Shown: positions 1 through 64,000, counted from the first letter of the stretch. The stretch is DNA of 64,000 nucleotides from Candidatus Desulfobia pelagia (GCA_014382295.1 JACNJZ010000045.1:6017-70016), one strand, 5' to 3'. Numbers and translations: made by a program. The notes: a model not told the origin generated them from the sequence alone.

Positions 1-525
1 GCTGACATAGAACTCATCGGTATGCTCGGGGCCTGTGGAGAAACAGATGCATGGCTCAAGAATCTTGCCGGCCTTCTGGACCTCTTCAAAGACCGCCTGC
101 ATGTTGGGGATGTGATTCATAAAGTCAAACACACGCCAGACATCGACATATTTTGCAAACTCCCGAACCGTCAGCCTGATAACATTCTGCGGATAAGGCC
201 TGTAGCCGAAAAGGTTCACACCCCGGCACAGGGTCTGAAACATTGTATGGGGCATCTTTTCCCGAAGAAGCTTCAGCTTCAGGAAAGGATCAACCTGTTT
301 ACGGAGGATATCAACATGTACTGAGGCGCCACCGGTAATTTCCAGAGAGAAATAGTTGGCTTTCTCCCGGCTCTCTGCGGCCATCAGGTCAGTATGGAGC
401 AATATCCTGTTTTTAAAATCAGACTGGGACAGATCCCGGGCTGTATTGGTGATATAATATCCGTCTGCTGCCCGAATCGTCTTGAGTACTTCCTTAATAT
501 CCATTCCTTGAACTATTCTGTCCAT
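1..525 (-). CDS. pycB: Pyruvate carboxylase subunit B-type carboxyltransferase (oxaloacetate decarboxylase alpha-like), N-terminal ~175 aa; gene runs off the left edge
   Basis: Absent from the ORF track (no stop in window). My minus-strand translation from the ATG at ~525 reads MDRIVQGMDIKEVLKTIRAADGYYITNTARDLSQSDFKNRILLHTDLMAAESREKANYFSLEITGGASVHVDILRKQVDPFLKLKLLREKMPHTMFQTLCRGVNLFGYRPYPQNV...DVWRVFDFMNHIPNM. This follows the HMGL-like carboxyltransferase pattern (DTT.RDAHQS / E.WGGATFD / LLRGQN.VGY / D.FRIFDALN). AAGGAG lies just upstream of the ATG, and the gene sits directly downstream of a biotin carboxylase gene. Confidence 0.8.
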   Translation of the reverse strand, partial: MDRIVQGMDIKEVLKTIRAADGYYITNTARDLSQSDFKNRILLHTDLMAAESREKANYFSLEITGGASVHVDILRKQVDPFLKLKLLREKMPHTMFQTLCRGVNLFGYRPYPQNVIRLTVREFAKYVDVWRVFDFMNHIPNMQAVFEEVQKAGKILEPCICFSTGPEHTDEFYVS

Positions 526-542
526 GGAGACTCCTTTTAAAA

Positions 543-623
543 GTTTTAAGTCAAAAGATTTAAGTTTTAAGCAATAGATTTCAGGTGCATTCTACTTAAA
601 ACTTAACACTTAAATCTTAAAAC
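543..623. repeat. Imperfect inverted repeat (arms 543-571 / 595-623) built from TTTTAAG-like sub-repeats, in the pycA-pycB spacer
   Basis: By hand alignment, arm 1 (gttttaagtcaaaagatttaagttttaag) matches the reverse complement of arm 2 at 23 of 29 positions. The loop is ~23 nt. Confidence 0.6.
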
Positions 624-672
624 TACTGTTTTCTGACTATATTTCTTAATCTAGACTGAAAAGCAACCGGCA

Positions 673-2112
673 TCAACTCGCGTAGGGATTCAATTCCTTA
701 TGGTGAATCTCAGCTATGAGACTGGCGAGTTTACTTCCTTCAGAGATATCTTCCTTGTATTCGAAGAGATGCTTATGGGTTTCGAGGAAGGACGTATCAA
801 AATCCCCTTTCTGAAAATCAGGGTCTTCCACCAGATTCAGATAAAAAGGAATCGTTGTTTTCGGGCCGGTGATGATATAATTCCGCAGGCATCTTCTCAG
901 TCTGTCCACTGTTTCATTCCAGGAATAGCCATGAACTGTCAATTTCACCAGCAGGGAGTCATATACTTCAGGAATAGTAAAACCCTGGTAGACAAAACCA
1001 TCAAGACGAACACCATAGCCACCCGGCGACCGATAGGTAGTAACCGTTTTTCCGCCTTCAGGCATGAAGTTATTCTGAGGATCCTCGGCGTTAATTCTCA
1101 TTTCGATTGCATGGCCACGGATCTGGATGTCATCCTGGGAGAAAGACAATTTCTTGCCGAATGCCAGTTTGATCTGGGTCCGTACAATATCGATGCCAGT
1201 CACCATCTCGGTTACAGTATGCTCAACCTGGACCCTGGTGTTTATCTCCATGAAATAAAATTTGTCCTTATCAACCAGAAACTCAACGGTGCCGGCATTG
1301 AAATAGTTGGATGCCTTGGCAGCCTTTACAGCCGTTTCACATATTTGATCAAGAAGCGCTTTATCCGGAATCATGGAAGGGGCAATTTCTACCAGTTTCT
1401 GATGACGGCGCTGGATGGAACAGTCCCTGGTGCCCAGGTGAATGGTAGTACCTTCTGCATCAGCCATAACCTGGACTTCAACATGCTTGGGATTGATTAC
1501 CATTTTTTCCAGGTACACACTGTCGTCATTAAATGCGGCCTTGGCCTCACTGCGAGCCTGGGGATACTCCTCTTTAAGCTGTGCATCGCTGTGCACTTCC
1601 CTGATTCCGCGGCCACCGCCGCCGGCCGTGGCCTTCAGCATTACCGGGTATCCGTATTGAGCGCAGAATTCCAGAGCCTCGTTCTCACCATCCTTGCCGG
1701 GAGAAAGATTCTGGGTTCCGGGAACCATGGGAATTCCTGCATCAGCCATAATCTGCCGGGCAATAACCTTGTTGCCCAGGTTATGAATGACTTCACTGGA
1801 AGGGCCAATAAAAATGATTCCCGCCTCTTCACACGCTTTGGCAAAATCAGGATTTTCAGCCAGGAAACCATAACCGGGATGGATAGCATCAACATCGTGC
1901 TCTTTCGCGGCTTTAATAACCTTTTCAATACTCAGATAATCAGACCGGGGGCCATCACCGATCCAGACAGCCTCATTGGCAATCCGGATATGAAGAGCCT
2001 CACTGTCCGGTGTTTCATAAATAGCGACAGCAGTATTTCCCAGCTCTTGAACCGCCCTGATAATCCGGATTGCAATTTCTCCGCGATTCGCGATCAGTAT
2101 TTTTTTCTTCAA
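673..2112 (-). CDS. pycA: Biotin carboxylase subunit (pyruvate carboxylase subunit A)
   Basis: 479 aa. Starts MKKKILIANRGEIAIRIIRA. ATP-grasp biotin carboxylase motifs are present (HPGYGFLAEN, KATAGGGGRGI, FMEINTRVQVEH). Assignment to pyruvate carboxylase rather than accC is inferred from the adjacent carboxyltransferase gene. Confidence 0.88.
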   Translation of the reverse strand: MKKKILIANRGEIAIRIIRAVQELGNTAVAIYETPDSEALHIRIANEAVWIGDGPRSDYLSIEKVIKAAKEHDVDAIHPGYGFLAENPDFAKACEEAGIIFIGPSSEVIHNLGNKVIARQIMADAGIPMVPGTQNLSPGKDGENEALEFCAQYGYPVMLKATAGGGGRGIREVHSDAQLKEEYPQARSEAKAAFNDDSVYLEKMVINPKHVEVQVMADAEGTTIHLGTRDCSIQRRHQKLVEIAPSMIPDKALLDQICETAVKAAKASNYFNAGTVEFLVDKDKFYFMEINTRVQVEHTVTEMVTGIDIVRTQIKLAFGKKLSFSQDDIQIRGHAIEMRINAEDPQNNFMPEGGKTVTTYRSPGGYGVRLDGFVYQGFTIPEVYDSLLVKLTVHGYSWNETVDRLRRCLRNYIITGPKTTIPFYLNLVEDPDFQKGDFDTSFLETHKHLFEYKEDISEGSKLASLIAEIHHKELNPYAS

Positions 2113-2253
2113 ATGATCACCTCTTCGTTTAATTGAAAGTCTTACTTTTTATAATGAACTAACATTTTGATTGAAATTTTCTGCCTAAAACCAGACTTTC
2201 ATAATTTATAAAAACAGAAACGGCCAATATAGCCGCTTATAAGCAGTACCTTT

Positions 2254-2395
2254 GATGGCGTCGTAAAAAATCCGACCTACTGCGTTGTAGCAATTTTCCA
2301 GGCACTAGGCACACCATATGTATGGCCTCGCACTTGAAAAATTGCTACGCCTTGTATATCAAACTTTTTACCTAGCCATCCCGAGACTTTTTACG
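2254..2395 (+). repeat. Structured intergenic repeat, copy A (~142 nt); a second copy lies in reverse orientation at 30301-30454
   Basis: Both copies share the blocks GATGGCGTCGYAAAAARTCCGAYCTACTGYGTTG and CGCCTTGTWTATCAAACTTTTTRCYTAGCCATC...GACTTTTTAYG. These flank a central hairpin whose stem differs in sequence between copies but still pairs. The termini CGTAAAAAATC / GACTTTTTACG are mutually complementary. The repeat was first noticed because two spurious track ORFs share the peptide LRLVYQTF.LAI. Confidence 0.75.
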
Positions 2396-2524
2396 AGATT
2401 GTCACCTTTGACAACCTGTATTGAACGGCGCATTATCACGGGGTCCCGCAAATCCTGCGCTTATTTAACAGAGCAAAGTAACAAAAAATATTTTTGGAGG
2501 CAAGGAGAATCGACTCCAGGCCCA

Positions 2525-4291
2525 TCACGTCAAGGCCTTGACCAGGCCCGATCTGCGCAACACCCTGGACGCTGCCGCCTCCCTGAACAGGGCAGGATCC
2601 CCCCACACTTCAACCGACTTTCTGGCCCGGGTCAAAGCCGTATATATCAACTCGGAAACCACTACAGGAGAAGGGATGTCAGGCAGAATGAGAAGCACAT
2701 GATCAAACTCTGAACCCTGACTTTTATGAACCGTCATCGCGTAGGATGTTTCATGTTCCGGCAGCTGCTGGGGAAGAAATGCACGGACAGCTGTTCCAGC
2801 GGAAAAATAGACCTGCGGCTGTTCCGCCACGCTTTTTTCCGCCCAGAAAAGACCTGAATCGCCATTATAGAGCTGCCGGCCATGATGATTCCGGCTCACC
2901 ATGACAGGTCTGCCATGATACCAGCTCCCGCCAGCTCCCAAAACGTCTGATGCCATCCTGTTTATGGACTTCGACCCCATTGGCCCATGGCGCAATGCGC
3001 ATAAAACGGCAAATCCAGCCATGCGGGACAATGCCTCTTCAGGTCCTGATGCCTCCAGGACATACTGCATGTGTTTCTGTATCCGTGACAACAGTTCAGC
3101 AGAAAACATATCGGCGGGAAAGCCTTCATGATCCCGCCAGCAGACATCCTTACATTTTTCATCCTTCAACAACACCAGCGCAGCCTCACCATCTCCCTCT
3201 TTTACAGCCCTGCTCACCAAGAAGATGCCGCTCTCTTCACTGAACCGGAAACTCTGTTTTAGTTCGACAAAAAAATCAACGAGTCCACCTGACGGGCCAA
3301 CAGGAAGACCCGCCACACCGGCCGCCGAAGCAAATTCATTAAACTTACAGGAGAAACCTTCCCTGGAAGCCCGGCATAAATCGCCAAAGACGGCTCCCGG
3401 CTGCACCGAGGCAAGCTGATACCGATCGCCAAGAAGAATGAGCCGACATTTCCCGGGTATTGCCGCCATAAGCCGCGCCATGAGAGGCAGATCAACCATG
3501 GAAGCCTCATCGACAACAACTATGTCGGCTGGCAGGGGATTGTCTTTATTGTAATGAAATCCAGCCCTGCCGCTTCCAAGAAGCCTGTGCACCGTCATGG
3601 CCTCGGCGACCATCTTATCCTTAACCGCATCACTGCAGAACAGACCCTGTTTCGCACCGGCGAGGGCCTCCTGCAGTCGTGCCGCTGCTTTTCCTGTGGG
3701 GGCGGCCAGCATTATTTTCACAGGCCTGTCGCCTGCCATTTCCAGGCAAAGGGCCAGCACTTTTGCCACAACTGTCGTCTTTCCGGTCCCCGGTCCGCCA
3801 CCTATAACACTGACCCTTTGCGAAAAGGCAACAAGACAGGCGACCTTCTGCCAGTTTATACCCCCACAATCTTCCTCTTCAGGAAATAGAAGCTCCAGGG
3901 CCCTTCCCACCTGAACCGAATCAATAGTGCCGATTCCAGCGCCTGTTCTTTCCCGCACAAAAGAGGCTACAGAGGCTTCATACATGTAATAGCGGTTCAG
4001 ATAAAGAAGTGGGGGATCAAAAATAAGGGGAGCATTGCCGCCGGGTCCTGTCACAACATCGGTTGACTGGAGACTGGCGGACCATTCATCCAGTGACGGC
4101 AAACAGCCCTCACCACCTTCGGGAAAACAGCCGGCAACAGTTGACAGATCCAGACAGATATTTCCCTGGGCGGTATGCCGACTGACCAGCTTTACCGCAA
4201 AACGCAGGTCTGCATCGCGTTTTCCGGAAAGGCGTTCAATACATTCAGCCAGGTGGGTATCAAGTGCTGAAAAGGTCCCAGGGATTTTCAT
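2525..4291 (-). CDS. recD: Exodeoxyribonuclease V alpha subunit RecD
   Basis: 588 aa. Walker A GGGPGTGKTT and an SF1 helicase C-terminus (YAMTVHKSQGSEF). 4-nt overlap with recB. Confidence 0.9.
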   Translation of the reverse strand: MKIPGTFSALDTHLAECIERLSGKRDADLRFAVKLVSRHTAQGNICLDLSTVAGCFPEGGEGCLPSLDEWSASLQSTDVVTGPGGNAPLIFDPPLLYLNRYYMYEASVASFVRERTGAGIGTIDSVQVGRALELLFPEEEDCGGINWQKVACLVAFSQRVSVIGGGPGTGKTTVVAKVLALCLEMAGDRPVKIMLAAPTGKAAARLQEALAGAKQGLFCSDAVKDKMVAEAMTVHRLLGSGRAGFHYNKDNPLPADIVVVDEASMVDLPLMARLMAAIPGKCRLILLGDRYQLASVQPGAVFGDLCRASREGFSCKFNEFASAAGVAGLPVGPSGGLVDFFVELKQSFRFSEESGIFLVSRAVKEGDGEAALVLLKDEKCKDVCWRDHEGFPADMFSAELLSRIQKHMQYVLEASGPEEALSRMAGFAVLCALRHGPMGSKSINRMASDVLGAGGSWYHGRPVMVSRNHHGRQLYNGDSGLFWAEKSVAEQPQVYFSAGTAVRAFLPQQLPEHETSYAMTVHKSQGSEFDHVLLILPDIPSPVVVSELIYTALTRARKSVEVWGDPALFREAAASRVLRRSGLVKALT

Positions 4292-7200
4292 TTCTTCACC
4301 AGCATGTCACTTAAATCGTTAATGAGTTCCAGATCTGGAAGATCATAATAGATCCCGCAGGATTGACCACTTTCAGGACGCACTCCCCGTAAAAACAGAT
4401 ACACTATGCCGCCAAAATATGTGTCATAGCGATAATCGGCAATACGGGTTTTCAGATACTGATGCAGAGCCACGGTATAGAGAAGATATTGGAGCATATA
4501 CATTTCCCGCACCATTACTTCCCTGAGAGTGTCTGCCCGGTAATACTCCAGGCGCTGGCCAAGATGATTTGATTTCCAGTCCACTATATAATAACGGCCG
4601 TTATATTCAAAAACGAGATCGATATACCCTTTCAGAAACCCCTCAACCTCATGAAAATCGAGACATTTCCCAACCCTTTCATCTATTCCGTGCTTTGCAA
4701 ATATCTTCTGCAGTGACCGCTTTTCCGAGAGTGCCAGCGGAAAATAAAATTCCAGCTCCGTCAGACGCTGTTCTGCCCTGACCCTGCCCAGCAGCAGTCC
4801 TGGCTCACCTGAGACAAGAGGCGTATGAACCACATTCTGCAGCATGCCCAGAATAGCATCCGACCATTCCACGGCATAACCGTATTGCTGGAGTTTGCGG
4901 CCAATAGAGTCACGCACATGTTCTGCACCGGAGGCAATGTCACCAAAATCAAGATGCTCCAGGAGGTCGTGCATGAAAGTTCCGGCACCTGCCCCCCTGG
5001 GAAAGGAAAAAATTGATCGGTATTCTTCCTCCCCGCCCTGATCTTTATTTTCTTCCAGAACAAAATCCCGGTCCGGCATTTCAGCCCCGCCACCATGGCG
5101 GGTCATTCCACTGAAACTTGTCACCCTCCAGCTGCTTGTTATCTTTACCTCAAAAGATCGGCAGGAAAGGCTCTCAACACCCATTCTGCCGTCAAAGCAA
5201 ACATCTTCGCCCTCTTCCACTACATTACGCAGTTCTATATTCGGCTGTCCCTTCTCCAGTAGAAGCTGGAGATCCTGCACAAACTCCTCATCAGACAACT
5301 TTTTATAGCGCCCGGCATCACCATGAAGCACCCAGGCCAGGGCTGAACTTTCAGCCGTGTTAAAAAGACCCCAGTAGAGATAGCAGCGATGCTTTGCCCT
5401 GGTCATTGCCACATAGAGCAGACGGATATTCTCCGCCAGCTCTTCGCGCCTGGCAAGATCCAGATGAACTCCGCTCTCCTCTGAACCAAAATCCAGGGCC
5501 GGCTTCATCGAGTTATCCGCCATATGAAAGGCAAACACACTCCCGGACTTCAATCGTGAGCCGCCCCAGGCAAAAGGACAGAAGACAATCGGATACTGCA
5601 ATCCCTTGGATCTGTGGATGGTGACAATCTGGACGCGGTCGGCATCACTTTCAAGGCGAAGCTGATGCTCTTCCGCCGTCCGGCTGGCTCCCTGCCGCTT
5701 CAAGGCAAAATACTGAAGAAGTCCGCCTACCCCGGCCCGCTTTCCCTTTGCGTACTGATGGAGGACTTCGCCAAGGTGAAGAATATTTGTCAAGCGCCGC
5801 TCTCCATCAGCAAAACGCAGGCACTGGCAATGAACCTTTCCTGCCACAAGCAGCGTCCGTAACATGCGGATAAAACCTTTTGACAGCCACAATTCATTAT
5901 ACCTGTGAAAAGCTGTCACATGCCCCAACCATTCCTGACCGGTTTCAGCTCCCTCCATGTTTCCAACAGTGCCGCCGAGCATATCTGTTGCCAGGGCAGA
6001 GCGGATCTTTCTGTCACTGCCGGGGTCTGCCGCCGCCTCCAGAATACGTTCCAGCTCCCATGCTTCACGACTCAGAAAAAGGTCGCCAGTTCCTTGATGA
6101 ACACTGACCACATTACAGGATGCCAAGGCCTCTTTCACCAGCTGCGCCTCTCTGTTGGTCCTGACCAGTACGGCTATATCATGGGGGCAGATCGGCCGTT
6201 GACCGATCTTTGCCTCCTCGTCTCTGCCAAGATTCAGCAAACGGCTTATCTCTCCTGCCATATCCCGGGCAATTCGTCGCTTAGCATCTGGGCTTTTTAT
6301 TCTCTTTTTATCACTTTCCAAACGATTGAGGATACACAGCTTGAGACCGGGCTCCTGATTCCCCCGGATGGTCAGATACTCCCTGTCTGTGATTTCCGGA
6401 GCGTGCACCGGAGCAAAAGAAATATCCTCATCACAGAAGACGTTATCCCGTCCTGCAAAAAAAGTGTTTACCGCCGCAATAAGTCCAGGAGCCGAACGAT
6501 AGTTGAACTCCAGCGATCTTCCTGAGCCAATATCACTGATAGCCTTTTTGTAGGTGAAGATATCGGCGCCGCGGAAACTGTATATCGCCTGTTTTGGATC
6601 GCCGATAATATACAACAGTGAACCTGGATCGCCCTCGTAGATTGTAGAAAAAATAGAATACTGGACCGGATCTGTGTCCTGAAATTCATCAATCAGGGCA
6701 GCAGGATATTGCCTTCGAATAGCCGCTGCCAGAGCCTGGCCGTTTCCCCCTGACAGTGATTCATCCAGCAGCACAAGCAGATCATCAAAGGAAAGTATAT
6801 TTTGCTTGTTCTTGCGGACTCTCAACTCAGCACTGCAATAGCGCATCCACTGCTGCTGAAGGGCGCAGACAAGGTCATCATACAGACGGCACAGTTCCGT
6901 GTCCCGGGCTAGAAACTCTCCGCACTGATCAAAAAAAGAATGGCTGGGCGGATCGGCGGCCTGCAGCGTTCCCTTCTCAATGGATTCAGTGGTGAATTTC
7001 GAAAAAGAGGCGGGCAGCTTACCGGGCAACAGTTCCCGTCTTTCTAAAACCCTTTCCAGATCAACAAGGTACTCCGGGATTTTCTCTTTTTTGTAGGAAC
7101 TCTGTTTAAACCCATCAAAGTTCAAGAAAATATCTTTTATGTGCTGGCGGCATACCTGCCAGCTCTGACGCAGCTGCTCAAATGTCCTGCCGTACTCTTC

Positions 7201-7860
7201 TTCGCGCCTGACCCCTTCCCTGCTTTCGAAAAATCCCTCAACCCAGCTCTCCTCAACAAACGGCAGAAAAACAAGATCCCTGCGATAATGCCTCATCAGA
7301 CTGGACAGGGACTCCGGAGCCATCTTCCTGACGGCATGTTTTATAAAACCGGGCGAGCACCTGTTGATGGTAAGACGCCAGAAATCCATGCCAACCTGAT
7401 GCAGAAGATCATCGACATCGGCCACCAGTTCCGTATCAAACAGGATAGAGCTTTCCAGGCCATTTTCCCGCAGCATCCTCTGACAGAAACCATGTATGGT
7501 AAAAATGGAAGCCTCATCAAAATTACGCAGAGCCTCCTGCAGCCGATGTTTTGCAGGAGCAAAATCACCTGTTTCTTCCAGAAGTCCAGAAATGAAACCA
7601 TCAGAAGAACGTCCCTTTTCAAAGGCCGAAAGCACCTTCAGGATCATTTCACGTATCCGGGTGCGCAGATCTTCTGTTGCCGCCTTGGTATAGGTCACGA
7701 CAAGGATAGTATCAACCGTCAGGTTTTTCTCGATAAGGAGCCTGACAAACAGCGCGGAGATCGTATAGGTTTTCCCTGTCCCGGCACTGGCATCAATGAG
7801 ATGTGCTCCGGACAGGGGGGCTGAAAAAATGGCAAATGGCGGAGCAGCAGAATGCGTCAT
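4288..7860 (-). CDS. recB: Exodeoxyribonuclease V beta subunit RecB
   Basis: 1190 aa. UvrD-like N-terminus (AGTGKTYTI) and a C-terminal PD-(D/E)XK nuclease motif (GYIDLVFEYNGRYYIVDWKSN). Overlaps both recC and recD by 4 nt. Confidence 0.9.
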   Translation of the reverse strand: MTHSAAPPFAIFSAPLSGAHLIDASAGTGKTYTISALFVRLLIEKNLTVDTILVVTYTKAATEDLRTRIREMILKVLSAFEKGRSSDGFISGLLEETGDFAPAKHRLQEALRNFDEASIFTIHGFCQRMLRENGLESSILFDTELVADVDDLLHQVGMDFWRLTINRCSPGFIKHAVRKMAPESLSSLMRHYRRDLVFLPFVEESWVEGFFESREGVRREEEYGRTFEQLRQSWQVCRQHIKDIFLNFDGFKQSSYKKEKIPEYLVDLERVLERRELLPGKLPASFSKFTTESIEKGTLQAADPPSHSFFDQCGEFLARDTELCRLYDDLVCALQQQWMRYCSAELRVRKNKQNILSFDDLLVLLDESLSGGNGQALAAAIRRQYPAALIDEFQDTDPVQYSIFSTIYEGDPGSLLYIIGDPKQAIYSFRGADIFTYKKAISDIGSGRSLEFNYRSAPGLIAAVNTFFAGRDNVFCDEDISFAPVHAPEITDREYLTIRGNQEPGLKLCILNRLESDKKRIKSPDAKRRIARDMAGEISRLLNLGRDEEAKIGQRPICPHDIAVLVRTNREAQLVKEALASCNVVSVHQGTGDLFLSREAWELERILEAAADPGSDRKIRSALATDMLGGTVGNMEGAETGQEWLGHVTAFHRYNELWLSKGFIRMLRTLLVAGKVHCQCLRFADGERRLTNILHLGEVLHQYAKGKRAGVGGLLQYFALKRQGASRTAEEHQLRLESDADRVQIVTIHRSKGLQYPIVFCPFAWGGSRLKSGSVFAFHMADNSMKPALDFGSEESGVHLDLARREELAENIRLLYVAMTRAKHRCYLYWGLFNTAESSALAWVLHGDAGRYKKLSDEEFVQDLQLLLEKGQPNIELRNVVEEGEDVCFDGRMGVESLSCRSFEVKITSSWRVTSFSGMTRHGGGAEMPDRDFVLEENKDQGGEEEYRSIFSFPRGAGAGTFMHDLLEHLDFGDIASGAEHVRDSIGRKLQQYGYAVEWSDAILGMLQNVVHTPLVSGEPGLLLGRVRAEQRLTELEFYFPLALSEKRSLQKIFAKHGIDERVGKCLDFHEVEGFLKGYIDLVFEYNGRYYIVDWKSNHLGQRLEYYRADTLREVMVREMYMLQYLLYTVALHQYLKTRIADYRYDTYFGGIVYLFLRGVRPESGQSCGIYYDLPDLELINDLSDMLVKK

Positions 7861-10800
7861 GGCATGTCCCCTCCGATTTCATCCAGATGACTCAGCAGGG
7901 GCATATACATTTTACGGGCAAGATCCTCAAAACGGTCACCCAGGGGGTGGGTATCATGATAACGGAAGGAAAAATAGATATCATCACATTCCCTGGCAGG
8001 ATTATACTCCCCTGCCCATTTCTCCCTGGCATCTGTCCGGGCCTTTGCTTCCTTTCCTTCTGCAGCCCACCGAGCAAAAACATATGATGTTTCAGTAAAA
8101 AACGGAATGGGCTCCGACAGACCCTGCCAGTATATATCGAGGAGAACGTTCAATGCAGCAGAGGGATTTGCCACAGGCCGCAGCTGCAATGTTTCGTCCC
8201 TTGTCAGGATCGTTGTTGTCCGGGGCAGCGATGTGTTCTCTTCAGCCTGGCAATTCAAAAGCAGATGCATGACCCAGGCCCGCAGCAGGTCCTTTCCTTT
8301 CAAGGACGCGCAACGTGCCAGGAGAAGTCCATTATCACGGAGATCAGGCAGCCGGCCCTGCACATAGAAATCACCGCATTGCACATCCACATCAAGGGGA
8401 AGGCCTTCCGTGAGACAATACTGACGGAGACGTTCCGTAAAAAGCAAGACATCATCGACAATCTCTGCACCGAATATGTCTCCGGGCGTTCCATGGGGCA
8501 GCATGCCTTTTGCCTTCAGAAGGGGCACTATCTCACCCTTTTCTTTTTCAGCAAACATCAGGGATACGGCATCATCAGACAGCTGATACCTGCTTAACCC
8601 GTCAATGCGGACAGGTTCATCATCTTCAGCAGACTCCATAGGCCTTCGAAGGACAATATCAAGCCGCCGGTTACAGAAAAAACGAACAGGATGCAGTATA
8701 AAAGCAATCAAATCCTGCATGGCAACCTGCCGGAACTCACTATCTGGAGGATCAAGCGGAAGATCCTGCCAGAATCCGACATCGGCATCGGCCCCTGCCA
8801 GGAGTTTTTCTGCGGCACGACAGTAGATCTCATCATAACTGAACAGCTTTCCGGATCGGAAATAATCCGGGCTGAAGGCCTGTAAACGCTGCCTGGTTAT
8901 CAGCTCTGGCTCTTCCTTTTCGCCCTCTTCCAAGCGGCAGGTCCGTGACACATACTCAAGCAGCTCAGACACCAGAACCGAAGGCGGCAGGACAGAATCA
9001 TCCCGGACAGACTGGCCGACAAAACTGACATAAAACTGTTTTCGTGCCGACAGCAGGGCTTCAAGGAACAGATAACGGTCGTCATTCCTGCGGCTGCGAT
9101 CACCGGGTCGGGGCTTTTGTGCCATTCTGTCAAAACTCATTACCGGCTGAGGCCTGGGGAAACTGCCGTCTTCCATGCCAAGCAGGCAGATTACCTTGAA
9201 GGGAACCGCCCGCATGGGAAGCATGGAACAGAAAGTAATGCCGCCCGTCAGATACCCATAAGGTGATTTTTCCTGTTCCAGCATCTGCCTGATATACGCC
9301 TTGACCACTTCCAGAGGGATACTGTCTGCATACGCTGCCCGATCCTGGTATGAGCCCAGAGAGGAGATCAGCGAACGCAGGAACAGGGCATCCTGTTCCT
9401 GCTCCTGCCCCACGGCCAAACATTCATCCAGAAGATCGAGAAGAAGCCGTGACCATGTGCTCAGATCCCAGCTCTTCTCCAAAAGCTCTATATGCCTGGC
9501 TATACAGGAAAAAGCGGCCATCAGACGGCCCAGGACATCCCCATCTCCCTCGTCTATCCCGTCATAGGGAAGAACTCCTTTAAAAAGCACTCCGCCTGAC
9601 ATGACATATCCGAGAAGGAGCCGGTCAAAACCGGCTCGCCAGGTATTTTCAGAAAAACCAGGAAGCCCCAACGCCTGTCTGTGCCCCTGATCCCTGCCCC
9701 AGCGAATAGCTGTCCCCTCAAGCCATTCAGCTATCTTTTCCAGATCATTTGTCAGCCCGAACCTGGCCTGAACCGGCTGATAATGGAGAACCTCCTGTAT
9801 CCTGCTGTTCTCAAACCGGCTTCCTGCCAACTCAAGAAGGGCCAGAAAACTGTCGGCCAGCTGATTCTGTCTGCCCATACTGCTGTCAGCTATCATAAAG
9901 GGCATATAACGGTGATCGTCTGTTCCCAGTTCAAAAACAGCCTGAACAAAAGGGGAGTAGACTTCAATATCCGGCGCCATGACAATAATATCCCGGGGCC
10001 GGAGGCTCTCATCCTCTTCAAAGAGAGAAAGCAGATGATTTTGAAGCACCTCCACTTCACGCATGGGACTGTGGCACGAATTAACCACGATTGAGCCATC
10101 ATACCTCCGGCCGCAATCACCTTCAGAGAGATCAAGAATATCCCGCTGAATGGACTGCAGCACGGTGTCGCCATCAGGAGCGGCATAGCAGTCTCTTTCC
10201 TGGAAATCATATTCCTGCAGCATGGCGAGAAAATCCCTCCCCAAGCCGCCCATGGATGCCAGCAATGAATTCCCTGTTTCCAGATAGAGATCCTCTCCGC
10301 CGGCACCGTGCTTCCTGGCAAAGTAAAATTTTTCTCTTTCTGATTGTATATCAGCCCACCACTGGCAACAGGGATTCAGGTGAAAAAAACAAACATCACA
10401 CTGTCGTGCAAGTGCGTTAAAAACCTTGAGGAACAGGGGGGGAAGAAGGGAGATACCGAATACGGAAATCCGGCCGGGAAGCGGTAGATCATGCCCACAC
10501 TCAAGCCTTTCCGCAAGCATTTGAAGGATACTCGCCCTGCTGGTCAGATTATATCTGTTGACAAGCATTCTCCAGAGAACAGCCTGCCAGTCAGTGTCTT
10601 CACCTCTTTCCCAGCTGCTGACAACATCCGGACGATAAACTGCATATTGATCAAAAAGGCCGGCAAGAGTCCGGGCCAGCTGATATTTCTTCAAAGGAGC
10701 GTCAGTATAATTACGGACAGAAAAAAAAACAGGACTGTCAGGCAAATCCTGAAACAGATTCATAATCTGCCAGACAGCCTCTTCCCTGTTATAAAAATGC

Positions 10801-11048
10801 AGGCCGGAACTCTCCGGCAGAATCAGCCGGGTAATATCTTCCAGAATTTTATTGGGAAAAGGAAAAGAGCCATTAGCCCAGACGGACAACCGGGAGGCCA
10901 GAGCCATGGAGAGCCATCGCGCCATCCCCTGGCTTTGAACAACTATCGTCTCTGCCTGCAATGGATGGAGTGGCTCCTGCTGCACTATATCTGCCAGCTG
11001 CCCAACCAGATTCTCCATACTGTTGCTAGAAATGAGGTAAAATGCCAT
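7857..11048 (-). CDS. recC: Exodeoxyribonuclease V gamma subunit RecC
   Basis: 1063 aa. First gene of the recC-recB-recD arrangement, translationally coupled to recB. Size and layout are typical of RecC. Confidence 0.85.
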   Translation of the reverse strand: MAFYLISSNSMENLVGQLADIVQQEPLHPLQAETIVVQSQGMARWLSMALASRLSVWANGSFPFPNKILEDITRLILPESSGLHFYNREEAVWQIMNLFQDLPDSPVFFSVRNYTDAPLKKYQLARTLAGLFDQYAVYRPDVVSSWERGEDTDWQAVLWRMLVNRYNLTSRASILQMLAERLECGHDLPLPGRISVFGISLLPPLFLKVFNALARQCDVCFFHLNPCCQWWADIQSEREKFYFARKHGAGGEDLYLETGNSLLASMGGLGRDFLAMLQEYDFQERDCYAAPDGDTVLQSIQRDILDLSEGDCGRRYDGSIVVNSCHSPMREVEVLQNHLLSLFEEDESLRPRDIIVMAPDIEVYSPFVQAVFELGTDDHRYMPFMIADSSMGRQNQLADSFLALLELAGSRFENSRIQEVLHYQPVQARFGLTNDLEKIAEWLEGTAIRWGRDQGHRQALGLPGFSENTWRAGFDRLLLGYVMSGGVLFKGVLPYDGIDEGDGDVLGRLMAAFSCIARHIELLEKSWDLSTWSRLLLDLLDECLAVGQEQEQDALFLRSLISSLGSYQDRAAYADSIPLEVVKAYIRQMLEQEKSPYGYLTGGITFCSMLPMRAVPFKVICLLGMEDGSFPRPQPVMSFDRMAQKPRPGDRSRRNDDRYLFLEALLSARKQFYVSFVGQSVRDDSVLPPSVLVSELLEYVSRTCRLEEGEKEEPELITRQRLQAFSPDYFRSGKLFSYDEIYCRAAEKLLAGADADVGFWQDLPLDPPDSEFRQVAMQDLIAFILHPVRFFCNRRLDIVLRRPMESAEDDEPVRIDGLSRYQLSDDAVSLMFAEKEKGEIVPLLKAKGMLPHGTPGDIFGAEIVDDVLLFTERLRQYCLTEGLPLDVDVQCGDFYVQGRLPDLRDNGLLLARCASLKGKDLLRAWVMHLLLNCQAEENTSLPRTTTILTRDETLQLRPVANPSAALNVLLDIYWQGLSEPIPFFTETSYVFARWAAEGKEAKARTDAREKWAGEYNPARECDDIYFSFRYHDTHPLGDRFEDLARKMYMPLLSHLDEIGGDMP

Positions 11049-11347
11049 CGGCGCAATGTACTGTATCCATTGGTCTCCGCAAACATTATTTTGCCCACAA
11101 AATTCACAAACAATGCTTCATCCACATGAAAACCCCTTTCCGGGCAGACAAGCATGTCCTGCAAATGGTTTTCCCTTTTCACACGAGCACAACTGTCCCA
11201 GTTTCCCCTCATAACCCCTTCAATTCGTACATTTATTCAATTTGACTTTCCTCGTTTCTTTTTGATAGCATTTATATTGTGAATATGTAGAGACATATCC
11301 GCTAAACGATAACAGACAGAACAGAAACACGGTCTGAGGGCGCAACC

Positions 11348-13432
11348 ATGAAAAAGAATAAAAAATCATCCGATAGAATCAACAAAAGCCTGATCATTGC
11401 CGCAATAGCAGCAATCTTTTACCCGCAGGGATCTGTGTCTGCTGGTGCAGTTGATTATACTGAGTTCAGCCTTGAAGAATTAATGGATATAATGATTGTT
11501 TCCGCTTCCAAGAAATCGCAGAAAGCTTCAGAGGTTGCCGCTTCAGCATTCGTAATCAACCGTGAAGACATACAGCGCTATGGATACCGGACACTTGGAG
11601 AATCGCTGCGCAGAATCAGCGGCCTCTATATCAGCTCCGGCCGCGACTATGAGTATCTCGGAGTGCGAGGTTTCAGCCTTCCTGGTGATTATAACACCAA
11701 GATACTTATTCTTATCGATGGTCATCGCCTCAACAGCGCACTCTACGATCAATCCTATATTGAAGAGGGTTTTCCTGTCGACATAGAGAGCATAGAGCGC
11801 ATTGAAGTGGTCAAAGGCCCGGGCTCAGCCATGTGGGGAACCAATGCCCTGTTTGCCGTCGTCAACGTCATAACCCGCACGGCAAGAGATATTGACGGGG
11901 GAAGAGTGACTGCCGAAATTGGAAGCCATAACCGACAGAAAGGACATGTAGAATACGGGAAAGTCCTCGACAACGGGCTTGAGATTGCAGGAAGCATCAG
12001 CGGCCTCGGGTCTGACGGAGAAAATCATATCTATTTTCCTGAACGTGACCAGCCCGGATTTCAGTTCAACAACGGTGTCGCCTCAGGAATTGACGATGAG
12101 GATGCCTATAAGGGCTATCTCACTCTCACGTATAATGATTGGAAATTTTTATTCTATAAAAGCAAGCGCGACAAAAATTTCCCTGCCGCACAATGGGACG
12201 GAGCTTTCAATAAAAACGAGTACTCAACCGATGAGAACACCGCTTTGGAGCTGAGTTATAATACCTCTGTTTTTGATGAAAAGAATGGCCAACTGGCCAT
12301 ACGATTCTTTTATGACAGGTCTGATTACTACGGTGAATATCCATATAACTATGGTGAAGGATGGTTGGGAACAACGGTAGATAACAAGGATGAAGGTGAT
12401 TCAAAACAGCTGGGGGTTGAGATGCGACTCAGTATGGATGTGACTGAAGACCTCGGGGTTACTGTCGGGGTTGAAGCCCTGAAAGTCACAGCAATCCACC
12501 AGAAGAACTGGGATGACAGCCCTCCCGGCTGGGAGTGGTTATATCTGGATACAGGCACAAAAGACAATCGATACCACACCAAGTCCTATTATGCGCAAGG
12601 CGATTATGCACTACTCGACAACCTGAACCTGGTTGCCGGAATTCGAATGGATGATTATTCAACATTTGATGCTCAATACAGCCCGCGTGCGGCTCTCATC
12701 TATCATCCAACCGAAACGACAACATTGAAGCTGCTTTACGGCGAAGCCTTCCGTGCGCCGAACAACTACGAGCGGTTTTATGACGATGACTCCTGGCAAT
12801 TAGGCAATGAGAACCTTACCCCTGAAGAAATCAAGACATGGGAATTTGTCTGGGAGCAGAAAATAAGCAACCATACACGCCTCGTCGCCAATATCTACCG
12901 GTTTGAAATGAAAGATCTCATCCTCCAAAACGAAGATCCCGTCGATTTTTCTCTCCAATTCCAAAATACAAAAGGGGTCACCAGTGACGGTGCGGAGTTG
13001 CAACTGGAATCCCACTTTAAAAACGGCATTACAGGCTATTTAGGCGTCAGTACGGTTAATACAACTTTTGATGAAAACGATTCACGCCTGGATAATTCAC
13101 CGACGTTCAGTGCCTCTGGCGGACTGTCAATTCCTCTCTGGTCAAAAAAAATGTTTGTATCTCCTGAATTCACATACGTTTCAGAACGAAAAGCATCCCT
13201 CACCGACGGCGATGTTGGATCCTGTTTTCTGACAAATCTGAGCGTTGCAACAGGAACTCTTTTTGACAATCTCAACATGTCGTTCAACGTATACAACCTG
13301 TTTGACAAAGAATGGAGCGTACCGGCGGGAGGCGAACATTATTTTTACGAGGACGTTTCTGGAAGCTATCCCTATTTTAATATTCCCCAGGATGGCAGAA
13401 CCTTCAGGTTCCAGTTATCTTACCGATTTTAA
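11348..13432 (+). CDS. TonB-dependent outer-membrane receptor
   Basis: 694 aa. N-terminal signal peptide, plug-domain pattern (VINREDIQRYGYRTLGESLRRISGL...GVRGF), a long beta-barrel region, and a C-terminal aromatic residue (..FQLSYRF). Confidence 0.85.
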   Translation: MKKNKKSSDRINKSLIIAAIAAIFYPQGSVSAGAVDYTEFSLEELMDIMIVSASKKSQKASEVAASAFVINREDIQRYGYRTLGESLRRISGLYISSGRDYEYLGVRGFSLPGDYNTKILILIDGHRLNSALYDQSYIEEGFPVDIESIERIEVVKGPGSAMWGTNALFAVVNVITRTARDIDGGRVTAEIGSHNRQKGHVEYGKVLDNGLEIAGSISGLGSDGENHIYFPERDQPGFQFNNGVASGIDDEDAYKGYLTLTYNDWKFLFYKSKRDKNFPAAQWDGAFNKNEYSTDENTALELSYNTSVFDEKNGQLAIRFFYDRSDYYGEYPYNYGEGWLGTTVDNKDEGDSKQLGVEMRLSMDVTEDLGVTVGVEALKVTAIHQKNWDDSPPGWEWLYLDTGTKDNRYHTKSYYAQGDYALLDNLNLVAGIRMDDYSTFDAQYSPRAALIYHPTETTTLKLLYGEAFRAPNNYERFYDDDSWQLGNENLTPEEIKTWEFVWEQKISNHTRLVANIYRFEMKDLILQNEDPVDFSLQFQNTKGVTSDGAELQLESHFKNGITGYLGVSTVNTTFDENDSRLDNSPTFSASGGLSIPLWSKKMFVSPEFTYVSERKASLTDGDVGSCFLTNLSVATGTLFDNLNMSFNVYNLFDKEWSVPAGGEHYFYEDVSGSYPYFNIPQDGRTFRFQLSYRF

Positions 13433-13494
13433 TGTAAATTCTCAAATGACATAACGACGAACAATGACGCCTTGACCCAGGAGGTTCCTAAGGC

Positions 13495-15621
13495 ATGAGT
13501 TATACTTTTCAGGAAAGATCAAAAGCATTGGCACTGGTGGTAGACGATGATGCGTCCCTCAGGGTGGCCATGGAAGCGGCACTGCAGAAAGCCGGATTTG
13601 AGGTGATCGAGGCGGAAAGCGGCCGGGAGGCAATAGCCCTGTTCCAGGCAAAGAAACCGGACCTTATCCTGCTTGATGTCATCATGCCTGGAATGGATGG
13701 ATTTCAAACCTGCAGCACCATCCGGGATCTCCCGGGCGGCAAACACGTCCAGATCCTGATGGTTACCGGACTCGATGATACCAAGTCAACAGAACGTGCC
13801 TTTGAAGTCGGCGCAAACGATTTCATCTCGAAACCGCTCAACTGGCTTATGCTGGGCCATCGGGCCCGATATATGGAACGGGCGGGGCGTTCGTATAAAG
13901 AACTGATCAAGAGTCAGCAACGTCTGGCCAAAACCCAGAAACTTGCCAAACTAGGCAACTGGGATATCAATCTGTCCACCGGCAAATTCCACTGCTCTTT
14001 TGAAGCAAGGCGTCTTTTAGGATTTGAAAATGCTTCTCACTCACTCACCTTCGAGGATTTCCTGACACCGATTGTTGTCCAGGAACATCACAACGTAAAG
14101 ACAGCAATAAATAATGCCGTTAATACCAGAAAACCATTTTCCGTAAACTACCTGATCATTCTTCCCGACGGCAGCCAGCGACACATCTTGAACCAGGGAG
14201 AAATACTCCCTGACGACACCGGTGCAGCTGAAATAATGCTTGGAGCCATCCAGGATGTCAGTGAATTAAAACTGGCAGAAGAAGAAATCCGTCTGCTGGC
14301 TTTTTATGACGGCCTCACCGGACTGGCTAACCGGATGCTGTTTCACGACCGCCTCGAGCAGGAAATCAGTAAGGCCAAAAGATATAAACAGTATTTTGCC
14401 CTGCTCTTCCTTGATCTTGACCAGTTTAAAAGAATTAATGACCTCTATGGCCACCATATAGGAGACCTTCTGCTGAAAAACGTCTCGGAAACCCTCCAGA
14501 AGTGCGTCCGCACCAGTGATACCGCATCAAGAATGAGCCGGGATGAATCAGAAACGGTCATTGCCAGATTTGGCGGAGATGAATTCATTATCTTACTCCC
14601 GGATATTAATGAACCCGAAAACGCCGCCAAAATAGCAAACAGGATTCTTCATGAAATACCCAGCACTTATGATCTGGATGGTCATGATGTGTCGATTACA
14701 ACCAGCATCGGCATCAGTGTGTATCCCGCAGATGGGGACAAACCAGACATCCTGCTTCGCCATGCCGACTCAGCAATGTACCATGCCAAAGATACCGGTC
14801 GGAATAACTATCAGTTTTATGAAGAATCCCTCAATGCTGTTGTTACCGAAAGATTCTCCATTGAAAAAGATCTCCGCAAGGCTCTGGAGCAAAATGAATT
14901 CCTTCTCTACTATCAGCCGCAGATAAATCTTGCTACCCGTAAAATTGTCGGGGCAGAAGCCTTAATCAGATGGATCCATCCCCAGAAGGGCATGATTCCC
15001 CCTGACAAGTTTATTCCAATTGCAGAAGAATCCGGCATTATCATTGATATCAATAAATGGGTCATCCAGACGGCATGCCAACAGAACAAAAAATGGGAGC
15101 AGCTTGGATTTCCTCCTGTCAGAATTGCCGTAAATCTTTCGGGATATCAGCTTGCTCATCAAAACCTTATTCAAACAATCAAAGAGGCTCTTGATGCAGC
15201 AAATCTTGATCCCAAAAACCTTGAAGTAGAAATTACTGAAAACATTCTGATGCAGGAAGAAGCAAACTCCATTAACATTCTGAACCAGATAAAAGATCTT
15301 AAACTCCGCATAGCCCTCGATGATTTTGGAACAGGGTATTCCTCCCTGAGCTACCTGACCTCTTTCCCTGTTGATGTTCTAAAGATCGACCGCTCTTTTG
15401 TCATGTGCTGCACAGAGCAGAAAAACAACCTGATCATCATCAGGGCAATAATCGCCATGGGGCACAGCCTCGGCATGAAAATTGTCGCAGAAGGTATTGA
15501 AACGGAAGAACAGCTCAAGCTCATGACGGCATATGGCGTGGACGAAGCTCAGGGCTATTATTTCAAGCCGCCTGTCTCCCAGGAAGATTTTGTCAAACTT
15601 CTTGAAAAAGGGACGCTGTAA
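13495..15621 (+). CDS. Response-regulator receiver / PAS / GGDEF / EAL protein (c-di-GMP turnover)
   Basis: 708 aa. REC domain (LVVDDD...DLILLDVIMPGMDG), intact RFGGDEF motif, and EAL-domain motifs (EALIRW, DDFGTGYSSL). Confidence 0.9.
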   Translation: MSYTFQERSKALALVVDDDASLRVAMEAALQKAGFEVIEAESGREAIALFQAKKPDLILLDVIMPGMDGFQTCSTIRDLPGGKHVQILMVTGLDDTKSTERAFEVGANDFISKPLNWLMLGHRARYMERAGRSYKELIKSQQRLAKTQKLAKLGNWDINLSTGKFHCSFEARRLLGFENASHSLTFEDFLTPIVVQEHHNVKTAINNAVNTRKPFSVNYLIILPDGSQRHILNQGEILPDDTGAAEIMLGAIQDVSELKLAEEEIRLLAFYDGLTGLANRMLFHDRLEQEISKAKRYKQYFALLFLDLDQFKRINDLYGHHIGDLLLKNVSETLQKCVRTSDTASRMSRDESETVIARFGGDEFIILLPDINEPENAAKIANRILHEIPSTYDLDGHDVSITTSIGISVYPADGDKPDILLRHADSAMYHAKDTGRNNYQFYEESLNAVVTERFSIEKDLRKALEQNEFLLYYQPQINLATRKIVGAEALIRWIHPQKGMIPPDKFIPIAEESGIIIDINKWVIQTACQQNKKWEQLGFPPVRIAVNLSGYQLAHQNLIQTIKEALDAANLDPKNLEVEITENILMQEEANSINILNQIKDLKLRIALDDFGTGYSSLSYLTSFPVDVLKIDRSFVMCCTEQKNNLIIIRAIIAMGHSLGMKIVAEGIETEEQLKLMTAYGVDEAQGYYFKPPVSQEDFVKLLEKGTL

Positions 15622-15671
15622 TCCAAGAGCAACTTCAAACTGCTCCTAAAACCTTTACCGGACCTCTTACT

Positions 15672-17666
15672 ATGAATGGGAAGAAAAAATCCACAGCCAG
15701 TGAAACAAAGAAAAAAAAAGCCGCGGCTCTCCGGCTGGAGATGATGCGAACCTATCTGGCCGGCCTGATGGATGACGACAATTACCAGAAGTTAAGCCAA
15801 TGCAGCCCCCAGGTCATCGAACCCATCTTCAACGGCGCCATCCGTATGGATCCCGCCTCTATATTTATCAATACCGGATCCGACAGAGACATTGACTACG
15901 TCCGAAAGATGGCTCTCGCAAAAAGGGAAGAATTACCTCTCGCCATCAAAAAACACACCTATCATTTTGATGGCCCCAACGATCAGGGACGCGACACCGC
16001 CAACACCAAATACCTGGCTCATTCCAATACAGAGATAAGCTCCCTCCAGCAGAAAGAGGAACATCGGGCCGGGATCCTGGAAGTCCGCAATATTCTCAAC
16101 AACATCATGACCGGAAAGGAGATGATCGTTACCTTTATCTCCAGAGGGCCTGTCGGCAGCCCCGTGGCAGATCCTACCCTGCAGGTGACAGATTCCTTTT
16201 ACGTTATCCACAGCGAATTCCTTCTCTATAGAATGATGACTCCTGAGGAATTCTCACATGACGTCAGCCAGAAAGGATATATGTTCATCAACTATCACAG
16301 TGCCGGGAAACTGACCAGCACCAACGTCTCTGCCAACCTGCAGAACAGAAGAATATACATGGATGTGGAACGTTTCCGTTCCTACAGCACCAACAACCAA
16401 TATGCCGGAAACTCCATTGCCCCAAAAAAGATAAATCATCGTTTCGGCAACATGAATAACCTGCGAAACCACTTTGGACAGCGGCTGGATGAACATATGT
16501 TTATCACCGGTTTCGATGTCGCCGGAGAAACGATCTACTTTGCCGGCGCCTACCCCAGCGGATGCGGCAAGACAGGAACAGCCATGACCGGAACCCATCT
16601 GATCGGTGATGATCTGGCCAAGATTTTTATTGATTCGGCATCTGGAGAGGTACGTGCCGTCAATCCGGAAAAAGGCATGTTCGGTATCATTGAAGGAGTC
16701 AACCGGGATGATGACCCGGAAATCATGACACTCCTTGAGGGAAAAGAGAATGAAGTTATTTTTTCCAATCTTCTTGTCAGCGACCAGAAACCATACTGGA
16801 TTGGCATGGGAGAACAACTGCCGGTAAAAGGAACCAATTTCAAAGGCGAATGGACTTTCAAATCCAGAGAGCCGGCATCGCACAAAAATGCCCGCTTTAC
16901 CCTTGCCCTGGATGCCATTGAAAATTATGACCCGGAAACAGAAAACCCACGAGGAGTGAAAGTAAGCGCCCTGGTATACGGCGGCCGCGATTATGCAACC
17001 ATGCCGACAGTTGTCATGGCACACGACTGGATGAATACGGTTGTCCATGGGGCTATCATTCGGTCGGCCACCACCGCTACCGAGATTGGTGCTGACGGCA
17101 GTGAAAAACGGTCCCCTTTTGCCAATGAGGCTTTTTTCCCGGGACCCCTTGGACAATATATCAACCATTATAAAGCCTTTGGAGAAAACCAGGATATTGC
17201 CCCAGATAATCTGCCCAGCGGCTTCCAGGTAAACTACTGGCTGCACAAAAGCGCCCGCGGCACTTTGGCTCCAGGGGAACAGGACGGCCTCATTGGCGAA
17301 AAACGCGACACCAAGGTCTGGATGCGGATCATGGCCCTCATGCACATGGAAGACGTCGAAGCAATATGGACACCCATCGGCTCCATTCCCAAATACAGTG
17401 ACCTCAAAAAGCTGTTTACGGAAATTACTGGCAAGGAGTATTCAAAAAAGACATACACAAAACAGTTCTCGCTCTATATCGACAACCTGATCAAGCGGGT
17501 GGATATGTCAGCCAAGGAATTCGCCAGAGAAAAAGGTATGCCCCCTGAGTTTTTTCATGTACTCGACACCTGGAGACGCGATCTGATAGCCTTAAAATCT
17601 ACTATCGGACCGATTGTCACACCCGACCAGATGATCGAGTATGTTGCCGCCAACGTGGATGATTGA
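15672..17666 (+). CDS. Divergent phosphoenolpyruvate carboxykinase (GTP)-family protein
   Basis: 664 aa. Divergent versions of GTP-PEPCK motifs appear in the correct order: YAGNSIAPKK (cf YxGNSLLGKK), YPSGCGKTGTAM (cf FPSACGKTNLAM), GDDLAKIF (cf GDDIAWM), NPEKGMFGIIEGV (cf NPENGFFGVAPGT), HKNARFT (cf HPNSRFT), FQVNYW (cf FxVNWF). Confidence 0.7.
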   Translation: MNGKKKSTASETKKKKAAALRLEMMRTYLAGLMDDDNYQKLSQCSPQVIEPIFNGAIRMDPASIFINTGSDRDIDYVRKMALAKREELPLAIKKHTYHFDGPNDQGRDTANTKYLAHSNTEISSLQQKEEHRAGILEVRNILNNIMTGKEMIVTFISRGPVGSPVADPTLQVTDSFYVIHSEFLLYRMMTPEEFSHDVSQKGYMFINYHSAGKLTSTNVSANLQNRRIYMDVERFRSYSTNNQYAGNSIAPKKINHRFGNMNNLRNHFGQRLDEHMFITGFDVAGETIYFAGAYPSGCGKTGTAMTGTHLIGDDLAKIFIDSASGEVRAVNPEKGMFGIIEGVNRDDDPEIMTLLEGKENEVIFSNLLVSDQKPYWIGMGEQLPVKGTNFKGEWTFKSREPASHKNARFTLALDAIENYDPETENPRGVKVSALVYGGRDYATMPTVVMAHDWMNTVVHGAIIRSATTATEIGADGSEKRSPFANEAFFPGPLGQYINHYKAFGENQDIAPDNLPSGFQVNYWLHKSARGTLAPGEQDGLIGEKRDTKVWMRIMALMHMEDVEAIWTPIGSIPKYSDLKKLFTEITGKEYSKKTYTKQFSLYIDNLIKRVDMSAKEFAREKGMPPEFFHVLDTWRRDLIALKSTIGPIVTPDQMIEYVAANVDD

Positions 17667-17862
17667 AAATCTCAAAATTGAACACATCCATTCTGAAGCC
17701 GGCAAATATGTTACTGTCAGCATAGGTATATGCGACAACGCGACACTTTCCACTCCCAACGAGATTATTACCGATTCAAACACAGCTCTCCAGCAGGCAA
17801 AGACAGAAGGCCGAAACAGACTCATCTGTCTGCATCACAACGAAGAGCCGAACCCGTCATAA
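17665..17862 (+). pseudogene. C-terminal remnant (~60 aa) of a GGDEF diguanylate-cyclase domain
   Basis: Track ORF 17641..17862 reads ...IENLKIEHIHSEAGKYVTVSIGICDNATLSTPNEIITDSNTALQQAKTEGRNRL. That matches the last third of GGDEF domains (hTVSIGhA...AD.ALY.AK..GRNR). The GGDEF motif itself and everything upstream are missing. The similarity starts exactly where the PEPCK-like gene stops. Confidence 0.55.
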
Positions 17863-17887
17863 CAACATCCACCCCCCCTTCATCGCC

Positions 17888-19504
17888 ATGAGAAAACCTA
17901 CCTGTATAACACCAGAGGGACTTTTCCAGTACAGCCTCCATCAACCCGAATACCCCGCCGCCAATCTGCGGGAGCATGATGCGGTCTCAGCGCTTGGCAA
18001 ATGCAATAATGAGGTTGTCGATAATCAACGTAATTTCCCGGCAGAATCCATCACGGTTACCGGTGCCGATCACATCTATGAAGTGCCCAATGCCTTTCCC
18101 TTCAAGGGCACTACCTTTATCAATTCCCGATGGGCCGACCGAAACGCAAGGGCTCCCCAGACCATTGGCCTGAAGCCGCCTGCATCTTCATCCTTTTCAA
18201 AAACGGTAGCAACATGGCTGACCGACACCGGCAACACGCAAACGGATCTTGACAGTCTCTTCAAGGTCCTGCCGGAAGGAGTGCTGCTTGCCGTAGCCAC
18301 AACATCAGCAGATCCCGAAGACCTCGTGCGTCTTGCCAGGCTCTCGGCGGAATTTATTGTCGGAGATGATGGCATCCCATCAGGACTCGTATACAGCGAA
18401 GGCGAACATGGACCCCGCCCCCGGATCAGCCGACATGACCTGTTTGAAACCGTGGCAAACAATCCCCACCTGCCCGATGCATACAAGAATGTTATGGTTC
18501 TGCGCCCCGGAGCCCAGGGAGGAAGTGAAATAGTAGGCGACTGGAACGCCGGGGATGAGAAGAGCCATATCTTTGAATATCTCCGCCGCAATTCTTATAT
18601 CGGCTGGGGCCACTATGCCGCCAACATGGCAAATGATTCCATCCGATACAACATAGATGATCTCAGCAAAGAGGATATGACCGGAATGCGCCATCTCTAT
18701 TACCAGCGCACCTTTGTCCGACTTGCCGAAGAACTTGGCATTCCACTGCCGGCAGAGCATAAGCCCCTCAACGCGGATGACCTGGAATACCTTCGGGAAA
18801 CCATTCTCTCCGTCCTGCACACAGGTACCAAAATCAAATTCAACTCGACACTCTGGGGGTGGAATTTCGGCTTCGACTTTGCGCCTTCCAGATACCGCCT
18901 CCACGCATCTCATCAGCAGATCCATCAGCAGTTTGCAATGCTGCCGCGAACGCTGCCTGTCTACCTCAACGGCAGCAAAACCGACCAGACCCACGAAGGC
19001 TATGGGGCCGGAGATCTGGTGCGGGATTTTGCCATACGCTACCGCCGGGAAACAGGCCAGTCATTATTTGACGACTACATTCGCTGTATTCGAAACAATA
19101 AACGAATGGACAGTCTCAACAATGCCGAAGAAAGTCTCATCATCCATGAAGACAAAAACTGTATTCTCTTTGTCCCCAAAGCCCAGACATCACAATGGGA
19201 AATCCAGCTGATGACACTGGGGCCGATTGGCAATATTCTCGAGGCTGATCAGGAAACAAGGGATTCCCTTGATGCTGCAATACTCATTGCCCAGCGGATT
19301 CTCGCCCGTCTTGGGGCAAAAATGGTAACCTCCATTGAATACTCAAAACGGCTTGACAATCTCGACACGGACCAGCACCTGATCTATGCCTTTCTCCCCC
19401 GCCTTCCCCAGTCACCGGGAGCCTTCAGCGAAGCCCAGCTCCGCTGGATCATGGGCCATTACCCTGAAGATTTCGCCGCCGCCTGCCGGGCCCAGTTGGG
19501 TTAA
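17888..19504 (+). CDS. Conserved-looking protein of unknown function; C-terminal half resembles GalT/HIT-superfamily nucleotidyltransferases
   Basis: 538 aa. The segment IIHEDKNCILFVPKAQTSQWEIQLMTLGPIGNI...GHYPEDFAAACRAQL resembles the GalT half-barrel pattern (F.AFVP.A...PFE..I.P..H / NP E.AA..LR). ASHQQIHQQF is a possible H.H.Q-like nucleotidyl-histidine motif. The family assignment is from memory only. Confidence 0.35.
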   Translation: MRKPTCITPEGLFQYSLHQPEYPAANLREHDAVSALGKCNNEVVDNQRNFPAESITVTGADHIYEVPNAFPFKGTTFINSRWADRNARAPQTIGLKPPASSSFSKTVATWLTDTGNTQTDLDSLFKVLPEGVLLAVATTSADPEDLVRLARLSAEFIVGDDGIPSGLVYSEGEHGPRPRISRHDLFETVANNPHLPDAYKNVMVLRPGAQGGSEIVGDWNAGDEKSHIFEYLRRNSYIGWGHYAANMANDSIRYNIDDLSKEDMTGMRHLYYQRTFVRLAEELGIPLPAEHKPLNADDLEYLRETILSVLHTGTKIKFNSTLWGWNFGFDFAPSRYRLHASHQQIHQQFAMLPRTLPVYLNGSKTDQTHEGYGAGDLVRDFAIRYRRETGQSLFDDYIRCIRNNKRMDSLNNAEESLIIHEDKNCILFVPKAQTSQWEIQLMTLGPIGNILEADQETRDSLDAAILIAQRILARLGAKMVTSIEYSKRLDNLDTDQHLIYAFLPRLPQSPGAFSEAQLRWIMGHYPEDFAAACRAQLG

Positions 19505-19516
19505 TTAAAGATTACC

Positions 19517-19616
19517 ACCACGAAGAACACGAAGAGCATGAAGAAAAAACATATAAAACGCTTTTTCTTTTGTTTTTCTACATGCAGTTCTTCGTGTCCT
19601 TCGTGTCCTTCGTGGT
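19517..19616. repeat. Long imperfect hairpin; arms are three ~9-nt tandem units (CACGAAGAA-like), 13 nt after the stop of the 538-aa gene
   Basis: Arm 1 (19517-19545, accacgaagaacacgaagagcatgaagaa) matches the reverse complement of arm 2 (19588-19616) at 25 of 29 positions. The loop is ~42 nt. No U-tract follows. Confidence 0.6.
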
Positions 19617-19795
19617 TCCACACAATACAGAAGACCTATGGAGTCCGGCCAATGCCACCCGCCCTTTATATTTTGGCAAAATATTTTCGTGTATTTCCGT
19701 GGGTTCTGTGGCAAACTATCTCTCCAAATTTATATACATTAAAAAATCCCATGAGGCCCTTTCGGTTCTCTGTGAAATTTTGACAAGGCAACACA

Positions 19796-21025
19796 ATGAC
19801 GAAAACAGGATATTACGGCAACTGGGGCGGAGCCTTTATTCCAGAAGTGCTTTATGAAACTTTCCGGGAACTCAATACCGCCTTTGAACAGGCAAAAAAG
19901 GAACCTGCATTCTGGCAGGAGTATACGGACCTTATGTCCACGTATTCATGCCGGCCCACTCCCCTCACCCATGCAGAGAATCTCAGCCGTCACTTCGGCG
20001 GCGCCCAGATATATATCAAGAGAGAAGACCTCAATCATACGGGAGCACATAAAGCCAACAACGTCATGGGCCAGGGACTTCTTGTCAAACGAATGGGCAA
20101 GAAACGTGTTATTGCTGAAACCGGGGCTGGCCAGCATGGAGTAGCCACGGCAACCATGGCCGCCAAATTCGGGTTTGACTGCACTATCTATATGGGTGAA
20201 GAAGATGTCATGCGGCAACGCCCGAATGTTTTCTGGATGGAAAAACTCGGTGCAACCGTGGTGCCGGTCACCTCCGGCTCAAAAACCCTGAAAGATGCCA
20301 TAAATGAGGCCTTCCGGGACTGGGTTACCGATATGGATGACACCCATTATGTCATGGGTACCGTCTGCGGCCCCCACCCCTTTCCTGAAATGGTCGCCTG
20401 GTTTCAATCCATCATTGGCATGGAGGCACGCAAACAGATACTCAGCCAGTTCGGCTCCCTGCCAAGCCGCGTTTTTGCCTGTGTTGGCGGCGGATCGAAT
20501 GCAATGGGTGTCTTTCAGGGCTTTCTGGATGATGCCGATGTAGAACTTGTCGGTGTGGAAGCAGGCGGCAAAGGCCTAGAAAGCGGCCAGCATGCTTCCC
20601 GCCTTGCAGGAAAAGATGGCTCAGCCGGGGTTGCCCAGGGGTACAAGACCATGTTTCTTCAGGACGGTGACGGCCAGATGTGCGATACACACTCGGTGGC
20701 CGCCGGCCTTGACTATGTCGGTGTTTCACCGATACTGACAGATCTCTGGGAAAAAAGGCGTGTCCGCTTCGCAGCAGCAACTGACAGCGAAGTGATGGAC
20801 GCCCTCGAACTCACCATGAAAAAGGAGGGCATTATCCCGGCCCTGGAATCAACCCATGCCTTTGTTCAGGCCTTTAAGGAAGCAGGCCAGCTCAACGAAA
20901 AACAAGCGATTCTTATCAACATGTCAGGCCGGGGAGACAAGGACATCTTCACCATTGCCAATGCCTTTGACGATCCATCATGGAAAGAGTTTATCATAGG
21001 AAAAGGAGCTGAATATGCAGCTTGA
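19796..21025 (+). CDS. trpB: Tryptophan synthase beta chain
   Basis: 409 aa. GNWGGAFIPE, REDLNHTGAHKANN (PLP lysine) and ETGAGQHGVATA motifs. Confidence 0.93.
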   Translation: MTKTGYYGNWGGAFIPEVLYETFRELNTAFEQAKKEPAFWQEYTDLMSTYSCRPTPLTHAENLSRHFGGAQIYIKREDLNHTGAHKANNVMGQGLLVKRMGKKRVIAETGAGQHGVATATMAAKFGFDCTIYMGEEDVMRQRPNVFWMEKLGATVVPVTSGSKTLKDAINEAFRDWVTDMDDTHYVMGTVCGPHPFPEMVAWFQSIIGMEARKQILSQFGSLPSRVFACVGGGSNAMGVFQGFLDDADVELVGVEAGGKGLESGQHASRLAGKDGSAGVAQGYKTMFLQDGDGQMCDTHSVAAGLDYVGVSPILTDLWEKRRVRFAAATDSEVMDALELTMKKEGIIPALESTHAFVQAFKEAGQLNEKQAILINMSGRGDKDIFTIANAFDDPSWKEFIIGKGAEYAA

Positions 21026-21779
21026 AGAATATATCAAAAAAACCCGGGCAGACAAAAACATCCTGCTGATGACCCATATCGTTCTTGGCTACACGTCACT
21101 TGAGGTCAACCGGGAAGTCATCAGGCAGATGGTTGAAAACGGCGTCGATCTTATCGAGATGCAGATCCCTTTTTCCGAGCCAATGGCGGATGGCCCGGTT
21201 ATTGTCAAAGCCAACCAGGAAGCCATTGAAACAGGAACAAAAGTTCGCCAGTGTTTTGATTTTGCCGCTGAAATGACCGCAGCCCATGACATCCCTTTTC
21301 TGTTCATGACCTACTACAACATCCTCTACCAATATGGCGTGGAGCAGTTTTTCAAAGACTCCAAAAAAATAGGCATCAAGGGATTCATCATCCCGGATCT
21401 TCCACCGGAGGAAGGTGAAGAGTTTTTCCGGCTCAGCAGGGAATACGGAATTGATCCCATAATGATTTATGCCCCGACATCCACCGAGGAACGGATGAAG
21501 TATCTCGCCGGTTACGGCAGCGGGTTTATTTATTGTGTGGCCAGAAAGGGAGTAACAGGCAAACAGACCGATTTTGACAAAGACTTCGGCAGCTACATGA
21601 AACGGTGTCGGAATTCTACAACAATGCCGCTAGCAGTTGGGTTCGGCATCAGCAGCAGGGAAGATGTGGAAACACTTGTCGGCATAGCGGATATCGCAGT
21701 AATCGGCACCAAAACCATCAAGGTCGTTGAAGAGGAAGGAATTGATGCGGTAGGTTCGTTCATTTCTAGCTTACGCTAG
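21015..21779 (+). CDS. trpA: Tryptophan synthase alpha chain
   Basis: 254 aa. Overlaps trpB by 11 nt. TrpA pattern (IEMQIPFSEPMADGPVI, FMTYYN, GFIYCVARKGVTG). Confidence 0.9.
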   Translation: MQLEEYIKKTRADKNILLMTHIVLGYTSLEVNREVIRQMVENGVDLIEMQIPFSEPMADGPVIVKANQEAIETGTKVRQCFDFAAEMTAAHDIPFLFMTYYNILYQYGVEQFFKDSKKIGIKGFIIPDLPPEEGEEFFRLSREYGIDPIMIYAPTSTEERMKYLAGYGSGFIYCVARKGVTGKQTDFDKDFGSYMKRCRNSTTMPLAVGFGISSREDVETLVGIADIAVIGTKTIKVVEEEGIDAVGSFISSLR

Positions 21780-21783
21780 AAAT

Positions 21784-21884
21784 GCAATTGATAGTGGATA
21801 ATTAAAAATTAAAAATTTTACAGTACTTTACTGATCAGATAAGTACCACCCATTATCAATTATCAATTTTCAATTCTTAATTGC
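21784..21884. terminator. AT-rich imperfect palindrome between convergent trpA and glgC; candidate bidirectional terminator
   Basis: The central near-perfect hairpin gtactttactgatcagataagtac (21823-21846) is centred on TGATCA. The outer arms (gcaattgatagtgg... / ...ttcttaattgc) are made of AATT-containing sub-repeats and are ~24/38 complementary. Confidence 0.4.
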
Positions 21885-21886
21885 CG

Positions 21887-23167
21887 TTAAACACTTTCCC
21901 CGCTTTTCACTTCGAGTGACGGGAAGTCAGCCTCTTTGCTCCATGGCTGCAGGATGCAGTTCCTTCCTACACGGGCACCTTCCGGGACCTCAACCTCTTT
22001 GCCTACCAGGGTAATGCCTGTATAGAGATGGGAGGGATACTTGACATTTACCGTCTCCTTGTCATCTCCGTATCCAATAATGGCATTTTTCCCTATCATA
22101 GCCCGCTTATCGAGAATCGTCAGGTCAAGACAGGCGCCTTCTCCTACAATACAGTCATGAAACAGAATGGAATCGCGCACTACAGCTCCGGGCTTGACAT
22201 GGACACCAGGGCTGAGTACTGAGTTTGTCACCTCGCCTTCAATCACACATCCAGCCGATATCATGGAGCCCTTGACGTTGCAGCCGGCTGCAAACCTGGC
22301 AGGAGGCCTGTCCGGGCTGTAAGCAATTCTCCCCCGTACGTTTTCCTCAACATTCGGCCGTATCCCCCACTTCTCTGGAGAAATAACTGCATCCTCTTTT
22401 AGAAGATCCATATTAGCCTGCCAATAGGCCTGTATTGTGCCAACATCACGCCAGTACCCATGGAAGGGATAGGCAAAGACATTATGATTTTCAATAGCTC
22501 TTGGCAGCAGGTGCATGCCAAAATCCGTCTCATCCTTATCTTGGGACAGCATTTCAAGAAGATATTCCGTGTTGAACACATAAATACCCATGGAGGCAAG
22601 ATTAGTCCGGGCGACCTTCGGTTTTTCCTCCCATTCGACAATCCGACCTTCATCATTGGTGATCCCGGCACCGAATTGATGTATTTCGCTTTCGGGAACC
22701 ACCATCATGCCAACGGTAACATCTGCGTTTTTCTGGCGGTGTGATGCAACCATATCATCAAAATCCATCTTATAAATATGGTCGCCGGAAAGCAGAATAA
22801 GCTCTTTAGCCGGATGGGCCTTGATAAAATCAATGTTCTGGCGAACCGCATCTGCCGTGCCCTGATACCAATCTGAATCCTTTGAGCCGGTGCGCGGCGG
22901 CAGGATTTTCACTCCGCGGGTCCGGCCGGTAAAACCCCAGGCCTCCCCTGTTCCAAGATGGCGCATCAGCGAGAGAGGTTTATATTGTGTCAAGACTCCA
23001 ACCTGCGTCAAACCGGCATTCATTACATTGCTCAGACTGAAATCAATAATCCGGTAAATACCGCCAAAGGGAACAGCTGGTTTCGCCCTGGTCTGAACAA
23101 GATTGTTCAAACGGCTGCCAACCCCGCCGGCCAGGATCAAGACAAGAGTGCTCTCATTACTTATCAT
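21887..23167 (-). CDS. glgC: Glucose-1-phosphate adenylyltransferase, catalytic-type subunit
   Basis: 426 aa. Canonical N-terminal LAGGVGSRL...RAKPAVPFGG.YRIIDF motif and a C-terminal left-handed beta-helix region. Confidence 0.88.
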   Translation of the reverse strand: MISNESTLVLILAGGVGSRLNNLVQTRAKPAVPFGGIYRIIDFSLSNVMNAGLTQVGVLTQYKPLSLMRHLGTGEAWGFTGRTRGVKILPPRTGSKDSDWYQGTADAVRQNIDFIKAHPAKELILLSGDHIYKMDFDDMVASHRQKNADVTVGMMVVPESEIHQFGAGITNDEGRIVEWEEKPKVARTNLASMGIYVFNTEYLLEMLSQDKDETDFGMHLLPRAIENHNVFAYPFHGYWRDVGTIQAYWQANMDLLKEDAVISPEKWGIRPNVEENVRGRIAYSPDRPPARFAAGCNVKGSMISAGCVIEGEVTNSVLSPGVHVKPGAVVRDSILFHDCIVGEGACLDLTILDKRAMIGKNAIIGYGDDKETVNVKYPSHLYTGITLVGKEVEVPEGARVGRNCILQPWSKEADFPSLEVKSGESV

Positions 23168-24423
23168 CGCACCGTCTCCCCTGTTTTAATTTCCCGGGAA
23201 AATTTTCCAGCGGGCAATGCAGGAAAAACAGTACAGTCTGATCCGATAACCGTCTTGTCCGGAATAAAATTATTCCAGCCGAGAACAGTAACCTCTTTAC
23301 TCTCCGCCGGTCCGGGATCGCCAATGACAGCACCATTGCCGATGGTGACATTGACATCACTGACAACCTTTTCCAGCCGTGAATCCTGACCTATTTTATT
23401 ATTGAAAAAAAGAACTGAATCCCTCACTACTGATCCTTTTCCCACATGGACGCCCGGAAAAAGGATTGACCGCTCGACGGTTCCTTCAACGACGCAACCA
23501 TTGTATACCAGGCTGTCCTGAATAGAGGCTGAGGGGCCAACCTTGAGCGGCTGGCAGTCCCCGACATCACGGTGCTCCATATTGGTCCGCACACCCCATT
23601 TCTCGAGATCAATCTTAGGCGCAGGCCCGAGAAGATCCATATTGGTCTGCCAATACTCCTCCATGGTCCGGGTATACCCCCAGTATCCCCTGAACTTATA
23701 GCCATAGACCCGCTTCTGCTCATACATTAACCGGGGAATAATATCCCGGCCGAACTCAAATGAGCTGTTTTCCTTCGCATTTGTCTTTAGAATATCGATC
23801 AGGGTTTTCGGCCTGAAACAGTAGACCGTCAATGAAGCCCAGTTACACCTGGGGCGATCAGGCTTTTCCTTATACTGCAAAACACGGCCGCCCTGGCCAC
23901 CATCTTCATCGTCAATATCAGCAACTCCGAAACGATGGGCCTTATCCATGGGCACCTGAACACAGGCAATGGTCAGATCAGCATCCTTCTCTCGGTGATA
24001 TGCAATCATTTCACGATAATCCATATTATAAACATGGTCACCGGAGAGAATAAAGACCTCTTCGGGGTTATGATATTCTATGAAATCGATATTCTGGTAA
24101 ACAGCATCTGCCGTGCCTTTATACCAGGAAGTATTACCGTAGCCTGCAGAGGGCGGAAGAATGGAAACACCGCGGCTCTTGCCAAGCATGTCCCAGGCTG
24201 CTCCGATTCCAATATGGTTAATGAGAGAAAAACTGCGAAACTGGCTGAGAATTGCCACCTGTTCCAGACCGGAACGCATCAGGTTACTCAGGGCAAAATC
24301 AATTACCCGGTACAAACCGCCAAACGGAACAGCTGATTTAGGACGATAATGGGTGAGGACATTAAGCTCATTAACCCGCCCACCTGCCAAAATCATAGCC
24401 AGAGTCTTTGGTTTGAGGTTCAC
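23164..24423 (-). CDS. glgD: Glucose-1-phosphate adenylyltransferase paralog with degenerate G-rich loop (GlgD-like, probably regulatory subunit)
   Basis: 419 aa. Same fold pattern as glgC, but the N-terminal motif reads LAGGRVNEL instead of GG.G.RL. 4-nt overlap with the downstream glgC. Confidence 0.65.
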   Translation of the reverse strand: MNLKPKTLAMILAGGRVNELNVLTHYRPKSAVPFGGLYRVIDFALSNLMRSGLEQVAILSQFRSFSLINHIGIGAAWDMLGKSRGVSILPPSAGYGNTSWYKGTADAVYQNIDFIEYHNPEEVFILSGDHVYNMDYREMIAYHREKDADLTIACVQVPMDKAHRFGVADIDDEDGGQGGRVLQYKEKPDRPRCNWASLTVYCFRPKTLIDILKTNAKENSSFEFGRDIIPRLMYEQKRVYGYKFRGYWGYTRTMEEYWQTNMDLLGPAPKIDLEKWGVRTNMEHRDVGDCQPLKVGPSASIQDSLVYNGCVVEGTVERSILFPGVHVGKGSVVRDSVLFFNNKIGQDSRLEKVVSDVNVTIGNGAVIGDPGPAESKEVTVLGWNNFIPDKTVIGSDCTVFPALPAGKFSREIKTGETVR

Positions 24424-24484
24424 TGAAGTCCTTCCTTTATAATGGGGTTAGACAAAGTTGGGATTAATCAAACATGATACATGT

Positions 24485-25591
24485 TTAAAGATGTCTTCTT
24501 GTCATCCGACGCAAAGTGATGGTATCAAAATCCTGATCCTGCTTAGGCAGATTCTTGAGTAACACTTCTGCCCTGGCGGCCTCCCTGTGGCCACCGGCAG
24601 CACCAAGTTCGCCAAAAGTTTTTGCGGCCAGGGTTCCGGCATTTTTCTTATAGCCATCACAGCGGAAAATGACGACCAGGCGCTCACCATAAATTCCGGA
24701 GACAAAAACCCAGGAAACTTCATGAACCCGGTTAAAAAAATCAGCGATGATGACCAGGATATCCGGATTTCTGACCCGCCCGACATGGGCATAAAGCCGC
24801 TGATTGTTTATCTTCATTGCCTCAAACGCGGTCTTAAAATAATTGAGCTCCGACATCCTGAGCTCACTAAGCTCGATCTTGCGGACAAGATTTTTATTAG
24901 CGATATTAAAAAGATATCGAAATGATACACCATCAGCAAGGAGAGACTTCTTCTCAAAATTGCGGGTATCAACTTTAATGGCATAAAAAAGGGCGGTTGC
25001 CAGGGCAACCGAAGGCTTCATTCCCGCAGCCCGCAAGTATTCCACCATCATCGAAGCTGTCGCTCCATATTCCGGGCGAATATCGACATAGGTTGCATCC
25101 CACCCCTTGGTCAGGGGATGATGATCTATCACCACATCATAATTCAATTCTTCAAAACAGGGATTATGCAGCGGCTGGGAATCTATCAGGACATATTTGG
25201 AATACTCCTGGGACTTGAGATCTTTAAGACGCTCGGCCTGAATCCTGAGGCGCTCCATCATGGTTATATTACTGAGACGCCGAACTTCATTGGGATAGCC
25301 AATGAGGACGTTTTTCACCTTATAGCGCAGGAGCCGTTTTACAGCCATTGCACTTGCCAGAGCGTCAGGATCAGCGCTTATAACCACCAGCACGTCATCC
25401 TCTTTATCAAAAATATCCCAAAATTCCTGCAGCCTTTCACGGGCTGTTTTGGGAGGAATTTTACGTTTTCTAGAACGATTGGAGCGAGTTAACAGATTAG
25501 TGTTCTTCAATATATTCACCCTACGGGATTGGCCCGTATAAGTTTGCTTTTTACCATACAACCATGTGACAGTGCAAGTAATAGTGGGCAA
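24485..25591 (-). CDS. DHH-family phosphoesterase (NrnA-like); start codon uncertain
   Basis: 368 aa in the track. ISADPDALASAMA (DHH motif I/II region), VVIDHHPL (DHH motif) and a GGH-containing DHHA1 end (ELGAAGGHREAA). The K/R-rich N-terminus may begin further downstream. Confidence 0.75.
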   Translation of the reverse strand: MPTITCTVTWLYGKKQTYTGQSRRVNILKNTNLLTRSNRSRKRKIPPKTARERLQEFWDIFDKEDDVLVVISADPDALASAMAVKRLLRYKVKNVLIGYPNEVRRLSNITMMERLRIQAERLKDLKSQEYSKYVLIDSQPLHNPCFEELNYDVVIDHHPLTKGWDATYVDIRPEYGATASMMVEYLRAAGMKPSVALATALFYAIKVDTRNFEKKSLLADGVSFRYLFNIANKNLVRKIELSELRMSELNYFKTAFEAMKINNQRLYAHVGRVRNPDILVIIADFFNRVHEVSWVFVSGIYGERLVVIFRCDGYKKNAGTLAAKTFGELGAAGGHREAARAEVLLKNLPKQDQDFDTITLRRMTRRHL

Positions 25592-25912
25592 CAGATAATT
25601 ACATAAATAAAGGGTTACTATTCAGGTGCGGCTGCAGCATGCAGCCTTATCCCGATACTGTAAATGTTCAGCAGTATACCAGGCAACCGAGAACTTTGGA
25701 TAGGACGCTACTGAACAGGTACAATAACGGGGAAAAAACCGGATAACTTTAAGGAGGTAAGTAAACCCAGGCTGGACTGATTCGGCCATAGTTTCAGAGG
25801 CTCGCAAGCTTGCTTACCTATCTTGGAGATATGCTGGATAATGGCGGCAATGAACTTGCAGGCATCAAAAGACTGAAAATTTATTGGAGCGATCAGCCAT
25901 TATTGTTTCTAA

Positions 25913-26671
25913 TCAGCCAAAGAATGCTTTGTGAAGTAGTTTTGCACATAAAATAAACAAAATGATGCTGAATATCAAACGGATACTTCGACCTTTCAAG
26001 CGAGTGCTCATGATGCGGGAACCAGCCTGACCTCCGGCAAAAGCCGCAATTGCAGCGGGAATCAAAAAAATCCAATTAATCTGTTGAATTGATACGTACC
26101 CCAGAAAACCGGTCAATGAAGAAAAACATACGATAAACGTTGACGAAGCAGCGGCAATTTTAGTTGGTGTTTTAAGCACATAAATGAGTAGAGGTACAAT
26201 AAATACACCACCGCCGATCCCCAATAAGCCTCCCATCAGCCCAATGCAGGCACCTATTCCAATGCCACCAAAAATTTTAGTGTAAGAACCGATTTTATTT
26301 CGTTCTATCTGGCCTGCAGGCGGCATCAACATACGTACCCCTGCCATGGCCAGGACAATGGCCAAGATAACCAGAAAGGGTTGTGGATCAATATATACAT
26401 TAAGATACGATCCAATTGGAGCCGCCAGGCTCGATGAAATGATCAAGGGAATGGAGAGTGAAAAATCCACCATCCTTTTTCGCGAATAGGTAAAAGCAGC
26501 AGATGCGGCAGCGATCAGATTGAGAAACAACGAGGCTGATGCCGCCTCAGACTTAGCAAACCCAAGAATAACAAAAAGAGGAGAAAATATAAGCCCTCCT
26601 CCGAGACCAACCATCGTCAATACCAGTGATATGAAAAAAATAGTAATGACGAGAAGCGCTGAGATACTCAT
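25913..26671 (-). CDS. TauE/SafE-family (sulfite-exporter-type) membrane permease
   Basis: 252 aa. Polytopic, with a duplicated G.GGG...P pattern (VGLGGGLIFSPL, LLGIGGGVFIVPL). 99 nt downstream of nuoN on the same strand. Confidence 0.8.
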   Translation of the reverse strand: MSISALLVITIFFISLVLTMVGLGGGLIFSPLFVILGFAKSEAASASLFLNLIAAASAAFTYSRKRMVDFSLSIPLIISSSLAAPIGSYLNVYIDPQPFLVILAIVLAMAGVRMLMPPAGQIERNKIGSYTKIFGGIGIGACIGLMGGLLGIGGGVFIVPLLIYVLKTPTKIAAASSTFIVCFSSLTGFLGYVSIQQINWIFLIPAAIAAFAGGQAGSRIMSTRLKGRSIRLIFSIILFILCAKLLHKAFFG

Positions 26672-26770
26672 GAATTTGAGAGATGTACCTTTTTAGAATT
26701 TCATCGGTAACTTCTGCTTTTGAGTGAAAATTTTGTCAGCAAGAGAAAAACCGTTTCCGATGGAAAGGTA

Positions 26771-28216
26771 TTAAAACCCAATCAATGATTTTCCTGCAAA
26801 ACTAAGGATAGGTCCCGGAAAAGTTGCCATACCGATCATTCCAATCATAGCCAGCACTAAAGCTGCTGTCATTCCAGGCGATATTGAAACAGCAGCAGTC
26901 TCTTGTACTGCATTTTCAAAATACATGTACCGTACTACCCGGAGATAATAATACGCCGAAATAACGCTAAAAATCATAGCAGCAACAACCGTAACAATAT
27001 ATCCTGCATGTATTGCGGCTACAAGCAGATAAAACTTACCTATAAACCCTGCTGTCGGCGGGAGGCCAACAAGGGAAAAAAGAAAAACGAGCATTAAAGC
27101 CGCAACCAGCGGATTTGTTTTAGCCAAACCCCGATAATCATCAAGCTGTTCACCGCGTCGCTTGTTATCGCAAAGCAGAATAAGAATGGCAAATGCCCCC
27201 ATATTCATGAAGGCATAGATAAACAGATAATTCATGGTGGCAGACAGCCCCTCATTATTCCCGGCCAGAATCCCTAACAGGGCATAGCCGGCATGGGCAA
27301 TGGAGGAATAAGCCAGCATCCGCTTTAAACTCTTTTGGGCAATAGCAGCAATATTGCCAATAGCCATGGTCAATACTGCTAGAAAGGCGATGATAGGCCC
27401 CCAATGAATATGGACGTCAGCAAATCCCATAATAAGAACACGCCCAAGCACGGCAAAAGCAGCAGCTTTCGGAGCAACCGCCATGAAGGCGGTAATGGAA
27501 GATGGCGCGCCCTCATAGACATCCGGAGCCCACATATGAAAAGGCGCTGCTGCCACCTTGAAACAAAATGCCACCAACACGAGACCAAGCCCCACCAGAA
27601 AGGCATGATTATTTATAAGATCGAGAGAAACCACGCGTTGGGATAACATACTTAAATCGGTGGTGCCGGTAAGTCCGTATATCAAGGAAATTCCATAGAG
27701 GAGGAGACCGGTAGAAAAAGCACCCATCAAAAAATATTTCAAAGAGGCCTCATTGGAGCGGCTATCTTGTTTCAATAAGCCAACCAGACAATAGACACTG
27801 AGAGCCATAAGTTCCAGCCCCAGATAGACAACGATCAAATCACCACCCGAGACCATAGCCATCATTCCCACTGTGGAAAAAACGAGCAGGCTGTAGTATT
27901 CACCATGACGAAGTTTTTCGGTTGTCAGGTAACGTTCTGATAATAAGACTGTAAACAGGACACCGACAAGGCATACCATTTTAAAGAAAACACTGTAGGC
28001 GTCTACGACATACATGTAGCCAAATACTATTCCACTGGGGCTGTTGAACAACAGCACCAGTGAAACCAGAGTACCTGCTGCAGTCAACCAGGGAAGAAGG
28101 AGACGGTTCTCAAAAAAGAGATCCACCACTATTAACAGTATCCCCACAGACAGAAGCACCAGCTCTGGTCCCAAAAAAGAGAGGGAGGACAGAGTGAAAG
28201 GTGAAAATGTATTCAT
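26771..28216 (-). CDS. nuoN: NADH-quinone oxidoreductase subunit N (antiporter-like)
   Basis: 481 aa. Last gene of the nuo-like operon, with a NuoN-type membrane pattern. Confidence 0.8.
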   Translation of the reverse strand: MNTFSPFTLSSLSFLGPELVLLSVGILLIVVDLFFENRLLLPWLTAAGTLVSLVLLFNSPSGIVFGYMYVVDAYSVFFKMVCLVGVLFTVLLSERYLTTEKLRHGEYYSLLVFSTVGMMAMVSGGDLIVVYLGLELMALSVYCLVGLLKQDSRSNEASLKYFLMGAFSTGLLLYGISLIYGLTGTTDLSMLSQRVVSLDLINNHAFLVGLGLVLVAFCFKVAAAPFHMWAPDVYEGAPSSITAFMAVAPKAAAFAVLGRVLIMGFADVHIHWGPIIAFLAVLTMAIGNIAAIAQKSLKRMLAYSSIAHAGYALLGILAGNNEGLSATMNYLFIYAFMNMGAFAILILLCDNKRRGEQLDDYRGLAKTNPLVAALMLVFLFSLVGLPPTAGFIGKFYLLVAAIHAGYIVTVVAAMIFSVISAYYYLRVVRYMYFENAVQETAAVSISPGMTAALVLAMIGMIGMATFPGPILSFAGKSLIGF

Positions 28217-28246
28217 AATTTCAATACCTCGTTAACATGTAACCAA

Positions 28247-30037
28247 TCACATACTCGAAAACATCCAGACCAGGACAACAAAAACGCCACCGGCCATAAA
28301 AGATAAATAGCGCGCTATCTGACCATTCTGCATCCACCGTAATTTTTCTGCAAAGTAGCCGACAACCCGGGCCAAACCATCCACTACGCCATCAATACCA
28401 TGCCAGTCAAACCAGGACCAGAAGCGGGCTGTAATCATAAGCGGCACCATCCCAGCCACCCGATAGACTTCACTCCAGGCATTATCGAATGACTGAATCG
28501 GTTTTCTAGCAAACCACATGAACACCTTGCTCCCCTTGCGATAAAACCAGTCAAAATCGAGACTGATCACCACTTCCGGCGCCAGTTTCTTGACAAACAG
28601 GAAAAACCCCAGAGCTGTGAACAACAGTATCTGCATGGACTCGGAAAGATGATATGCCGTATACGGGTGGTAGTGAACCGGGTATGGCAACAGGTTATAG
28701 AGAAACGGAGTATAGCAGCCGATGAAAATACAGAAAAAGGCGGCCACAGCCATGGCAATCTCCATATTAACCGGCGGGTCATCCGCTTTCTCCCAGGTTT
28801 CCTCGCTACAGTTATTCTTGCCGAACCAAATAAAATAAGGGACCTTGAGGCCTGTGTGGAGAAAGGTTCCGGCAGAGGCCAAGGTCAGCAGGAAAGCAGG
28901 CCACATGAGATGCTCATGAAACCCCGCCGCCACGATCATCGATTTACTGACAAAACCTGAAAACAAAGGAAAGGCTGAAATGGAAAGACCTCCGATGAGC
29001 GTATACACAAATGTTCTCGGCATCTTTTTATACAGGCCGCCGAGATCACTGAATTTACTCTTGTCTGTCATAAACAGCACCGAACCGCAGCCCATGAACA
29101 ACAGCCCTTTATAAAGAATATGGGCAAAAGCATGGGCACAGGCGCCGTTAATAGCCATTTCGGTACCAATACCGACCCCGGCTACCATATACCCGACCTG
29201 ACTGATAATGTGGTAGGCAAGAAGTCGCCTGGCATCATTTTCAAGCACCGCGTAAACGACACCATAGAGGGCCATAATGACGCCGAGGGGGACGAGGATA
29301 TCCATGCCGGCAAAACCACGGGCCAAGGCATAAATGGCGGTTTTGGTGGTAAAGGCACACATGAACACGGCTCCGGCTACTGTAGCCTCCCCGTATGCAT
29401 CAGGCAGCCAGGCGTGTAACGGCGGCACTGCGGCATTCAAAATAAAACCGATCATAATGAGGTAAGTATACAAGGTGGGTGAATCAACTCCGATTGGACC
29501 GAAGGAAAGATCGCCCCCTGTGGCCTTATAGCGTAAAATCAGGCCGGCCAACAACACTAGTCCCCCAAAGGTATGAACCAGCAGGTAGCGATAACCTGCG
29601 GATATGGATTGTTTTCTGCCGCGAAACCAGACAAGGAAAACCGAAGAAAAAGCCATCAATTCCCAGAAAAGAAAGAGGACGATATAATCGGCACAGTAAA
29701 TGACCCCGAGGGAGCCGGCAACATAGAGCCACGCCGCGAAAATCTCCCTGATCCCCTTCGCGTTCATGCCGTAAACAGTACCGATAAGACACATCAATGT
29801 CATGATAAAGCCAAAAACATGGCTTAATCCATCTACCCTGCCAAAGGTAAGCGTCCAGTCCATAAACTGAATAACGCCGAAGGTACCCTTGGCCATTGTT
29901 AACACATTGATGAAAGCAAGCAGAGGCACCAGGAGCAGGTAGAGATTACGAATAACCCTGGGTCCACGCACAAAGGGCAGGAGCAAAGCCCCTATGATCA
30001 GAACAGCGGCTGGATGAATCCATAAATCAGTCATCAT
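28247..30037 (-). CDS. nuoL: NuoL-type antiporter-like subunit with C-terminal lateral-helix extension
   Basis: 596 aa. MrpA/NuoL-like core, plus the C-terminus ...FDWFYRKG...WHGIDGVVDGLARVVGYFAEKLRWMQNGQIARYLSFMAGGVFVV followed by a final TM. This matches the NuoL amphipathic-helix region (IDG.VNG....LR..QTG.....). Confidence 0.75.
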   Translation of the reverse strand: MMTDLWIHPAAVLIIGALLLPFVRGPRVIRNLYLLLVPLLAFINVLTMAKGTFGVIQFMDWTLTFGRVDGLSHVFGFIMTLMCLIGTVYGMNAKGIREIFAAWLYVAGSLGVIYCADYIVLFLFWELMAFSSVFLVWFRGRKQSISAGYRYLLVHTFGGLVLLAGLILRYKATGGDLSFGPIGVDSPTLYTYLIMIGFILNAAVPPLHAWLPDAYGEATVAGAVFMCAFTTKTAIYALARGFAGMDILVPLGVIMALYGVVYAVLENDARRLLAYHIISQVGYMVAGVGIGTEMAINGACAHAFAHILYKGLLFMGCGSVLFMTDKSKFSDLGGLYKKMPRTFVYTLIGGLSISAFPLFSGFVSKSMIVAAGFHEHLMWPAFLLTLASAGTFLHTGLKVPYFIWFGKNNCSEETWEKADDPPVNMEIAMAVAAFFCIFIGCYTPFLYNLLPYPVHYHPYTAYHLSESMQILLFTALGFFLFVKKLAPEVVISLDFDWFYRKGSKVFMWFARKPIQSFDNAWSEVYRVAGMVPLMITARFWSWFDWHGIDGVVDGLARVVGYFAEKLRWMQNGQIARYLSFMAGGVFVVLVWMFSSM

Positions 30038-30290
30038 AATAGTCCTCGCGAGTCATGATGCCAAGATGCCCGAACCACTTGGAAACAAAGATAATCAATG
30101 TACAGGCGACAAAGCCGAAGATAGACCACCACCCCGGGATATAATGCTCAACCCAGCTATGGGCATGGTGCTCCTTACCGGTTAAGCCGGGAATTATATC
30201 GATGATAACAAGGAGAGCAAGAACCCCGTAACAGAGTCTCACGGTCATCTTCATTCGGTCTCGGAAAAAATCAATAAATTGCACTATCAT
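30027..30290 (-). CDS. Small two-TM membrane protein inside the nuo-like operon (possible accessory subunit)
   Basis: The track ORF 30027..30386 is trimmed to M33 (MIVQFIDFFRDRMKMTVRLCYGVLALLVIIDII...WWSIFGFVACTLIIFVSKWF...REDYYDD). The first 32 codons are encoded by repeat copy B. A GGGAG sits 9 nt upstream of this ATG. The 3' end overlaps the nuoL start by 11 nt. Confidence 0.5.
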   Translation of the reverse strand: MIVQFIDFFRDRMKMTVRLCYGVLALLVIIDIIPGLTGKEHHAHSWVEHYIPGWWSIFGFVACTLIIFVSKWFGHLGIMTREDYYDD

Positions 30291-30300
30291 TTGGCACTCC

Positions 30301-30454
30301 CATAAAAAGTCATGCTGCAGCGCCCAGATGGCTAAGCAAAAAGTTTGATAAACAAGGCGCAGTGTTTTTAACAGGGATTTGATCATACATGTCGTATATC
30401 AAATGTCTGTCAAAAACCTGCAACACAGTAGATCGGACTTTTTGCGACGCCATC
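30301..30454 (-). repeat. Structured intergenic repeat, copy B (~154 nt, reverse orientation), inserted between two nuo-operon genes
   Basis: The reverse complement aligns with copy A (2254-2395) over both conserved flanks. The central stem GCAGGTTTTTGACAG / CTGTTAAAAACACTGC pairs but differs in sequence from copy A (GTAGCAATTTTCCAGG / CTTGAAAAATTGCTAC). Confidence 0.75.
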
Positions 30455-30455
30455 A

Positions 30456-31937
30456 TCATTGGGTCACCATATTAACAAAGGTCATCATAAAATCAGGATA
30501 GATACCTATAATTACAGAAATAATTGCGGCAATCATGAGAGGGATAACCATGGACAACGGAGCTTCCTTAATCCCCTCGTAGGTTTCACCCTCCGGTCGC
30601 TTGCCAAAAAAGGCCCGGTAGGTGACAGGAGCAAAGTAGGCGGCATTAAGCAACGTACTGGCCAGCAGAACAAGCAAAATACCGATAGAATGAGTCTCCA
30701 TTTCCATGGCTCCCACCAACAGCTTCCATTTGGTGACAAAACCGGCTACGGGGGGGGCTCCGATCATGGAGAGGGAGGCAATGCCAAAAGCAGCAAAGGT
30801 AAACGGCATAGTCCGTCCAAGACCGGACATTTCCGAAATTGTTTTTTTGCGGGTGGCAACATAAATGGCACCGGCACAGAAAAAGAGGGTTATTTTCGAG
30901 AAAGCGTGATTGGCAATGTGCACCAGACCACCCTCAATCCCATTGGGGGTCAGCAGTGCGACCCCCAGGATAATATAGGAGAGCTGGCTCACTGTGGAAT
31001 AGGCAAGCCGCGCTTTGAGATTATCCTTGGTAAGCGCAATTATCGAAGCCGTGATGATGGTAAATGAGACAAAGTACGCCGTGGGAACCCCAAGACCCAA
31101 GGCACTCATCTGGTCCGTGCCGAATACGTAAAGCATAACCCTGGTAGTGGAAAAAACTCCCACTTTTACCACGGCTACGGCATGAAGTAGCGCACTGACC
31201 GGGGTTGGGGCTACCATGGCACCGGGCAGCCAGTTGTGCACCGGCATGACGCCATTTTTTGCAAAACCGATGAGGAAGCAGATATAGAGGATAGTTACCA
31301 CTACACCATTCACACCGACAGGAATAATGCCGGTGTGAATATTGTCGGCAAAATCCAGACTGCCGGTCAGCACATAGATAAGAATCATTGCCGGCAACAG
31401 CAGCCCTTTAGCCGTTGTGGTCAGGTAGACAATGTACTTGCGGGCACCGGAATAGCCTTCTTCGTCCTGATGGTGGGCGACCAAAGGGTAGGTACAGATG
31501 GAAACAATCTCATAGAAAAGATACAGGGTAAAAATATTATCCGCGAAAGCAACTCCTATCGCACCAAAAAGAGAAAGGGCAAAACATGTATTAAAGCGCG
31601 TCTGGGCATGTTCCAGCAATCCCCGCATATACCCCATTGAATAAAATGCCGCCAGGATCCAGAGAAAAGAGGCGACAATGGCAAATATCATAGAAAATGC
31701 ATCAGCCCGAAAGGTAAGGGATAATCCGGGCAGCATGTCGAACAGTTGATATTTATATACATTACCAGCCATCACTTCGGGAACCATGGAAGCAATAACG
31801 CCAAACATACAGACTGCAGCTGCCACCGACCAAGACTCTCGGATATTCGGATTTTTGCCTGAAAGACTCACTAAAATGGCGCCAAACAAGGCGCACAACA
31901 TTGCAACTAAAGGTTTGCTCGATACAATGACTTCCAT
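30456..31937 (-). CDS. Additional MrpD/NuoL-M-type antiporter-like subunit (no lateral-helix extension)
   Basis: 493 aa. LTFRADAFSMIFAIV...FYSMGYM....RF...LFYEIVSICTYPLVAHH matches the proton-conducting membrane transporter family. It is a fourth antiporter-like gene in addition to M, L and N. Confidence 0.7.
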   Translation of the reverse strand: MEVIVSSKPLVAMLCALFGAILVSLSGKNPNIRESWSVAAAVCMFGVIASMVPEVMAGNVYKYQLFDMLPGLSLTFRADAFSMIFAIVASFLWILAAFYSMGYMRGLLEHAQTRFNTCFALSLFGAIGVAFADNIFTLYLFYEIVSICTYPLVAHHQDEEGYSGARKYIVYLTTTAKGLLLPAMILIYVLTGSLDFADNIHTGIIPVGVNGVVVTILYICFLIGFAKNGVMPVHNWLPGAMVAPTPVSALLHAVAVVKVGVFSTTRVMLYVFGTDQMSALGLGVPTAYFVSFTIITASIIALTKDNLKARLAYSTVSQLSYIILGVALLTPNGIEGGLVHIANHAFSKITLFFCAGAIYVATRKKTISEMSGLGRTMPFTFAAFGIASLSMIGAPPVAGFVTKWKLLVGAMEMETHSIGILLVLLASTLLNAAYFAPVTYRAFFGKRPEGETYEGIKEAPLSMVIPLMIAAIISVIIGIYPDFMMTFVNMVTQ

Positions 31938-31963
31938 ATCTTTAGTTCCTTATCCTTTCCTTT

Positions 31964-33493
31964 TTACGGCAACAGTACATTCGCCATGGGAGCTATACCG
32001 GTCTGCATGCCAATGACCTGTTCAAGCAAATGGGCCACGCTTGCATGCATGACATTGATAAACGGCTTAGGTGCCAAACCTATCCAGAACACTAAAAGCA
32101 GTAACGGTGCCAGCGTAACGATTTCCCGAGTATTCAAATCAGACAGGCCGGTATGGATTGGATTTTCCGTGCCTCCCCATATCACTTTCTGCAGCATACG
32201 CAACATATAGGCTGCTGCCAGGATTGCCCCGGGAATGGCACAGGTGGCTATCAGTTTTGACTTAGCAAATCCACCGGCAAGAATCATAAACTCGCCGATA
32301 AAGCTATTTGTTCCGGGAAAGGCCAGCGACGAAAGTGAAAAAAATGCCAGAAAAGTCACATAGACAGGCATATACATGCCAACCCCCGCATTCAAAGCAA
32401 GTTCTCTGGTGTGGGTCCGTTCGTAAATAATCCCCACACAGAGAAACAGCGCTCCGGTAGTAATGCCATGGTTGATCATTTGCAGCAGAGCCCCTTCCAT
32501 GCCGTTGGGATTGAGAACAAAAATCCCCAGGGTGATAAAGCCCATGTGGCCCACACTGGAATAGGCAATCAATTTTTTCATATCACTCTGGGCAAGAGCT
32601 GTAAAACCGCCGTACAGGATCCCGGCCACAGACAACCATAAAATATACGGGGTGAAAGTAACGGAGGCGGCCGGGGTAATGGGCAGACAAAACCGCAGGA
32701 AACCATATGTGCCCATTTTCAAAAGTACGCTTGCGAGAATCACACTACCGGCTGTAGGAGCCTGAACATGGGCGGCAGGTAACCAGGTATGGAATGGAAA
32801 CATCGGAACCTTGATGGCAAAAGCCAGGAAAAACGCGACAAACACCCATTTTTGGAAGATTGAAGAATACCCTTGTCCCATCAGGAGTGGAATACTGAAG
32901 GTATGAGGGTCTGTATTAAAATAGAGAGCAATGATTGCCACCAGCATCAGTACCGAACCTGCCAATGTATAGAGAAAAAATTTAATCGAAGCATAGATCT
33001 TGCGTTCCCCCCCCCAGACGCCGATAAGAAAAAACATGGGGATGAGTGTTGCTTCCCAGACGATATAGAAAAATACAAAATCCAGGGCCATGAATACGCC
33101 TAACATGGTCGATTCAATGAGCAGAAGGCAGAACATGAACGCCCTCACCTTGGTTGTAATGTATCGCCAGGAACAGAGGACACAGAGTGGCATCAGCAAG
33201 GTAGTCATCAGGACAAGCAGCAGGCTGATACCGTCTATCCCCAGGGTATAATTGACATTAAGGGCCGGAATCCAGCTATGATGCTCACCAAACTGATAGT
33301 TATGGGTGGTTGGGTCAAAACTGTAATAAAGGGGGAGTGAAACAGCTGCTGTCAATATGGTCACACCCAGCGCCCAATATTTCTGAAAATTTTCTCCTGG
33401 AATAACAAACAAAAGAAAGGCCCCTGCCAGTGGCAGAATCATCAGGATACTCAGGATGGGCAGCCACCCGTCATGCAATATCAAAAAATCCAT
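31964..33493 (-). CDS. nuoM: NADH-quinone oxidoreductase subunit M
   Basis: 509 aa. LGIDGISLLLVLMTTLL and FYIVWEATLIPMFFLIGVWGG are classic NuoM motifs. Confidence 0.85.
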   Translation of the reverse strand: MDFLILHDGWLPILSILMILPLAGAFLLFVIPGENFQKYWALGVTILTAAVSLPLYYSFDPTTHNYQFGEHHSWIPALNVNYTLGIDGISLLLVLMTTLLMPLCVLCSWRYITTKVRAFMFCLLLIESTMLGVFMALDFVFFYIVWEATLIPMFFLIGVWGGERKIYASIKFFLYTLAGSVLMLVAIIALYFNTDPHTFSIPLLMGQGYSSIFQKWVFVAFFLAFAIKVPMFPFHTWLPAAHVQAPTAGSVILASVLLKMGTYGFLRFCLPITPAASVTFTPYILWLSVAGILYGGFTALAQSDMKKLIAYSSVGHMGFITLGIFVLNPNGMEGALLQMINHGITTGALFLCVGIIYERTHTRELALNAGVGMYMPVYVTFLAFFSLSSLAFPGTNSFIGEFMILAGGFAKSKLIATCAIPGAILAAAYMLRMLQKVIWGGTENPIHTGLSDLNTREIVTLAPLLLLVFWIGLAPKPFINVMHASVAHLLEQVIGMQTGIAPMANVLLP

Positions 33494-33501
33494 TGTTTAT
33501 C

Positions 33502-33804
33502 CTATCCTCTCAACTGATTTATTTCGTCTGAATATACGGTCCGCCGGTTACGGAACAGGGCCAAGACAATGCCCAGACCGATGGCTGCCTCTGCAGCAGC
33601 AACAGCAATGATAAAAAAAGTCATGACCTGCCCGTGCAGATCAGTCAGGTAATGGCTAAAGGCAACAAAGTTCAGATTTGCGGCATTCAACATAAGTTCT
33701 ATGCAAAGAAACATGATGATCACATTACGCCGGGTCAAAAACCCATACATACCGATGGAAAAAAGTATGATGCTCAATGCCAAATACCAGGTTACCGGAA
33801 TCAT
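33502..33804 (-). CDS. nuoK: NADH-quinone oxidoreductase subunit K
   Basis: 100 aa, three TM helices, NuoK pattern ([16 protein letters not shown]...[11 protein letters not shown]). Confidence 0.9.
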
Positions 33805-34367
33805 TTCTTTCCTCCCCTTGTCAATGACCCTGAACCTTCCTTTTGGGCCATGACAACCTCTTGTTTATCCTGCTTGGCCAGAAGAATTCCGCCAACGACT
33901 GCCACTAGCAGAATCAGAGCGATTATCTCAAATGGCAGAATATACGATGTGAATATTTCAATACCCAGAGCTTTGGTATGAGTTGCCTGGCGGATTGCAT
34001 CCGTGGTCCATTTCCCAGGTGTTCCTAAGCGAAAAGACTGTGTAACCGCTATAAGTATCAAAAAAACCAGGAAGGAGATGAATTTGGAGATATTATGATT
34101 TGCAACAAAACGCTCGGTTTTGATCTCTTGCCTGATATTGACGAGGAACAGCACAAAAAGATACAAAACGAGAATGGCGCCGGCATATACGATAATCTGG
34201 ATCGCTGCCAGAAATTCCGCATTGAGCAACAGGTATAATCCGGCCATATGAAAAAAGAGGACAAGAACGGCCAGAACACTGTGGACAGGATTTCGAAACC
34301 GCACAGCAAGTATGCCGGTAATGACAATCACCAGTGCGCAGTATAGAAAGATAAACTTGCTCAACAT
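33801..34367 (-). CDS. nuoJ: NADH-quinone oxidoreductase subunit J
   Basis: 188 aa, membrane protein. Positioned between nuoI and nuoK with 4-nt and 1-nt overlaps. Confidence 0.8.
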
Positions 34368-35002
34368 TATTCTCCTCCAGTAATCTTTTTACTGCGTGCT
34401 TTTCTTCCTATAAACTGATTTTCAATACGCCAGTCGTCAGGAACAGGAACTCTTTTTGCCGCCGTCAGTTCCGATTCAGGAAGGCCTCTTGGTCGCCAGA
34501 ACGGATTAACATAACTTGATTGATCATATGTGCTGCTGCTCATAAAATCATCCCAATTGCTCAGCAGTTTTTCTTTATCAAAATAGATTGATTCCCGATC
34601 ATACGAGGCATACTCAAATATATCTGTCATGGTAATGGCGTTGACAGGGCATACTTCGACGCAATAGCCGCAATACACGCATCGGAGGGCTTCAATATTA
34701 AAACTATCCATTACCCTGCGGGAGGTCTCTTCTTCCTGATGATATCGAATACTGATACATCGGGATGGGCAGATTTGCGCACAACGCATACAGGCGACAC
34801 ATTTGGCAGTACCGCTCTGCGGATCGCGAACCAGGGCATGCTGGCCACGGAAACCTGGATAGATCGGCGGCTTTTCTTTCGGATATTGCCTGGTAATCGG
34901 CGGGGAAAACAATTTGCTGAGGGTGAGAGCCAATCCCTGCAAAATTTCCGTGTGGAAGATGGTTTGCAGCCAATTTCTTTTCGGTTTGTATTTTACGATC
35001 AT
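34367..35002 (-). CDS. nuoI: NADH-quinone oxidoreductase subunit I (2x[4Fe-4S])
   Basis: 211 aa. Two ferredoxin motifs (CVACMRCAQICP, CVYCGYCVEVCP). Longer than typical NuoI because of a C-terminal tail. Confidence 0.85.
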   Translation of the reverse strand: MIVKYKPKRNWLQTIFHTEILQGLALTLSKLFSPPITRQYPKEKPPIYPGFRGQHALVRDPQSGTAKCVACMRCAQICPSRCISIRYHQEEETSRRVMDSFNIEALRCVYCGYCVEVCPVNAITMTDIFEYASYDRESIYFDKEKLLSNWDDFMSSSTYDQSSYVNPFWRPRGLPESELTAAKRVPVPDDWRIENQFIGRKARSKKITGGE

Positions 35003-35018
35003 ATCAATCTGTCTCGAC

Positions 35019-35987
35019 TTAATTTATGACGATCTTGACCAACCCGGTGAAAAAGATATTACCAAGGGCCAGTGGTATAAGAAGTTTCCAGCCAATCGTC
35101 ATCAACTGATCATATCTGTACCGTGGAAGTGTAGCCCGGATCCAAATAAAGACAAACATTATCAGGTACACTTTCAAAATGAACCATATCGGCGGGAAAA
35201 ATGGGACATTGAAGGGTCCGTTCCAGCCCCCCAGAAAGCAGACAACACCAATTGAGGCCATTACGAACATACCGATATACTCAGCCATGAAGAACATGGC
35301 ATAACGCATACCGCTGTATTCAGTGCAATAACCGGAAACAAGCTCCGTTTCAGCCTCGGGAAGATCAAACGGCACCCGATTTGTTTCAGCCAGCATGGCA
35401 ACAAAAAAAACGAAAAATGCCACAGGCTGGGTAAAAATATACATACCGGTAAAAGAGCTGCCCTGGGCTTCCACGATCTGTGTCAAGTTCAGAGAGCCGG
35501 ACAGCATCATGACTCCGACCAGGCTCAATCCCAGGGAAATTTCATAACTGATCACCTGGGCCATTGAGCGCATGCCGCCGAGCAGGGTATATTTTGAATT
35601 GGATGCCCAACCGGCAAGGATTATTCCGTAACTGGCCAGTGAACTCATGGCAAAGATGAAAAGGAGACCGATATTGATATCAGCAAGGGCCCAGCCTTTG
35701 GCAAACGGAAGGACAGCCAGCGAGACCATCATTGAAACAAGGCAAATAATAGGAGCTGCCAGGAAGAGGGGTTTATCCGCCTGTTCAGGAATGATATCCT
35801 CCTTGAAAAAACTCTTAATGCCATCGGCGATAGGCTGCAGAAGTCCATGCCATCCGACAAGCATTGGCCCCATGCGAACCTGCATATGACCGATGATCTT
35901 TCTTTCAAAATACGTGGCATAGGCGACATGCAGCAAAACGACGCCCACGAGAATTGCAATCTGAACCAATAATATAAGAATCTGCAT
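35019..35987 (-). CDS. nuoH: NADH-quinone oxidoreductase subunit H
   Basis: 322 aa. NuoH/ND1 pattern (ERKIIGHMQVRMGP, GLLQPIADGIK, NRVPFDLPEAETELV.GY.TEYSG). Confidence 0.9.
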   Translation of the reverse strand: MQILILLVQIAILVGVVLLHVAYATYFERKIIGHMQVRMGPMLVGWHGLLQPIADGIKSFFKEDIIPEQADKPLFLAAPIICLVSMMVSLAVLPFAKGWALADINIGLLFIFAMSSLASYGIILAGWASNSKYTLLGGMRSMAQVISYEISLGLSLVGVMMLSGSLNLTQIVEAQGSSFTGMYIFTQPVAFFVFFVAMLAETNRVPFDLPEAETELVSGYCTEYSGMRYAMFFMAEYIGMFVMASIGVVCFLGGWNGPFNVPFFPPIWFILKVYLIMFVFIWIRATLPRYRYDQLMTIGWKLLIPLALGNIFFTGLVKIVIN

Positions 35988-36046
35988 TCTGTTTCCTGAC
36001 TCCTGTCTAGTAAATCAGCAACCATTCACCGGGGTATAAATAGCTT

Positions 36047-36108
36047 GGCAAACTCCCTGACTGTAAAAGTTTGCCAGTGCCCCAGCTGGGTGCGGGTGAA
36101 CTTTTACT
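36047..36108. promoter_or_regulatory. Nested hairpins in the nuoD-nuoH spacer
   Basis: TGGCAAACT (36047-55) pairs with AGTTTGCCA (36069-77). GTAAAAGTT (36064-72) pairs with AACTTTTAC (36100-08). These enclose the perfect palindrome CCCAGCTGGG (36082-91). The 3' part (gaacttttactaagcatc) resembles the conserved 3' block of the 2254/30301 repeat. Confidence 0.5.
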
Positions 36109-36114
36109 AAGCAT

Positions 36115-37332
36115 CTATCTGTCACACTCACCCAATACAACATCAAGTGTACCGATTATGGCAATCAGATCCGCCACCATGGCTCCCTTTGCCAGTGTCT
36201 TAAGGGCACCGATATGGATAAAGGAAGGTGAACGAATATGCATACGGTACGGGCTGCCATTTCCGTCACTGATAAAATAAAATCCGAGTTCTCCTTTGGG
36301 AACCTCTGTCGGTACATAGACATCGCCTTCCATAAAGATATCCCGATCCTCTACCAGCTTAATCAACCCCTGACGGGCCGGAGTGTCCACCTCCACCTTT
36401 CTCCCCGGTTTATTCGGCATGACCAGGTCCGGGGCATCATCACCGATAATAGGACCCGGCGGCATCTGTTCAATACACTGACGCAGAATATGATTGGATT
36501 GACGCATCTCCTCCATCCGGCAGCGGTACCGAGCGTATGTATCACCGGTCTCACCCCGGGGAATTTCAAAATCCACCAGATCATAGGCGGCATAGGGAAA
36601 ATGTTTACGCACATCATAGTCGACACCCGAGCCGCGCAGGCTCGCTCCGGTGAGGCAGAGACTGACGGCATCCCTGGCTGACACTGTTCCGACGTTAACC
36701 GTGCGTTTCAACCAGATGCGGTTGGTATCGATAAGGGTTTCATATTCTTCAATATTGGCAGGAAATGCATCGACAAAACGTACCAGCTTCATCATGATGG
36801 AATGGGTTACATCCTGTCTTACCCCCCCCAGTCGGGTATAGGTTGTGGTCAACCTGGCACCGCATAGCTCTGCAAACAGCTCAAGGAGCTCCTCTCGTTC
36901 CCGGAAGCAATAGAGAAATACAGTCATGGCCCCGATATCAAGAGCATGGGTCGCCAGCCATAGCAGATGACTGGAGATTCTTGCCATTTCACAGACCATG
37001 GTGCGTAAATATTTAGCACGCAGAGGCACCTCAATTTTCAGCAACTTTTCGACAGCCTCACAGTACCCGACATTATTGGCCATGGCGGCGATATAATCCA
37101 AGCGATCCGTAAGAACCAAGTTCTGGACATACGTTCGATGTTCGGCCAACTTCTCAAAGCCCCTGTGGAGATATCCTACATGGGGCTCACATTCCATGAT
37201 CGTTTCACCATCCAGATCCAGATCCACACGAAGTACGCCATGGGTGGCCGGATGCTGCGGACCCATCCTGAGTCGATAATGGTCCTCATTGCCGGCGGAT
37301 ACCGGTATATCAACAGTTGTTGCTTTAATCAT
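36115..37332 (-). CDS. nuoD: NADH-quinone oxidoreductase subunit D
   Basis: 405 aa. MGPQHPATHGVLR, HRGFEKL and a C-terminal ...LGECDR, all typical of NuoD. Confidence 0.92.
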   Translation of the reverse strand: MIKATTVDIPVSAGNEDHYRLRMGPQHPATHGVLRVDLDLDGETIMECEPHVGYLHRGFEKLAEHRTYVQNLVLTDRLDYIAAMANNVGYCEAVEKLLKIEVPLRAKYLRTMVCEMARISSHLLWLATHALDIGAMTVFLYCFREREELLELFAELCGARLTTTYTRLGGVRQDVTHSIMMKLVRFVDAFPANIEEYETLIDTNRIWLKRTVNVGTVSARDAVSLCLTGASLRGSGVDYDVRKHFPYAAYDLVDFEIPRGETGDTYARYRCRMEEMRQSNHILRQCIEQMPPGPIIGDDAPDLVMPNKPGRKVEVDTPARQGLIKLVEDRDIFMEGDVYVPTEVPKGELGFYFISDGNGSPYRMHIRSPSFIHIGALKTLAKGAMVADLIAIIGTLDVVLGECDR

Positions 37333-37888
37333 GCCCGCCTTTCTCTTTACTTAAATTGTCATAAAAATCAAATTTACCCAATTCCCGGCTCTTCGCTTTT
37401 AATTCCTCATAGCCGATCCATTCTGTGTCTCCGCGTAAAGGATATTCTTTGCGTAAAGGATGTCCTTCCCAGTCATCAGGGGTAAGGATTCTTCTCTGAT
37501 CCGGATGGGAATTAAAATTGATCCCCATAAGATCATAGCACTCTCGTTCAAGCCAGTTGGCGCCGATCCACAGTGAAGTTATTGACTCGATGGAGCAGTC
37601 ATGTTCCGGCACCTGGACCCGCAGCCGAAACATTTGTTTTTGAGAAATGGAATACAATTGATACACCACTTCAAACCGTTCAAAAAATGGTCCTTTTCTT
37701 TTGGAATTATCCACCCCGCAGAGACACATGAGATGATTCATGTTGCATTCATCCCGCAGAAATCTGCATATCTCAACAATATGGTCACGCTTTACCATCA
37801 CGGCTTTCTGGCCCAAGTGTTCGTAACTCTCCAGCAGATCATCTGGGAATTCCTCCCGTAATTTTTCAACTATACCAGTTGACTCCAT
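37325..37888 (-). CDS. nuoC: NADH-quinone oxidoreductase subunit C
   Basis: 187 aa. [22 protein letters not shown]...[11 protein letters not shown] pattern. Confidence 0.9.
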
Positions 37889-38391
37889 CTCCCCTGCTCC
37901 CGATTAATTTTTTCCTGCAGTTTAATGAGCCCCTCCAGAAGCGCCTCCGGTCGAGGCGGACAGCCAGGAATGTAGACATCCACCGGCAGAAATTCATCTC
38001 CCCCCTGAACAACAGCATAGGTATCAAACACTCCGCCACTGCACGCACATGATCCCATGGCCAGGACATAACGGGGTTCCGGCATCTGGTCATATACGCG
38101 GCGAACCACAGGAGCCATTTTCTTCGATATGGTTCCGGCCAGGATCAGACAATCGGCCTGACGAGGACTGGCGCGAAAGATAACACCAAATCGATCAAGA
38201 TCATTAGTTGAGGCACCGGCAACCATCATTTCAATGGCACAGCAGGCCAGGCCGAAGGTAACCGGCCAGATAGAACCGGTACGCCCCCAGTTGATTATTT
38301 TATTGAGCGGGCCAACCAGGGCACTGGCGCCGGGAATAAACCTGACACCATCCTGTATCTTGACCAGGCCACTGTTATTCATTTGTCCCAT
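37870..38391 (-). CDS. nuoB: NADH-quinone oxidoreductase subunit B
   Basis: 173 aa. [15 protein letters not shown] and GSCACSGG...IPGCPPRPE (N2 cluster ligands). Confidence 0.93.
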
Positions 38392-38753
38392 TGCAGATTC
38401 CCTTTTTTCCAGGCATAGATAAAGCCGACAAGCAGCAAAATAATGAAAATAAACATTTCCACCAGGGCAAACATTCCCAACTTGTCATATACCAGCGCCC
38501 ATGGGTAAAGAAAGATGGCTTCCACATCGAAAACGATAAAAAGGATCGCAATCGTATAAAATTTGACAGAAAACCGCATACGTGGCGCTTCAGTAGGGGG
38601 ATTGCCCGATTCATAGGCCACCAGTTTCTCAAAATAAGGCCGCTGCACCCTGAAATATCGTCCTATCCAGAGTGTGATCACCCCAAAAGCAATACCAACC
38701 AGCAACAGCATCAGTATGGCCAAGTATTCTGATGGTAAAAATGCACCGGGCAT
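38379..38753 (-). CDS. nuoA: NADH-quinone oxidoreductase subunit A
   Basis: 124 aa, three TM helices. YESGNPP and [15 protein letters not shown] motifs. Confidence 0.9.
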
Positions 38754-38884
38754 AATTTTCTCCCTGTTTTAGGTAGTTGGCTGTTTAGGCTGAAGGTTAT
38801 TTTTAGTTTCAATTATATATAATAATAAACATATGCCCATAATGAACAATTTTTCTTTCAGCCTTGCAACCTTTAAATTACCTC

Positions 38885-39391
38885 TTACGATTTGTTTTGC
38901 AGGAGTTGTTCGGCAAATTGCTGTCGTTTTGCTTCGGATGCTTTATCCGGGGTAGTAAACTCCAAACACCCTGACAAGCACTTTGTGACACATGCCGGTT
39001 TAAGGCCCTCATCGATCCTGTCTTTACACAGATCACATTTGCCGACTTTACCGGTCCTGCCGTTCCACTGCGGCACTCCCCAGGGACAAGCCGTCATGCA
39101 GGCCTTGCATCCTACGCAGAGAGCATCGTCAACAAAGACAATCCCGTCTTTGTCACGGCGCTGCATGGCACCTGTGGGGCAGGCTTCCACACACCACGGA
39201 CTTTCACAGTGAAAACAGGCCATATAGACAAAATCTGAAATCGGCATACCGTTCTTTATCCTGGGACCAACCTCCATGATTTTGCAGTAATAGGCATTTT
39301 TGGCTGAGTCGTTTTTATCTTTGCAATGTGCCTCGCAGGCCCGGCAGCCTATACACCGTTCCACCCGCTGCGTTACTTGATATTTACTCAT
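38885..39391 (-). CDS. Four-cluster [4Fe-4S] ferredoxin-type subunit (PsrB/DmsB-like) of a molybdopterin oxidoreductase
   Basis: 168 aa. CIGCRACEAHC, CFHCESPWCVEACP, CVGCKACMTACP and CDLC...C..C groups. No signal peptide or TM segment. Confidence 0.85.
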   Translation of the reverse strand: MSKYQVTQRVERCIGCRACEAHCKDKNDSAKNAYYCKIMEVGPRIKNGMPISDFVYMACFHCESPWCVEACPTGAMQRRDKDGIVFVDDALCVGCKACMTACPWGVPQWNGRTGKVGKCDLCKDRIDEGLKPACVTKCLSGCLEFTTPDKASEAKRQQFAEQLLQNKS

Positions 39392-39454
39392 GGTTTCAAA
39401 CCTCCATTTCTTGATCGTATATTGGATAGGATTTCAGTAAGTTCCATAAAGATA

Positions 39455-41554
39455 TTACGCTTCGGGCGGTTTTTCGCCACGGCTTATGGAAACAAAGGAT
39501 TCACAGAGATTAAGCCCCCCTCCTGCCTCATCCATTTTATCAAGGAGTCCGCTCATCAAACGCTGATCGCTCACTCCCTTGTTATACGTTCTTGTCTGTT
39601 TTGGAACTTGTCGTCCGAAACCATGAACTGTAAAGACAGCTTCAGGATGGATAAAATCGGTTACGTGTGCCGGAACAGTTCCCGTATAGCCGTCTGCACC
39701 GGTCATATTCACCCAGTCGCCATTTTTGATCCCCAACTTTGCTGCCTCAGCCGTGTTGATTGACACATAATTATAGGGCATCATCTCATTTAACAGCGGG
39801 TTATTCTGGGTATGGCTGTGGGTATGCAGGCCGCAGCGGCCAAAAACAAGACGATATTTCCCCTCCGGCGGCGCCTCTGGACTCTCGTACGGTTTTAATG
39901 ATTCCAACCCGGCCTTGGTCAGCTTCTCGCTTACTATCTCAATTTTCCCCGACGGGGTTTTAAATTTTCCTTCTAAGTTGTCAGGCTCTGGCGGAATGGG
40001 TGTATCCGTTAATGAAATAAATCCCTTTTCATCAAAATCCTCAATAGTATATCCAGTCGGTTCAAGCTGCCAGTCCCAAAGCTCCTCAATGGAATTGTAC
40101 GGAAAGTATTCATCTACACCCATTCGTGTTGCCAGTTGCTTAAAAATTTCCCAACTCGGTTTCGTGTCAAAAATAGGGTCGATTGCCTTCTTGCGTCGAG
40201 CGAGTCGTGGTTTCGCTCCTTTCTGCACGACAATGTGATTATCCCGCTCCAGGAAAGTGGCATGGGGAAGAATTACATCTGAAAACCAGCCATATTCGCT
40301 GTAATGAACATCAATGGAAACAAGTAATTCACAATTATTAAGTAATGCTTTTTGCGCCTCCGGATCTGGCATCTGAGTGAAAAGATCATGACGCATGGCG
40401 ACCCAGGCCTTAACCGGATAAGGTGAACCGGTCTTCATGGCCTCAAAATTCAGGTGTGCAAGACCGGGTCCCTTATCAAAATGAGTATATTTTTTACCGA
40501 CACCATCAGCCCTTTCGATGTCAGGTTTTGGGCAGTCAAGTGCTCTCGGACCTTTTTTTCCACAATCTCCGGGTCCCCTTGGAATGAGCAGCCCCCCTTT
40601 CTGTTCAATAGAGCCCATGAGCGCATTGATGGTATGAATGGCGCGGCTGGCGTAAAACGAATCTCTGTAACGGGTAAGCATCCAACCGGGATGGAAAATA
40701 ATACTCGGCCTATCGTCATTAATTTCCCGGACAAAATCCTTAATGGCGCCTTCCTCAACCCCGCACTCTTTTGCAGCCCAAGCCGGCGTATATTGTTCAA
40801 CAAAATCGCTTAATTCGCTGAAACCGGAAACCCATTGACTGACAAAGTCATTATCATAGGCTCCCTCCTTGATGATCTGATGCAGAATCCCAAGGCACAG
40901 GGCATAGTCCGTTCCGGGGCGTACCAGGAAAAATCGGGTTGCTTTGTTACTTGTCTTGGTCTGCCGGACATCCACATAGGTCAGGCGACCGCCGTTATCA
41001 AGCATGTCAAGAACCTGACGGTTTTCGGGTATGCGTAATGAATCAAAGGTGTTGCGGCCAAAGAGGACCAAGTGCCGAGAATTCTTGATATCATACTGGA
41101 AACCCTTTCGGCCAACGCCATTAATTGACAGACTGGCATGATGGGTGTTTCTGCCACAGGTATCATCATGGTTGGTATAATTTGGTGATCCAATGGCATG
41201 GCAAAAAGTTTTATACATATCCTGCCATGGGCCACCCCTCGAAGAAACAACTATAGATTCAGCTCCATATTTTTCCCTGATTCCTTTCAGTTTATCGGCA
41301 ACATAATCAAGGGCTTCATCCCAGCTTGCAGTGCGCCATTTACCCTCACCCCTTTCACCTTGCCGGATAAGCGGTTGCTGCGGTCTCTGCTGGTCTTTAG
41401 TAAGGGCAATCCCGGCTGTTCCCCGTGCACAAAGGGCACCGTTCAACAAATGCGGATTGCCCTCTATCCAGGTTACCTTATTATTTTCAGACTCAACGCG
41501 GATAGGACAACGAACAGTACACATTCCGCACATGGTGTACACAGATTTTTTCAT
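39455..41554 (-). CDS. Molybdopterin (Mo/W-bisPGD) oxidoreductase catalytic subunit, Psr/Phs-like, no Tat signal (start trimmed to MKKSVYTMCGMC)
   Basis: The track ORF is 720 aa. I prefer M22 as the start because AGGAG lies 8 nt upstream. It has an N-terminal CGMCTVRCP...C..G [4Fe-4S] motif and a candidate Mo-ligand Cys in SPNYTNHDDTCGRN, which is Psr/Phs/Arr-type spacing. No RR-type twin-arginine leader is present. Confidence 0.8.
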   Translation of the reverse strand: MKKSVYTMCGMCTVRCPIRVESENNKVTWIEGNPHLLNGALCARGTAGIALTKDQQRPQQPLIRQGERGEGKWRTASWDEALDYVADKLKGIREKYGAESIVVSSRGGPWQDMYKTFCHAIGSPNYTNHDDTCGRNTHHASLSINGVGRKGFQYDIKNSRHLVLFGRNTFDSLRIPENRQVLDMLDNGGRLTYVDVRQTKTSNKATRFFLVRPGTDYALCLGILHQIIKEGAYDNDFVSQWVSGFSELSDFVEQYTPAWAAKECGVEEGAIKDFVREINDDRPSIIFHPGWMLTRYRDSFYASRAIHTINALMGSIEQKGGLLIPRGPGDCGKKGPRALDCPKPDIERADGVGKKYTHFDKGPGLAHLNFEAMKTGSPYPVKAWVAMRHDLFTQMPDPEAQKALLNNCELLVSIDVHYSEYGWFSDVILPHATFLERDNHIVVQKGAKPRLARRKKAIDPIFDTKPSWEIFKQLATRMGVDEYFPYNSIEELWDWQLEPTGYTIEDFDEKGFISLTDTPIPPEPDNLEGKFKTPSGKIEIVSEKLTKAGLESLKPYESPEAPPEGKYRLVFGRCGLHTHSHTQNNPLLNEMMPYNYVSINTAEAAKLGIKNGDWVNMTGADGYTGTVPAHVTDFIHPEAVFTVHGFGRQVPKQTRTYNKGVSDQRLMSGLLDKMDEAGGGLNLCESFVSISRGEKPPEA

Positions 41555-41640
41555 TAGCTTTTCTCCTTTTCGATGAGGGCGATGCTGGCCCACCCCTTGG
41601 CATTCAAGATGCCGCATATACTGTAAACTGTTTTTTTCAT
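41554..41640 (-). other. 28-codon upstream ORF whose start mimics the oxidoreductase start; its TAA overlaps the main ATG (TAATG)
   Basis: The uORF begins ATGAAAAAAACAGTTTACAGTATATGCGGCAT (MKKTVYSICGI...). The main gene begins ATGAAAAAATCTGTGTACACCATGTGCGGAAT (MKKSVYTMCGM...). That is 24/32 nt identity by hand alignment. Confidence 0.4.
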
Positions 41641-41776
41641 AATTTACTCTTTAAACAAATAGTTTCGTCTGATACCGTATAAGGAAAGTTGGGAAATCTT
41701 TCCCGACACCTCAGAATCTACACAGGTATGCCAATCAACAGAACTGGAATGCGAAACATGATTTCAATATGGAAGA

Positions 41777-42133
41777 TTAAGAAAGAACTTTGGCTACCTT
41801 TTCTTCCAGTTCCTCCTTGTCAATGGGCTTGACGCAGTATTCCTGGGCGCCAAGAGCCAGAGACTGGCGTGCTGTTTCAATGGTTGGATATCCGGTGAGC
41901 ATAATCACCCTTATTTCGGGATAAACTGCTTTAATTTCAGCCAACACCTCCACGCCGCTCATCTTTTTCAGTTTGATGTCAAGTATGACGAGATCCACCG
42001 TGTTGGACTTAATAAAATCAATAGCATCTTCCTCTTCAGTAAAGGTATGGACTTCATGGTCCTTTCTTTCGAGGATTCTTTTTATCAGAATTCCGGCATC
42101 ATAAACGTCATCTAATACCATAATGCGTGCCAT
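41777..42133 (-). CDS. Single-domain CheY-like response regulator (start trimmed to MARIMVLDD)
   Basis: The REC pattern is MARIMVLDD...DLVILDIKLKKMSG...VIMLTGY...CVKP. The 51 upstream codons of track ORF 41777..42286 overlap the preceding gene and were discarded. Confidence 0.85.
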   Translation of the reverse strand: MARIMVLDDVYDAGILIKRILERKDHEVHTFTEEEDAIDFIKSNTVDLVILDIKLKKMSGVEVLAEIKAVYPEIRVIMLTGYPTIETARQSLALGAQEYCVKPIDKEELEEKVAKVLS

Positions 42134-42138
42134 TTGAT

Positions 42139-42783
42139 TTACTCCGTCTGATGTACCGGTAACATAGAACCGGTCGAGGGTCTTCGAGCAGACAATCCCG
42201 CCCTGTCGGCAAGAAAACAGCCGATCAACGTAAAAACATATGCAAGAAGAAAGACGACAGTAATACTCACCCCCTGCATAGCCCACCCCTTGTCTGACAA
42301 ATCAATGAGGTAGGGGGAGCCAAATTGGCTGATGAGCTTCTCTGATGGGAAAACAGTGCTCAGCCAATACTGAGAGAGAAAGAGAGGAATCATATACACT
42401 TGCATGTGTCTGGCGAAACGCTGGGCCAGGTACGTGTTGAAATCCTCATCTATTTCATTGTCTGTATACCGGTACAAAGAATCTCGTGCTTTCCAGTCGT
42501 TAAGTAGGTCAATATTCTTCTGCTGTAAACGTTGTGCTGTGAATTTTTCTTTGAACAGTTGATCTCTCTGGACAACCTTCATCCACCGACGAAGAAGTCG
42601 TGACAGCAGAGCGGTAGCCACGGCCACCAGGATGACCTGCCAGAGCACCGGGACATGCAGCACCATAAGGGGCTTGATAATGATCCACTCAAGTCCCATA
42701 CCGATAAGGGTAAAAAAAGGGCTGATCAGAGACTCAAAAAACCAGTCCAGAATGAATATAAATTGCTGAATCAATGTATCCAT
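42139..42783 (-). CDS. Membrane protein of unknown function
   Basis: 214 aa. About 3-4 hydrophobic segments separated by a charged coiled region (KEKFTAQRLQQKNIDLLNDWKARD). I recognise no family. Confidence 0.5.
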   Translation of the reverse strand: MDTLIQQFIFILDWFFESLISPFFTLIGMGLEWIIIKPLMVLHVPVLWQVILVAVATALLSRLLRRWMKVVQRDQLFKEKFTAQRLQQKNIDLLNDWKARDSLYRYTDNEIDEDFNTYLAQRFARHMQVYMIPLFLSQYWLSTVFPSEKLISQFGSPYLIDLSDKGWAMQGVSITVVFLLAYVFTLIGCFLADRAGLSARRPSTGSMLPVHQTE

Positions 42784-42803
42784 AATTGTATGTCAGGTTA
42801 TTT

Positions 42804-42842
42804 CCCCGAAATTCGCCAATAATCCTGTAGCGAATTCCGGGG
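42804..42842. promoter_or_regulatory. 13-bp inverted repeat (CCCCGAAATTCGC / GCGAATTCCGGGG) in an intra-operon spacer
   Basis: Read directly from the sequence. It lies between the TauE-fusion stop (42875) and the next gene start (42783). No U-tract follows. Confidence 0.4.
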
Positions 42843-42874
42843 AATTGTCTTCATTTGTTTCCGGCTAAAATTTC

Positions 42875-44569
42875 TTAGCGCAAGAAAGGAATAGCATTAG
42901 TATACTTCAAGAACACGATAATCAGGGCCAGTGCCAGCATTCGTTTCAAGAAGATTTCCGGAAGCTTTTTCTGGATTTTTGGTCCCACCATACCGCCACC
43001 CATGGCGCCAGCAGCAATACAGGCAGCCATAATCCAGTCAGGTTGATAACCCATCATGGCATATTTGGCGATAGCACCTGTTGAGGTGGCGAAGGTCCCG
43101 GCCAGGGCGATGGGTACGGCCAGATACATTGGATAGCCTGCCATGGTGGTCATGAACGGCATGAACATGAAGCCGCCGCCAACGCCAAAGGAGGATGCGA
43201 TAATACCCATAAGGAGGCCGGCGATCAGCATCATCAAAGGACGGGCGACAAAGGTCTCACCCCAGAACCGCATGTCAAACTTCATGAAATTAAATTTGTC
43301 GAATTCCACCTTGCCAAGTTCCATGGCCTTACCTGTTGCTTTGGCTTCTTTTACTGCCGCATTAAATTTCTGGATTATGGCCTTCATGGCCTTTTTCTTT
43401 TCAATGGATCCCGGCAGCGATTCTATAAAGAGTTTAATGCCGATAACCAGGCAGATGATACCCAAGTAAAATTTAAACGCCGCAAGATTCAAATACTTGG
43501 CCGAAAGGGGGGGGCCAATAAAAAAGGCGCCTAAGACAATACCGATGGCAAAAAAGATGGCAACAGGCCAGGCAAATCTTTTTTCCTTGAAATAGGTCAT
43601 GAGACCGGTAATGGGCGAACACAGGGTCAGGAACAGGTTCGTGGGTTTGATGGTGTTACCGGCATTAATACCGATGGGACCCTTGGTGCCGATGACGGTA
43701 ATCTGGAAGGCTGCGGTGAACAGACCGCCTGCCGCGCCCATGATAACAAAGAGCACGCCAATAATGAAGGAGCCGCCAATAACGATTAGCGGATTCATAT
43801 AGACACTACCGGTTTTAAAGAAGAACGTCGATTTTTCAATGGTAATAGGAGTGTCTATTTTCTCACCGTTAACATAGATTGCCAATTTTGTGTTTGGTGC
43901 CAGGTGTTTATAGGGCGTCATAGCCACAGAGAACTTGCCGGTAGTTTTATCCAGTTTCAAGGAAACACCTTTGTTCCATGCTTCATTCTGGACGCCGGAA
44001 TCGGTCATGATCATCCTGGCATTGCCGCCGCCGATGGGGAGTTCCTTGGCTACGGTGTTGATGCCAAACTTTTTCTCATGGGTAAAGGTCAGAAATTTCC
44101 ATTGGGCCTCGGAGTTAATAGGACCAAGCATTGATTTGACCGCAGGATCGATGTCACCCCATTGCTTGATTTTGTTGACCTTGACCTTAAATTTAAAGGG
44201 CGGGAAGGCAAATACGCCTGATGTCTGGCCCTTATCTGATTCCTTCATTTTGGCCAGATTGTCCGGGACATTGGTGATAACATAGTAGGCTGGGGGAATA
44301 GCTGTATCGCCAAAGGCGTCTTTGCCGTCTTTGCCATTTGTCAGGCGTTTCTTTTCCTTGGGCCCTGGAGCATCAGCAGGTCTGAACATTTTGTCGCTGC
44401 TGACAACAACATACAGGTCCTCACCCGGAGTGATGGTTCCCTCTATACTTACCGGGGTTCCGGCCTTGACTGTAGTTGATCCGATTGTTGCCTGTACTGC
44501 CCAGCACTGTGAAGCGATTGCCAGTGAGGCTATTGCCGCCAGTAAGGCAAGAAGTGAAATTCGTTTCAT
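42875..44569 (-). CDS. Signal peptide + ~260-aa extracytoplasmic domain of unknown type fused to a TauE/SafE-family permease (start trimmed to MKRISLL)
   Basis: An AGGAGG sits 9 nt upstream of the second ATG. The signal peptide is MKRISLLALLAAIASLAIASQCWA. The C-terminal ~300 aa are polytopic with TauE-type motifs (GAAGGLFTA, FGVGGGFMFMPF). Confidence 0.7.
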   Translation of the reverse strand: MKRISLLALLAAIASLAIASQCWAVQATIGSTTVKAGTPVSIEGTITPGEDLYVVVSSDKMFRPADAPGPKEKKRLTNGKDGKDAFGDTAIPPAYYVITNVPDNLAKMKESDKGQTSGVFAFPPFKFKVKVNKIKQWGDIDPAVKSMLGPINSEAQWKFLTFTHEKKFGINTVAKELPIGGGNARMIMTDSGVQNEAWNKGVSLKLDKTTGKFSVAMTPYKHLAPNTKLAIYVNGEKIDTPITIEKSTFFFKTGSVYMNPLIVIGGSFIIGVLFVIMGAAGGLFTAAFQITVIGTKGPIGINAGNTIKPTNLFLTLCSPITGLMTYFKEKRFAWPVAIFFAIGIVLGAFFIGPPLSAKYLNLAAFKFYLGIICLVIGIKLFIESLPGSIEKKKAMKAIIQKFNAAVKEAKATGKAMELGKVEFDKFNFMKFDMRFWGETFVARPLMMLIAGLLMGIIASSFGVGGGFMFMPFMTTMAGYPMYLAVPIALAGTFATSTGAIAKYAMMGYQPDWIMAACIAAGAMGGGMVGPKIQKKLPEIFLKRMLALALIIVFLKYTNAIPFLR

Positions 44570-44707
44570 TGTATTGTCTCCTCCTTTGGTCAATCCGGGA
44601 AAAGTTTCAATCCCGTTCGACTGTATTGTTTAGTACACGTCAGTTGTTTCTTCCCTTTTATGATTTTGTCACAGCACGCATAACCTCCTTTGCAAAGACG
44701 TTTTTGA

Positions 44708-46264
44708 TCATTTTTCCTCCTTATCGATGTTTTGTGTCTCTTTCCGACAGACCGGCAGCAGCACATGAAACGCCGTGCCTGTGCCGTCTTCTTTATTGGC
44801 AGGACTATCGACTGTGATCCTGCCGTCATGTTCCTGAATGATTCCATAGGAGACGGAAAGTCCCAGGCCGGTGCCCTTGCCCACTCTTTTAGTAGTAAAG
44901 AAAGGATCAAAAATTCTACCTTTCACTTCAGGGGGTATCCCCGGTCCAGTATCACGCACCATGCAATCGATCATTTTTTCTTCGGCAAGGTAGGAGGTGG
45001 TTATGGTAAGGCTCCCTCCATTTTCCATAGCTTGATGGGCGTTGTTTATTATATTGAAAAATACCTGTCGTATTTTCCCCGCATCCCCAGGAACAAGAGG
45101 TAAAGTTTCTGCCAAGATTTTATTCACCTGAATATGGTCAATATCAAGAATATGTTCGGTCACTGCCAGCACTTCATTAACGACTTCATTGAGGTCCAGA
45201 TCTTGTTTAAAACCTCCGGATTGTCTGGAAAACTTCAATAGATCGGCAACAATTTTGCGACAGGCCTTGGCTTGCCTTTCAATAACTATAAGGTTCTGTT
45301 TTTCTTCACTCTCTTTTGGAAAATCATCCTGCATAAGTTGGGCGTAGCCGAGAATGATACCCAGCGGTGTGTTGATCTCATGGGCAACTCCAGCTGCAAG
45401 CTGCCCAACTGAAGCCATTTTTTCCTGGCTTACGAGTTGATCTGTCATGGTCTTGAGCTTCGTCATATCTTTTGCAATACCTTCACACCCGATCATTTGG
45501 CCATGTTCATTGCGGATGGCATTCGCTGTAAGTAAAACATGACAGACAGAACCGTCCTTCTTCTCCATTTCAACCTCAAAATCCCGTACAAAACCATTCT
45601 TGTGAAGGGAAAGCAGATACGCTTCAAGAGCATCATCATTCTTAAAAAAAGAATGGATATTTAAATGTTCGGGAAGTGTGTCGTAGCCCATCATATGCAG
45701 GCCACTGTCATTAATGTCTGAAATAAGTCCTCCATTTGAACAGAAATAGACCATATCCTTGGAATTCTCAAAAAATTGCCTGAATTTTTTCTCAGATTGA
45801 GAAAGTTCAGCGGTTCGCTCTTCCACCATTTCCTCTAAATGCAAGTTTAAACGCATCATTTCGTTGGCCGCATTGATTCGTTGTCTGTTGGCGATTTCCA
45901 GCTTCCTGGCGTTACTTTCGACAATACGAAAGACCTCAACACCTTTATGGTAATAAATAGTGACAGCCGAGACGAAAATCATCATCAAGGAGTTAAACCC
46001 ACCGGAGAACGGCGAGATATGTGCCCATATAGCTTTATTGTCAAATATCAACAGAAACTGTTTGACAATATGACCAACCGCCCTGGAAATAGCAAAAAAC
46101 GCCAACGCAATGCTCAGATAATAAAGAAATCCCCAGATGAAATTTTCCGGCTGCTTGCGGGTCAACAAATAGGCATAACGTAAAGAAAGAAAGGAGAGGA
46201 TAATGATCATTAGTGAACCGATGATATCCGCTAAAGTTGTCGGATAAAGAGGTAGGCTGTTCAT
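44708..46264 (-). CDS. Membrane sensor histidine kinase (multi-TM N-terminus, PAS, HisKA, HATPase_c)
   Basis: 518 aa. H-box [14 protein letters not shown]-box [10 protein letters not shown], and G-boxes DTGPGI / GTGLGLS. Confidence 0.9.
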
Positions 46265-46827
46265 TCACCCTCCCCATTACTATCATCGGTTTCAACGGAA
46301 TGATAAAAAGTACGTAAAGCCAGAAACAGGAAAAAAAGAGCGGGAACACTGATCAGGTGATCGAATTTAGCTATATAATAGGCAAGTTTGGCAGAGGAAA
46401 ATGGACCATATATTCTCGTGTATAGATAACTACTCTCGGTATAAAAATCACTTCTATTAATATGAACCTCTATAGTATGGCCGACAAATGCAAGAACATT
46501 CCAGGAAAACATAAAGAGGCAGAAAAGGAGGAGATACCCCCAGCCACGCCCGCTAAATGAATTACGTTTTATGTCCCAGGCAAGATATACCAAGGAAGCC
46601 ATAAAAAGAATATGAGCCAACTGGTGTACGATAAGTCCCTCGGGGGCGTCATGAGTTTGCAGAGCCCAGGAAAGGGATGGGTGTAAAATAATAAAAGCTG
46701 TAGTCAGTATACATAAGAACGTTAAGGGTAGACGGTGGAGTATAAATTTCAAACACCTACCCCTGGTGCAGCAAAAATGATGCACCACGTCGAGGTGCCT
46801 ATAGAAAACTATAAATTCCGTCATCAA
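46261..46827 (-). CDS. His-rich polytopic membrane protein of unknown function, translationally coupled to the kinase gene
   Basis: 188 aa. 4-nt overlap with the kinase gene. About 4 TM segments with conserved-looking His residues (HDAPEGLIVHQLAHILF, VGHTIEVH). The start codon is uncertain (TTG 46827 or ATG 46824). Confidence 0.55.
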   Translation of the reverse strand: MMTEFIVFYRHLDVVHHFCCTRGRCLKFILHRLPLTFLCILTTAFIILHPSLSWALQTHDAPEGLIVHQLAHILFMASLVYLAWDIKRNSFSGRGWGYLLLFCLFMFSWNVLAFVGHTIEVHINRSDFYTESSYLYTRIYGPFSSAKLAYYIAKFDHLISVPALFFLFLALRTFYHSVETDDSNGEGE

Positions 46828-46902
46828 TTGCTATCAGCGATTTTCAAAAGTTGAATTTCTCAAAAAAAACTTCAGAACTAATCATTTCTTCACTACTTAA
46901 AG

Positions 46903-46917
46903 GCAGGAACCATGCCA
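46903..46917 (-). promoter_or_regulatory. Candidate sigma54 (-24/-12) promoter TGGCAT-N5-CTGC
   Basis: The minus strand reads TTTGGCATGGTTCCTGCCTT. GG and GC are at the consensus spacing (TGGCAC-N5-TTGC). It lies ~75 nt upstream of the first gene of the 46827-41777 operon. Two CATGCAAC motifs (47011, 47069) lie upstream, the second inside the dyad GCAACCTTTAAGTTGC. Confidence 0.55.
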
Positions 46918-47089
46918 AACTAGAGAACACCGGTTATCCATGCATACAACAATCTAGTAATATCAAGGTGTTGAATAATATATTTTTCTAATATTAATAG
47001 CTCACCCTACCATGCAACATCGACAGAGTGGTAGCCAAACGAGGGAAAACGGTGAAACAATAAAACCGCATGCAACCTTTAAGTTGCGC

Positions 47090-47725
47090 TACTGTGTCGA
47101 CTTCGCGATTGGCAACTTCTTTCTACCTTTGTCGGTGAATCTCTGGCCCTGAAAAAAGCGCACGATCTTATCCCATCCGGCTTGGCTGGGGCTTTTAACC
47201 AAGCCCTTATGGAACTTGGTGCCCTTGTCTGCCTGAAAAAAAATCCTTCCTGTGACTCATGCCCTGTGCTGGATGGATGTAAAGCCTATAAACTAATGAT
47301 CATCAACCAACGCCCGATTCCTGCTCCTCGTAAAAAAACAATTCAAATCAACATGGCCTGTGGTGTTCTCAAAAAAAAACGGCTTATTTTTACCCAGAAA
47401 AAGCAAAAAAAGATGCCGGGGCAGGTCTCTAAGAGTTTCCAGGCGGACGCCTGAAAGACGGAGAAAAACTGGAAGATACTGTAGTCAGAGAAATTAAAAA
47501 GGAGGCAGAGCTTGTCGTATACAATGTCAGGCCTGGTAAAACAGTACAGCATTCATATATGAATTACAGAGTGACACTGCATGGCTTTTTCTATGACCAG
47601 AAAAAAATGAAGCAATAACCCGTTCTTCATGCTGCCCAGGAATGTCGTTGAGTAAGTAGAGAGGAACTTGACGATTTCGCCTTTCCAACTGGCCACCGGA
47701 AACTTATCAAACTTTTATATGGCTC
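47090..47725 (+). pseudogene. Decayed copy of the 3' half of mutY (frameshifted, no 5' half)
   Basis: Track ORF 47182..47454 (AGAFNQALMELGALVCLKKNPSCDSCPVLDGCKAY...QRPIPAPRKKTIQINMACGVLKK) parallels residues ~165-250 of the intact MutY at 61719-62801. The DNA similarity (roughly three quarters identical by eye) continues out of frame to the mutY end (...aattacagagtgacactgcatggcttttt...ccaccggaaacttatcaaactttta). Confidence 0.8.
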
Positions 47726-47732
47726 TTTCTTC

Positions 47733-47900
47733 TTAACAGAAATGACAACACCGTAGATCTGTCATCTCTTTCAAAATTTCGCCGCCACCAAGGATAACGA
47801 CCTGGTCCATTTTTCCCGCCATTTTTTCGACACAGAGAAAATGGAACTCCTGACCGGCAGCCATGCTGTTGAGACGTGCCAGCACGTCTTTAAACCCCAT
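47733..47900 (-). CDS. Possible 55-aa protein ending in CCHFC (below the ORF-track cutoff)
   Basis: My own translation is MGFKDVLARLNSMAAGQEFHFLCVEKMAGKMDQVVILGGGEILKEMTDLRCCHFC. There is no convincing SD, and it sits 92 nt downstream of the GAF-protein gene. Confidence 0.2.
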   Translation of the reverse strand: MGFKDVLARLNSMAAGQEFHFLCVEKMAGKMDQVVILGGGEILKEMTDLRCCHFC

Positions 47901-47992
47901 CAACAATCTTTTCAGTAATCTGTGTCTATTCTTACACGTTTTCTCATATCTCTTTGAGGTAAAATATCTTAAGATTTCAAGTACAATTTTAG

Positions 47993-49663
47993 TTATTTGA
48001 ACTCGACAATCTTGGCATTATCAACATAATCCTTTGTTTCAAAGCCAGTCATGGTGATCATTTTTTTAGTAAGTTCAGCCATCTGCTTCATATTGCGGAT
48101 TATCATATCTAAATCCTCCAGCAAAGCTTCCGACTGGATATCATCACGCATAAGCTGGGCTGTTCCCAGGGCGGCAAAGAGAGGTGAATTCAGCTCGTGG
48201 GCAACAGTTCCGGCTATTTCCAATATGCCTTTAAGCTTCATTCGTTCCATTTTTTCCTGCTCCAATAATTGCTGGGTGGTTATATCTCGGACAGTGAAAA
48301 TAACAAACTCCACCTTGCCCTTGTCGTCTAAAATTGGATAAATAGACTGCTCAAGCCACTGATCATTTCCTTCCTTAACCTTATGAATAGTGGAGGTCGT
48401 CTTCTCCCCGCCAGACAGGATCAGGTCAACCGGACACATAGATTCTTCAGGATTATCCCAAGGTGAAATGAGGTTGTAAGGCCGCCCCAGGACCTCCTCT
48501 TCTGAGAAGGCATTTTCTTCAAGAAATCTTCGATTGGCCATGACTACATGTTTCCGGGTATCCAAGACAATAAGCTGAGCCCACAGGGAATCTATGATAT
48601 TTTGGAGAAAACGTTCATTTGCCTCAATCTGGTTGAAAAGAAGAGTTATTTTCTGATAGGTACGGGCATTTTGAATAGCATTGCCACCTTCCTCAGCCAG
48701 TGTTGCCGCAAAATTCACTTCACTTGAGGAAAAACAATGGTGTTCGGCGGTGAGCAACCTCAGGACCCCGATAATCTCAGGACCGTTTTTAATGGGAACA
48801 GCCAGAATGCTTTTAATGCCCTCTTTCTCCATGGAATCGTGATATCTCACCCGGGCATCATTGGAGGCATCATAGATTGCCACTGGTTCACCTTTCAGCA
48901 CGTCAAAAATGGAGTTTTCCCTTTTAACTTGGCCACGTTTCAAGTATTCGTCTGAAAGACCTGTGGCAGCCACCAGTTCCAGCTGATTAGTTTCAGGCTG
49001 GAGCAGACGAATAGTGCAGGCTTTCATTCCCATGACTTTAGGAAGTTTGTCAACAATGGTTTGTAAAATTTCATTCAGATTAAGGGTGGAATTGACCAGA
49101 CGGGATATTTCTTTCACTTCCTGGAGAAAATCCACCTGATTCTCCATCTCTGTAAAAAGTCTGGCATTGGAGACGGCAACCCCAATCTGCTCTGCCAAAG
49201 CCATGGAAAAGGAAATTTCCATGGCCGTGAAAACCCGCGTGCTTCGTGTCAAAAGTCGCATGATACCGATGATATGTCCCTGAAAGGTAATGGGCAGGGC
49301 CAAAACACTTTTAATACTCTCCCTGGCCGCCTCAGCACTGTGCTGATAATGCGGGTCAGTATCCAGAGCAGTTTTCGCTACCGGATTTCCACTCATGATC
49401 ATCTCCATGGATTCTTCAGTATCAATGGAGCCACGGGAAAGATACTCATCAGACAAGCCATGGGCAGCTCCCAGGACAAAAGTGTTCGTACTACTGTCAA
49501 GCAGCCTTATAGTTGCCGCATCAACATCAAGAAGCCCAGGAAGACGATGAACGACCATGTCCATAACCTGCTGGGGGTCAAGTACCATACTGATAAGTTT
49601 GGTGACTTTTTGAAATATCTTGAGGTATTCCTGTTCCGTGCTGGGGACTGTTACAGTTTTCAT
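47993..49663 (-). CDS. GAF-GAF-PAS-HisKA(DHp) signalling protein lacking an ATPase (HATPase_c) domain
   Basis: 556 aa. Two GAF-like blocks (each with AA.GLSDEYL), then a PAS-like block, then the H-box AGTVAHELNSPLFAALG. The protein ends ~75 aa later with no N/G1/G2 boxes. Confidence 0.75.
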   Translation of the reverse strand: MKTVTVPSTEQEYLKIFQKVTKLISMVLDPQQVMDMVVHRLPGLLDVDAATIRLLDSSTNTFVLGAAHGLSDEYLSRGSIDTEESMEMIMSGNPVAKTALDTDPHYQHSAEAARESIKSVLALPITFQGHIIGIMRLLTRSTRVFTAMEISFSMALAEQIGVAVSNARLFTEMENQVDFLQEVKEISRLVNSTLNLNEILQTIVDKLPKVMGMKACTIRLLQPETNQLELVAATGLSDEYLKRGQVKRENSIFDVLKGEPVAIYDASNDARVRYHDSMEKEGIKSILAVPIKNGPEIIGVLRLLTAEHHCFSSSEVNFAATLAEEGGNAIQNARTYQKITLLFNQIEANERFLQNIIDSLWAQLIVLDTRKHVVMANRRFLEENAFSEEEVLGRPYNLISPWDNPEESMCPVDLILSGGEKTTSTIHKVKEGNDQWLEQSIYPILDDKGKVEFVIFTVRDITTQQLLEQEKMERMKLKGILEIAGTVAHELNSPLFAALGTAQLMRDDIQSEALLEDLDMIIRNMKQMAELTKKMITMTGFETKDYVDNAKIVEFK

Positions 49664-49729
49664 GGTAGATGTCTCATCCCGGTAGCTTTTAAGCGCTTAG
49701 TTTTTCCATACACATCGTTATGGGTAGAT

Positions 49730-49930
49730 TTAGTTAGGCAATAACCTGCTAGTTTGACATGCTGCAGTCCTAAATTTCACGGAATCTTTTGTCTCAAAAT
49801 AACAGATTCCAGCCCTTCCAGAGTCAATAAAATTGTCTAATGGTAATAAGGAAACTGTACGTATCTCCTGTAACACTTCTAGGCCTCTCGTTCCCGGCAC
49901 ATTCAGGAAATGGTCAAAGCCTTTTCTCAT
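49730..49930 (-). pseudogene. Possible internally deleted response-regulator receiver remnant
   Basis: 66-aa ORF with AGGAG upstream. LNVPGTRGLEVLQEIR...LPLDNFIDSGRAGICYFETK resembles the REC alpha3-beta4-alpha4-beta5 region (D..MPGMDGLEVL..IR...P.I.LT......A...GA.DYL.KP). The beta1-beta3 part with the acidic pocket is missing. Confidence 0.3.
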
Positions 49931-49974
49931 GATTTGTTTCGCTCCTGACTTTACTGCCTATAACAAAGGCCGCA

Positions 49975-50367
49975 CTAATCAGGAATAAGTTTTTGATAAT
50001 CATATTGCCCTTCAATACTTAATCCAAAAGGGATTTTGGCAAAGCAGATATCCGGCAGCAGGATTAACGGCAGAAAGGTCCCTGGCAATTCAATGAGAAG
50101 CAGTAGGAGAGCAATGCGGAGCCAGGGGCGGTAGAGTAAACACACTCCGATTGCGAATTCCCAACATCCCAGCACTGGCAAAAAAGCCTGCGGCGGAAGC
50201 CAGTAGACCGTCCGCTTTATAAGTTCCTCCTCCGGGCTGAGGCCAAGCGGTTTCAAGGCCCCGAACCAGATGAAAATCAGAGCAAGGGAAATTCTCATCA
50301 AAAATTGACAGTACTTATCCATCCACCTAGCAATTTGCCGATCAATATTGTTTGCCCATTCACGCAT
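49975..50367 (-). CDS. DUF417/DoxX-like small membrane protein (start trimmed to MREWANN)
   Basis: GGAGG lies 8 nt upstream of the internal ATG. The pattern LIFIWFGALKP...GCWEFAIGVCLL recalls YkgB/DoxX-type proteins, from memory only. Confidence 0.5.
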   Translation of the reverse strand: MREWANNIDRQIARWMDKYCQFLMRISLALIFIWFGALKPLGLSPEEELIKRTVYWLPPQAFLPVLGCWEFAIGVCLLYRPWLRIALLLLLIELPGTFLPLILLPDICFAKIPFGLSIEGQYDYQKLIPD

Positions 50368-50518
50368 TTTATTTCCCTCCTTTGTTTTGATTTTCCTTTT
50401 TGCTTCTCCTGAAAAACTCTGGATTACGAAAAATCTGCCAGCTGCCATGGAGAAGCGTGGAGGCTCTTTTCACCGAAAGTCCATTCAACAATGTAAAAAA
50501 GATTGTCCCTTAATTTTA

Positions 50519-51737
50519 GGACTTTCTGAATAATACAGATTTGAGGTCACAGTTTACAGATCAAGTGAAAATTTGAGTTTTTTTAATCAGAACCCACGAT
50601 CACAATCGACATTTTAAACTCAATTTTTTCTGTTTTGCTGCCTTTGTGCAGCGTTTTATAATTTATTTGCACCTTTTGACGGACTGCTCCTATTAAATCG
50701 GGGCCAGTAGTATTTTTTTTCGAACTCGAAACAGATTATAAAGCCCGAATAACAAATGTAATTGGCCTGCATTTTTCGCAAGGCCTCGGTAACGGGTTTT
50801 ACGATAGTTCCATTGGCATTTAATTACTTGAAAAGGGTGTTCGACAATAGCTCTTGCTCTTGAGAGTTTACGGTTTCTCTTTTCTTGGGAACTGGATAAG
50901 GGATTATTGCGACTCGCTTTGTCCAAGATTCCACAAAAGATGCCCTGCTTTCGAAGATCTCGTTTACGAGAAGAATTGAAGTAGCCTTTGTCGCCAAGAA
51001 TTGCTTTCTCCTCTCCATGCAGGAGTTCTTCAAACTGGCGTGTATCATGAATCTTGGCAGTTGTTGTGCTCAGGTTGTGCACCAGGCCTGACTTAGGATC
51101 AACACCGACATGGGCTTTCATCCCGAAGTGCCACTTGCCGTTTTTCTGGGTTGAACTCATTTCAGGGTCACGCTTGCCACTTTGATTCTTGGTGCTGGAA
51201 GGAGCAGCTATTAATGTCGCATCAACAGCAGTACCTTCTTTCATGAGCAGGCCTTTTTGTTCGAGGTGTTCATTTATTGTAGAAAGAATTTTTTCGAAAA
51301 GATTGTGTTTATGCAAGAGATTACGGAACTTGCAAACTGTTGTTTCGTCGGGCACTGACTCTGTAAGAATGTCGATAGATAAAAACTTTTGAAAGGAGTT
51401 TCTGTCGTAGATTGCATCTTCAACAGCGGGATCGGACAAATTGTACCACTCCTGAAGGCAAAGTATACGCAACTTCCTTTCTATATCAATGCGTTTTCTG
51501 CCGGTCTTTGGTTGTTTATGATATGGTTTTATAATAGCGCAAAGTTTCTTCCAAGGAACAACTTGGTCCATCTGGTTTAAGTATTTCTCACAACGAAGTG
51601 TTTTGCGATATAGTGCTATCGAAAGTAGGCTTAGCTGACTCATTTTACCCTCCGCATCATGTTTAACATGTTGAAATAATTATAAACTATGCGGATATAT
51701 TGTAACCTTTATTCTGAATAGTTTTTCAGAGGGTCCT
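50519..51737 (-). mobile_element. Intact IS5-family insertion sequence (~1.22 kb) with terminal inverted repeats and a 4-bp TTTA target-site duplication
   Basis: The left end is GGACTTTCTGAATAATA. The reverse complement of the right end is GGACCCTCTGAAAAACT (13/17 identical). TTTA flanks the element on both sides (50515-18 and 51738-41). It contains a single transposase ORF. Confidence 0.8.
50693..51643 (-). CDS. IS5-family DDE transposase
   Basis: 316 aa. The typical IS5 pattern runs from ...VPWKKLCAIIKPYH....GRKRIDIE..LRILCLQEWYNLSD to AVDATLIAAPSSTKN, HFGMKAHVGVD, ILGDKGY and RARAIVEHPFQVIK (DDE with Y-R-E region). Confidence 0.9.
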   Translation of the reverse strand: MSQLSLLSIALYRKTLRCEKYLNQMDQVVPWKKLCAIIKPYHKQPKTGRKRIDIERKLRILCLQEWYNLSDPAVEDAIYDRNSFQKFLSIDILTESVPDETTVCKFRNLLHKHNLFEKILSTINEHLEQKGLLMKEGTAVDATLIAAPSSTKNQSGKRDPEMSSTQKNGKWHFGMKAHVGVDPKSGLVHNLSTTTAKIHDTRQFEELLHGEEKAILGDKGYFNSSRKRDLRKQGIFCGILDKASRNNPLSSSQEKRNRKLSRARAIVEHPFQVIKCQWNYRKTRYRGLAKNAGQLHLLFGLYNLFRVRKKILLAPI

Positions 51738-51820
51738 TTACTTATAGTAATTAATCAAGATAAAGTATAATTTATTATAAAAATGCTTATCATTAGTAGA
51801 ATTAATACAAAGGCCACGTT

Positions 51821-51834
51821 GTTACTATAGTAAC
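51821..51834. promoter_or_regulatory. Perfect 14-bp palindrome GTTACTATAGTAAC upstream of the LysR gene (candidate LTTR box)
   Basis: Read directly from the sequence, ~125 nt upstream of the lysR ATG. A related half-site ACTTATAGTAA abuts the IS right end (51741-51751). Confidence 0.3.
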
Positions 51835-51958
51835 GATTTTTCATACGCAGACCAAAAATTTTCTTGAAATAAAAAGTAATTCCCACTGCTCTTCATTTAA
51901 AAATTCACTTATTCAAATAAAGTCTGTAGAGGAATAAAAAAGAAAAAAAGAGGCGATC

Positions 51959-52927
51959 ATGGCAATTACGTTCAGGCAGCTTGAAATTTTTAATGCTGTA
52001 GTAGAAACTCAACAGGTTACCCGGGCCAGCAAAAAACTGTTTATAACCCAATCGGCGGTCAGTCTTGCAATAATTGAGCTGGAAAATCAGCTTGGGGGAC
52101 CTCTTTTCGATCGTCAGGGCCGTTCGCTTATTCTCAACGATCGAGGCCGCTATCTCCTACCTTTAAGCAGAGAAATTAGCGATCAGATGAACAATGTCTG
52201 TTCGTTGATGAATGAAAAGGATGGAAATATTGTGGGATCTCTTAATTTGGTCGCCAGTTCCACCATTGGCAATTATGTCCTGCCTTATCTGATCAGTGCC
52301 TTCAAGCAAATGCACCCTGATGTATATATAACCATGCTCGTTCTCAATACAAGAGCGGCAGAAAAGCTGATTGTTGACCGCAAAGTGGATATCGGTTTTG
52401 TTGAAGGGGAGGTGAACAATGAGCAGGTGCAAGTAACTCCCTGGTTTAAAGATGAACTTGTTCTTATATCAAATATTGATAATCTTACCGAAGACAGCGA
52501 TGTATGTAATGTCGCCACCGATCTTAAGAAATATAAATGGATTATGCGGGAGCAAGGTTCCGGAACAGCGCAGATCTTTAAAAAGAAATTAGGAAAACAT
52601 GTAACAGACCTAAACATCATCATGGAATTGGGCCACACTGAAGCAATAAAAAATGCTGTCAAATCAGGAGCAGGTGTGGGCTGTCTGTCTAACCTGACCG
52701 TCTGTAGTGATGTTGAAAACGGCAGGTTGAAGCGACTTTACATAAAGGGAGTTGACATGGAAAGGCAGCTCTCGGTGATCCAGCACAAAAATAAGACTAT
52801 GACAAAATTGATGCAGGAGTTGCTGGATTTCTGTTTTCTGATGAGCCAGTGTAGCCATGGGCAGGCATGTTTGTCCTCTCCACACACATTAATGACGTTG
52901 GTGGAGCAGTTCGATGTCAAGAAATGA
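51959..52927 (+). CDS. LysR-family transcriptional regulator
   Basis: 322 aa. N-terminal wHTH (FRQLEIFNAVVETQQVTRASKKLFITQSAVSLAIIELENQLG) followed by a LysR substrate-binding region. Confidence 0.9.
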   Translation: MAITFRQLEIFNAVVETQQVTRASKKLFITQSAVSLAIIELENQLGGPLFDRQGRSLILNDRGRYLLPLSREISDQMNNVCSLMNEKDGNIVGSLNLVASSTIGNYVLPYLISAFKQMHPDVYITMLVLNTRAAEKLIVDRKVDIGFVEGEVNNEQVQVTPWFKDELVLISNIDNLTEDSDVCNVATDLKKYKWIMREQGSGTAQIFKKKLGKHVTDLNIIMELGHTEAIKNAVKSGAGVGCLSNLTVCSDVENGRLKRLYIKGVDMERQLSVIQHKNKTMTKLMQELLDFCFLMSQCSHGQACLSSPHTLMTLVEQFDVKK

Positions 52928-52938
52928 CGGAAATCCTC

Positions 52939-55626
52939 TTATTCTTTATTTAATAAAAGTTCTAGCTTTTCCAGTTTGTTAATGGTGTATATTTCCTCCC
53001 TGATTAAATCGACATGGGTGATTTCCACCTTGATTTCCGCATCACGGATACAAGTGAAAATCTCTATCTGTTGGCTGGCAAGCTCGAAATGTTCTTTTGT
53101 TACTATGGCAAAATCATTGCCGTACGCCCTGAACAGAAGTGTTTCAGGGAAATTGACCTGCAGTTCATCCGCAATTTCCTTCACAAGCTGATTGCCCTCT
53201 TCCCAACCCCACCGCTTGTTATATTCCGGTAGATTTTTCAGGTGCACACTATAAAAACATTTGTAGTCATTTGTGCTTCGGTTGTTGCGCAGTATTATCT
53301 GAAGATAGTCTTCATTGTATAGACCGGTAAGCTTGTCATTAAAAAAATAGGAAAAACGTCTTTTCTCCAGGTCTGTTCTCGGAAGTTGAGAAACGGTAGA
53401 GGGAATTTTCACATCCTGAAGAACATTAACAGCAGCCTTTACAACTTGAGGATTAAACTGGCTGCCTGCCAGGGATTGAAGTTCTATGACAGCCTCAGGT
53501 ATTTCTTTTCTCGATTTATAGATACGATTTGTCGTCATGGCGTCAAAAGCATCGGCAACCGTCATAATGCTCGACAGAAGAGGAATATCTTCATCTTTGA
53601 GATGATCCGGATATCCGTTTCCATCATACCTCTCATGATGATGCCGGATAATCTCGGCAAGTTCTTTATACATATTAATTTTTGAGAGCATTTCATAGCC
53701 AGCACTGGCATGAATTTTAATAAGATCGTAGTCTAGGTCCGAGAGTTTCCCCGGTTTCAGGAGGACAGAATCCGGTGTGGCAATTTTGCCAATATCATGG
53801 AGCACGGCAGCCTTCTGCAGCTTTTGTATCTCTTTATCATCGAGCCCCATTTCTTTGGCAATCATCACAGAATAGCGGGCTACACGTGCTGTATGCCCGG
53901 CGGTATATGTATCACGATGCTCAATCATATTTACCATGGAGAAAATCGTTTCTTCATAATTTGCAGTGCGTTCAAGTTCCAATCGTGTGACAGCTTCCTT
54001 CTGTTGAAAAGAGTTGATAGCAAAACCGATATCACCGGCCAATTCTTCAAGCATGGCAAGCTCTTCTGGTTCACATCCCTCTTTCCGCCAGGTATAAACA
54101 GTCATAGCGCCTAGTGGTTCAGCATGCTGGTCGGCCCGCAAGGGAAGACCGATAACTGCCTGGAATCCCTTTACTTGAGTTCTCCAGGGAGTTGCATCTA
54201 CCTTTTGCCGGCTGATATCACTGATTACAGTCCTGTTTTCCGCAATACATTTGGCTGTGGGGCTCTGGGGAAATATATTGTCGGCATCTTGGAGGGCATA
54301 CGGCGGGTCAATAAGGTAGTTATCGGCTTCGTGAGACGTATAGACTGTCTGGATATTGTCATTCTCCAACAGGCCAACCCAGCAAAAACCATAATGTCCG
54401 TGTTGGACAAACCTGGCACAGGACTCTTTCAGCAGGCTCTCCAGGGTTAGTGATGTTACAAGCAGCTCATTGACATCAGCAACCGTATGCAGGATTTCCC
54501 TGAGATACATCTCCTGATCCAGGAGGGTATTGATCTTTTCTGTCCGCTGTATCACCTTGACTTCCAGAGTTCTGTTGAGCTCGTCGACCTCAGCTTTTTT
54601 CTGGTGCAGGCTTTGGTTCAGGTAAAAAATGTACAATGTAACAACAAGTACCGCCATGGCAGCCAATGCCAGCAACGCAACCTGCCGCCAGTAGCGTTGT
54701 AAAACATCTTTAAGGGTGAATTTTCCGTAATCCTCATAGGGACTGATTCGAAGTTCCAGCAAACAGTCATGCACCGGTTGGTAGTTAAGGGGTATTGTCC
54801 AGCCTGCTGATTTACTTGCGATGGCCGCTGGGTCACCGGCATCCATGGCCATCAATGCGGAGGCAACGAGACGAGAGAGCTTGTTTGGCGTTGTTTTGAT
54901 GGCAGCTATAGGCCACTCTGGATAGAGATCCGTGCTGATCATGAACGGAAACTGATCGACTTTCTGGGGGTGAAGGATGCGAAGCATCTCAAGCTTGATC
55001 TTCCCCTCAGCAGCCATCCGCTCCAAGGTGTCAGAGCGCACAGTCCCTCCATCAACAGCACCATTGAGGACGGCATATACTACTGCATCATGGGTCGTGC
55101 CATACTGCATAGAGGAAAAATCCGCCAGGGGATCAATACCCTTCCTCTTGAATTCTCTCCAGGCCATAATCCAGCCCCCGAAAGAGCGTGGATCCACAGC
55201 CATAAAGTTCTTTCCCTGAAGATCTTCCAACTCCTTTATGTCTTTTTTATCTGCCCGGGAGAAGATGACTCCCCCAAAGGTTGTTGTTTGCTGACCAGGC
55301 ATATTCTGATTAATCAGAGTCGCGATCCGACTCACACCGTAGAGTTTCTCAAGCTCCACATAGAACGCGGAATTTGCCAACACAAAATCTATTTTTCCCT
55401 CTTTGACTGCGGTGTGAATTTCTTGAAAACCAAGAGGAACTATTTCAAAAAGGTATCCATGAACTGAGGAAGATAAATAATCAGCGGTCTTCGACCATTT
55501 CTGCAGGGTATATGCGGGGCCTCGTTTGGCCAAAACACCAATTTTGACCGTTTGTGCACCCCATAGTACACCTGTCTGGAGTAAGGAAAAAAATATGAGA
55601 ATAAAAATTTTAATTAGGAGAATCAT
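52939..55626 (-). CDS. Sensor HD-GYP phosphodiesterase: PhnD-like periplasmic domain, TM, GAF-like, HD-GYP, degenerate GGDEF-like C-terminus
   Basis: 895 aa. A signal/TM segment, then a phosphonate-binding-protein-like domain (VKIGVLAKRG...FVLANS...GGVIFSR). HD-GYP motifs are VLHDIGK and HHHERYDGNGYP. The C-terminal LTGLYN...RAYGNDFAIV replaces GGDEF. Confidence 0.85.
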   Translation of the reverse strand: MILLIKIFILIFFSLLQTGVLWGAQTVKIGVLAKRGPAYTLQKWSKTADYLSSSVHGYLFEIVPLGFQEIHTAVKEGKIDFVLANSAFYVELEKLYGVSRIATLINQNMPGQQTTTFGGVIFSRADKKDIKELEDLQGKNFMAVDPRSFGGWIMAWREFKRKGIDPLADFSSMQYGTTHDAVVYAVLNGAVDGGTVRSDTLERMAAEGKIKLEMLRILHPQKVDQFPFMISTDLYPEWPIAAIKTTPNKLSRLVASALMAMDAGDPAAIASKSAGWTIPLNYQPVHDCLLELRISPYEDYGKFTLKDVLQRYWRQVALLALAAMAVLVVTLYIFYLNQSLHQKKAEVDELNRTLEVKVIQRTEKINTLLDQEMYLREILHTVADVNELLVTSLTLESLLKESCARFVQHGHYGFCWVGLLENDNIQTVYTSHEADNYLIDPPYALQDADNIFPQSPTAKCIAENRTVISDISRQKVDATPWRTQVKGFQAVIGLPLRADQHAEPLGAMTVYTWRKEGCEPEELAMLEELAGDIGFAINSFQQKEAVTRLELERTANYEETIFSMVNMIEHRDTYTAGHTARVARYSVMIAKEMGLDDKEIQKLQKAAVLHDIGKIATPDSVLLKPGKLSDLDYDLIKIHASAGYEMLSKINMYKELAEIIRHHHERYDGNGYPDHLKDEDIPLLSSIMTVADAFDAMTTNRIYKSRKEIPEAVIELQSLAGSQFNPQVVKAAVNVLQDVKIPSTVSQLPRTDLEKRRFSYFFNDKLTGLYNEDYLQIILRNNRSTNDYKCFYSVHLKNLPEYNKRWGWEEGNQLVKEIADELQVNFPETLLFRAYGNDFAIVTKEHFELASQQIEIFTCIRDAEIKVEITHVDLIREEIYTINKLEKLELLLNKE

Positions 55627-56004
55627 AGCAATATATCTTTACTCTTTATTCTGCCGATCACTGTAGTACAAATTAATATAACCATATGGTGTTCAAATAA
55701 AAGAAGAAAGAATTGTTTTTTTGTTAAAGCTGTAATGTAATAACCTTATCAGCGAACAGTATACATTACGAGTTTTAAGATTTCTCTCTTCACTTCGAAA
55801 TGAATATGTAGCTTTTGGTATTTAATTTTTACTGTCTCTCTGTTCTTGCTTAGAAAGTGATTCCTGGAGGGAGACGCACCTAACCAGATGGCACCAAGTG
55901 TAAAATAACAATCACAATTAATGGTGAACATTCCATTATACCCTTCTTCTTTTACATAAAATCCTTGACACAATTAACGTTCAGTCTTTTTATACATAAA
56001 CAAG

Positions 56005-56277
56005 ATGTTTCCTTGCGAGGAAAATCCTCGTACCCTTCAACACATAACGGAGTGTTTAACAATGGAAAAACAAATAGATATGATATGCGTTTCAGATATG
56101 GAAGGCTTTGATAGAGAGCTCTTTGAAAAGGCCAAAAAAAAGCTATCCATACATTTAAGCAAGTTTGGTTGGAAATTTGAGGATTGTGTCCATGAGGAAG
56201 GCGACAAGGTCTGGTCGTGCAAACCAGCTGCTATATGGTTCCTGATACCAGACATTGACCCGAATGACTGGGATTGA
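56005..56277 (+). CDS. Hypothetical small acidic protein (start may be M20 at ~56062)
   Basis: 90-aa ORF with no recognisable motif. A GGAG lies upstream of the internal ATG. Confidence 0.35.
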   Translation: MFPCEENPRTLQHITECLTMEKQIDMICVSDMEGFDRELFEKAKKKLSIHLSKFGWKFEDCVHEEGDKVWSCKPAAIWFLIPDIDPNDWD

Positions 56278-56375
56278 TTTTTATTGCGGAATATACCTAT
56301 ATTGCCGTATTCGCAAAAAGCGTTCATACGCCGCGTGAATCTTTGGGATCCCCTTGATATTACTGGTGGCGATAA

Positions 56376-56696
56376 TTGAAATCACGACTTTTGGCAAGAT
56401 CACCTATATTGATTGTCAGCTTTTTCCTTTTCATCTTCTCTGCTACGGAAAAAGGGAATGCTCAACCTCCGGTTGATAATGAATCATGTTCTTCATTTAT
56501 CGCCTTCTACTGTACAACCTGCCACAATACCCAGCGCATCTGCGCGTCATTGGCGACCCAGGATGAAGAGGCCTGGAAAAAAATAATCCATACTATGGCA
56601 GAATATGGTGACATGAATAATGCTGACGAGAAATACACCCTTTCCTGCATGCACTTTATGGAACCAGGCTCCGAAATTGTCTGTAAACAGAAATAA
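56376..56696 (+). CDS. Small secreted protein with a single CXXCH motif (putative mono-heme c-type cytochrome)
   Basis: 106 aa with a TTG start. Signal-peptide-like MKSRLLARSPILIVSFFLFIFSA, then YCTTCHNTQRI. Several downstream Met/His residues could act as the sixth ligand. The stop is 3 nt before the next gene. Confidence 0.5.
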   Translation: MKSRLLARSPILIVSFFLFIFSATEKGNAQPPVDNESCSSFIAFYCTTCHNTQRICASLATQDEEAWKKIIHTMAEYGDMNNADEKYTLSCMHFMEPGSEIVCKQK

Positions 56697-56698
56697 AC

Positions 56699-59170
56699 AT
56701 GTTTGATTTTTTAAAAAATGTGACTTACCAGATTATTTCACCAATAGCCTCAGCACGATCTAGATATGAGACCTTCAAGGACCTGTTAAAAAACGACCAG
56801 AAAGCACATGAGCTGCTGGCCACCCTGGAGGAGGTCTATTACCAGAACAAAAAAGTCGATATCAATTATGCTACCAGGTTATACAGTCAACTATCTCAGG
56901 CTGTTTCAACAATGGTGGCATGCCTGGGGAAAATGTCTCCAGGCGAGAGCACCAATCTCCGCGCCTATTATCGAAAAATAGACTTCTTCTGCAGATTTGC
57001 ACTTGCTCCCCCGGAGATTGACACATCCCCTCCTTTTATTCTGCCGATCACTAAAATTTATCCAGATGACAGCCTGACCGGCGGTAAGGGTTTTAATTTC
57101 TGCATTCTGAAAAACACCCTCGGACTTCCCGGGCCTCATGGTTTTATTATTTCCACCTCTGCTTATAACTATTTTATTAAGGAAAGTGGGCTCCGACATA
57201 CAATAGATGAAATCCTGGCCGAGATTGACATCCATTCTACAGAATCCCTCCATAACAGCTCAAAGCAGATTATAGATCTTATCGGCAACACAGCACTGCC
57301 CGACTCGCTCAAAAAAGAGTTGAATCAGGCCTTCAAGGAATTACGGAACCAATGCAGCACGGATATCACCTTGGCAGTGCGAAGCAGTGCTGTGGGCGAA
57401 GATTCCAAAATCTCCTTTGCCGGCCAATATCTTTCAATTCTTGATGCAGATGGCGGCAACCTGCTGGAATCCTACAAACAGGTGACGGCCAGTAAATTTT
57501 CTCCCCGGGCTCTCTACTACAGAATAAGCAATGGACTCCATGATTATTCAACAGCCATGGCCGTCCTTGTTTTGGAGATGGTTGACGCCAGTGTAAGCGG
57601 TGTCATAACTACCAAGGACTCTTTCGATAAAGGCGATGACGTTGTCTGTATTCACTCCCTGCAAGGTCGGGGTGAGGATCTGGTCAGCGGCAAAAGATCT
57701 CCTGACACAACAATTATCCAGAAAGAAAAACCATTTAAAATACTACAGCAGATTCCATCACGCCCGGGGGATGCTTTCACCCTGACAGAAGACCAGGCAA
57801 AGCAACTCGCCCAATGGGCCATCCGCATTGAATCGCACTACGGAGTTCCCCAGGAAATTGAATGGTGCATAGATCAGAATGGCTCTCCTCTCATCCTCCA
57901 GACGCGCTTTTTAAGGGTACAAAAAAAGCCTGAACAGACAGAGATCGACACATCATCATACAGAGAGCTCTTTCGCGGAGGAGAATTAGCAGCCAGAGGA
58001 TCGGCAGCAGGCAAAATATATCTCCTGAATGACTTTAACCGCCTATCAGAAGTCCCCAAGGGCGCCATTCTAGTAACACGATCAACCCTACCATCCCTTG
58101 CAACCATTGCCCACAATCTTGCCGGGGTTATCGCCGATGCAGGAAGTGCTGCAGATCATTTTGCTTCAGTGGCAAGGGAGTTCAACATCCCAACCCTGGT
58201 GAAAACCAATATCGGCACAGAACTCTTCACCTCCGGACAGCAGGTCACTCTTTGGACGGATCAGACCACTGTCTTTGATGGTGTAGTGGAAACCCTTATT
58301 ACACAATATTCTGAAGATGAAAAAGAAAAGGAAACACCGTTTCTGAAATCAATGAGTATCGTCATCTCATTAATCTCGCCGCTCAGAATGGTGAACCCTG
58401 CTGACCCATCCTTTGTCCCGGAAAGCTGCCGTTCTCTCCATGACATCATACGCTTCGTCCATGAAAAGGGTATGATGTCAATGTTTGGGCTGGCTCTCCA
58501 TAAACCTCTCCGAAAAGGAGGCTCAAAACTTCTCGAATCCAACATCCCTCTGCAGTTATATCTTCTGAATGTCGGGGGTGGTCTCTCTCCAGAATCAGAC
58601 TCTCAGAAAACTATAGCTATAGAAGATGTCCTCTGCCGCCCCCTGCTTGCCCTCTGGAAAGGCTTGGCGCATACCGGAGTCACATGGCAGGACAGATCCC
58701 ATTTTGACTGGGGTGCCTATGATGACCTTGTCATGGCCGGTGGTGTGGTTAACGCTAAATCAATTGCTTTTGCCAGCTATGCAGTTATTTCTCAGGATTA
58801 CTTGAATCTTAACATGCGATTTGGTTATCATTTTGCCATCCTTGACGCACTCTGCAGCCCGGATAACGGTGAAGGCTACATAACTCTCCGCTTTGCCGGC
58901 GGCGGGGGTGACATAGAAGGAAAACTTCTGAGACTGGCCATGATCAGTGAAATCTTGAGCCGCCTCAATTTTACCGTTACCCGGAAAAGTGACCTGCTGG
59001 ATGCCCGTTTCTCCGATCGGAATACAGATAAGATACTTGAAACGCTTGATATGCTCGGACGCCTGCTGGGGGCAACCAGAATCATGGATATGATTCTTAC
59101 CAATGAAGAGATGGCGGCAGGGGCGGTCGAAGAATTTATGAATGGCAAATATACTTTTTCCAAGGAGTAA
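56699..59170 (+). CDS. PEP-utilising-enzyme family protein: PPDK_N/PpsA-type ATP-grasp + swivel phospho-His domain + ~300-aa C-terminal domain of unknown function
   Basis: 823 aa. GGKGFNFCILKN, AVRSSAVGEDSKISFAGQ, then the mobile-domain pattern ILVTRSTLPSLATIAHNLAGVIADAGSAADHFASVAREFNIPTLV with the His retained. The C-terminus does not look like the PEP/pyruvate TIM barrel. Confidence 0.75.
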   Translation: MFDFLKNVTYQIISPIASARSRYETFKDLLKNDQKAHELLATLEEVYYQNKKVDINYATRLYSQLSQAVSTMVACLGKMSPGESTNLRAYYRKIDFFCRFALAPPEIDTSPPFILPITKIYPDDSLTGGKGFNFCILKNTLGLPGPHGFIISTSAYNYFIKESGLRHTIDEILAEIDIHSTESLHNSSKQIIDLIGNTALPDSLKKELNQAFKELRNQCSTDITLAVRSSAVGEDSKISFAGQYLSILDADGGNLLESYKQVTASKFSPRALYYRISNGLHDYSTAMAVLVLEMVDASVSGVITTKDSFDKGDDVVCIHSLQGRGEDLVSGKRSPDTTIIQKEKPFKILQQIPSRPGDAFTLTEDQAKQLAQWAIRIESHYGVPQEIEWCIDQNGSPLILQTRFLRVQKKPEQTEIDTSSYRELFRGGELAARGSAAGKIYLLNDFNRLSEVPKGAILVTRSTLPSLATIAHNLAGVIADAGSAADHFASVAREFNIPTLVKTNIGTELFTSGQQVTLWTDQTTVFDGVVETLITQYSEDEKEKETPFLKSMSIVISLISPLRMVNPADPSFVPESCRSLHDIIRFVHEKGMMSMFGLALHKPLRKGGSKLLESNIPLQLYLLNVGGGLSPESDSQKTIAIEDVLCRPLLALWKGLAHTGVTWQDRSHFDWGAYDDLVMAGGVVNAKSIAFASYAVISQDYLNLNMRFGYHFAILDALCSPDNGEGYITLRFAGGGGDIEGKLLRLAMISEILSRLNFTVTRKSDLLDARFSDRNTDKILETLDMLGRLLGATRIMDMILTNEEMAAGAVEEFMNGKYTFSKE

Positions 59171-59176
59171 TATATT

Positions 59177-60238
59177 TTGTCTGAATACGAATTAACCTGG
59201 GTCACAGAAAGTCTTGCGGTCGGCCATGCGCCTATGTCCTATGCTGAACTTGACGACATTCGTTCCCAGGGAATTGACGCTATTATTAATCTCTGTGGGG
59301 AGTTCTGCGATCTCCATGAGATTGAAGAAAAATCGGGATTCGAGGTCTACTATATCCCTATTCCCGATGAAACTGCCCCGGATATGGCCGAATTGGAAAA
59401 GGGGCTGGATTGGCTTGATGAAGCAATCTATCTGGGGAAAAAAGTACTGGTACATTGCCGGCACGGCATCGGCAGAACAGGAACCCTTGTGACTGGATAC
59501 CTCATTCGCAGGGGGCTGGGACTTAAAATGGCGGAGAAAAAACTCAAAGGAACCAGGTCCCAGGCCAGTAATTATTCACAGTGGCGGCTGCTGAAAAAAT
59601 ACGGCAAAAAATCAGGAAAACTCACCATCAGGGAACCATCGCTGGAAAGCGGTCACTTGATTGACCTGAGCAGTTTTTTCATGGAGTATGAGTCCCTTGT
59701 CAGCGAGGTCGAAAATAAAATAACCGGTCAATCCGAAACAAATCCTCCCCGATGCGGAATCAATGACCCAAAGGGCTGTTACCGATATTTTGAACTGCAG
59801 TTTATCGAGGCTATTTACCTCGGCAACAAGATAAACAAAACACTTACAGCAGAACAACGACAGCAGGCAATTGAGCGGGCTGTTGACGTCTGGAAACAGA
59901 TACGCGCTATAGTTCGCAATGAGTCAGCGGATTCAAAAAAAGATCTGGAAGATCACTACCTGAGAAAGAATATTCTTTGTCCTTTATATGTAGACGGGTG
60001 CCAGATCACAGATTATCGACCACTAAGCTGTCGGTTATACGGTATAGAAAAAGAAGTGATCGACATGAATCTTCTTGAAGAGATGCTCACCAACATCTCC
60101 AGGTCTCTGTTCATGTCTTTATCCGGCTTTTTCCCAGAGAAAAACCTGTTTCTCGTTTCCTGTGCAGACACGGTTTCCGGCAGGTTTGCCCAGATTTATT
60201 TCCATTTTCTTGCATCACTGGAAAATCAGGACAAATAG
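59177..60238 (+). CDS. Fusion of a dual-specificity (Cys-based) phosphatase domain with a YkgJ/CxxCxxCC-like metal-binding domain
   Basis: 353 aa with a TTG start and AGGAG 9 nt upstream. The active-site signature is VLVHCRHGIGRTGT (HCX5R[ST]). The C-terminal half has PRCG...GCYRYF and CPLYVDGCQITDYRPLSCRLYG, typical of the YkgJ zinc/iron-chelating family. Confidence 0.7.
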   Translation: MSEYELTWVTESLAVGHAPMSYAELDDIRSQGIDAIINLCGEFCDLHEIEEKSGFEVYYIPIPDETAPDMAELEKGLDWLDEAIYLGKKVLVHCRHGIGRTGTLVTGYLIRRGLGLKMAEKKLKGTRSQASNYSQWRLLKKYGKKSGKLTIREPSLESGHLIDLSSFFMEYESLVSEVENKITGQSETNPPRCGINDPKGCYRYFELQFIEAIYLGNKINKTLTAEQRQQAIERAVDVWKQIRAIVRNESADSKKDLEDHYLRKNILCPLYVDGCQITDYRPLSCRLYGIEKEVIDMNLLEEMLTNISRSLFMSLSGFFPEKNLFLVSCADTVSGRFAQIYFHFLASLENQDK

Positions 60239-60280
60239 TTTGTTTGAAAACTCTCCCAGATGAGTTAAACCTTGTGAACC

Positions 60281-61717
60281 ATGAGCGCACACACTGATAC
60301 CAAAAACAATCCTCAAACCGTTTTGATTGTTGACGACGAGCCCGATATGCTCACCATGCTCCAGCTCGTATTGAAACGACAATGCGACTGCCAGGTTGTC
60401 CTGGCACAATCAGGGAAAAACGCCCTGCAAAAACTTAAAGAATACAAGCCTGATGTCGTGATAACAGATATCAAGATGCCCGACATGGACGGTCTTGCCC
60501 TGTTAAAAAGAATCAGGGATATCGACGACACAATCTCCATAATTATCATGACAGGCTACGGCACCGTCGAGATGGCTGTTGAGGCGCTGAAAGAAGGAGC
60601 CTATGATTTTCTGGAAAAACCCTTCAACAAAGACCATATTGTTCGCACAATTCATCATTGCCTCGAAAGAACCAAACTCTTAAGAAACTATCAAAGCCTT
60701 CAGGCACAACTGATTGACAGCAATCAGCTCCATGGTTTTATCGGCAATTCTCCCGCCTTGAAAAAAGCCTTGGACCTCATTGCACTGGTGGCAGATACCG
60801 ATGCAACGATTCTTATTCGCGGAAATTCCGGAACAGGAAAAGAAGGGGCGGCAAAAGCACTTCATGCCCTGAGTCATCGTAAACAAAACAGGATGATTAC
60901 TGTAAACTGCCCTACCCTTCCAGAGCAGATTTTAGAGAGCGAGCTTTTCGGATACAGCAAAGGGGCATTTACAGGTGCAACATCCGACAAAAAAGGCCTG
61001 TTTGAAGAAGCAAACCATTCAACAATTCTTCTGGATGAAATCGCTGATATTCCTGTTTCAATACAGACAAAACTGCTTCGAGTCCTCCAGGAAAAAGAAA
61101 TACAGCCGCTGGGCCAGAATAAATCCATCAAGGTTGATGTCCGGGTTGTGGCCTCAACAAACCAGGATCTGGAGGCAAAGATAGAATCCGGAGAATTCAG
61201 GGAAGATCTGTATTACCGACTCAATGTGATAAATATTACCATGCCGTCTTTAAGCGATATGTCCGAGGATATCCCCCTCTTGTCCCACCATTTTCTGGCT
61301 CTTTTCAAAAAAGAATATAATAGGCCTGATATCCAGTTTGCTCCGGATGCCATTGACTATCTTTACCATCGGCATTGGCCTGGAAATGTCCGAGAACTGC
61401 AAAACATCATCAAAAGAGTTGTTATTGTAGCCCGAGAAGAAGTTATTGATGCCGCTGCCCTGAAGAACGCGGAACAGAAGCATTCCGGAAGATTAAACTG
61501 TTCAGAAATGCAGCAGGCCATATTCAGCCTTCCCTATAATGACGCAAAAGCTGAGGCAACCAAACATTTCACGGTTGCCTATATTTCAAATGTACTCAAT
61601 CAGAATAATGGCAATGTGACCTCCGCTGCCCAGAAAAGCGGCATGGATCGTCAGGCATTGCAGCGGATTATGCGCCGGTACAATATGAAGTCTGCCGATT
61701 TTCGCAAAAAAGATTAA
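60281..61717 (+). CDS. Sigma54-dependent response regulator (NtrC family: REC + AAA+ + Fis-type HTH)
   Basis: 478 aa. REC domain (VLIVDDEPD...VVITDIKMPDMDG), Walker A GNSGTGKE, the sigma54-contact loop KGAFTGA, and a C-terminal HTH (GNVTSAAQKSGMDRQALQRIMRRY). Confidence 0.92.
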   Translation: MSAHTDTKNNPQTVLIVDDEPDMLTMLQLVLKRQCDCQVVLAQSGKNALQKLKEYKPDVVITDIKMPDMDGLALLKRIRDIDDTISIIIMTGYGTVEMAVEALKEGAYDFLEKPFNKDHIVRTIHHCLERTKLLRNYQSLQAQLIDSNQLHGFIGNSPALKKALDLIALVADTDATILIRGNSGTGKEGAAKALHALSHRKQNRMITVNCPTLPEQILESELFGYSKGAFTGATSDKKGLFEEANHSTILLDEIADIPVSIQTKLLRVLQEKEIQPLGQNKSIKVDVRVVASTNQDLEAKIESGEFREDLYYRLNVINITMPSLSDMSEDIPLLSHHFLALFKKEYNRPDIQFAPDAIDYLYHRHWPGNVRELQNIIKRVVIVAREEVIDAAALKNAEQKHSGRLNCSEMQQAIFSLPYNDAKAEATKHFTVAYISNVLNQNNGNVTSAAQKSGMDRQALQRIMRRYNMKSADFRKKD

Positions 61718-61718
61718 T

Positions 61719-62801
61719 TTGATGAGCCCTTCTGATTTTTCCAGGAAATTACTGGCCTGGTACGGCAAAAACCGCCGCGACCTTCCCTGGCGAAAGACCA
61801 AGGATCCCTATTCCATCCTTGTTTCCGAAATCATGCTGCAGCAGACTCAGGTGGACAGGGTCAAAGAATATTATCTGCGCTGGATTCACGAATTCCCCGA
61901 CATTTCCTCTCTTGCGTCGGCTGATGAAGAAAAAGTCCTCACCCTGTGGGAAGGCCTCGGTTACTATTCAAGGGCTAGAAATCTTCACAAGACGTCAATC
62001 CAACTCAACAGTACCGGAAAAAATGTACCGGACAGCATTGAAGGACTAACCTCCCTTCCGGGAATCGGCCCATATACTGCCGCCGCTGTAATGAGTATCG
62101 CTTTTAACAGAGATGAGCCCCTGGTTGATGCCAATGTCGAACGGGTATTTTCCAGGTTTTTCGATGTGAATCATCCCGTCAAGTCACGTGAAGCGCAAGA
62201 TATCTTCTGGAAAAAAGCGAAACAGCTCCTGCCTTCAGGGCAGGCGGGAGAATATAATCAGGCGCTCATGGAACTGGGAGCCCTTATCTGCCTTAAAACC
62301 AATCCTCTCTGTGACTCATGCCCTGTCCAGGACGGATGCAAAGCCCTTAATCTGGGCCTGATCGACCAGCGTCCGATTTCCGCACCCTCGAAAAAAACGA
62401 TCCAGATCAACATGGCCTGTGGTGTTCTTAAAAAAAACGGCCTGTTTTTTATTCAGAAAAGACAGGAAAATGATGTATGGGCCGGCCTCTGGGAGTTTCC
62501 CGGTGGGCGCCTGAAAGAAGATGAGAGTCCTGAAAAAGCCGTTGTGCGTGAATTTATGGAAGAAACTGAACTTGCGATACATAATGTCAGGCCCATCGCG
62601 ACAGTCAAACATTCCTACATGAATTATCGAGTAACACTGCACGGTTTCTTTTGTGATCAGTACAAAAAAGATCAGCAGCCGATCCTCCATGCCGCCCAGG
62701 ATTTCCGGTGGGTGAGCGCTGCAGAACTAGAGGAGTTTGCCTTCCCTGCCGGACACCGCAAACTCATTACACTTTTAAAGGAAAATGCTTTTACGAACTA
62801 A
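61719..62801 (+). CDS. mutY: A/G-specific adenine DNA glycosylase MutY (ATG at 61722 probably the true start)
   Basis: 360 aa. LLAWYGKNRRDLPWR, EIMLQQTQV, the FeS loop C.....C..CP....C, and a C-terminal NUDIX-like domain (GLWEFPGG). Confidence 0.92.
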   Translation: MMSPSDFSRKLLAWYGKNRRDLPWRKTKDPYSILVSEIMLQQTQVDRVKEYYLRWIHEFPDISSLASADEEKVLTLWEGLGYYSRARNLHKTSIQLNSTGKNVPDSIEGLTSLPGIGPYTAAAVMSIAFNRDEPLVDANVERVFSRFFDVNHPVKSREAQDIFWKKAKQLLPSGQAGEYNQALMELGALICLKTNPLCDSCPVQDGCKALNLGLIDQRPISAPSKKTIQINMACGVLKKNGLFFIQKRQENDVWAGLWEFPGGRLKEDESPEKAVVREFMEETELAIHNVRPIATVKHSYMNYRVTLHGFFCDQYKKDQQPILHAAQDFRWVSAAELEEFAFPAGHRKLITLLKENAFTN

Positions 62802-62896
62802 GGTTGCAAATAGCCTTGCACTGAACTAAAGTTGATATTTGTAAATAACTATTTCAGGAACGAACAAATACCGTTGTCAAGAAGGAGAAGGATGTC

Positions 62897-63481
62897 ATGA
62901 AACGATTAGCTTTACTCTTGTGTATCATATTTGCTTCCGCAGGATTAAATGGCTGCGGTTATAACCAGATTCAACAAAACGACGAGGCCGTTATTGCCGC
63001 CTGGGGTGACGTTGAAGCGTCCTACCAGCGCCGTGCGGATTTGATTCCAAACCTGGTAGAAGTTGTCAAAGGCTATGCCGCCCACGAAAAAGAAACACTC
63101 ACCGCCATCACCGAAGCCCGTGCCAAAGTCGGCCAAATACGGCTTGGCAGCGATATCATTAACAATCCCCAGGCAATGGAACAATTTCAAGCCGCCCAGG
63201 GAGGGTTGAGTTCAGCCCTTTCCCGTTTGATGGTTGTTGTTGAACGATATCCCGATTTAAAAGCCAATCAGAATTTCCTGGATCTCCAGCACCAGCTGGA
63301 AGGGACTGAAAACCGAATCAATGTGGCCCGAGTCCGTTTTAATGAGACTATCCGTGTGTTTAATACCTCTATCCGGACCTTTCCAAACAATCTGACCAAC
63401 AACCTGTTATTGAAACTTCCAAGAAAGGAACCATTTAAGGCTGAGGCCGGATCGGAAAAAGCACCCGCTGTTTCATTTTAG
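62897..63481 (+). CDS. lemA: LemA-family protein
   Basis: 194 aa. N-terminal lipoprotein-like signal (LNGCGYN) and the LemA pattern ([22 protein letters not shown]...[26 protein letters not shown]...R..FN). Confidence 0.88.
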
Positions 63482-63496
63482 TTAACCAAGGGAAAA

Positions 63497-64000
63497 GTGA
63501 ATAATTTCAATAGGTTTTCAACACACCTAAATTCTTGCAAAAAGGGGCGGGCACGTCGGCGCAGTGTATTTATTGCCGTCTTTTTCCTCTGCTGCTTTTT
63601 TATCTCTCCAGCCAGTGGTCTGGAGGTTCCTGAGTATCATGGCTATGTAAATGATTATGCCAATATGATCTCACCCGGGATGAAGAGCAAACTTGAACGG
63701 GCCCTGCAATCTTTTGAGCTGTCCGATTCAACCCAGATAGCCATCCTTACCCTTGATTCTCTTGAAGGGGATTCCCTTGAAGATTTTTCCATCCGAACGG
63801 TCGATAAATGGAAAATTGGCCAGAAGAGCAAGGACAACGGTGTTCTTTTGCTTATCTTCAAAAAAGATCGAAAGATGCGCATCGAAGTAGGACGCGGCCT
63901 CGAAAGTGTCTTAACCGATTTGTTGTCCGGCCGGATCATTGATGGCGTTATTTCTCCGGCTTTCAAGGCAGGCAAGTTTGATGAAGGATTCGCCAACGGC
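63497..64000 (+). CDS. TPM-domain (YgcG-like) protein, partial at the right edge
   Basis: Absent from the track (no stop in window). My translation from the GTG at 63497 is MNNFNRF...VFIAVFFLCCFFISPASGLEVPEYHGYVNDYANMISPGMKSKLERALQSFELSDSTQIAILTLDSLEG...GVLLLIFKKDRKMRIEVGRGLE. The lemA-TPM pairing is common. Confidence 0.75.
   Translation, partial: MNNFNRFSTHLNSCKKGRARRRSVFIAVFFLCCFFISPASGLEVPEYHGYVNDYANMISPGMKSKLERALQSFELSDSTQIAILTLDSLEGDSLEDFSIRTVDKWKIGQKSKDNGVLLLIFKKDRKMRIEVGRGLESVLTDLLSGRIIDGVISPAFKAGKFDEGFANG

Follow-up and report, generated by a model that had tools for sequence, protein, structure and literature searches.

A putative sigma-54/NtrC-controlled DUF8269-TauE gene module beside a PhsAB-like molybdoenzyme in Candidatus Desulfobia pelagia

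A five-gene operon at positions 41777-46917 of a 64,000-nt window of Candidatus Desulfobia pelagia (GCA_014382295.1 JACNJZ010000045.1:6017-70016; the window is the whole stretch of DNA analysed, and all coordinates refer to it) is best explained, with moderate confidence, as the local copy of a Desulfobulbales-specific gene module. In this module, a sigma-54 promoter and an NtrC-type activator would control a DUF8269-TauE fusion, whose predicted role is sulfur-oxyanion transport serving the adjoining PhsAB-like enzyme. The original prediction of a sigma-54-driven operon at this site was confirmed as a whole at the sequence level and was strengthened by comparison with about 80 related Desulfobulbales loci, under which all testable parts of its interpretation held up. 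It is this comparison that shows where the promoter lies, which enhancer motif accompanies it, which activator belongs to it, that the fusion is real and that the genes are linked. The host is a sulfur-cycling Desulfobulbaceae bacterium. The operon comprises the following genes:

46261-46752, minus strand: gene 1, secreted-signal membrane protein with three TM helices, about 135 aa when mature (alignment of 38 homologues)
44708-46264, minus strand: sensor histidine kinase, four TM helices at the N-terminus plus PAS, HisKA and HATPase_c domains (domain matches)
42875-44569, minus strand: DUF8269-TauE fusion, 564 aa (signal peptide 1-24, periplasmic beta-rich domain 25-256, TauE/TSUP permease)
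42139-42783, minus strand: gene 4, putative divergent DUF106/EMC3-TMCO1-like (Oxa1-superfamily) membrane protein (homologue matches to PF01956)
41777-42133, minus strand: CheY-like single-domain response regulator (PF00072, 88 bits)

The control region and its displaced activator

Regulatory features were assigned on both sides of the promoter and, for the activator, at a distance from it:

46767-46784, minus strand: second dyad TGCATCATTTTTGCTGCA, at +129, downstream of the promoter and 15-32 nt 5' of the gene 1 start codon
46902-46917, minus strand: predicted sigma-54-type promoter TGGCATGGTTCCTGCC, with GG at 46915-46916 and GC at 46903-46904
46964-46976, minus strand: IHF-like site ATTCAACACCTTG in an AT-rich tract of the enhancer-promoter interval
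47071-47088, minus strand: predicted upstream enhancer dyad GCGCAAC-ttaaag-GTTGCA, centred about -175 from the -12 GC
47993-49663, minus strand: GAF-GAF-PAS-HisKA protein lacking an ATPase domain, a conserved module member that here lies upstream of the promoter
56699-61717, plus strand: displaced regulatory trio, conserved in relatives
56699-59170, plus strand: PPDK_N/PEP-utilizer protein of the trio
59177-60238, plus strand: DSP/PTP-like phosphatase of the trio
60281-61717, plus strand: NtrC-type sigma-54 activator of the trio, 13 kb from the operon and on the opposite strand

The -24/-12 element TGGCATGGTTCCTGC sits at 46903-46917 on the minus strand, as had been proposed, while the match itself is modest (9/12 to TGGCACG-N4-TTGCW) rather than good. 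Sigma-54 promoters carry an invariant GG (-24) and GC (-12) spaced by 10 nt; both dinucleotides are intact here and the spacing is exactly 10 nt. Using a matrix built from the sites of relatives, the window promoter scored 8.2 bits versus 12.9-21.2 bits for those sites, its -12 element, CTGCC, being the weakest in the family. Across the window (128 kb of sequence), 30 positions scored at least as high, giving p ~0.07 for this 320-nt interval; from the enhancer to gene 1, no GG-N10-GC candidate other than 46902-46917 was present. Among related loci, a sigma-54-type site was found 5' of the gene 1 homologue in 26/38, versus 3.3 expected, and where the activator gene lies immediately 5' of the fusion gene, and only there, the site moves to the front of the fusion gene. 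No such site preceded the molybdoenzyme (n = 42) or GAF genes of related loci. These equivalent sites in relatives support the prediction of a sigma-54-type promoter at 46902-46917. The promoter had been placed ~75 nt upstream of the genes; TTG 46752 is the likeliest start of gene 1, rather than 46827, because its signal peptide then ends in SWA, just before LQTH, as in all homologues, and the 5' UTR is therefore predicted to be ~140 nt.

The GCAAC-N6-GTTGC dyad previously suggested as an enhancer was recovered at 47071-47088, where it represents a copy, with one mismatch, of a motif conserved in relatives, TGCAWC-N6-GWTGCA. Just two dyads with one mismatch or fewer occur in the 64-kb window, and both flank the promoter. 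In relatives, every locus having a sigma-54 site had a dyad with its centre at -118 to -176 relative to the -12 GC (31/31; background 0.25 per kb), usually as a pair at -150 and -130, unlike the single upstream dyad at -175 in the window. The downstream dyad also carries one mismatch to the consensus. Dyads 10-40 nt 5' of the gene 1 start were likewise found at the related loci L006, L008, L010, L011 and L018, and this downstream arrangement is clade-specific. Read by eye, ATTCAACACCTTG has one mismatch to the IHF consensus WATCAA-N4-TTR and offers no more than a weak lead.

The gene at 60281 encodes, as predicted, a complete NtrC-type bEBP, with the receiver domain and its Asp, Walker A, the GAFTGA motif and the HTH all present. 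Its description as an orphan was not upheld: in relatives the orthologue sits beside the operon, accompanied by the two genes that also precede it here, and in these genomes, including that of Desulfolithobacter dissulfuricans, the trio lies directly 5' of gene 1 or 3' of gene 4. Activator homologues share 53-65% full-length identity and, among the 36 loci whose flanks are full, adjoin the module in 24. Furthermore, HTH class co-varies with the dyad half-site, the G-class being associated with 48 T-type versus 4 A-type half-sites and the E/D/Q-class with 18 T-type versus 34 A-type; the window regulator has a D-class HTH and its upstream dyad is A-type. Synteny and this covariation support the assignment of the 60281 regulator as the predicted cognate activator of the operon. 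In 37/80 loci, a full-length homologue of the GAF-GAF-PAS-HisKA protein (52-72% identity) lies ahead of the fusion gene.

Right beside the enhancer lie an IS element and a mutY pseudogene, and the activator gene is 13 kb off, so the control region of the window could be partly decayed. Carried further, this would mean a region decaying after rearrangement, with sigma-70 or read-through transcription here and conserved regulation in relatives only; the lowest promoter score of the family, a lone upstream dyad at an atypical distance, the inversion of the activator gene, a mosaic identity pattern and a stub duplicated from the 5' end of the molybdoenzyme gene would all fit. We regard this as unlikely, given that the promoter retains GG and GC at the proper spacing and the region still has two near-perfect dyads, including the clade-specific downstream one, the activator keeps all its motifs and the five genes are intact. 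In addition, sigma-70-like matches in the region were no commoner than in shuffled sequence, and it is irrelevant where the activator gene lies, since bEBPs are able to work in trans. The preferred reading remains sigma-54 control by the 60281 regulator.

The DUF8269-TauE fusion and its partners

All five co-directional genes expected behind the promoter are present, on the minus strand, and intact. Their Pfam content comprises a PAS+HisKA+HATPase kinase, TauE and Response_reg; a search of the window proteins against a local Pfam copy gave no match for genes 1 and 4. The genes had been described as partly overlapping, which applies to gene 1 and the kinase (4 nt) and to no other pair. The CheY ORF of 169 aa is over-extended, with a real start at 42133 or 42121, and therefore does not overlap gene 4.

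The proposed union of signal peptide, extracytoplasmic domain and TauE permease in one protein was borne out, with MKRISLLALLAAIASLAIASQCWA as signal peptide and residues 272-563 matching PF01925 at 96.8 bits (gathering score 32.6). The extracytoplasmic domain, thought to be ~260 aa of no recognisable family, indeed had no match in the local Pfam copy, but it measures ~230 aa and now belongs to PF26800 (DUF8269), with precomputed Pfam matches both for the protein encoded in the window and for every homologue. The standalone TauE protein at 25913-26671 carries the TauE domain alone, as observed earlier. The fusion was found at 166 genome loci, of which 80, full length or nearly so and with 66-90% identity, were kept. 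An assembly or frameshift artefact had been raised as a concern; some database homologues are split or truncated, e.g., GF1_10100, which has 358 aa and precedes GF1_10110, and out-of-frame tails are seen in several database proteins. This reading was rejected as virtually excluded: no two truncated versions break at the same point, as sequencing errors would give, and the fusion is a single unbroken ORF in four independent assemblies of this sequence and approximately full length in the 80 kept loci.

The fusion proteins form a narrow family. Only 47 clusters in 1.84 billion representative proteins matched the domain, and the TauE part shares at least 42% identity among fusion proteins versus at most 31% to standalone TauE proteins. 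Conservation across the family is unusually high (mean column identity 76%). AlphaFold models of the fusion had pLDDT values of 82.7 and 86.2. The TauE part has two repeats, each with a G-x-GGG broken helix, and the central loop of the permease is cytoplasmic, 60 aa long, lysine-rich and holds a small beta element. DUF8269 has a pI of 9.5, no Cys and almost no His. Searching the PDB gave no match at E<=0.001, and the family is one without a structural relative in the PDB.

Gene 4 was originally listed as an unknown membrane protein and has no Pfam match itself, while its homologues point to a tentative assignment as DUF106-like. PF01956 was matched weakly by 11/17 homologues at E<=0.1, over positions 10-156 of 169, and the best of these (1.6e-6, 28.4 bits) was the sole one above the cut-off of 27.1; the window's own protein gave no match to PF01956 even at E<=10. 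UniRef labels the exact window protein as a DUF106 domain-containing protein, and a gene 4 profile search of PDB sequences found no match. As gene 4 adjoins the fusion gene in 59/80 loci, its product is a candidate for a rare bacterial DUF106-like partner of the fusion.

Gene 1 matched no Pfam or NCBIfam model. Its 38 aligned homologues reveal five conserved His at the periplasmic face (QTH, VHQxAH, GH, DH), and the product is probably a sensing partner of the kinase. The translated CheY-like protein keeps DD8-9, D52, T80 and K102. Those five His could also be taken to indicate a system that senses or handles a metal or metal oxyanion (Zn, Fe, molybdate, tungstate), with the His cluster as sensor and the TauE fusion as transporter. 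The kinase and activator also resemble ZraS/ZraR, a molybdoenzyme lies next door, and MamO, a lumenal domain-TauE fusion, functions in iron biomineralisation, its NCBIfam model being matched weakly by the TauE part (E=5.4e-7, 28 bits, cut-off 800). We consider metal handling quite improbable nonetheless, since the linked gene encodes a PhsA-like sulfur enzyme, paralogous loci contain a Rex-type redox regulator, DUF8269 is nearly devoid of His and lacks Cys, and NCBIfam scores to Zra and Ato models fall far under their cut-offs. Co-regulation with thiosulfate disproportionation has also been reported from proteomics (PMC13490349), and a sulfur-linked module is the reading pursued below.

The adjoining molybdoenzyme and the proposed function

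Downstream of the CheY gene lie:

39455-41554, minus strand: PhsA/PsrA-like molybdoenzyme, cytoplasmic, no Tat signal (best model PhsA)
38885-39391, minus strand: 4Fe-4S subunit of the molybdoenzyme, PhsB-like partner
down to about 26771: nuoA-N, after the molybdoenzyme genes

The molybdoenzyme scored 518.5 bits against the PhsA equivalog (NF012032), under the cut-off of 694, and its N-terminus, MKKSVYTMCGMC, has no twin-arginine motif. No NrfD/PhsC gene lies beside it, the nuo genes coming next. The operon had been thought to end ~160 nt before the molybdoenzyme. With a start at 41554 the gap is 222 nt, no convincing terminator was found in it, and in relatives both molybdoenzyme genes sit within the same gene string as the operon. 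Judged from gene arrangement, the operon transcript probably extends through the genes of the PhsAB-like molybdoenzyme to the nuo genes. The molybdoenzyme is joined to a Nuo-like complex in only 2/80 related loci.

We propose that the 60281 response regulator binds TGCAWC-N6-GWTGCA dyads, one ~175 bp upstream of the promoter and one in the 5' UTR just before gene 1, and would thereby activate the promoter at 46902-46917. The membrane kinase and its small periplasm-facing His-cluster partner would form a sensor pair; because the operon encodes this pair itself, positive feedback is expected, with the CheY-like regulator as a possible second output. The main product would be a TauE/TSUP permease capped by the basic, Cys-free, periplasmic beta-rich DUF8269, which the DUF106/Oxa1-superfamily partner may help to insert or assemble, and transcription would run on into the Tat-less PhsAB-like molybdoenzyme and its attached Nuo-like complex. 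The permease may carry an inorganic sulfur oxyanion over the inner membrane for the cytoplasmic PhsAB-like enzyme. Which signal is sensed, what is transported and in which direction, and what the DUF106-like protein does are all read from context, the functional hints being TauE/SafE membership and the adjoining PhsA-like enzyme without a Tat signal; we infer that the substrate is a sulfur oxyanion, most likely thiosulfate, and prefer import.

The linkage to a PhsAB-like enzyme makes the module a candidate for the transport step of sulfur disproportionation. All of the D. dissulfuricans homologues, GF1_10080-10120, were detected as proteins and were somewhat more abundant under sulfate reduction than thiosulfate disproportionation, the adjacent enzyme being named PhsA-2/PhsB-2 (PMC9751629). 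When Dissulfuribacter thermophilus disproportionates thiosulfate, the level of a cytoplasmic PhsAB-like enzyme rises, as do those of a TauE protein (TauE assignment only), its 'co-occurring transmembrane protein' and a neighbouring 'PEP synthase' (PMC13490349). With the same module and regulation, the permease could instead export, removing cytoplasmic sulfite or sulfate arising from PhsAB-like, Apr and Sat reactions. Both the TauE/SafE name and known members point to sulfite or sulfonate exporters (PF01925), the authors of the D. thermophilus study proposed sulfate or sulfite export for its TauE protein (PMC13490349), and GF1_10100 of D. dissulfuricans was higher under sulfate reduction (PMC9751629). 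Export is a possibility to which we give limited weight, as a big, conserved, basic periplasmic domain over the permease fits capture from outside better. The TSUP family also includes importers, e.g., TsaS.

Preferring import, we tentatively suggest, as one possibility, that DUF8269-TauE and its DUF106-like partner constitute the long-sought inner-membrane thiosulfate (or polysulfide) transporter feeding the PhsAB-like reductase, switched by the His-cluster protein, kinase and NtrC-type activator. If true, a PhsAB-like reductase fed in this way would start sulfur-compound disproportionation in Desulfobulbales, and the gene 4 product would represent the first DUF106/Oxa1-superfamily protein in bacteria to serve one client transporter.

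Comparison with known systems

The predicted control resembles that of NtrC/AtoC/ZraR systems (glnAp2 with NtrC, AtoSC, ZraSR), which share a GG-N10-GC promoter, dyad enhancers ~100-180 bp upstream, often paired two helical turns apart, a receiver/AAA+ (GAFTGA)/HTH activator and a PAS-HisKA-HATPase kinase. The NtrC site, TGCACC-N5-GGTGCA, is similar to the module dyad TGCAWC-N6-GWTGCA. The module is nevertheless the equivalog of no named two-component system: AtoC scored 427 versus 714 bits, and AtoS, the nearest NCBIfam model for the kinase, 265 bits, under its 646-bit cut-off. Relative to these systems, it adds a novel His-cluster membrane protein accompanying the kinase, an extra 5' UTR dyad, an ATPase-less GAF-PAS-HisKA protein, a PPDK_N-type protein and a PTP-like phosphatase.

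The C-terminal 300 aa of the fusion match TauE/SafE (TSUP, PF01925), from which the protein differs by its signal peptide, the 230-aa DUF8269 and the 60-aa central loop. MamO, a magnetosome protein in which a trypsin-like lumenal domain is fused to a TauE domain, is to our knowledge the sole named precedent for an extracytoplasmic domain on the N-terminus of a TauE permease; the beta-rich DUF8269 is unrelated to the protease fold and there is no magnetosome context here. Gene 4 homologues share with the Oxa1-superfamily insertases (DUF106/Ylp1/EMC3/TMCO1/Get1) the layout of TM, coiled-coil-like cytoplasmic segment and TM in alignment, though the similarity is weak. The DUF106 family has been described as archaeal and eukaryotic (PMC5868721), whereas gene 4 comes from a bacterium and is linked genetically to a single transporter.

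The TauE/SafE family, PF26800/DUF8269 as a Pfam family and the PhsA-2/PhsB-2 locus were already known; the transporter, the DUF106-like gene and sigma-54 control are absent from published work on PhsAB-like loci. The neighbouring enzyme best matches PhsA but, unlike PhsABC, has neither a Tat signal nor a PhsC anchor. Among the PhsAB-like enzymes of disproportionators (D. dissulfuricans PhsA-2/PhsB-2; D. thermophilus DITHS69_2027/2028), the orthologous locus of D. dissulfuricans is that of the published PhsA-2/PhsB-2, whereas in Candidatus Desulfobia pelagia the enzyme is joined to a Nuo-like complex.

Gene module in the window and in related Desulfobulbales loci

From 46917 to 41777 of the window, the minus strand carries five co-directional genes, in sequence identical to metagenome contigs from several samples.

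46902-46917, minus strand: sigma-54-type site TGGCATGGTTCCTGCC, with the invariant GG and GC at the right spacing
46261-46827, minus strand: gene 1, ORF for a His-rich membrane protein without Pfam or NCBIfam match
44708-46264, minus strand: gene 2, membrane PAS-HisKA-HATPase kinase
42875-44569, minus strand: gene 3 (from ATG), fusion of a Sec-type signal peptide, about 230 residues without local-Pfam match and a TauE permease (96.8 bits)
42139-42783, minus strand: gene 4, membrane protein without Pfam match
minus strand: gene 5, CheY-like receiver
47993-49663, minus strand: GAF-GAF-PAS-HisKA protein, 556 aa, lacking an ATPase domain

A genome scan with the fusion protein returned 166 relatives, from which 80 loci were kept, all of Desulfobulbales type; carriers include Desulfobulbus rhabdoformis, Desulfosediminicola flagellatus, Desulfocapsa, Desulforhopalus, Desulfopila, Desulfofustis and Ca. 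Desulfatifera. When these loci were searched by tblastn with the window proteins, the recurrent order was activator-gene 1-kinase-CheY-(molybdoenzyme-FeS)-GAF/PAS/HisKA protein-fusion-gene 4, the activator being an NtrC-type bEBP. In an alternative layout, gene 1, kinase and CheY run divergently, and fusion-gene 4-CheY-molybdoenzyme follow immediately on the activator. The GAF-GAF-PAS-HisKA protein occurs at full length (52-72% identity) in 37 of the 80 loci, usually right before the fusion gene, and its domain content indicates a kinase-like protein that would be incapable of autophosphorylation by itself. Co-occurrence of the fusion with Psr-like/nuo clusters, raised in the original prediction, held for the enzyme, a PhsA-like gene being linked in 24 of the 36 fully flanked loci, but not for nuo, linked in just two of 80.

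A second class of fusion loci has a gene for a Rex-family redox regulator directly upstream. In genomes with two fusion copies, the second lacks two-component genes and is preceded by this Put_DNA-bind_N plus CoA_binding gene (L060, 9155-9898; L080, 9208-9957); in L060 a gene 4 homologue precedes Rex. A scan of all loci for the canonical Rex operator found no box near the Rex-linked paralogues.

Comparison with L005/L077 and L006-L011 revealed a mosaic identity pattern over 26771-46752. The fusion, gene 4, FeS subunit and nuo genes are nearest L005 (90, 80, 74 and 72%, respectively), whereas gene 1, kinase, CheY and molybdoenzyme are nearer another locus type (50-70% vs 35-58% to L005), such that the window cluster looks recombinant.

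On the same strand beyond CheY lie the PhsA/PsrA-like molybdoenzyme gene, a 4Fe-4S subunit gene and nuoA-N without nuoEFG. The operon had been predicted to end before the molybdoenzyme genes; our data instead suggest that the transcription unit runs on into them and probably extends to the nuo genes as well. This reading rests on three observations: the 222-nt gap between the CheY gene and the molybdoenzyme start at 41554 (ribosome-binding site in GGAGAAAAGCTAATG) contains neither a credible terminator nor any sigma-54 site, dyad or Rfam element; both enzyme genes of relatives sit within the gene string at gaps of 28-90 nt; and no related locus has a sigma-54 site of its own before the molybdoenzyme genes (0/42). 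Across 41400-47300, sigma-70 promoter-like matches were no commoner than in shuffled sequence, and terminator matches were all weak, none marking a clear operon end. An Rfam scan of 38700-47300 at E<=1 gave zero matches, so that neither the 5' UTR nor the region ahead of the molybdoenzyme gene holds a Moco or other riboswitch. When the kinase-to-transporter gap was aligned with the promoter region of L005, the closest relative, neither homology nor a hidden promoter emerged.

A 28-codon ORF (MKKTVYSICGILNAKG..., 41554-41640, minus strand) mimics the molybdoenzyme N-terminus (MKKSVYTMCG) in its first 10 residues, and its TAA stop overlaps the enzyme ATG (TAATG). A recombination scar and a coupled leader ORF are the two readings considered.

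Sigma-54-type promoter, enhancer dyads and candidate activator

The -24/-12 element had been described as a good match. Its GG, GC and spacing are intact; the overall match is only modest, at 8.2 bits vs 12.9-21.2 bits in relatives (matrix from the relatives' sites), and 30 window positions score at least as high, which puts at about 7% the chance that one such site falls in this 320-nt interval of the strand. The window holds two instances of the loose pattern TGGCAY-N5-YTGC where 0.73 would be expected, the other copy lying within a nuo gene, and there is no other GG-N10-GC candidate between enhancer and gene 1. Phylogenetic footprinting nevertheless supports a sigma-54-type promoter. Sigma-54-like sites, defined by fixed GG and GC and at least 9 of 12 matches, precede the gene 1 homologue in 26 of 38 loci vs 3.3 expected. 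In the alternative layout it is the fusion gene that has the site, 80-220 nt upstream, and before the GAF gene a site was seen once in 38 loci, inside the preceding gene. Because sites precede gene 1 or the fusion gene according to layout, never the enzyme genes and hardly ever the GAF gene, the promoter tracks the first gene of the transporter operon. Elsewhere, a higher-scoring sigma-54-like match in a nuo gene (TGGCACCGTTACTGC, 32098-32112, minus strand, 15.5 bits) is most likely due to chance, as no dyads lie nearby. A paper on the D. vulgaris sigma-54 regulome makes no mention of TauE or thiosulfate genes.

Reading the upstream regions of relatives, we recognised a dyad, TGCAWC-N6-GWTGCA, that with up to two mismatches is centred -118 to -176 from the GC of the -12 element in all 31 loci with a sigma-54 site, compared with a background density of 0.25 per kb. 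It is mostly paired, at about -150 and -130, with more copies near -255 and -335. The window carries two relevant copies:

47071-47088: upstream dyad GCGCAAC-ttaaag-GTTGCA, matching the conserved enhancer motif
46767-46784, minus strand: second dyad TGCATCATTTTTGCTGCA, the sole other window dyad with at most one mismatch

The upstream copy, proposed in the original prediction as a possible enhancer from the window alone, is thus the same element as the motif of the 31 loci. The second falls between the promoter and the probable start of gene 1, 15-32 nt short of the latter. L006, L008, L010, L011 and L018 likewise have a dyad that precedes the gene 1 start codon by 10-40 nt, and the downstream dyad is kept in the subclade nearest the window for gene 1 and kinase. 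It looks like a conserved second site, perhaps with a role in looping or autoregulation.

The activator gene at 60281-61717 encodes a receiver domain, Walker A, GAFTGA and an HTH and, as originally proposed, specifies the sole bEBP in the window. Its surroundings include the following features:

47134-47732, plus strand: mutY pseudogene (residues 159-358, with a frameshift and stops)
50693-51643, minus strand: DDE_Tnp_1 transposase gene (IS element), between operon and activator
56699-60238, plus strand: PPDK_N plus PEP-utilizer swivel-domain protein (823 aa) and DSP/PTP-like phosphatase (353 aa), upstream of the activator

Of 36 loci with 6 kb or more of flank, 24 have an activator homologue of 53-65% full-length identity next to the module, while unrelated bEBPs in the same loci share only 32-42% identity with it. 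The PPDK_N/phosphatase/activator trio is conserved in relatives, including the complete genome of Desulfolithobacter dissulfuricans, which suggests a further layer of phospho-signalling. Activators whose HTH has G[LM]GRQSF go with TGCATC half-sites (48 T-type vs 4 A-type), whereas those with E, D or Q there have mixed or TGCAAC half-sites (18 T-type vs 34 A-type), a covariation that is supportive and not a formal test because the loci are related to each other. The window activator carries D and its upstream dyad is A-type. The mutY pseudogene has 71% nucleotide identity to the intact mutY (61719-62801) after the activator gene and abuts the enhancer dyad, thereby marking a rearrangement breakpoint. 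The module neighbourhood in relatives, the trio, the HTH/dyad covariation and this local displacement all point to the 60281 regulator as the cognate activator of the module; it was rightly singled out as a candidate, and its apparent orphan status reflects displacement in this genome. Next to the transposase gene are a LysR gene and a gene for a Phosphonate-bd/GAF/HD-GYP/GGDEF protein, both missing from related loci.

Fusion permease and its membrane partners

The fusion had been flagged as a possible artefact or split gene. This was ruled out, the fusion being one ORF in independent assemblies with relatives full length or nearly so. Split or shortened database entries break at differing points. 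In D. dissulfuricans (L085, AP024233.1, 10001-11691) the fusion is annotated as GF1_10100 (358 aa) plus a TauE half (189 aa), and several metagenome homologues have out-of-frame tails at differing positions; errors of sequencing or annotation, rather than biology, are the probable cause.

The N-terminal domain, first described as belonging to no recognisable family, indeed lacks a local-Pfam match but corresponds to Pfam PF26800/DUF8269, a term for which a literature search found no paper. DUF8269 is narrow: out of 1.84 billion representative proteins, only 47 clusters match it at E<=0.001, and the match almost always spans residues 25-255. The domain is basic (pI 9.5) and free of Cys. The TauE part shares at least 42% identity among fusions and at most 31% with standalone TauE proteins, consistent with a separate clade, and has 76% mean column identity across 48 orthologues. 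AlphaFold models, resting on alignments shallower than these 48 locus-derived orthologues, gave pLDDT 82.7 for the domain, mostly beta with few helices, and 86.2 for the full-length protein, in which TM1 and TM5 are broken at GGG motifs. The most conserved DUF8269 loop, FGINT...GGGNAR, is poorly defined in the domain model. From the Lys/Arg distribution we infer an inverted-repeat topology in which the broken helices form re-entrant hairpins, with the N-terminal domain on the outside. Unlike the Pfam TauE model, the fusion protein has a 60-aa insertion, the central cytoplasmic loop (residues 384-443), which is lysine-rich, highly conserved and predicted to form a helix and a small beta sheet. 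Foldseek searches of the domain and full-length models against the PDB returned nothing at E<=0.001; the isolated domain had generic Ig/Fab likeness only (TM ~0.25), and the permease part resembles BacA/UppP (probability 0.98, TM 0.54) and NCX.

In 59 of 80 loci gene 4 and the fusion gene are neighbours, and NCBI lists the exact gene 4 protein of the window under a Desulfobulbaceae MAG. Initially listed as an unknown membrane protein, the window protein itself indeed gave no PF01956 match; among 17 homologues, however, 11 match PF01956 at E<=0.1, one above the gathering score, and UniRef labels the exact window protein DUF106. A homologue profile found nothing meaningful among PDB sequences. 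Gene 4 is therefore a probable, not proven, divergent DUF106/EMC3-TMCO1-like protein. DUF106 proteins are regarded as an archaeal and eukaryotic group (PMC5868721), and this assignment would place an insertase-like protein of the type in bacteria.

Conservation across 38 aligned gene 1 homologues begins at a signal peptide ending AWA|(L/V)Q(T/S)H, so the true start is most likely TTG 46752, giving MKFILHRLPLTF...SWA|LQTH. The mature protein, of about 135 aa, has three TM helices and five conserved His (QTH, VHQxAH, GH, DH), all at the periplasmic face. Its stop codon overlaps the start of the kinase gene, and the kinase has just four TM helices with minimal loops. Gene 1 may thus encode a ligand- or metal-binding partner of the kinase.

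Putative role in sulfur disproportionation

The TSUP family, to which the TauE part belongs, has known anion substrates. Recent proteomics studies of microbial sulfur disproportionation, a process whose enzymes and transport steps await clarification, point to a cytoplasmic PhsAB-like enzyme and do not account for substrate entry or product exit (PMC13490349, PMC9751629). The orthologous locus of D. dissulfuricans GF1 is the published 'PhsA-2/PhsB-2', where GF1_10080 to GF1_10120, including the DUF8269 protein, were detected under thiosulfate disproportionation and sulfate reduction (PMC9751629). The proteins that thiosulfate disproportionation induces most strongly in Dissulfuribacter thermophilus include a Tat-less PhsAB-like enzyme, and a TauE protein, its 'co-occurring transmembrane protein' and the neighbouring 'PEP synthase' rise too (PMC13490349).

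The module offers a conserved candidate transporter, a candidate sensor and a regulator with a predicted motif, from which a regulon can be predicted; all are testable in culturable relatives and bear on an open question of the sulfur cycle. Its permease represents an uncharacterised TSUP type with a periplasmic cap domain lacking a structural relative. Given the evidence from D. dissulfuricans and D. thermophilus and the anion substrates of TSUP proteins, the fusion permease most likely carries a sulfur oxyanion for the cytoplasmic enzyme. Thiosulfate import is favoured, with export of sulfite or sulfate as the main rival. The D. thermophilus TauE gene order mirrors the fusion-gene 4-PPDK_N protein order of several loci here, a likeness in order. 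Set against known systems, this conserved, uncharacterised Desulfobulbales module is of a known kind in its regulation and a new variant in its cargo.
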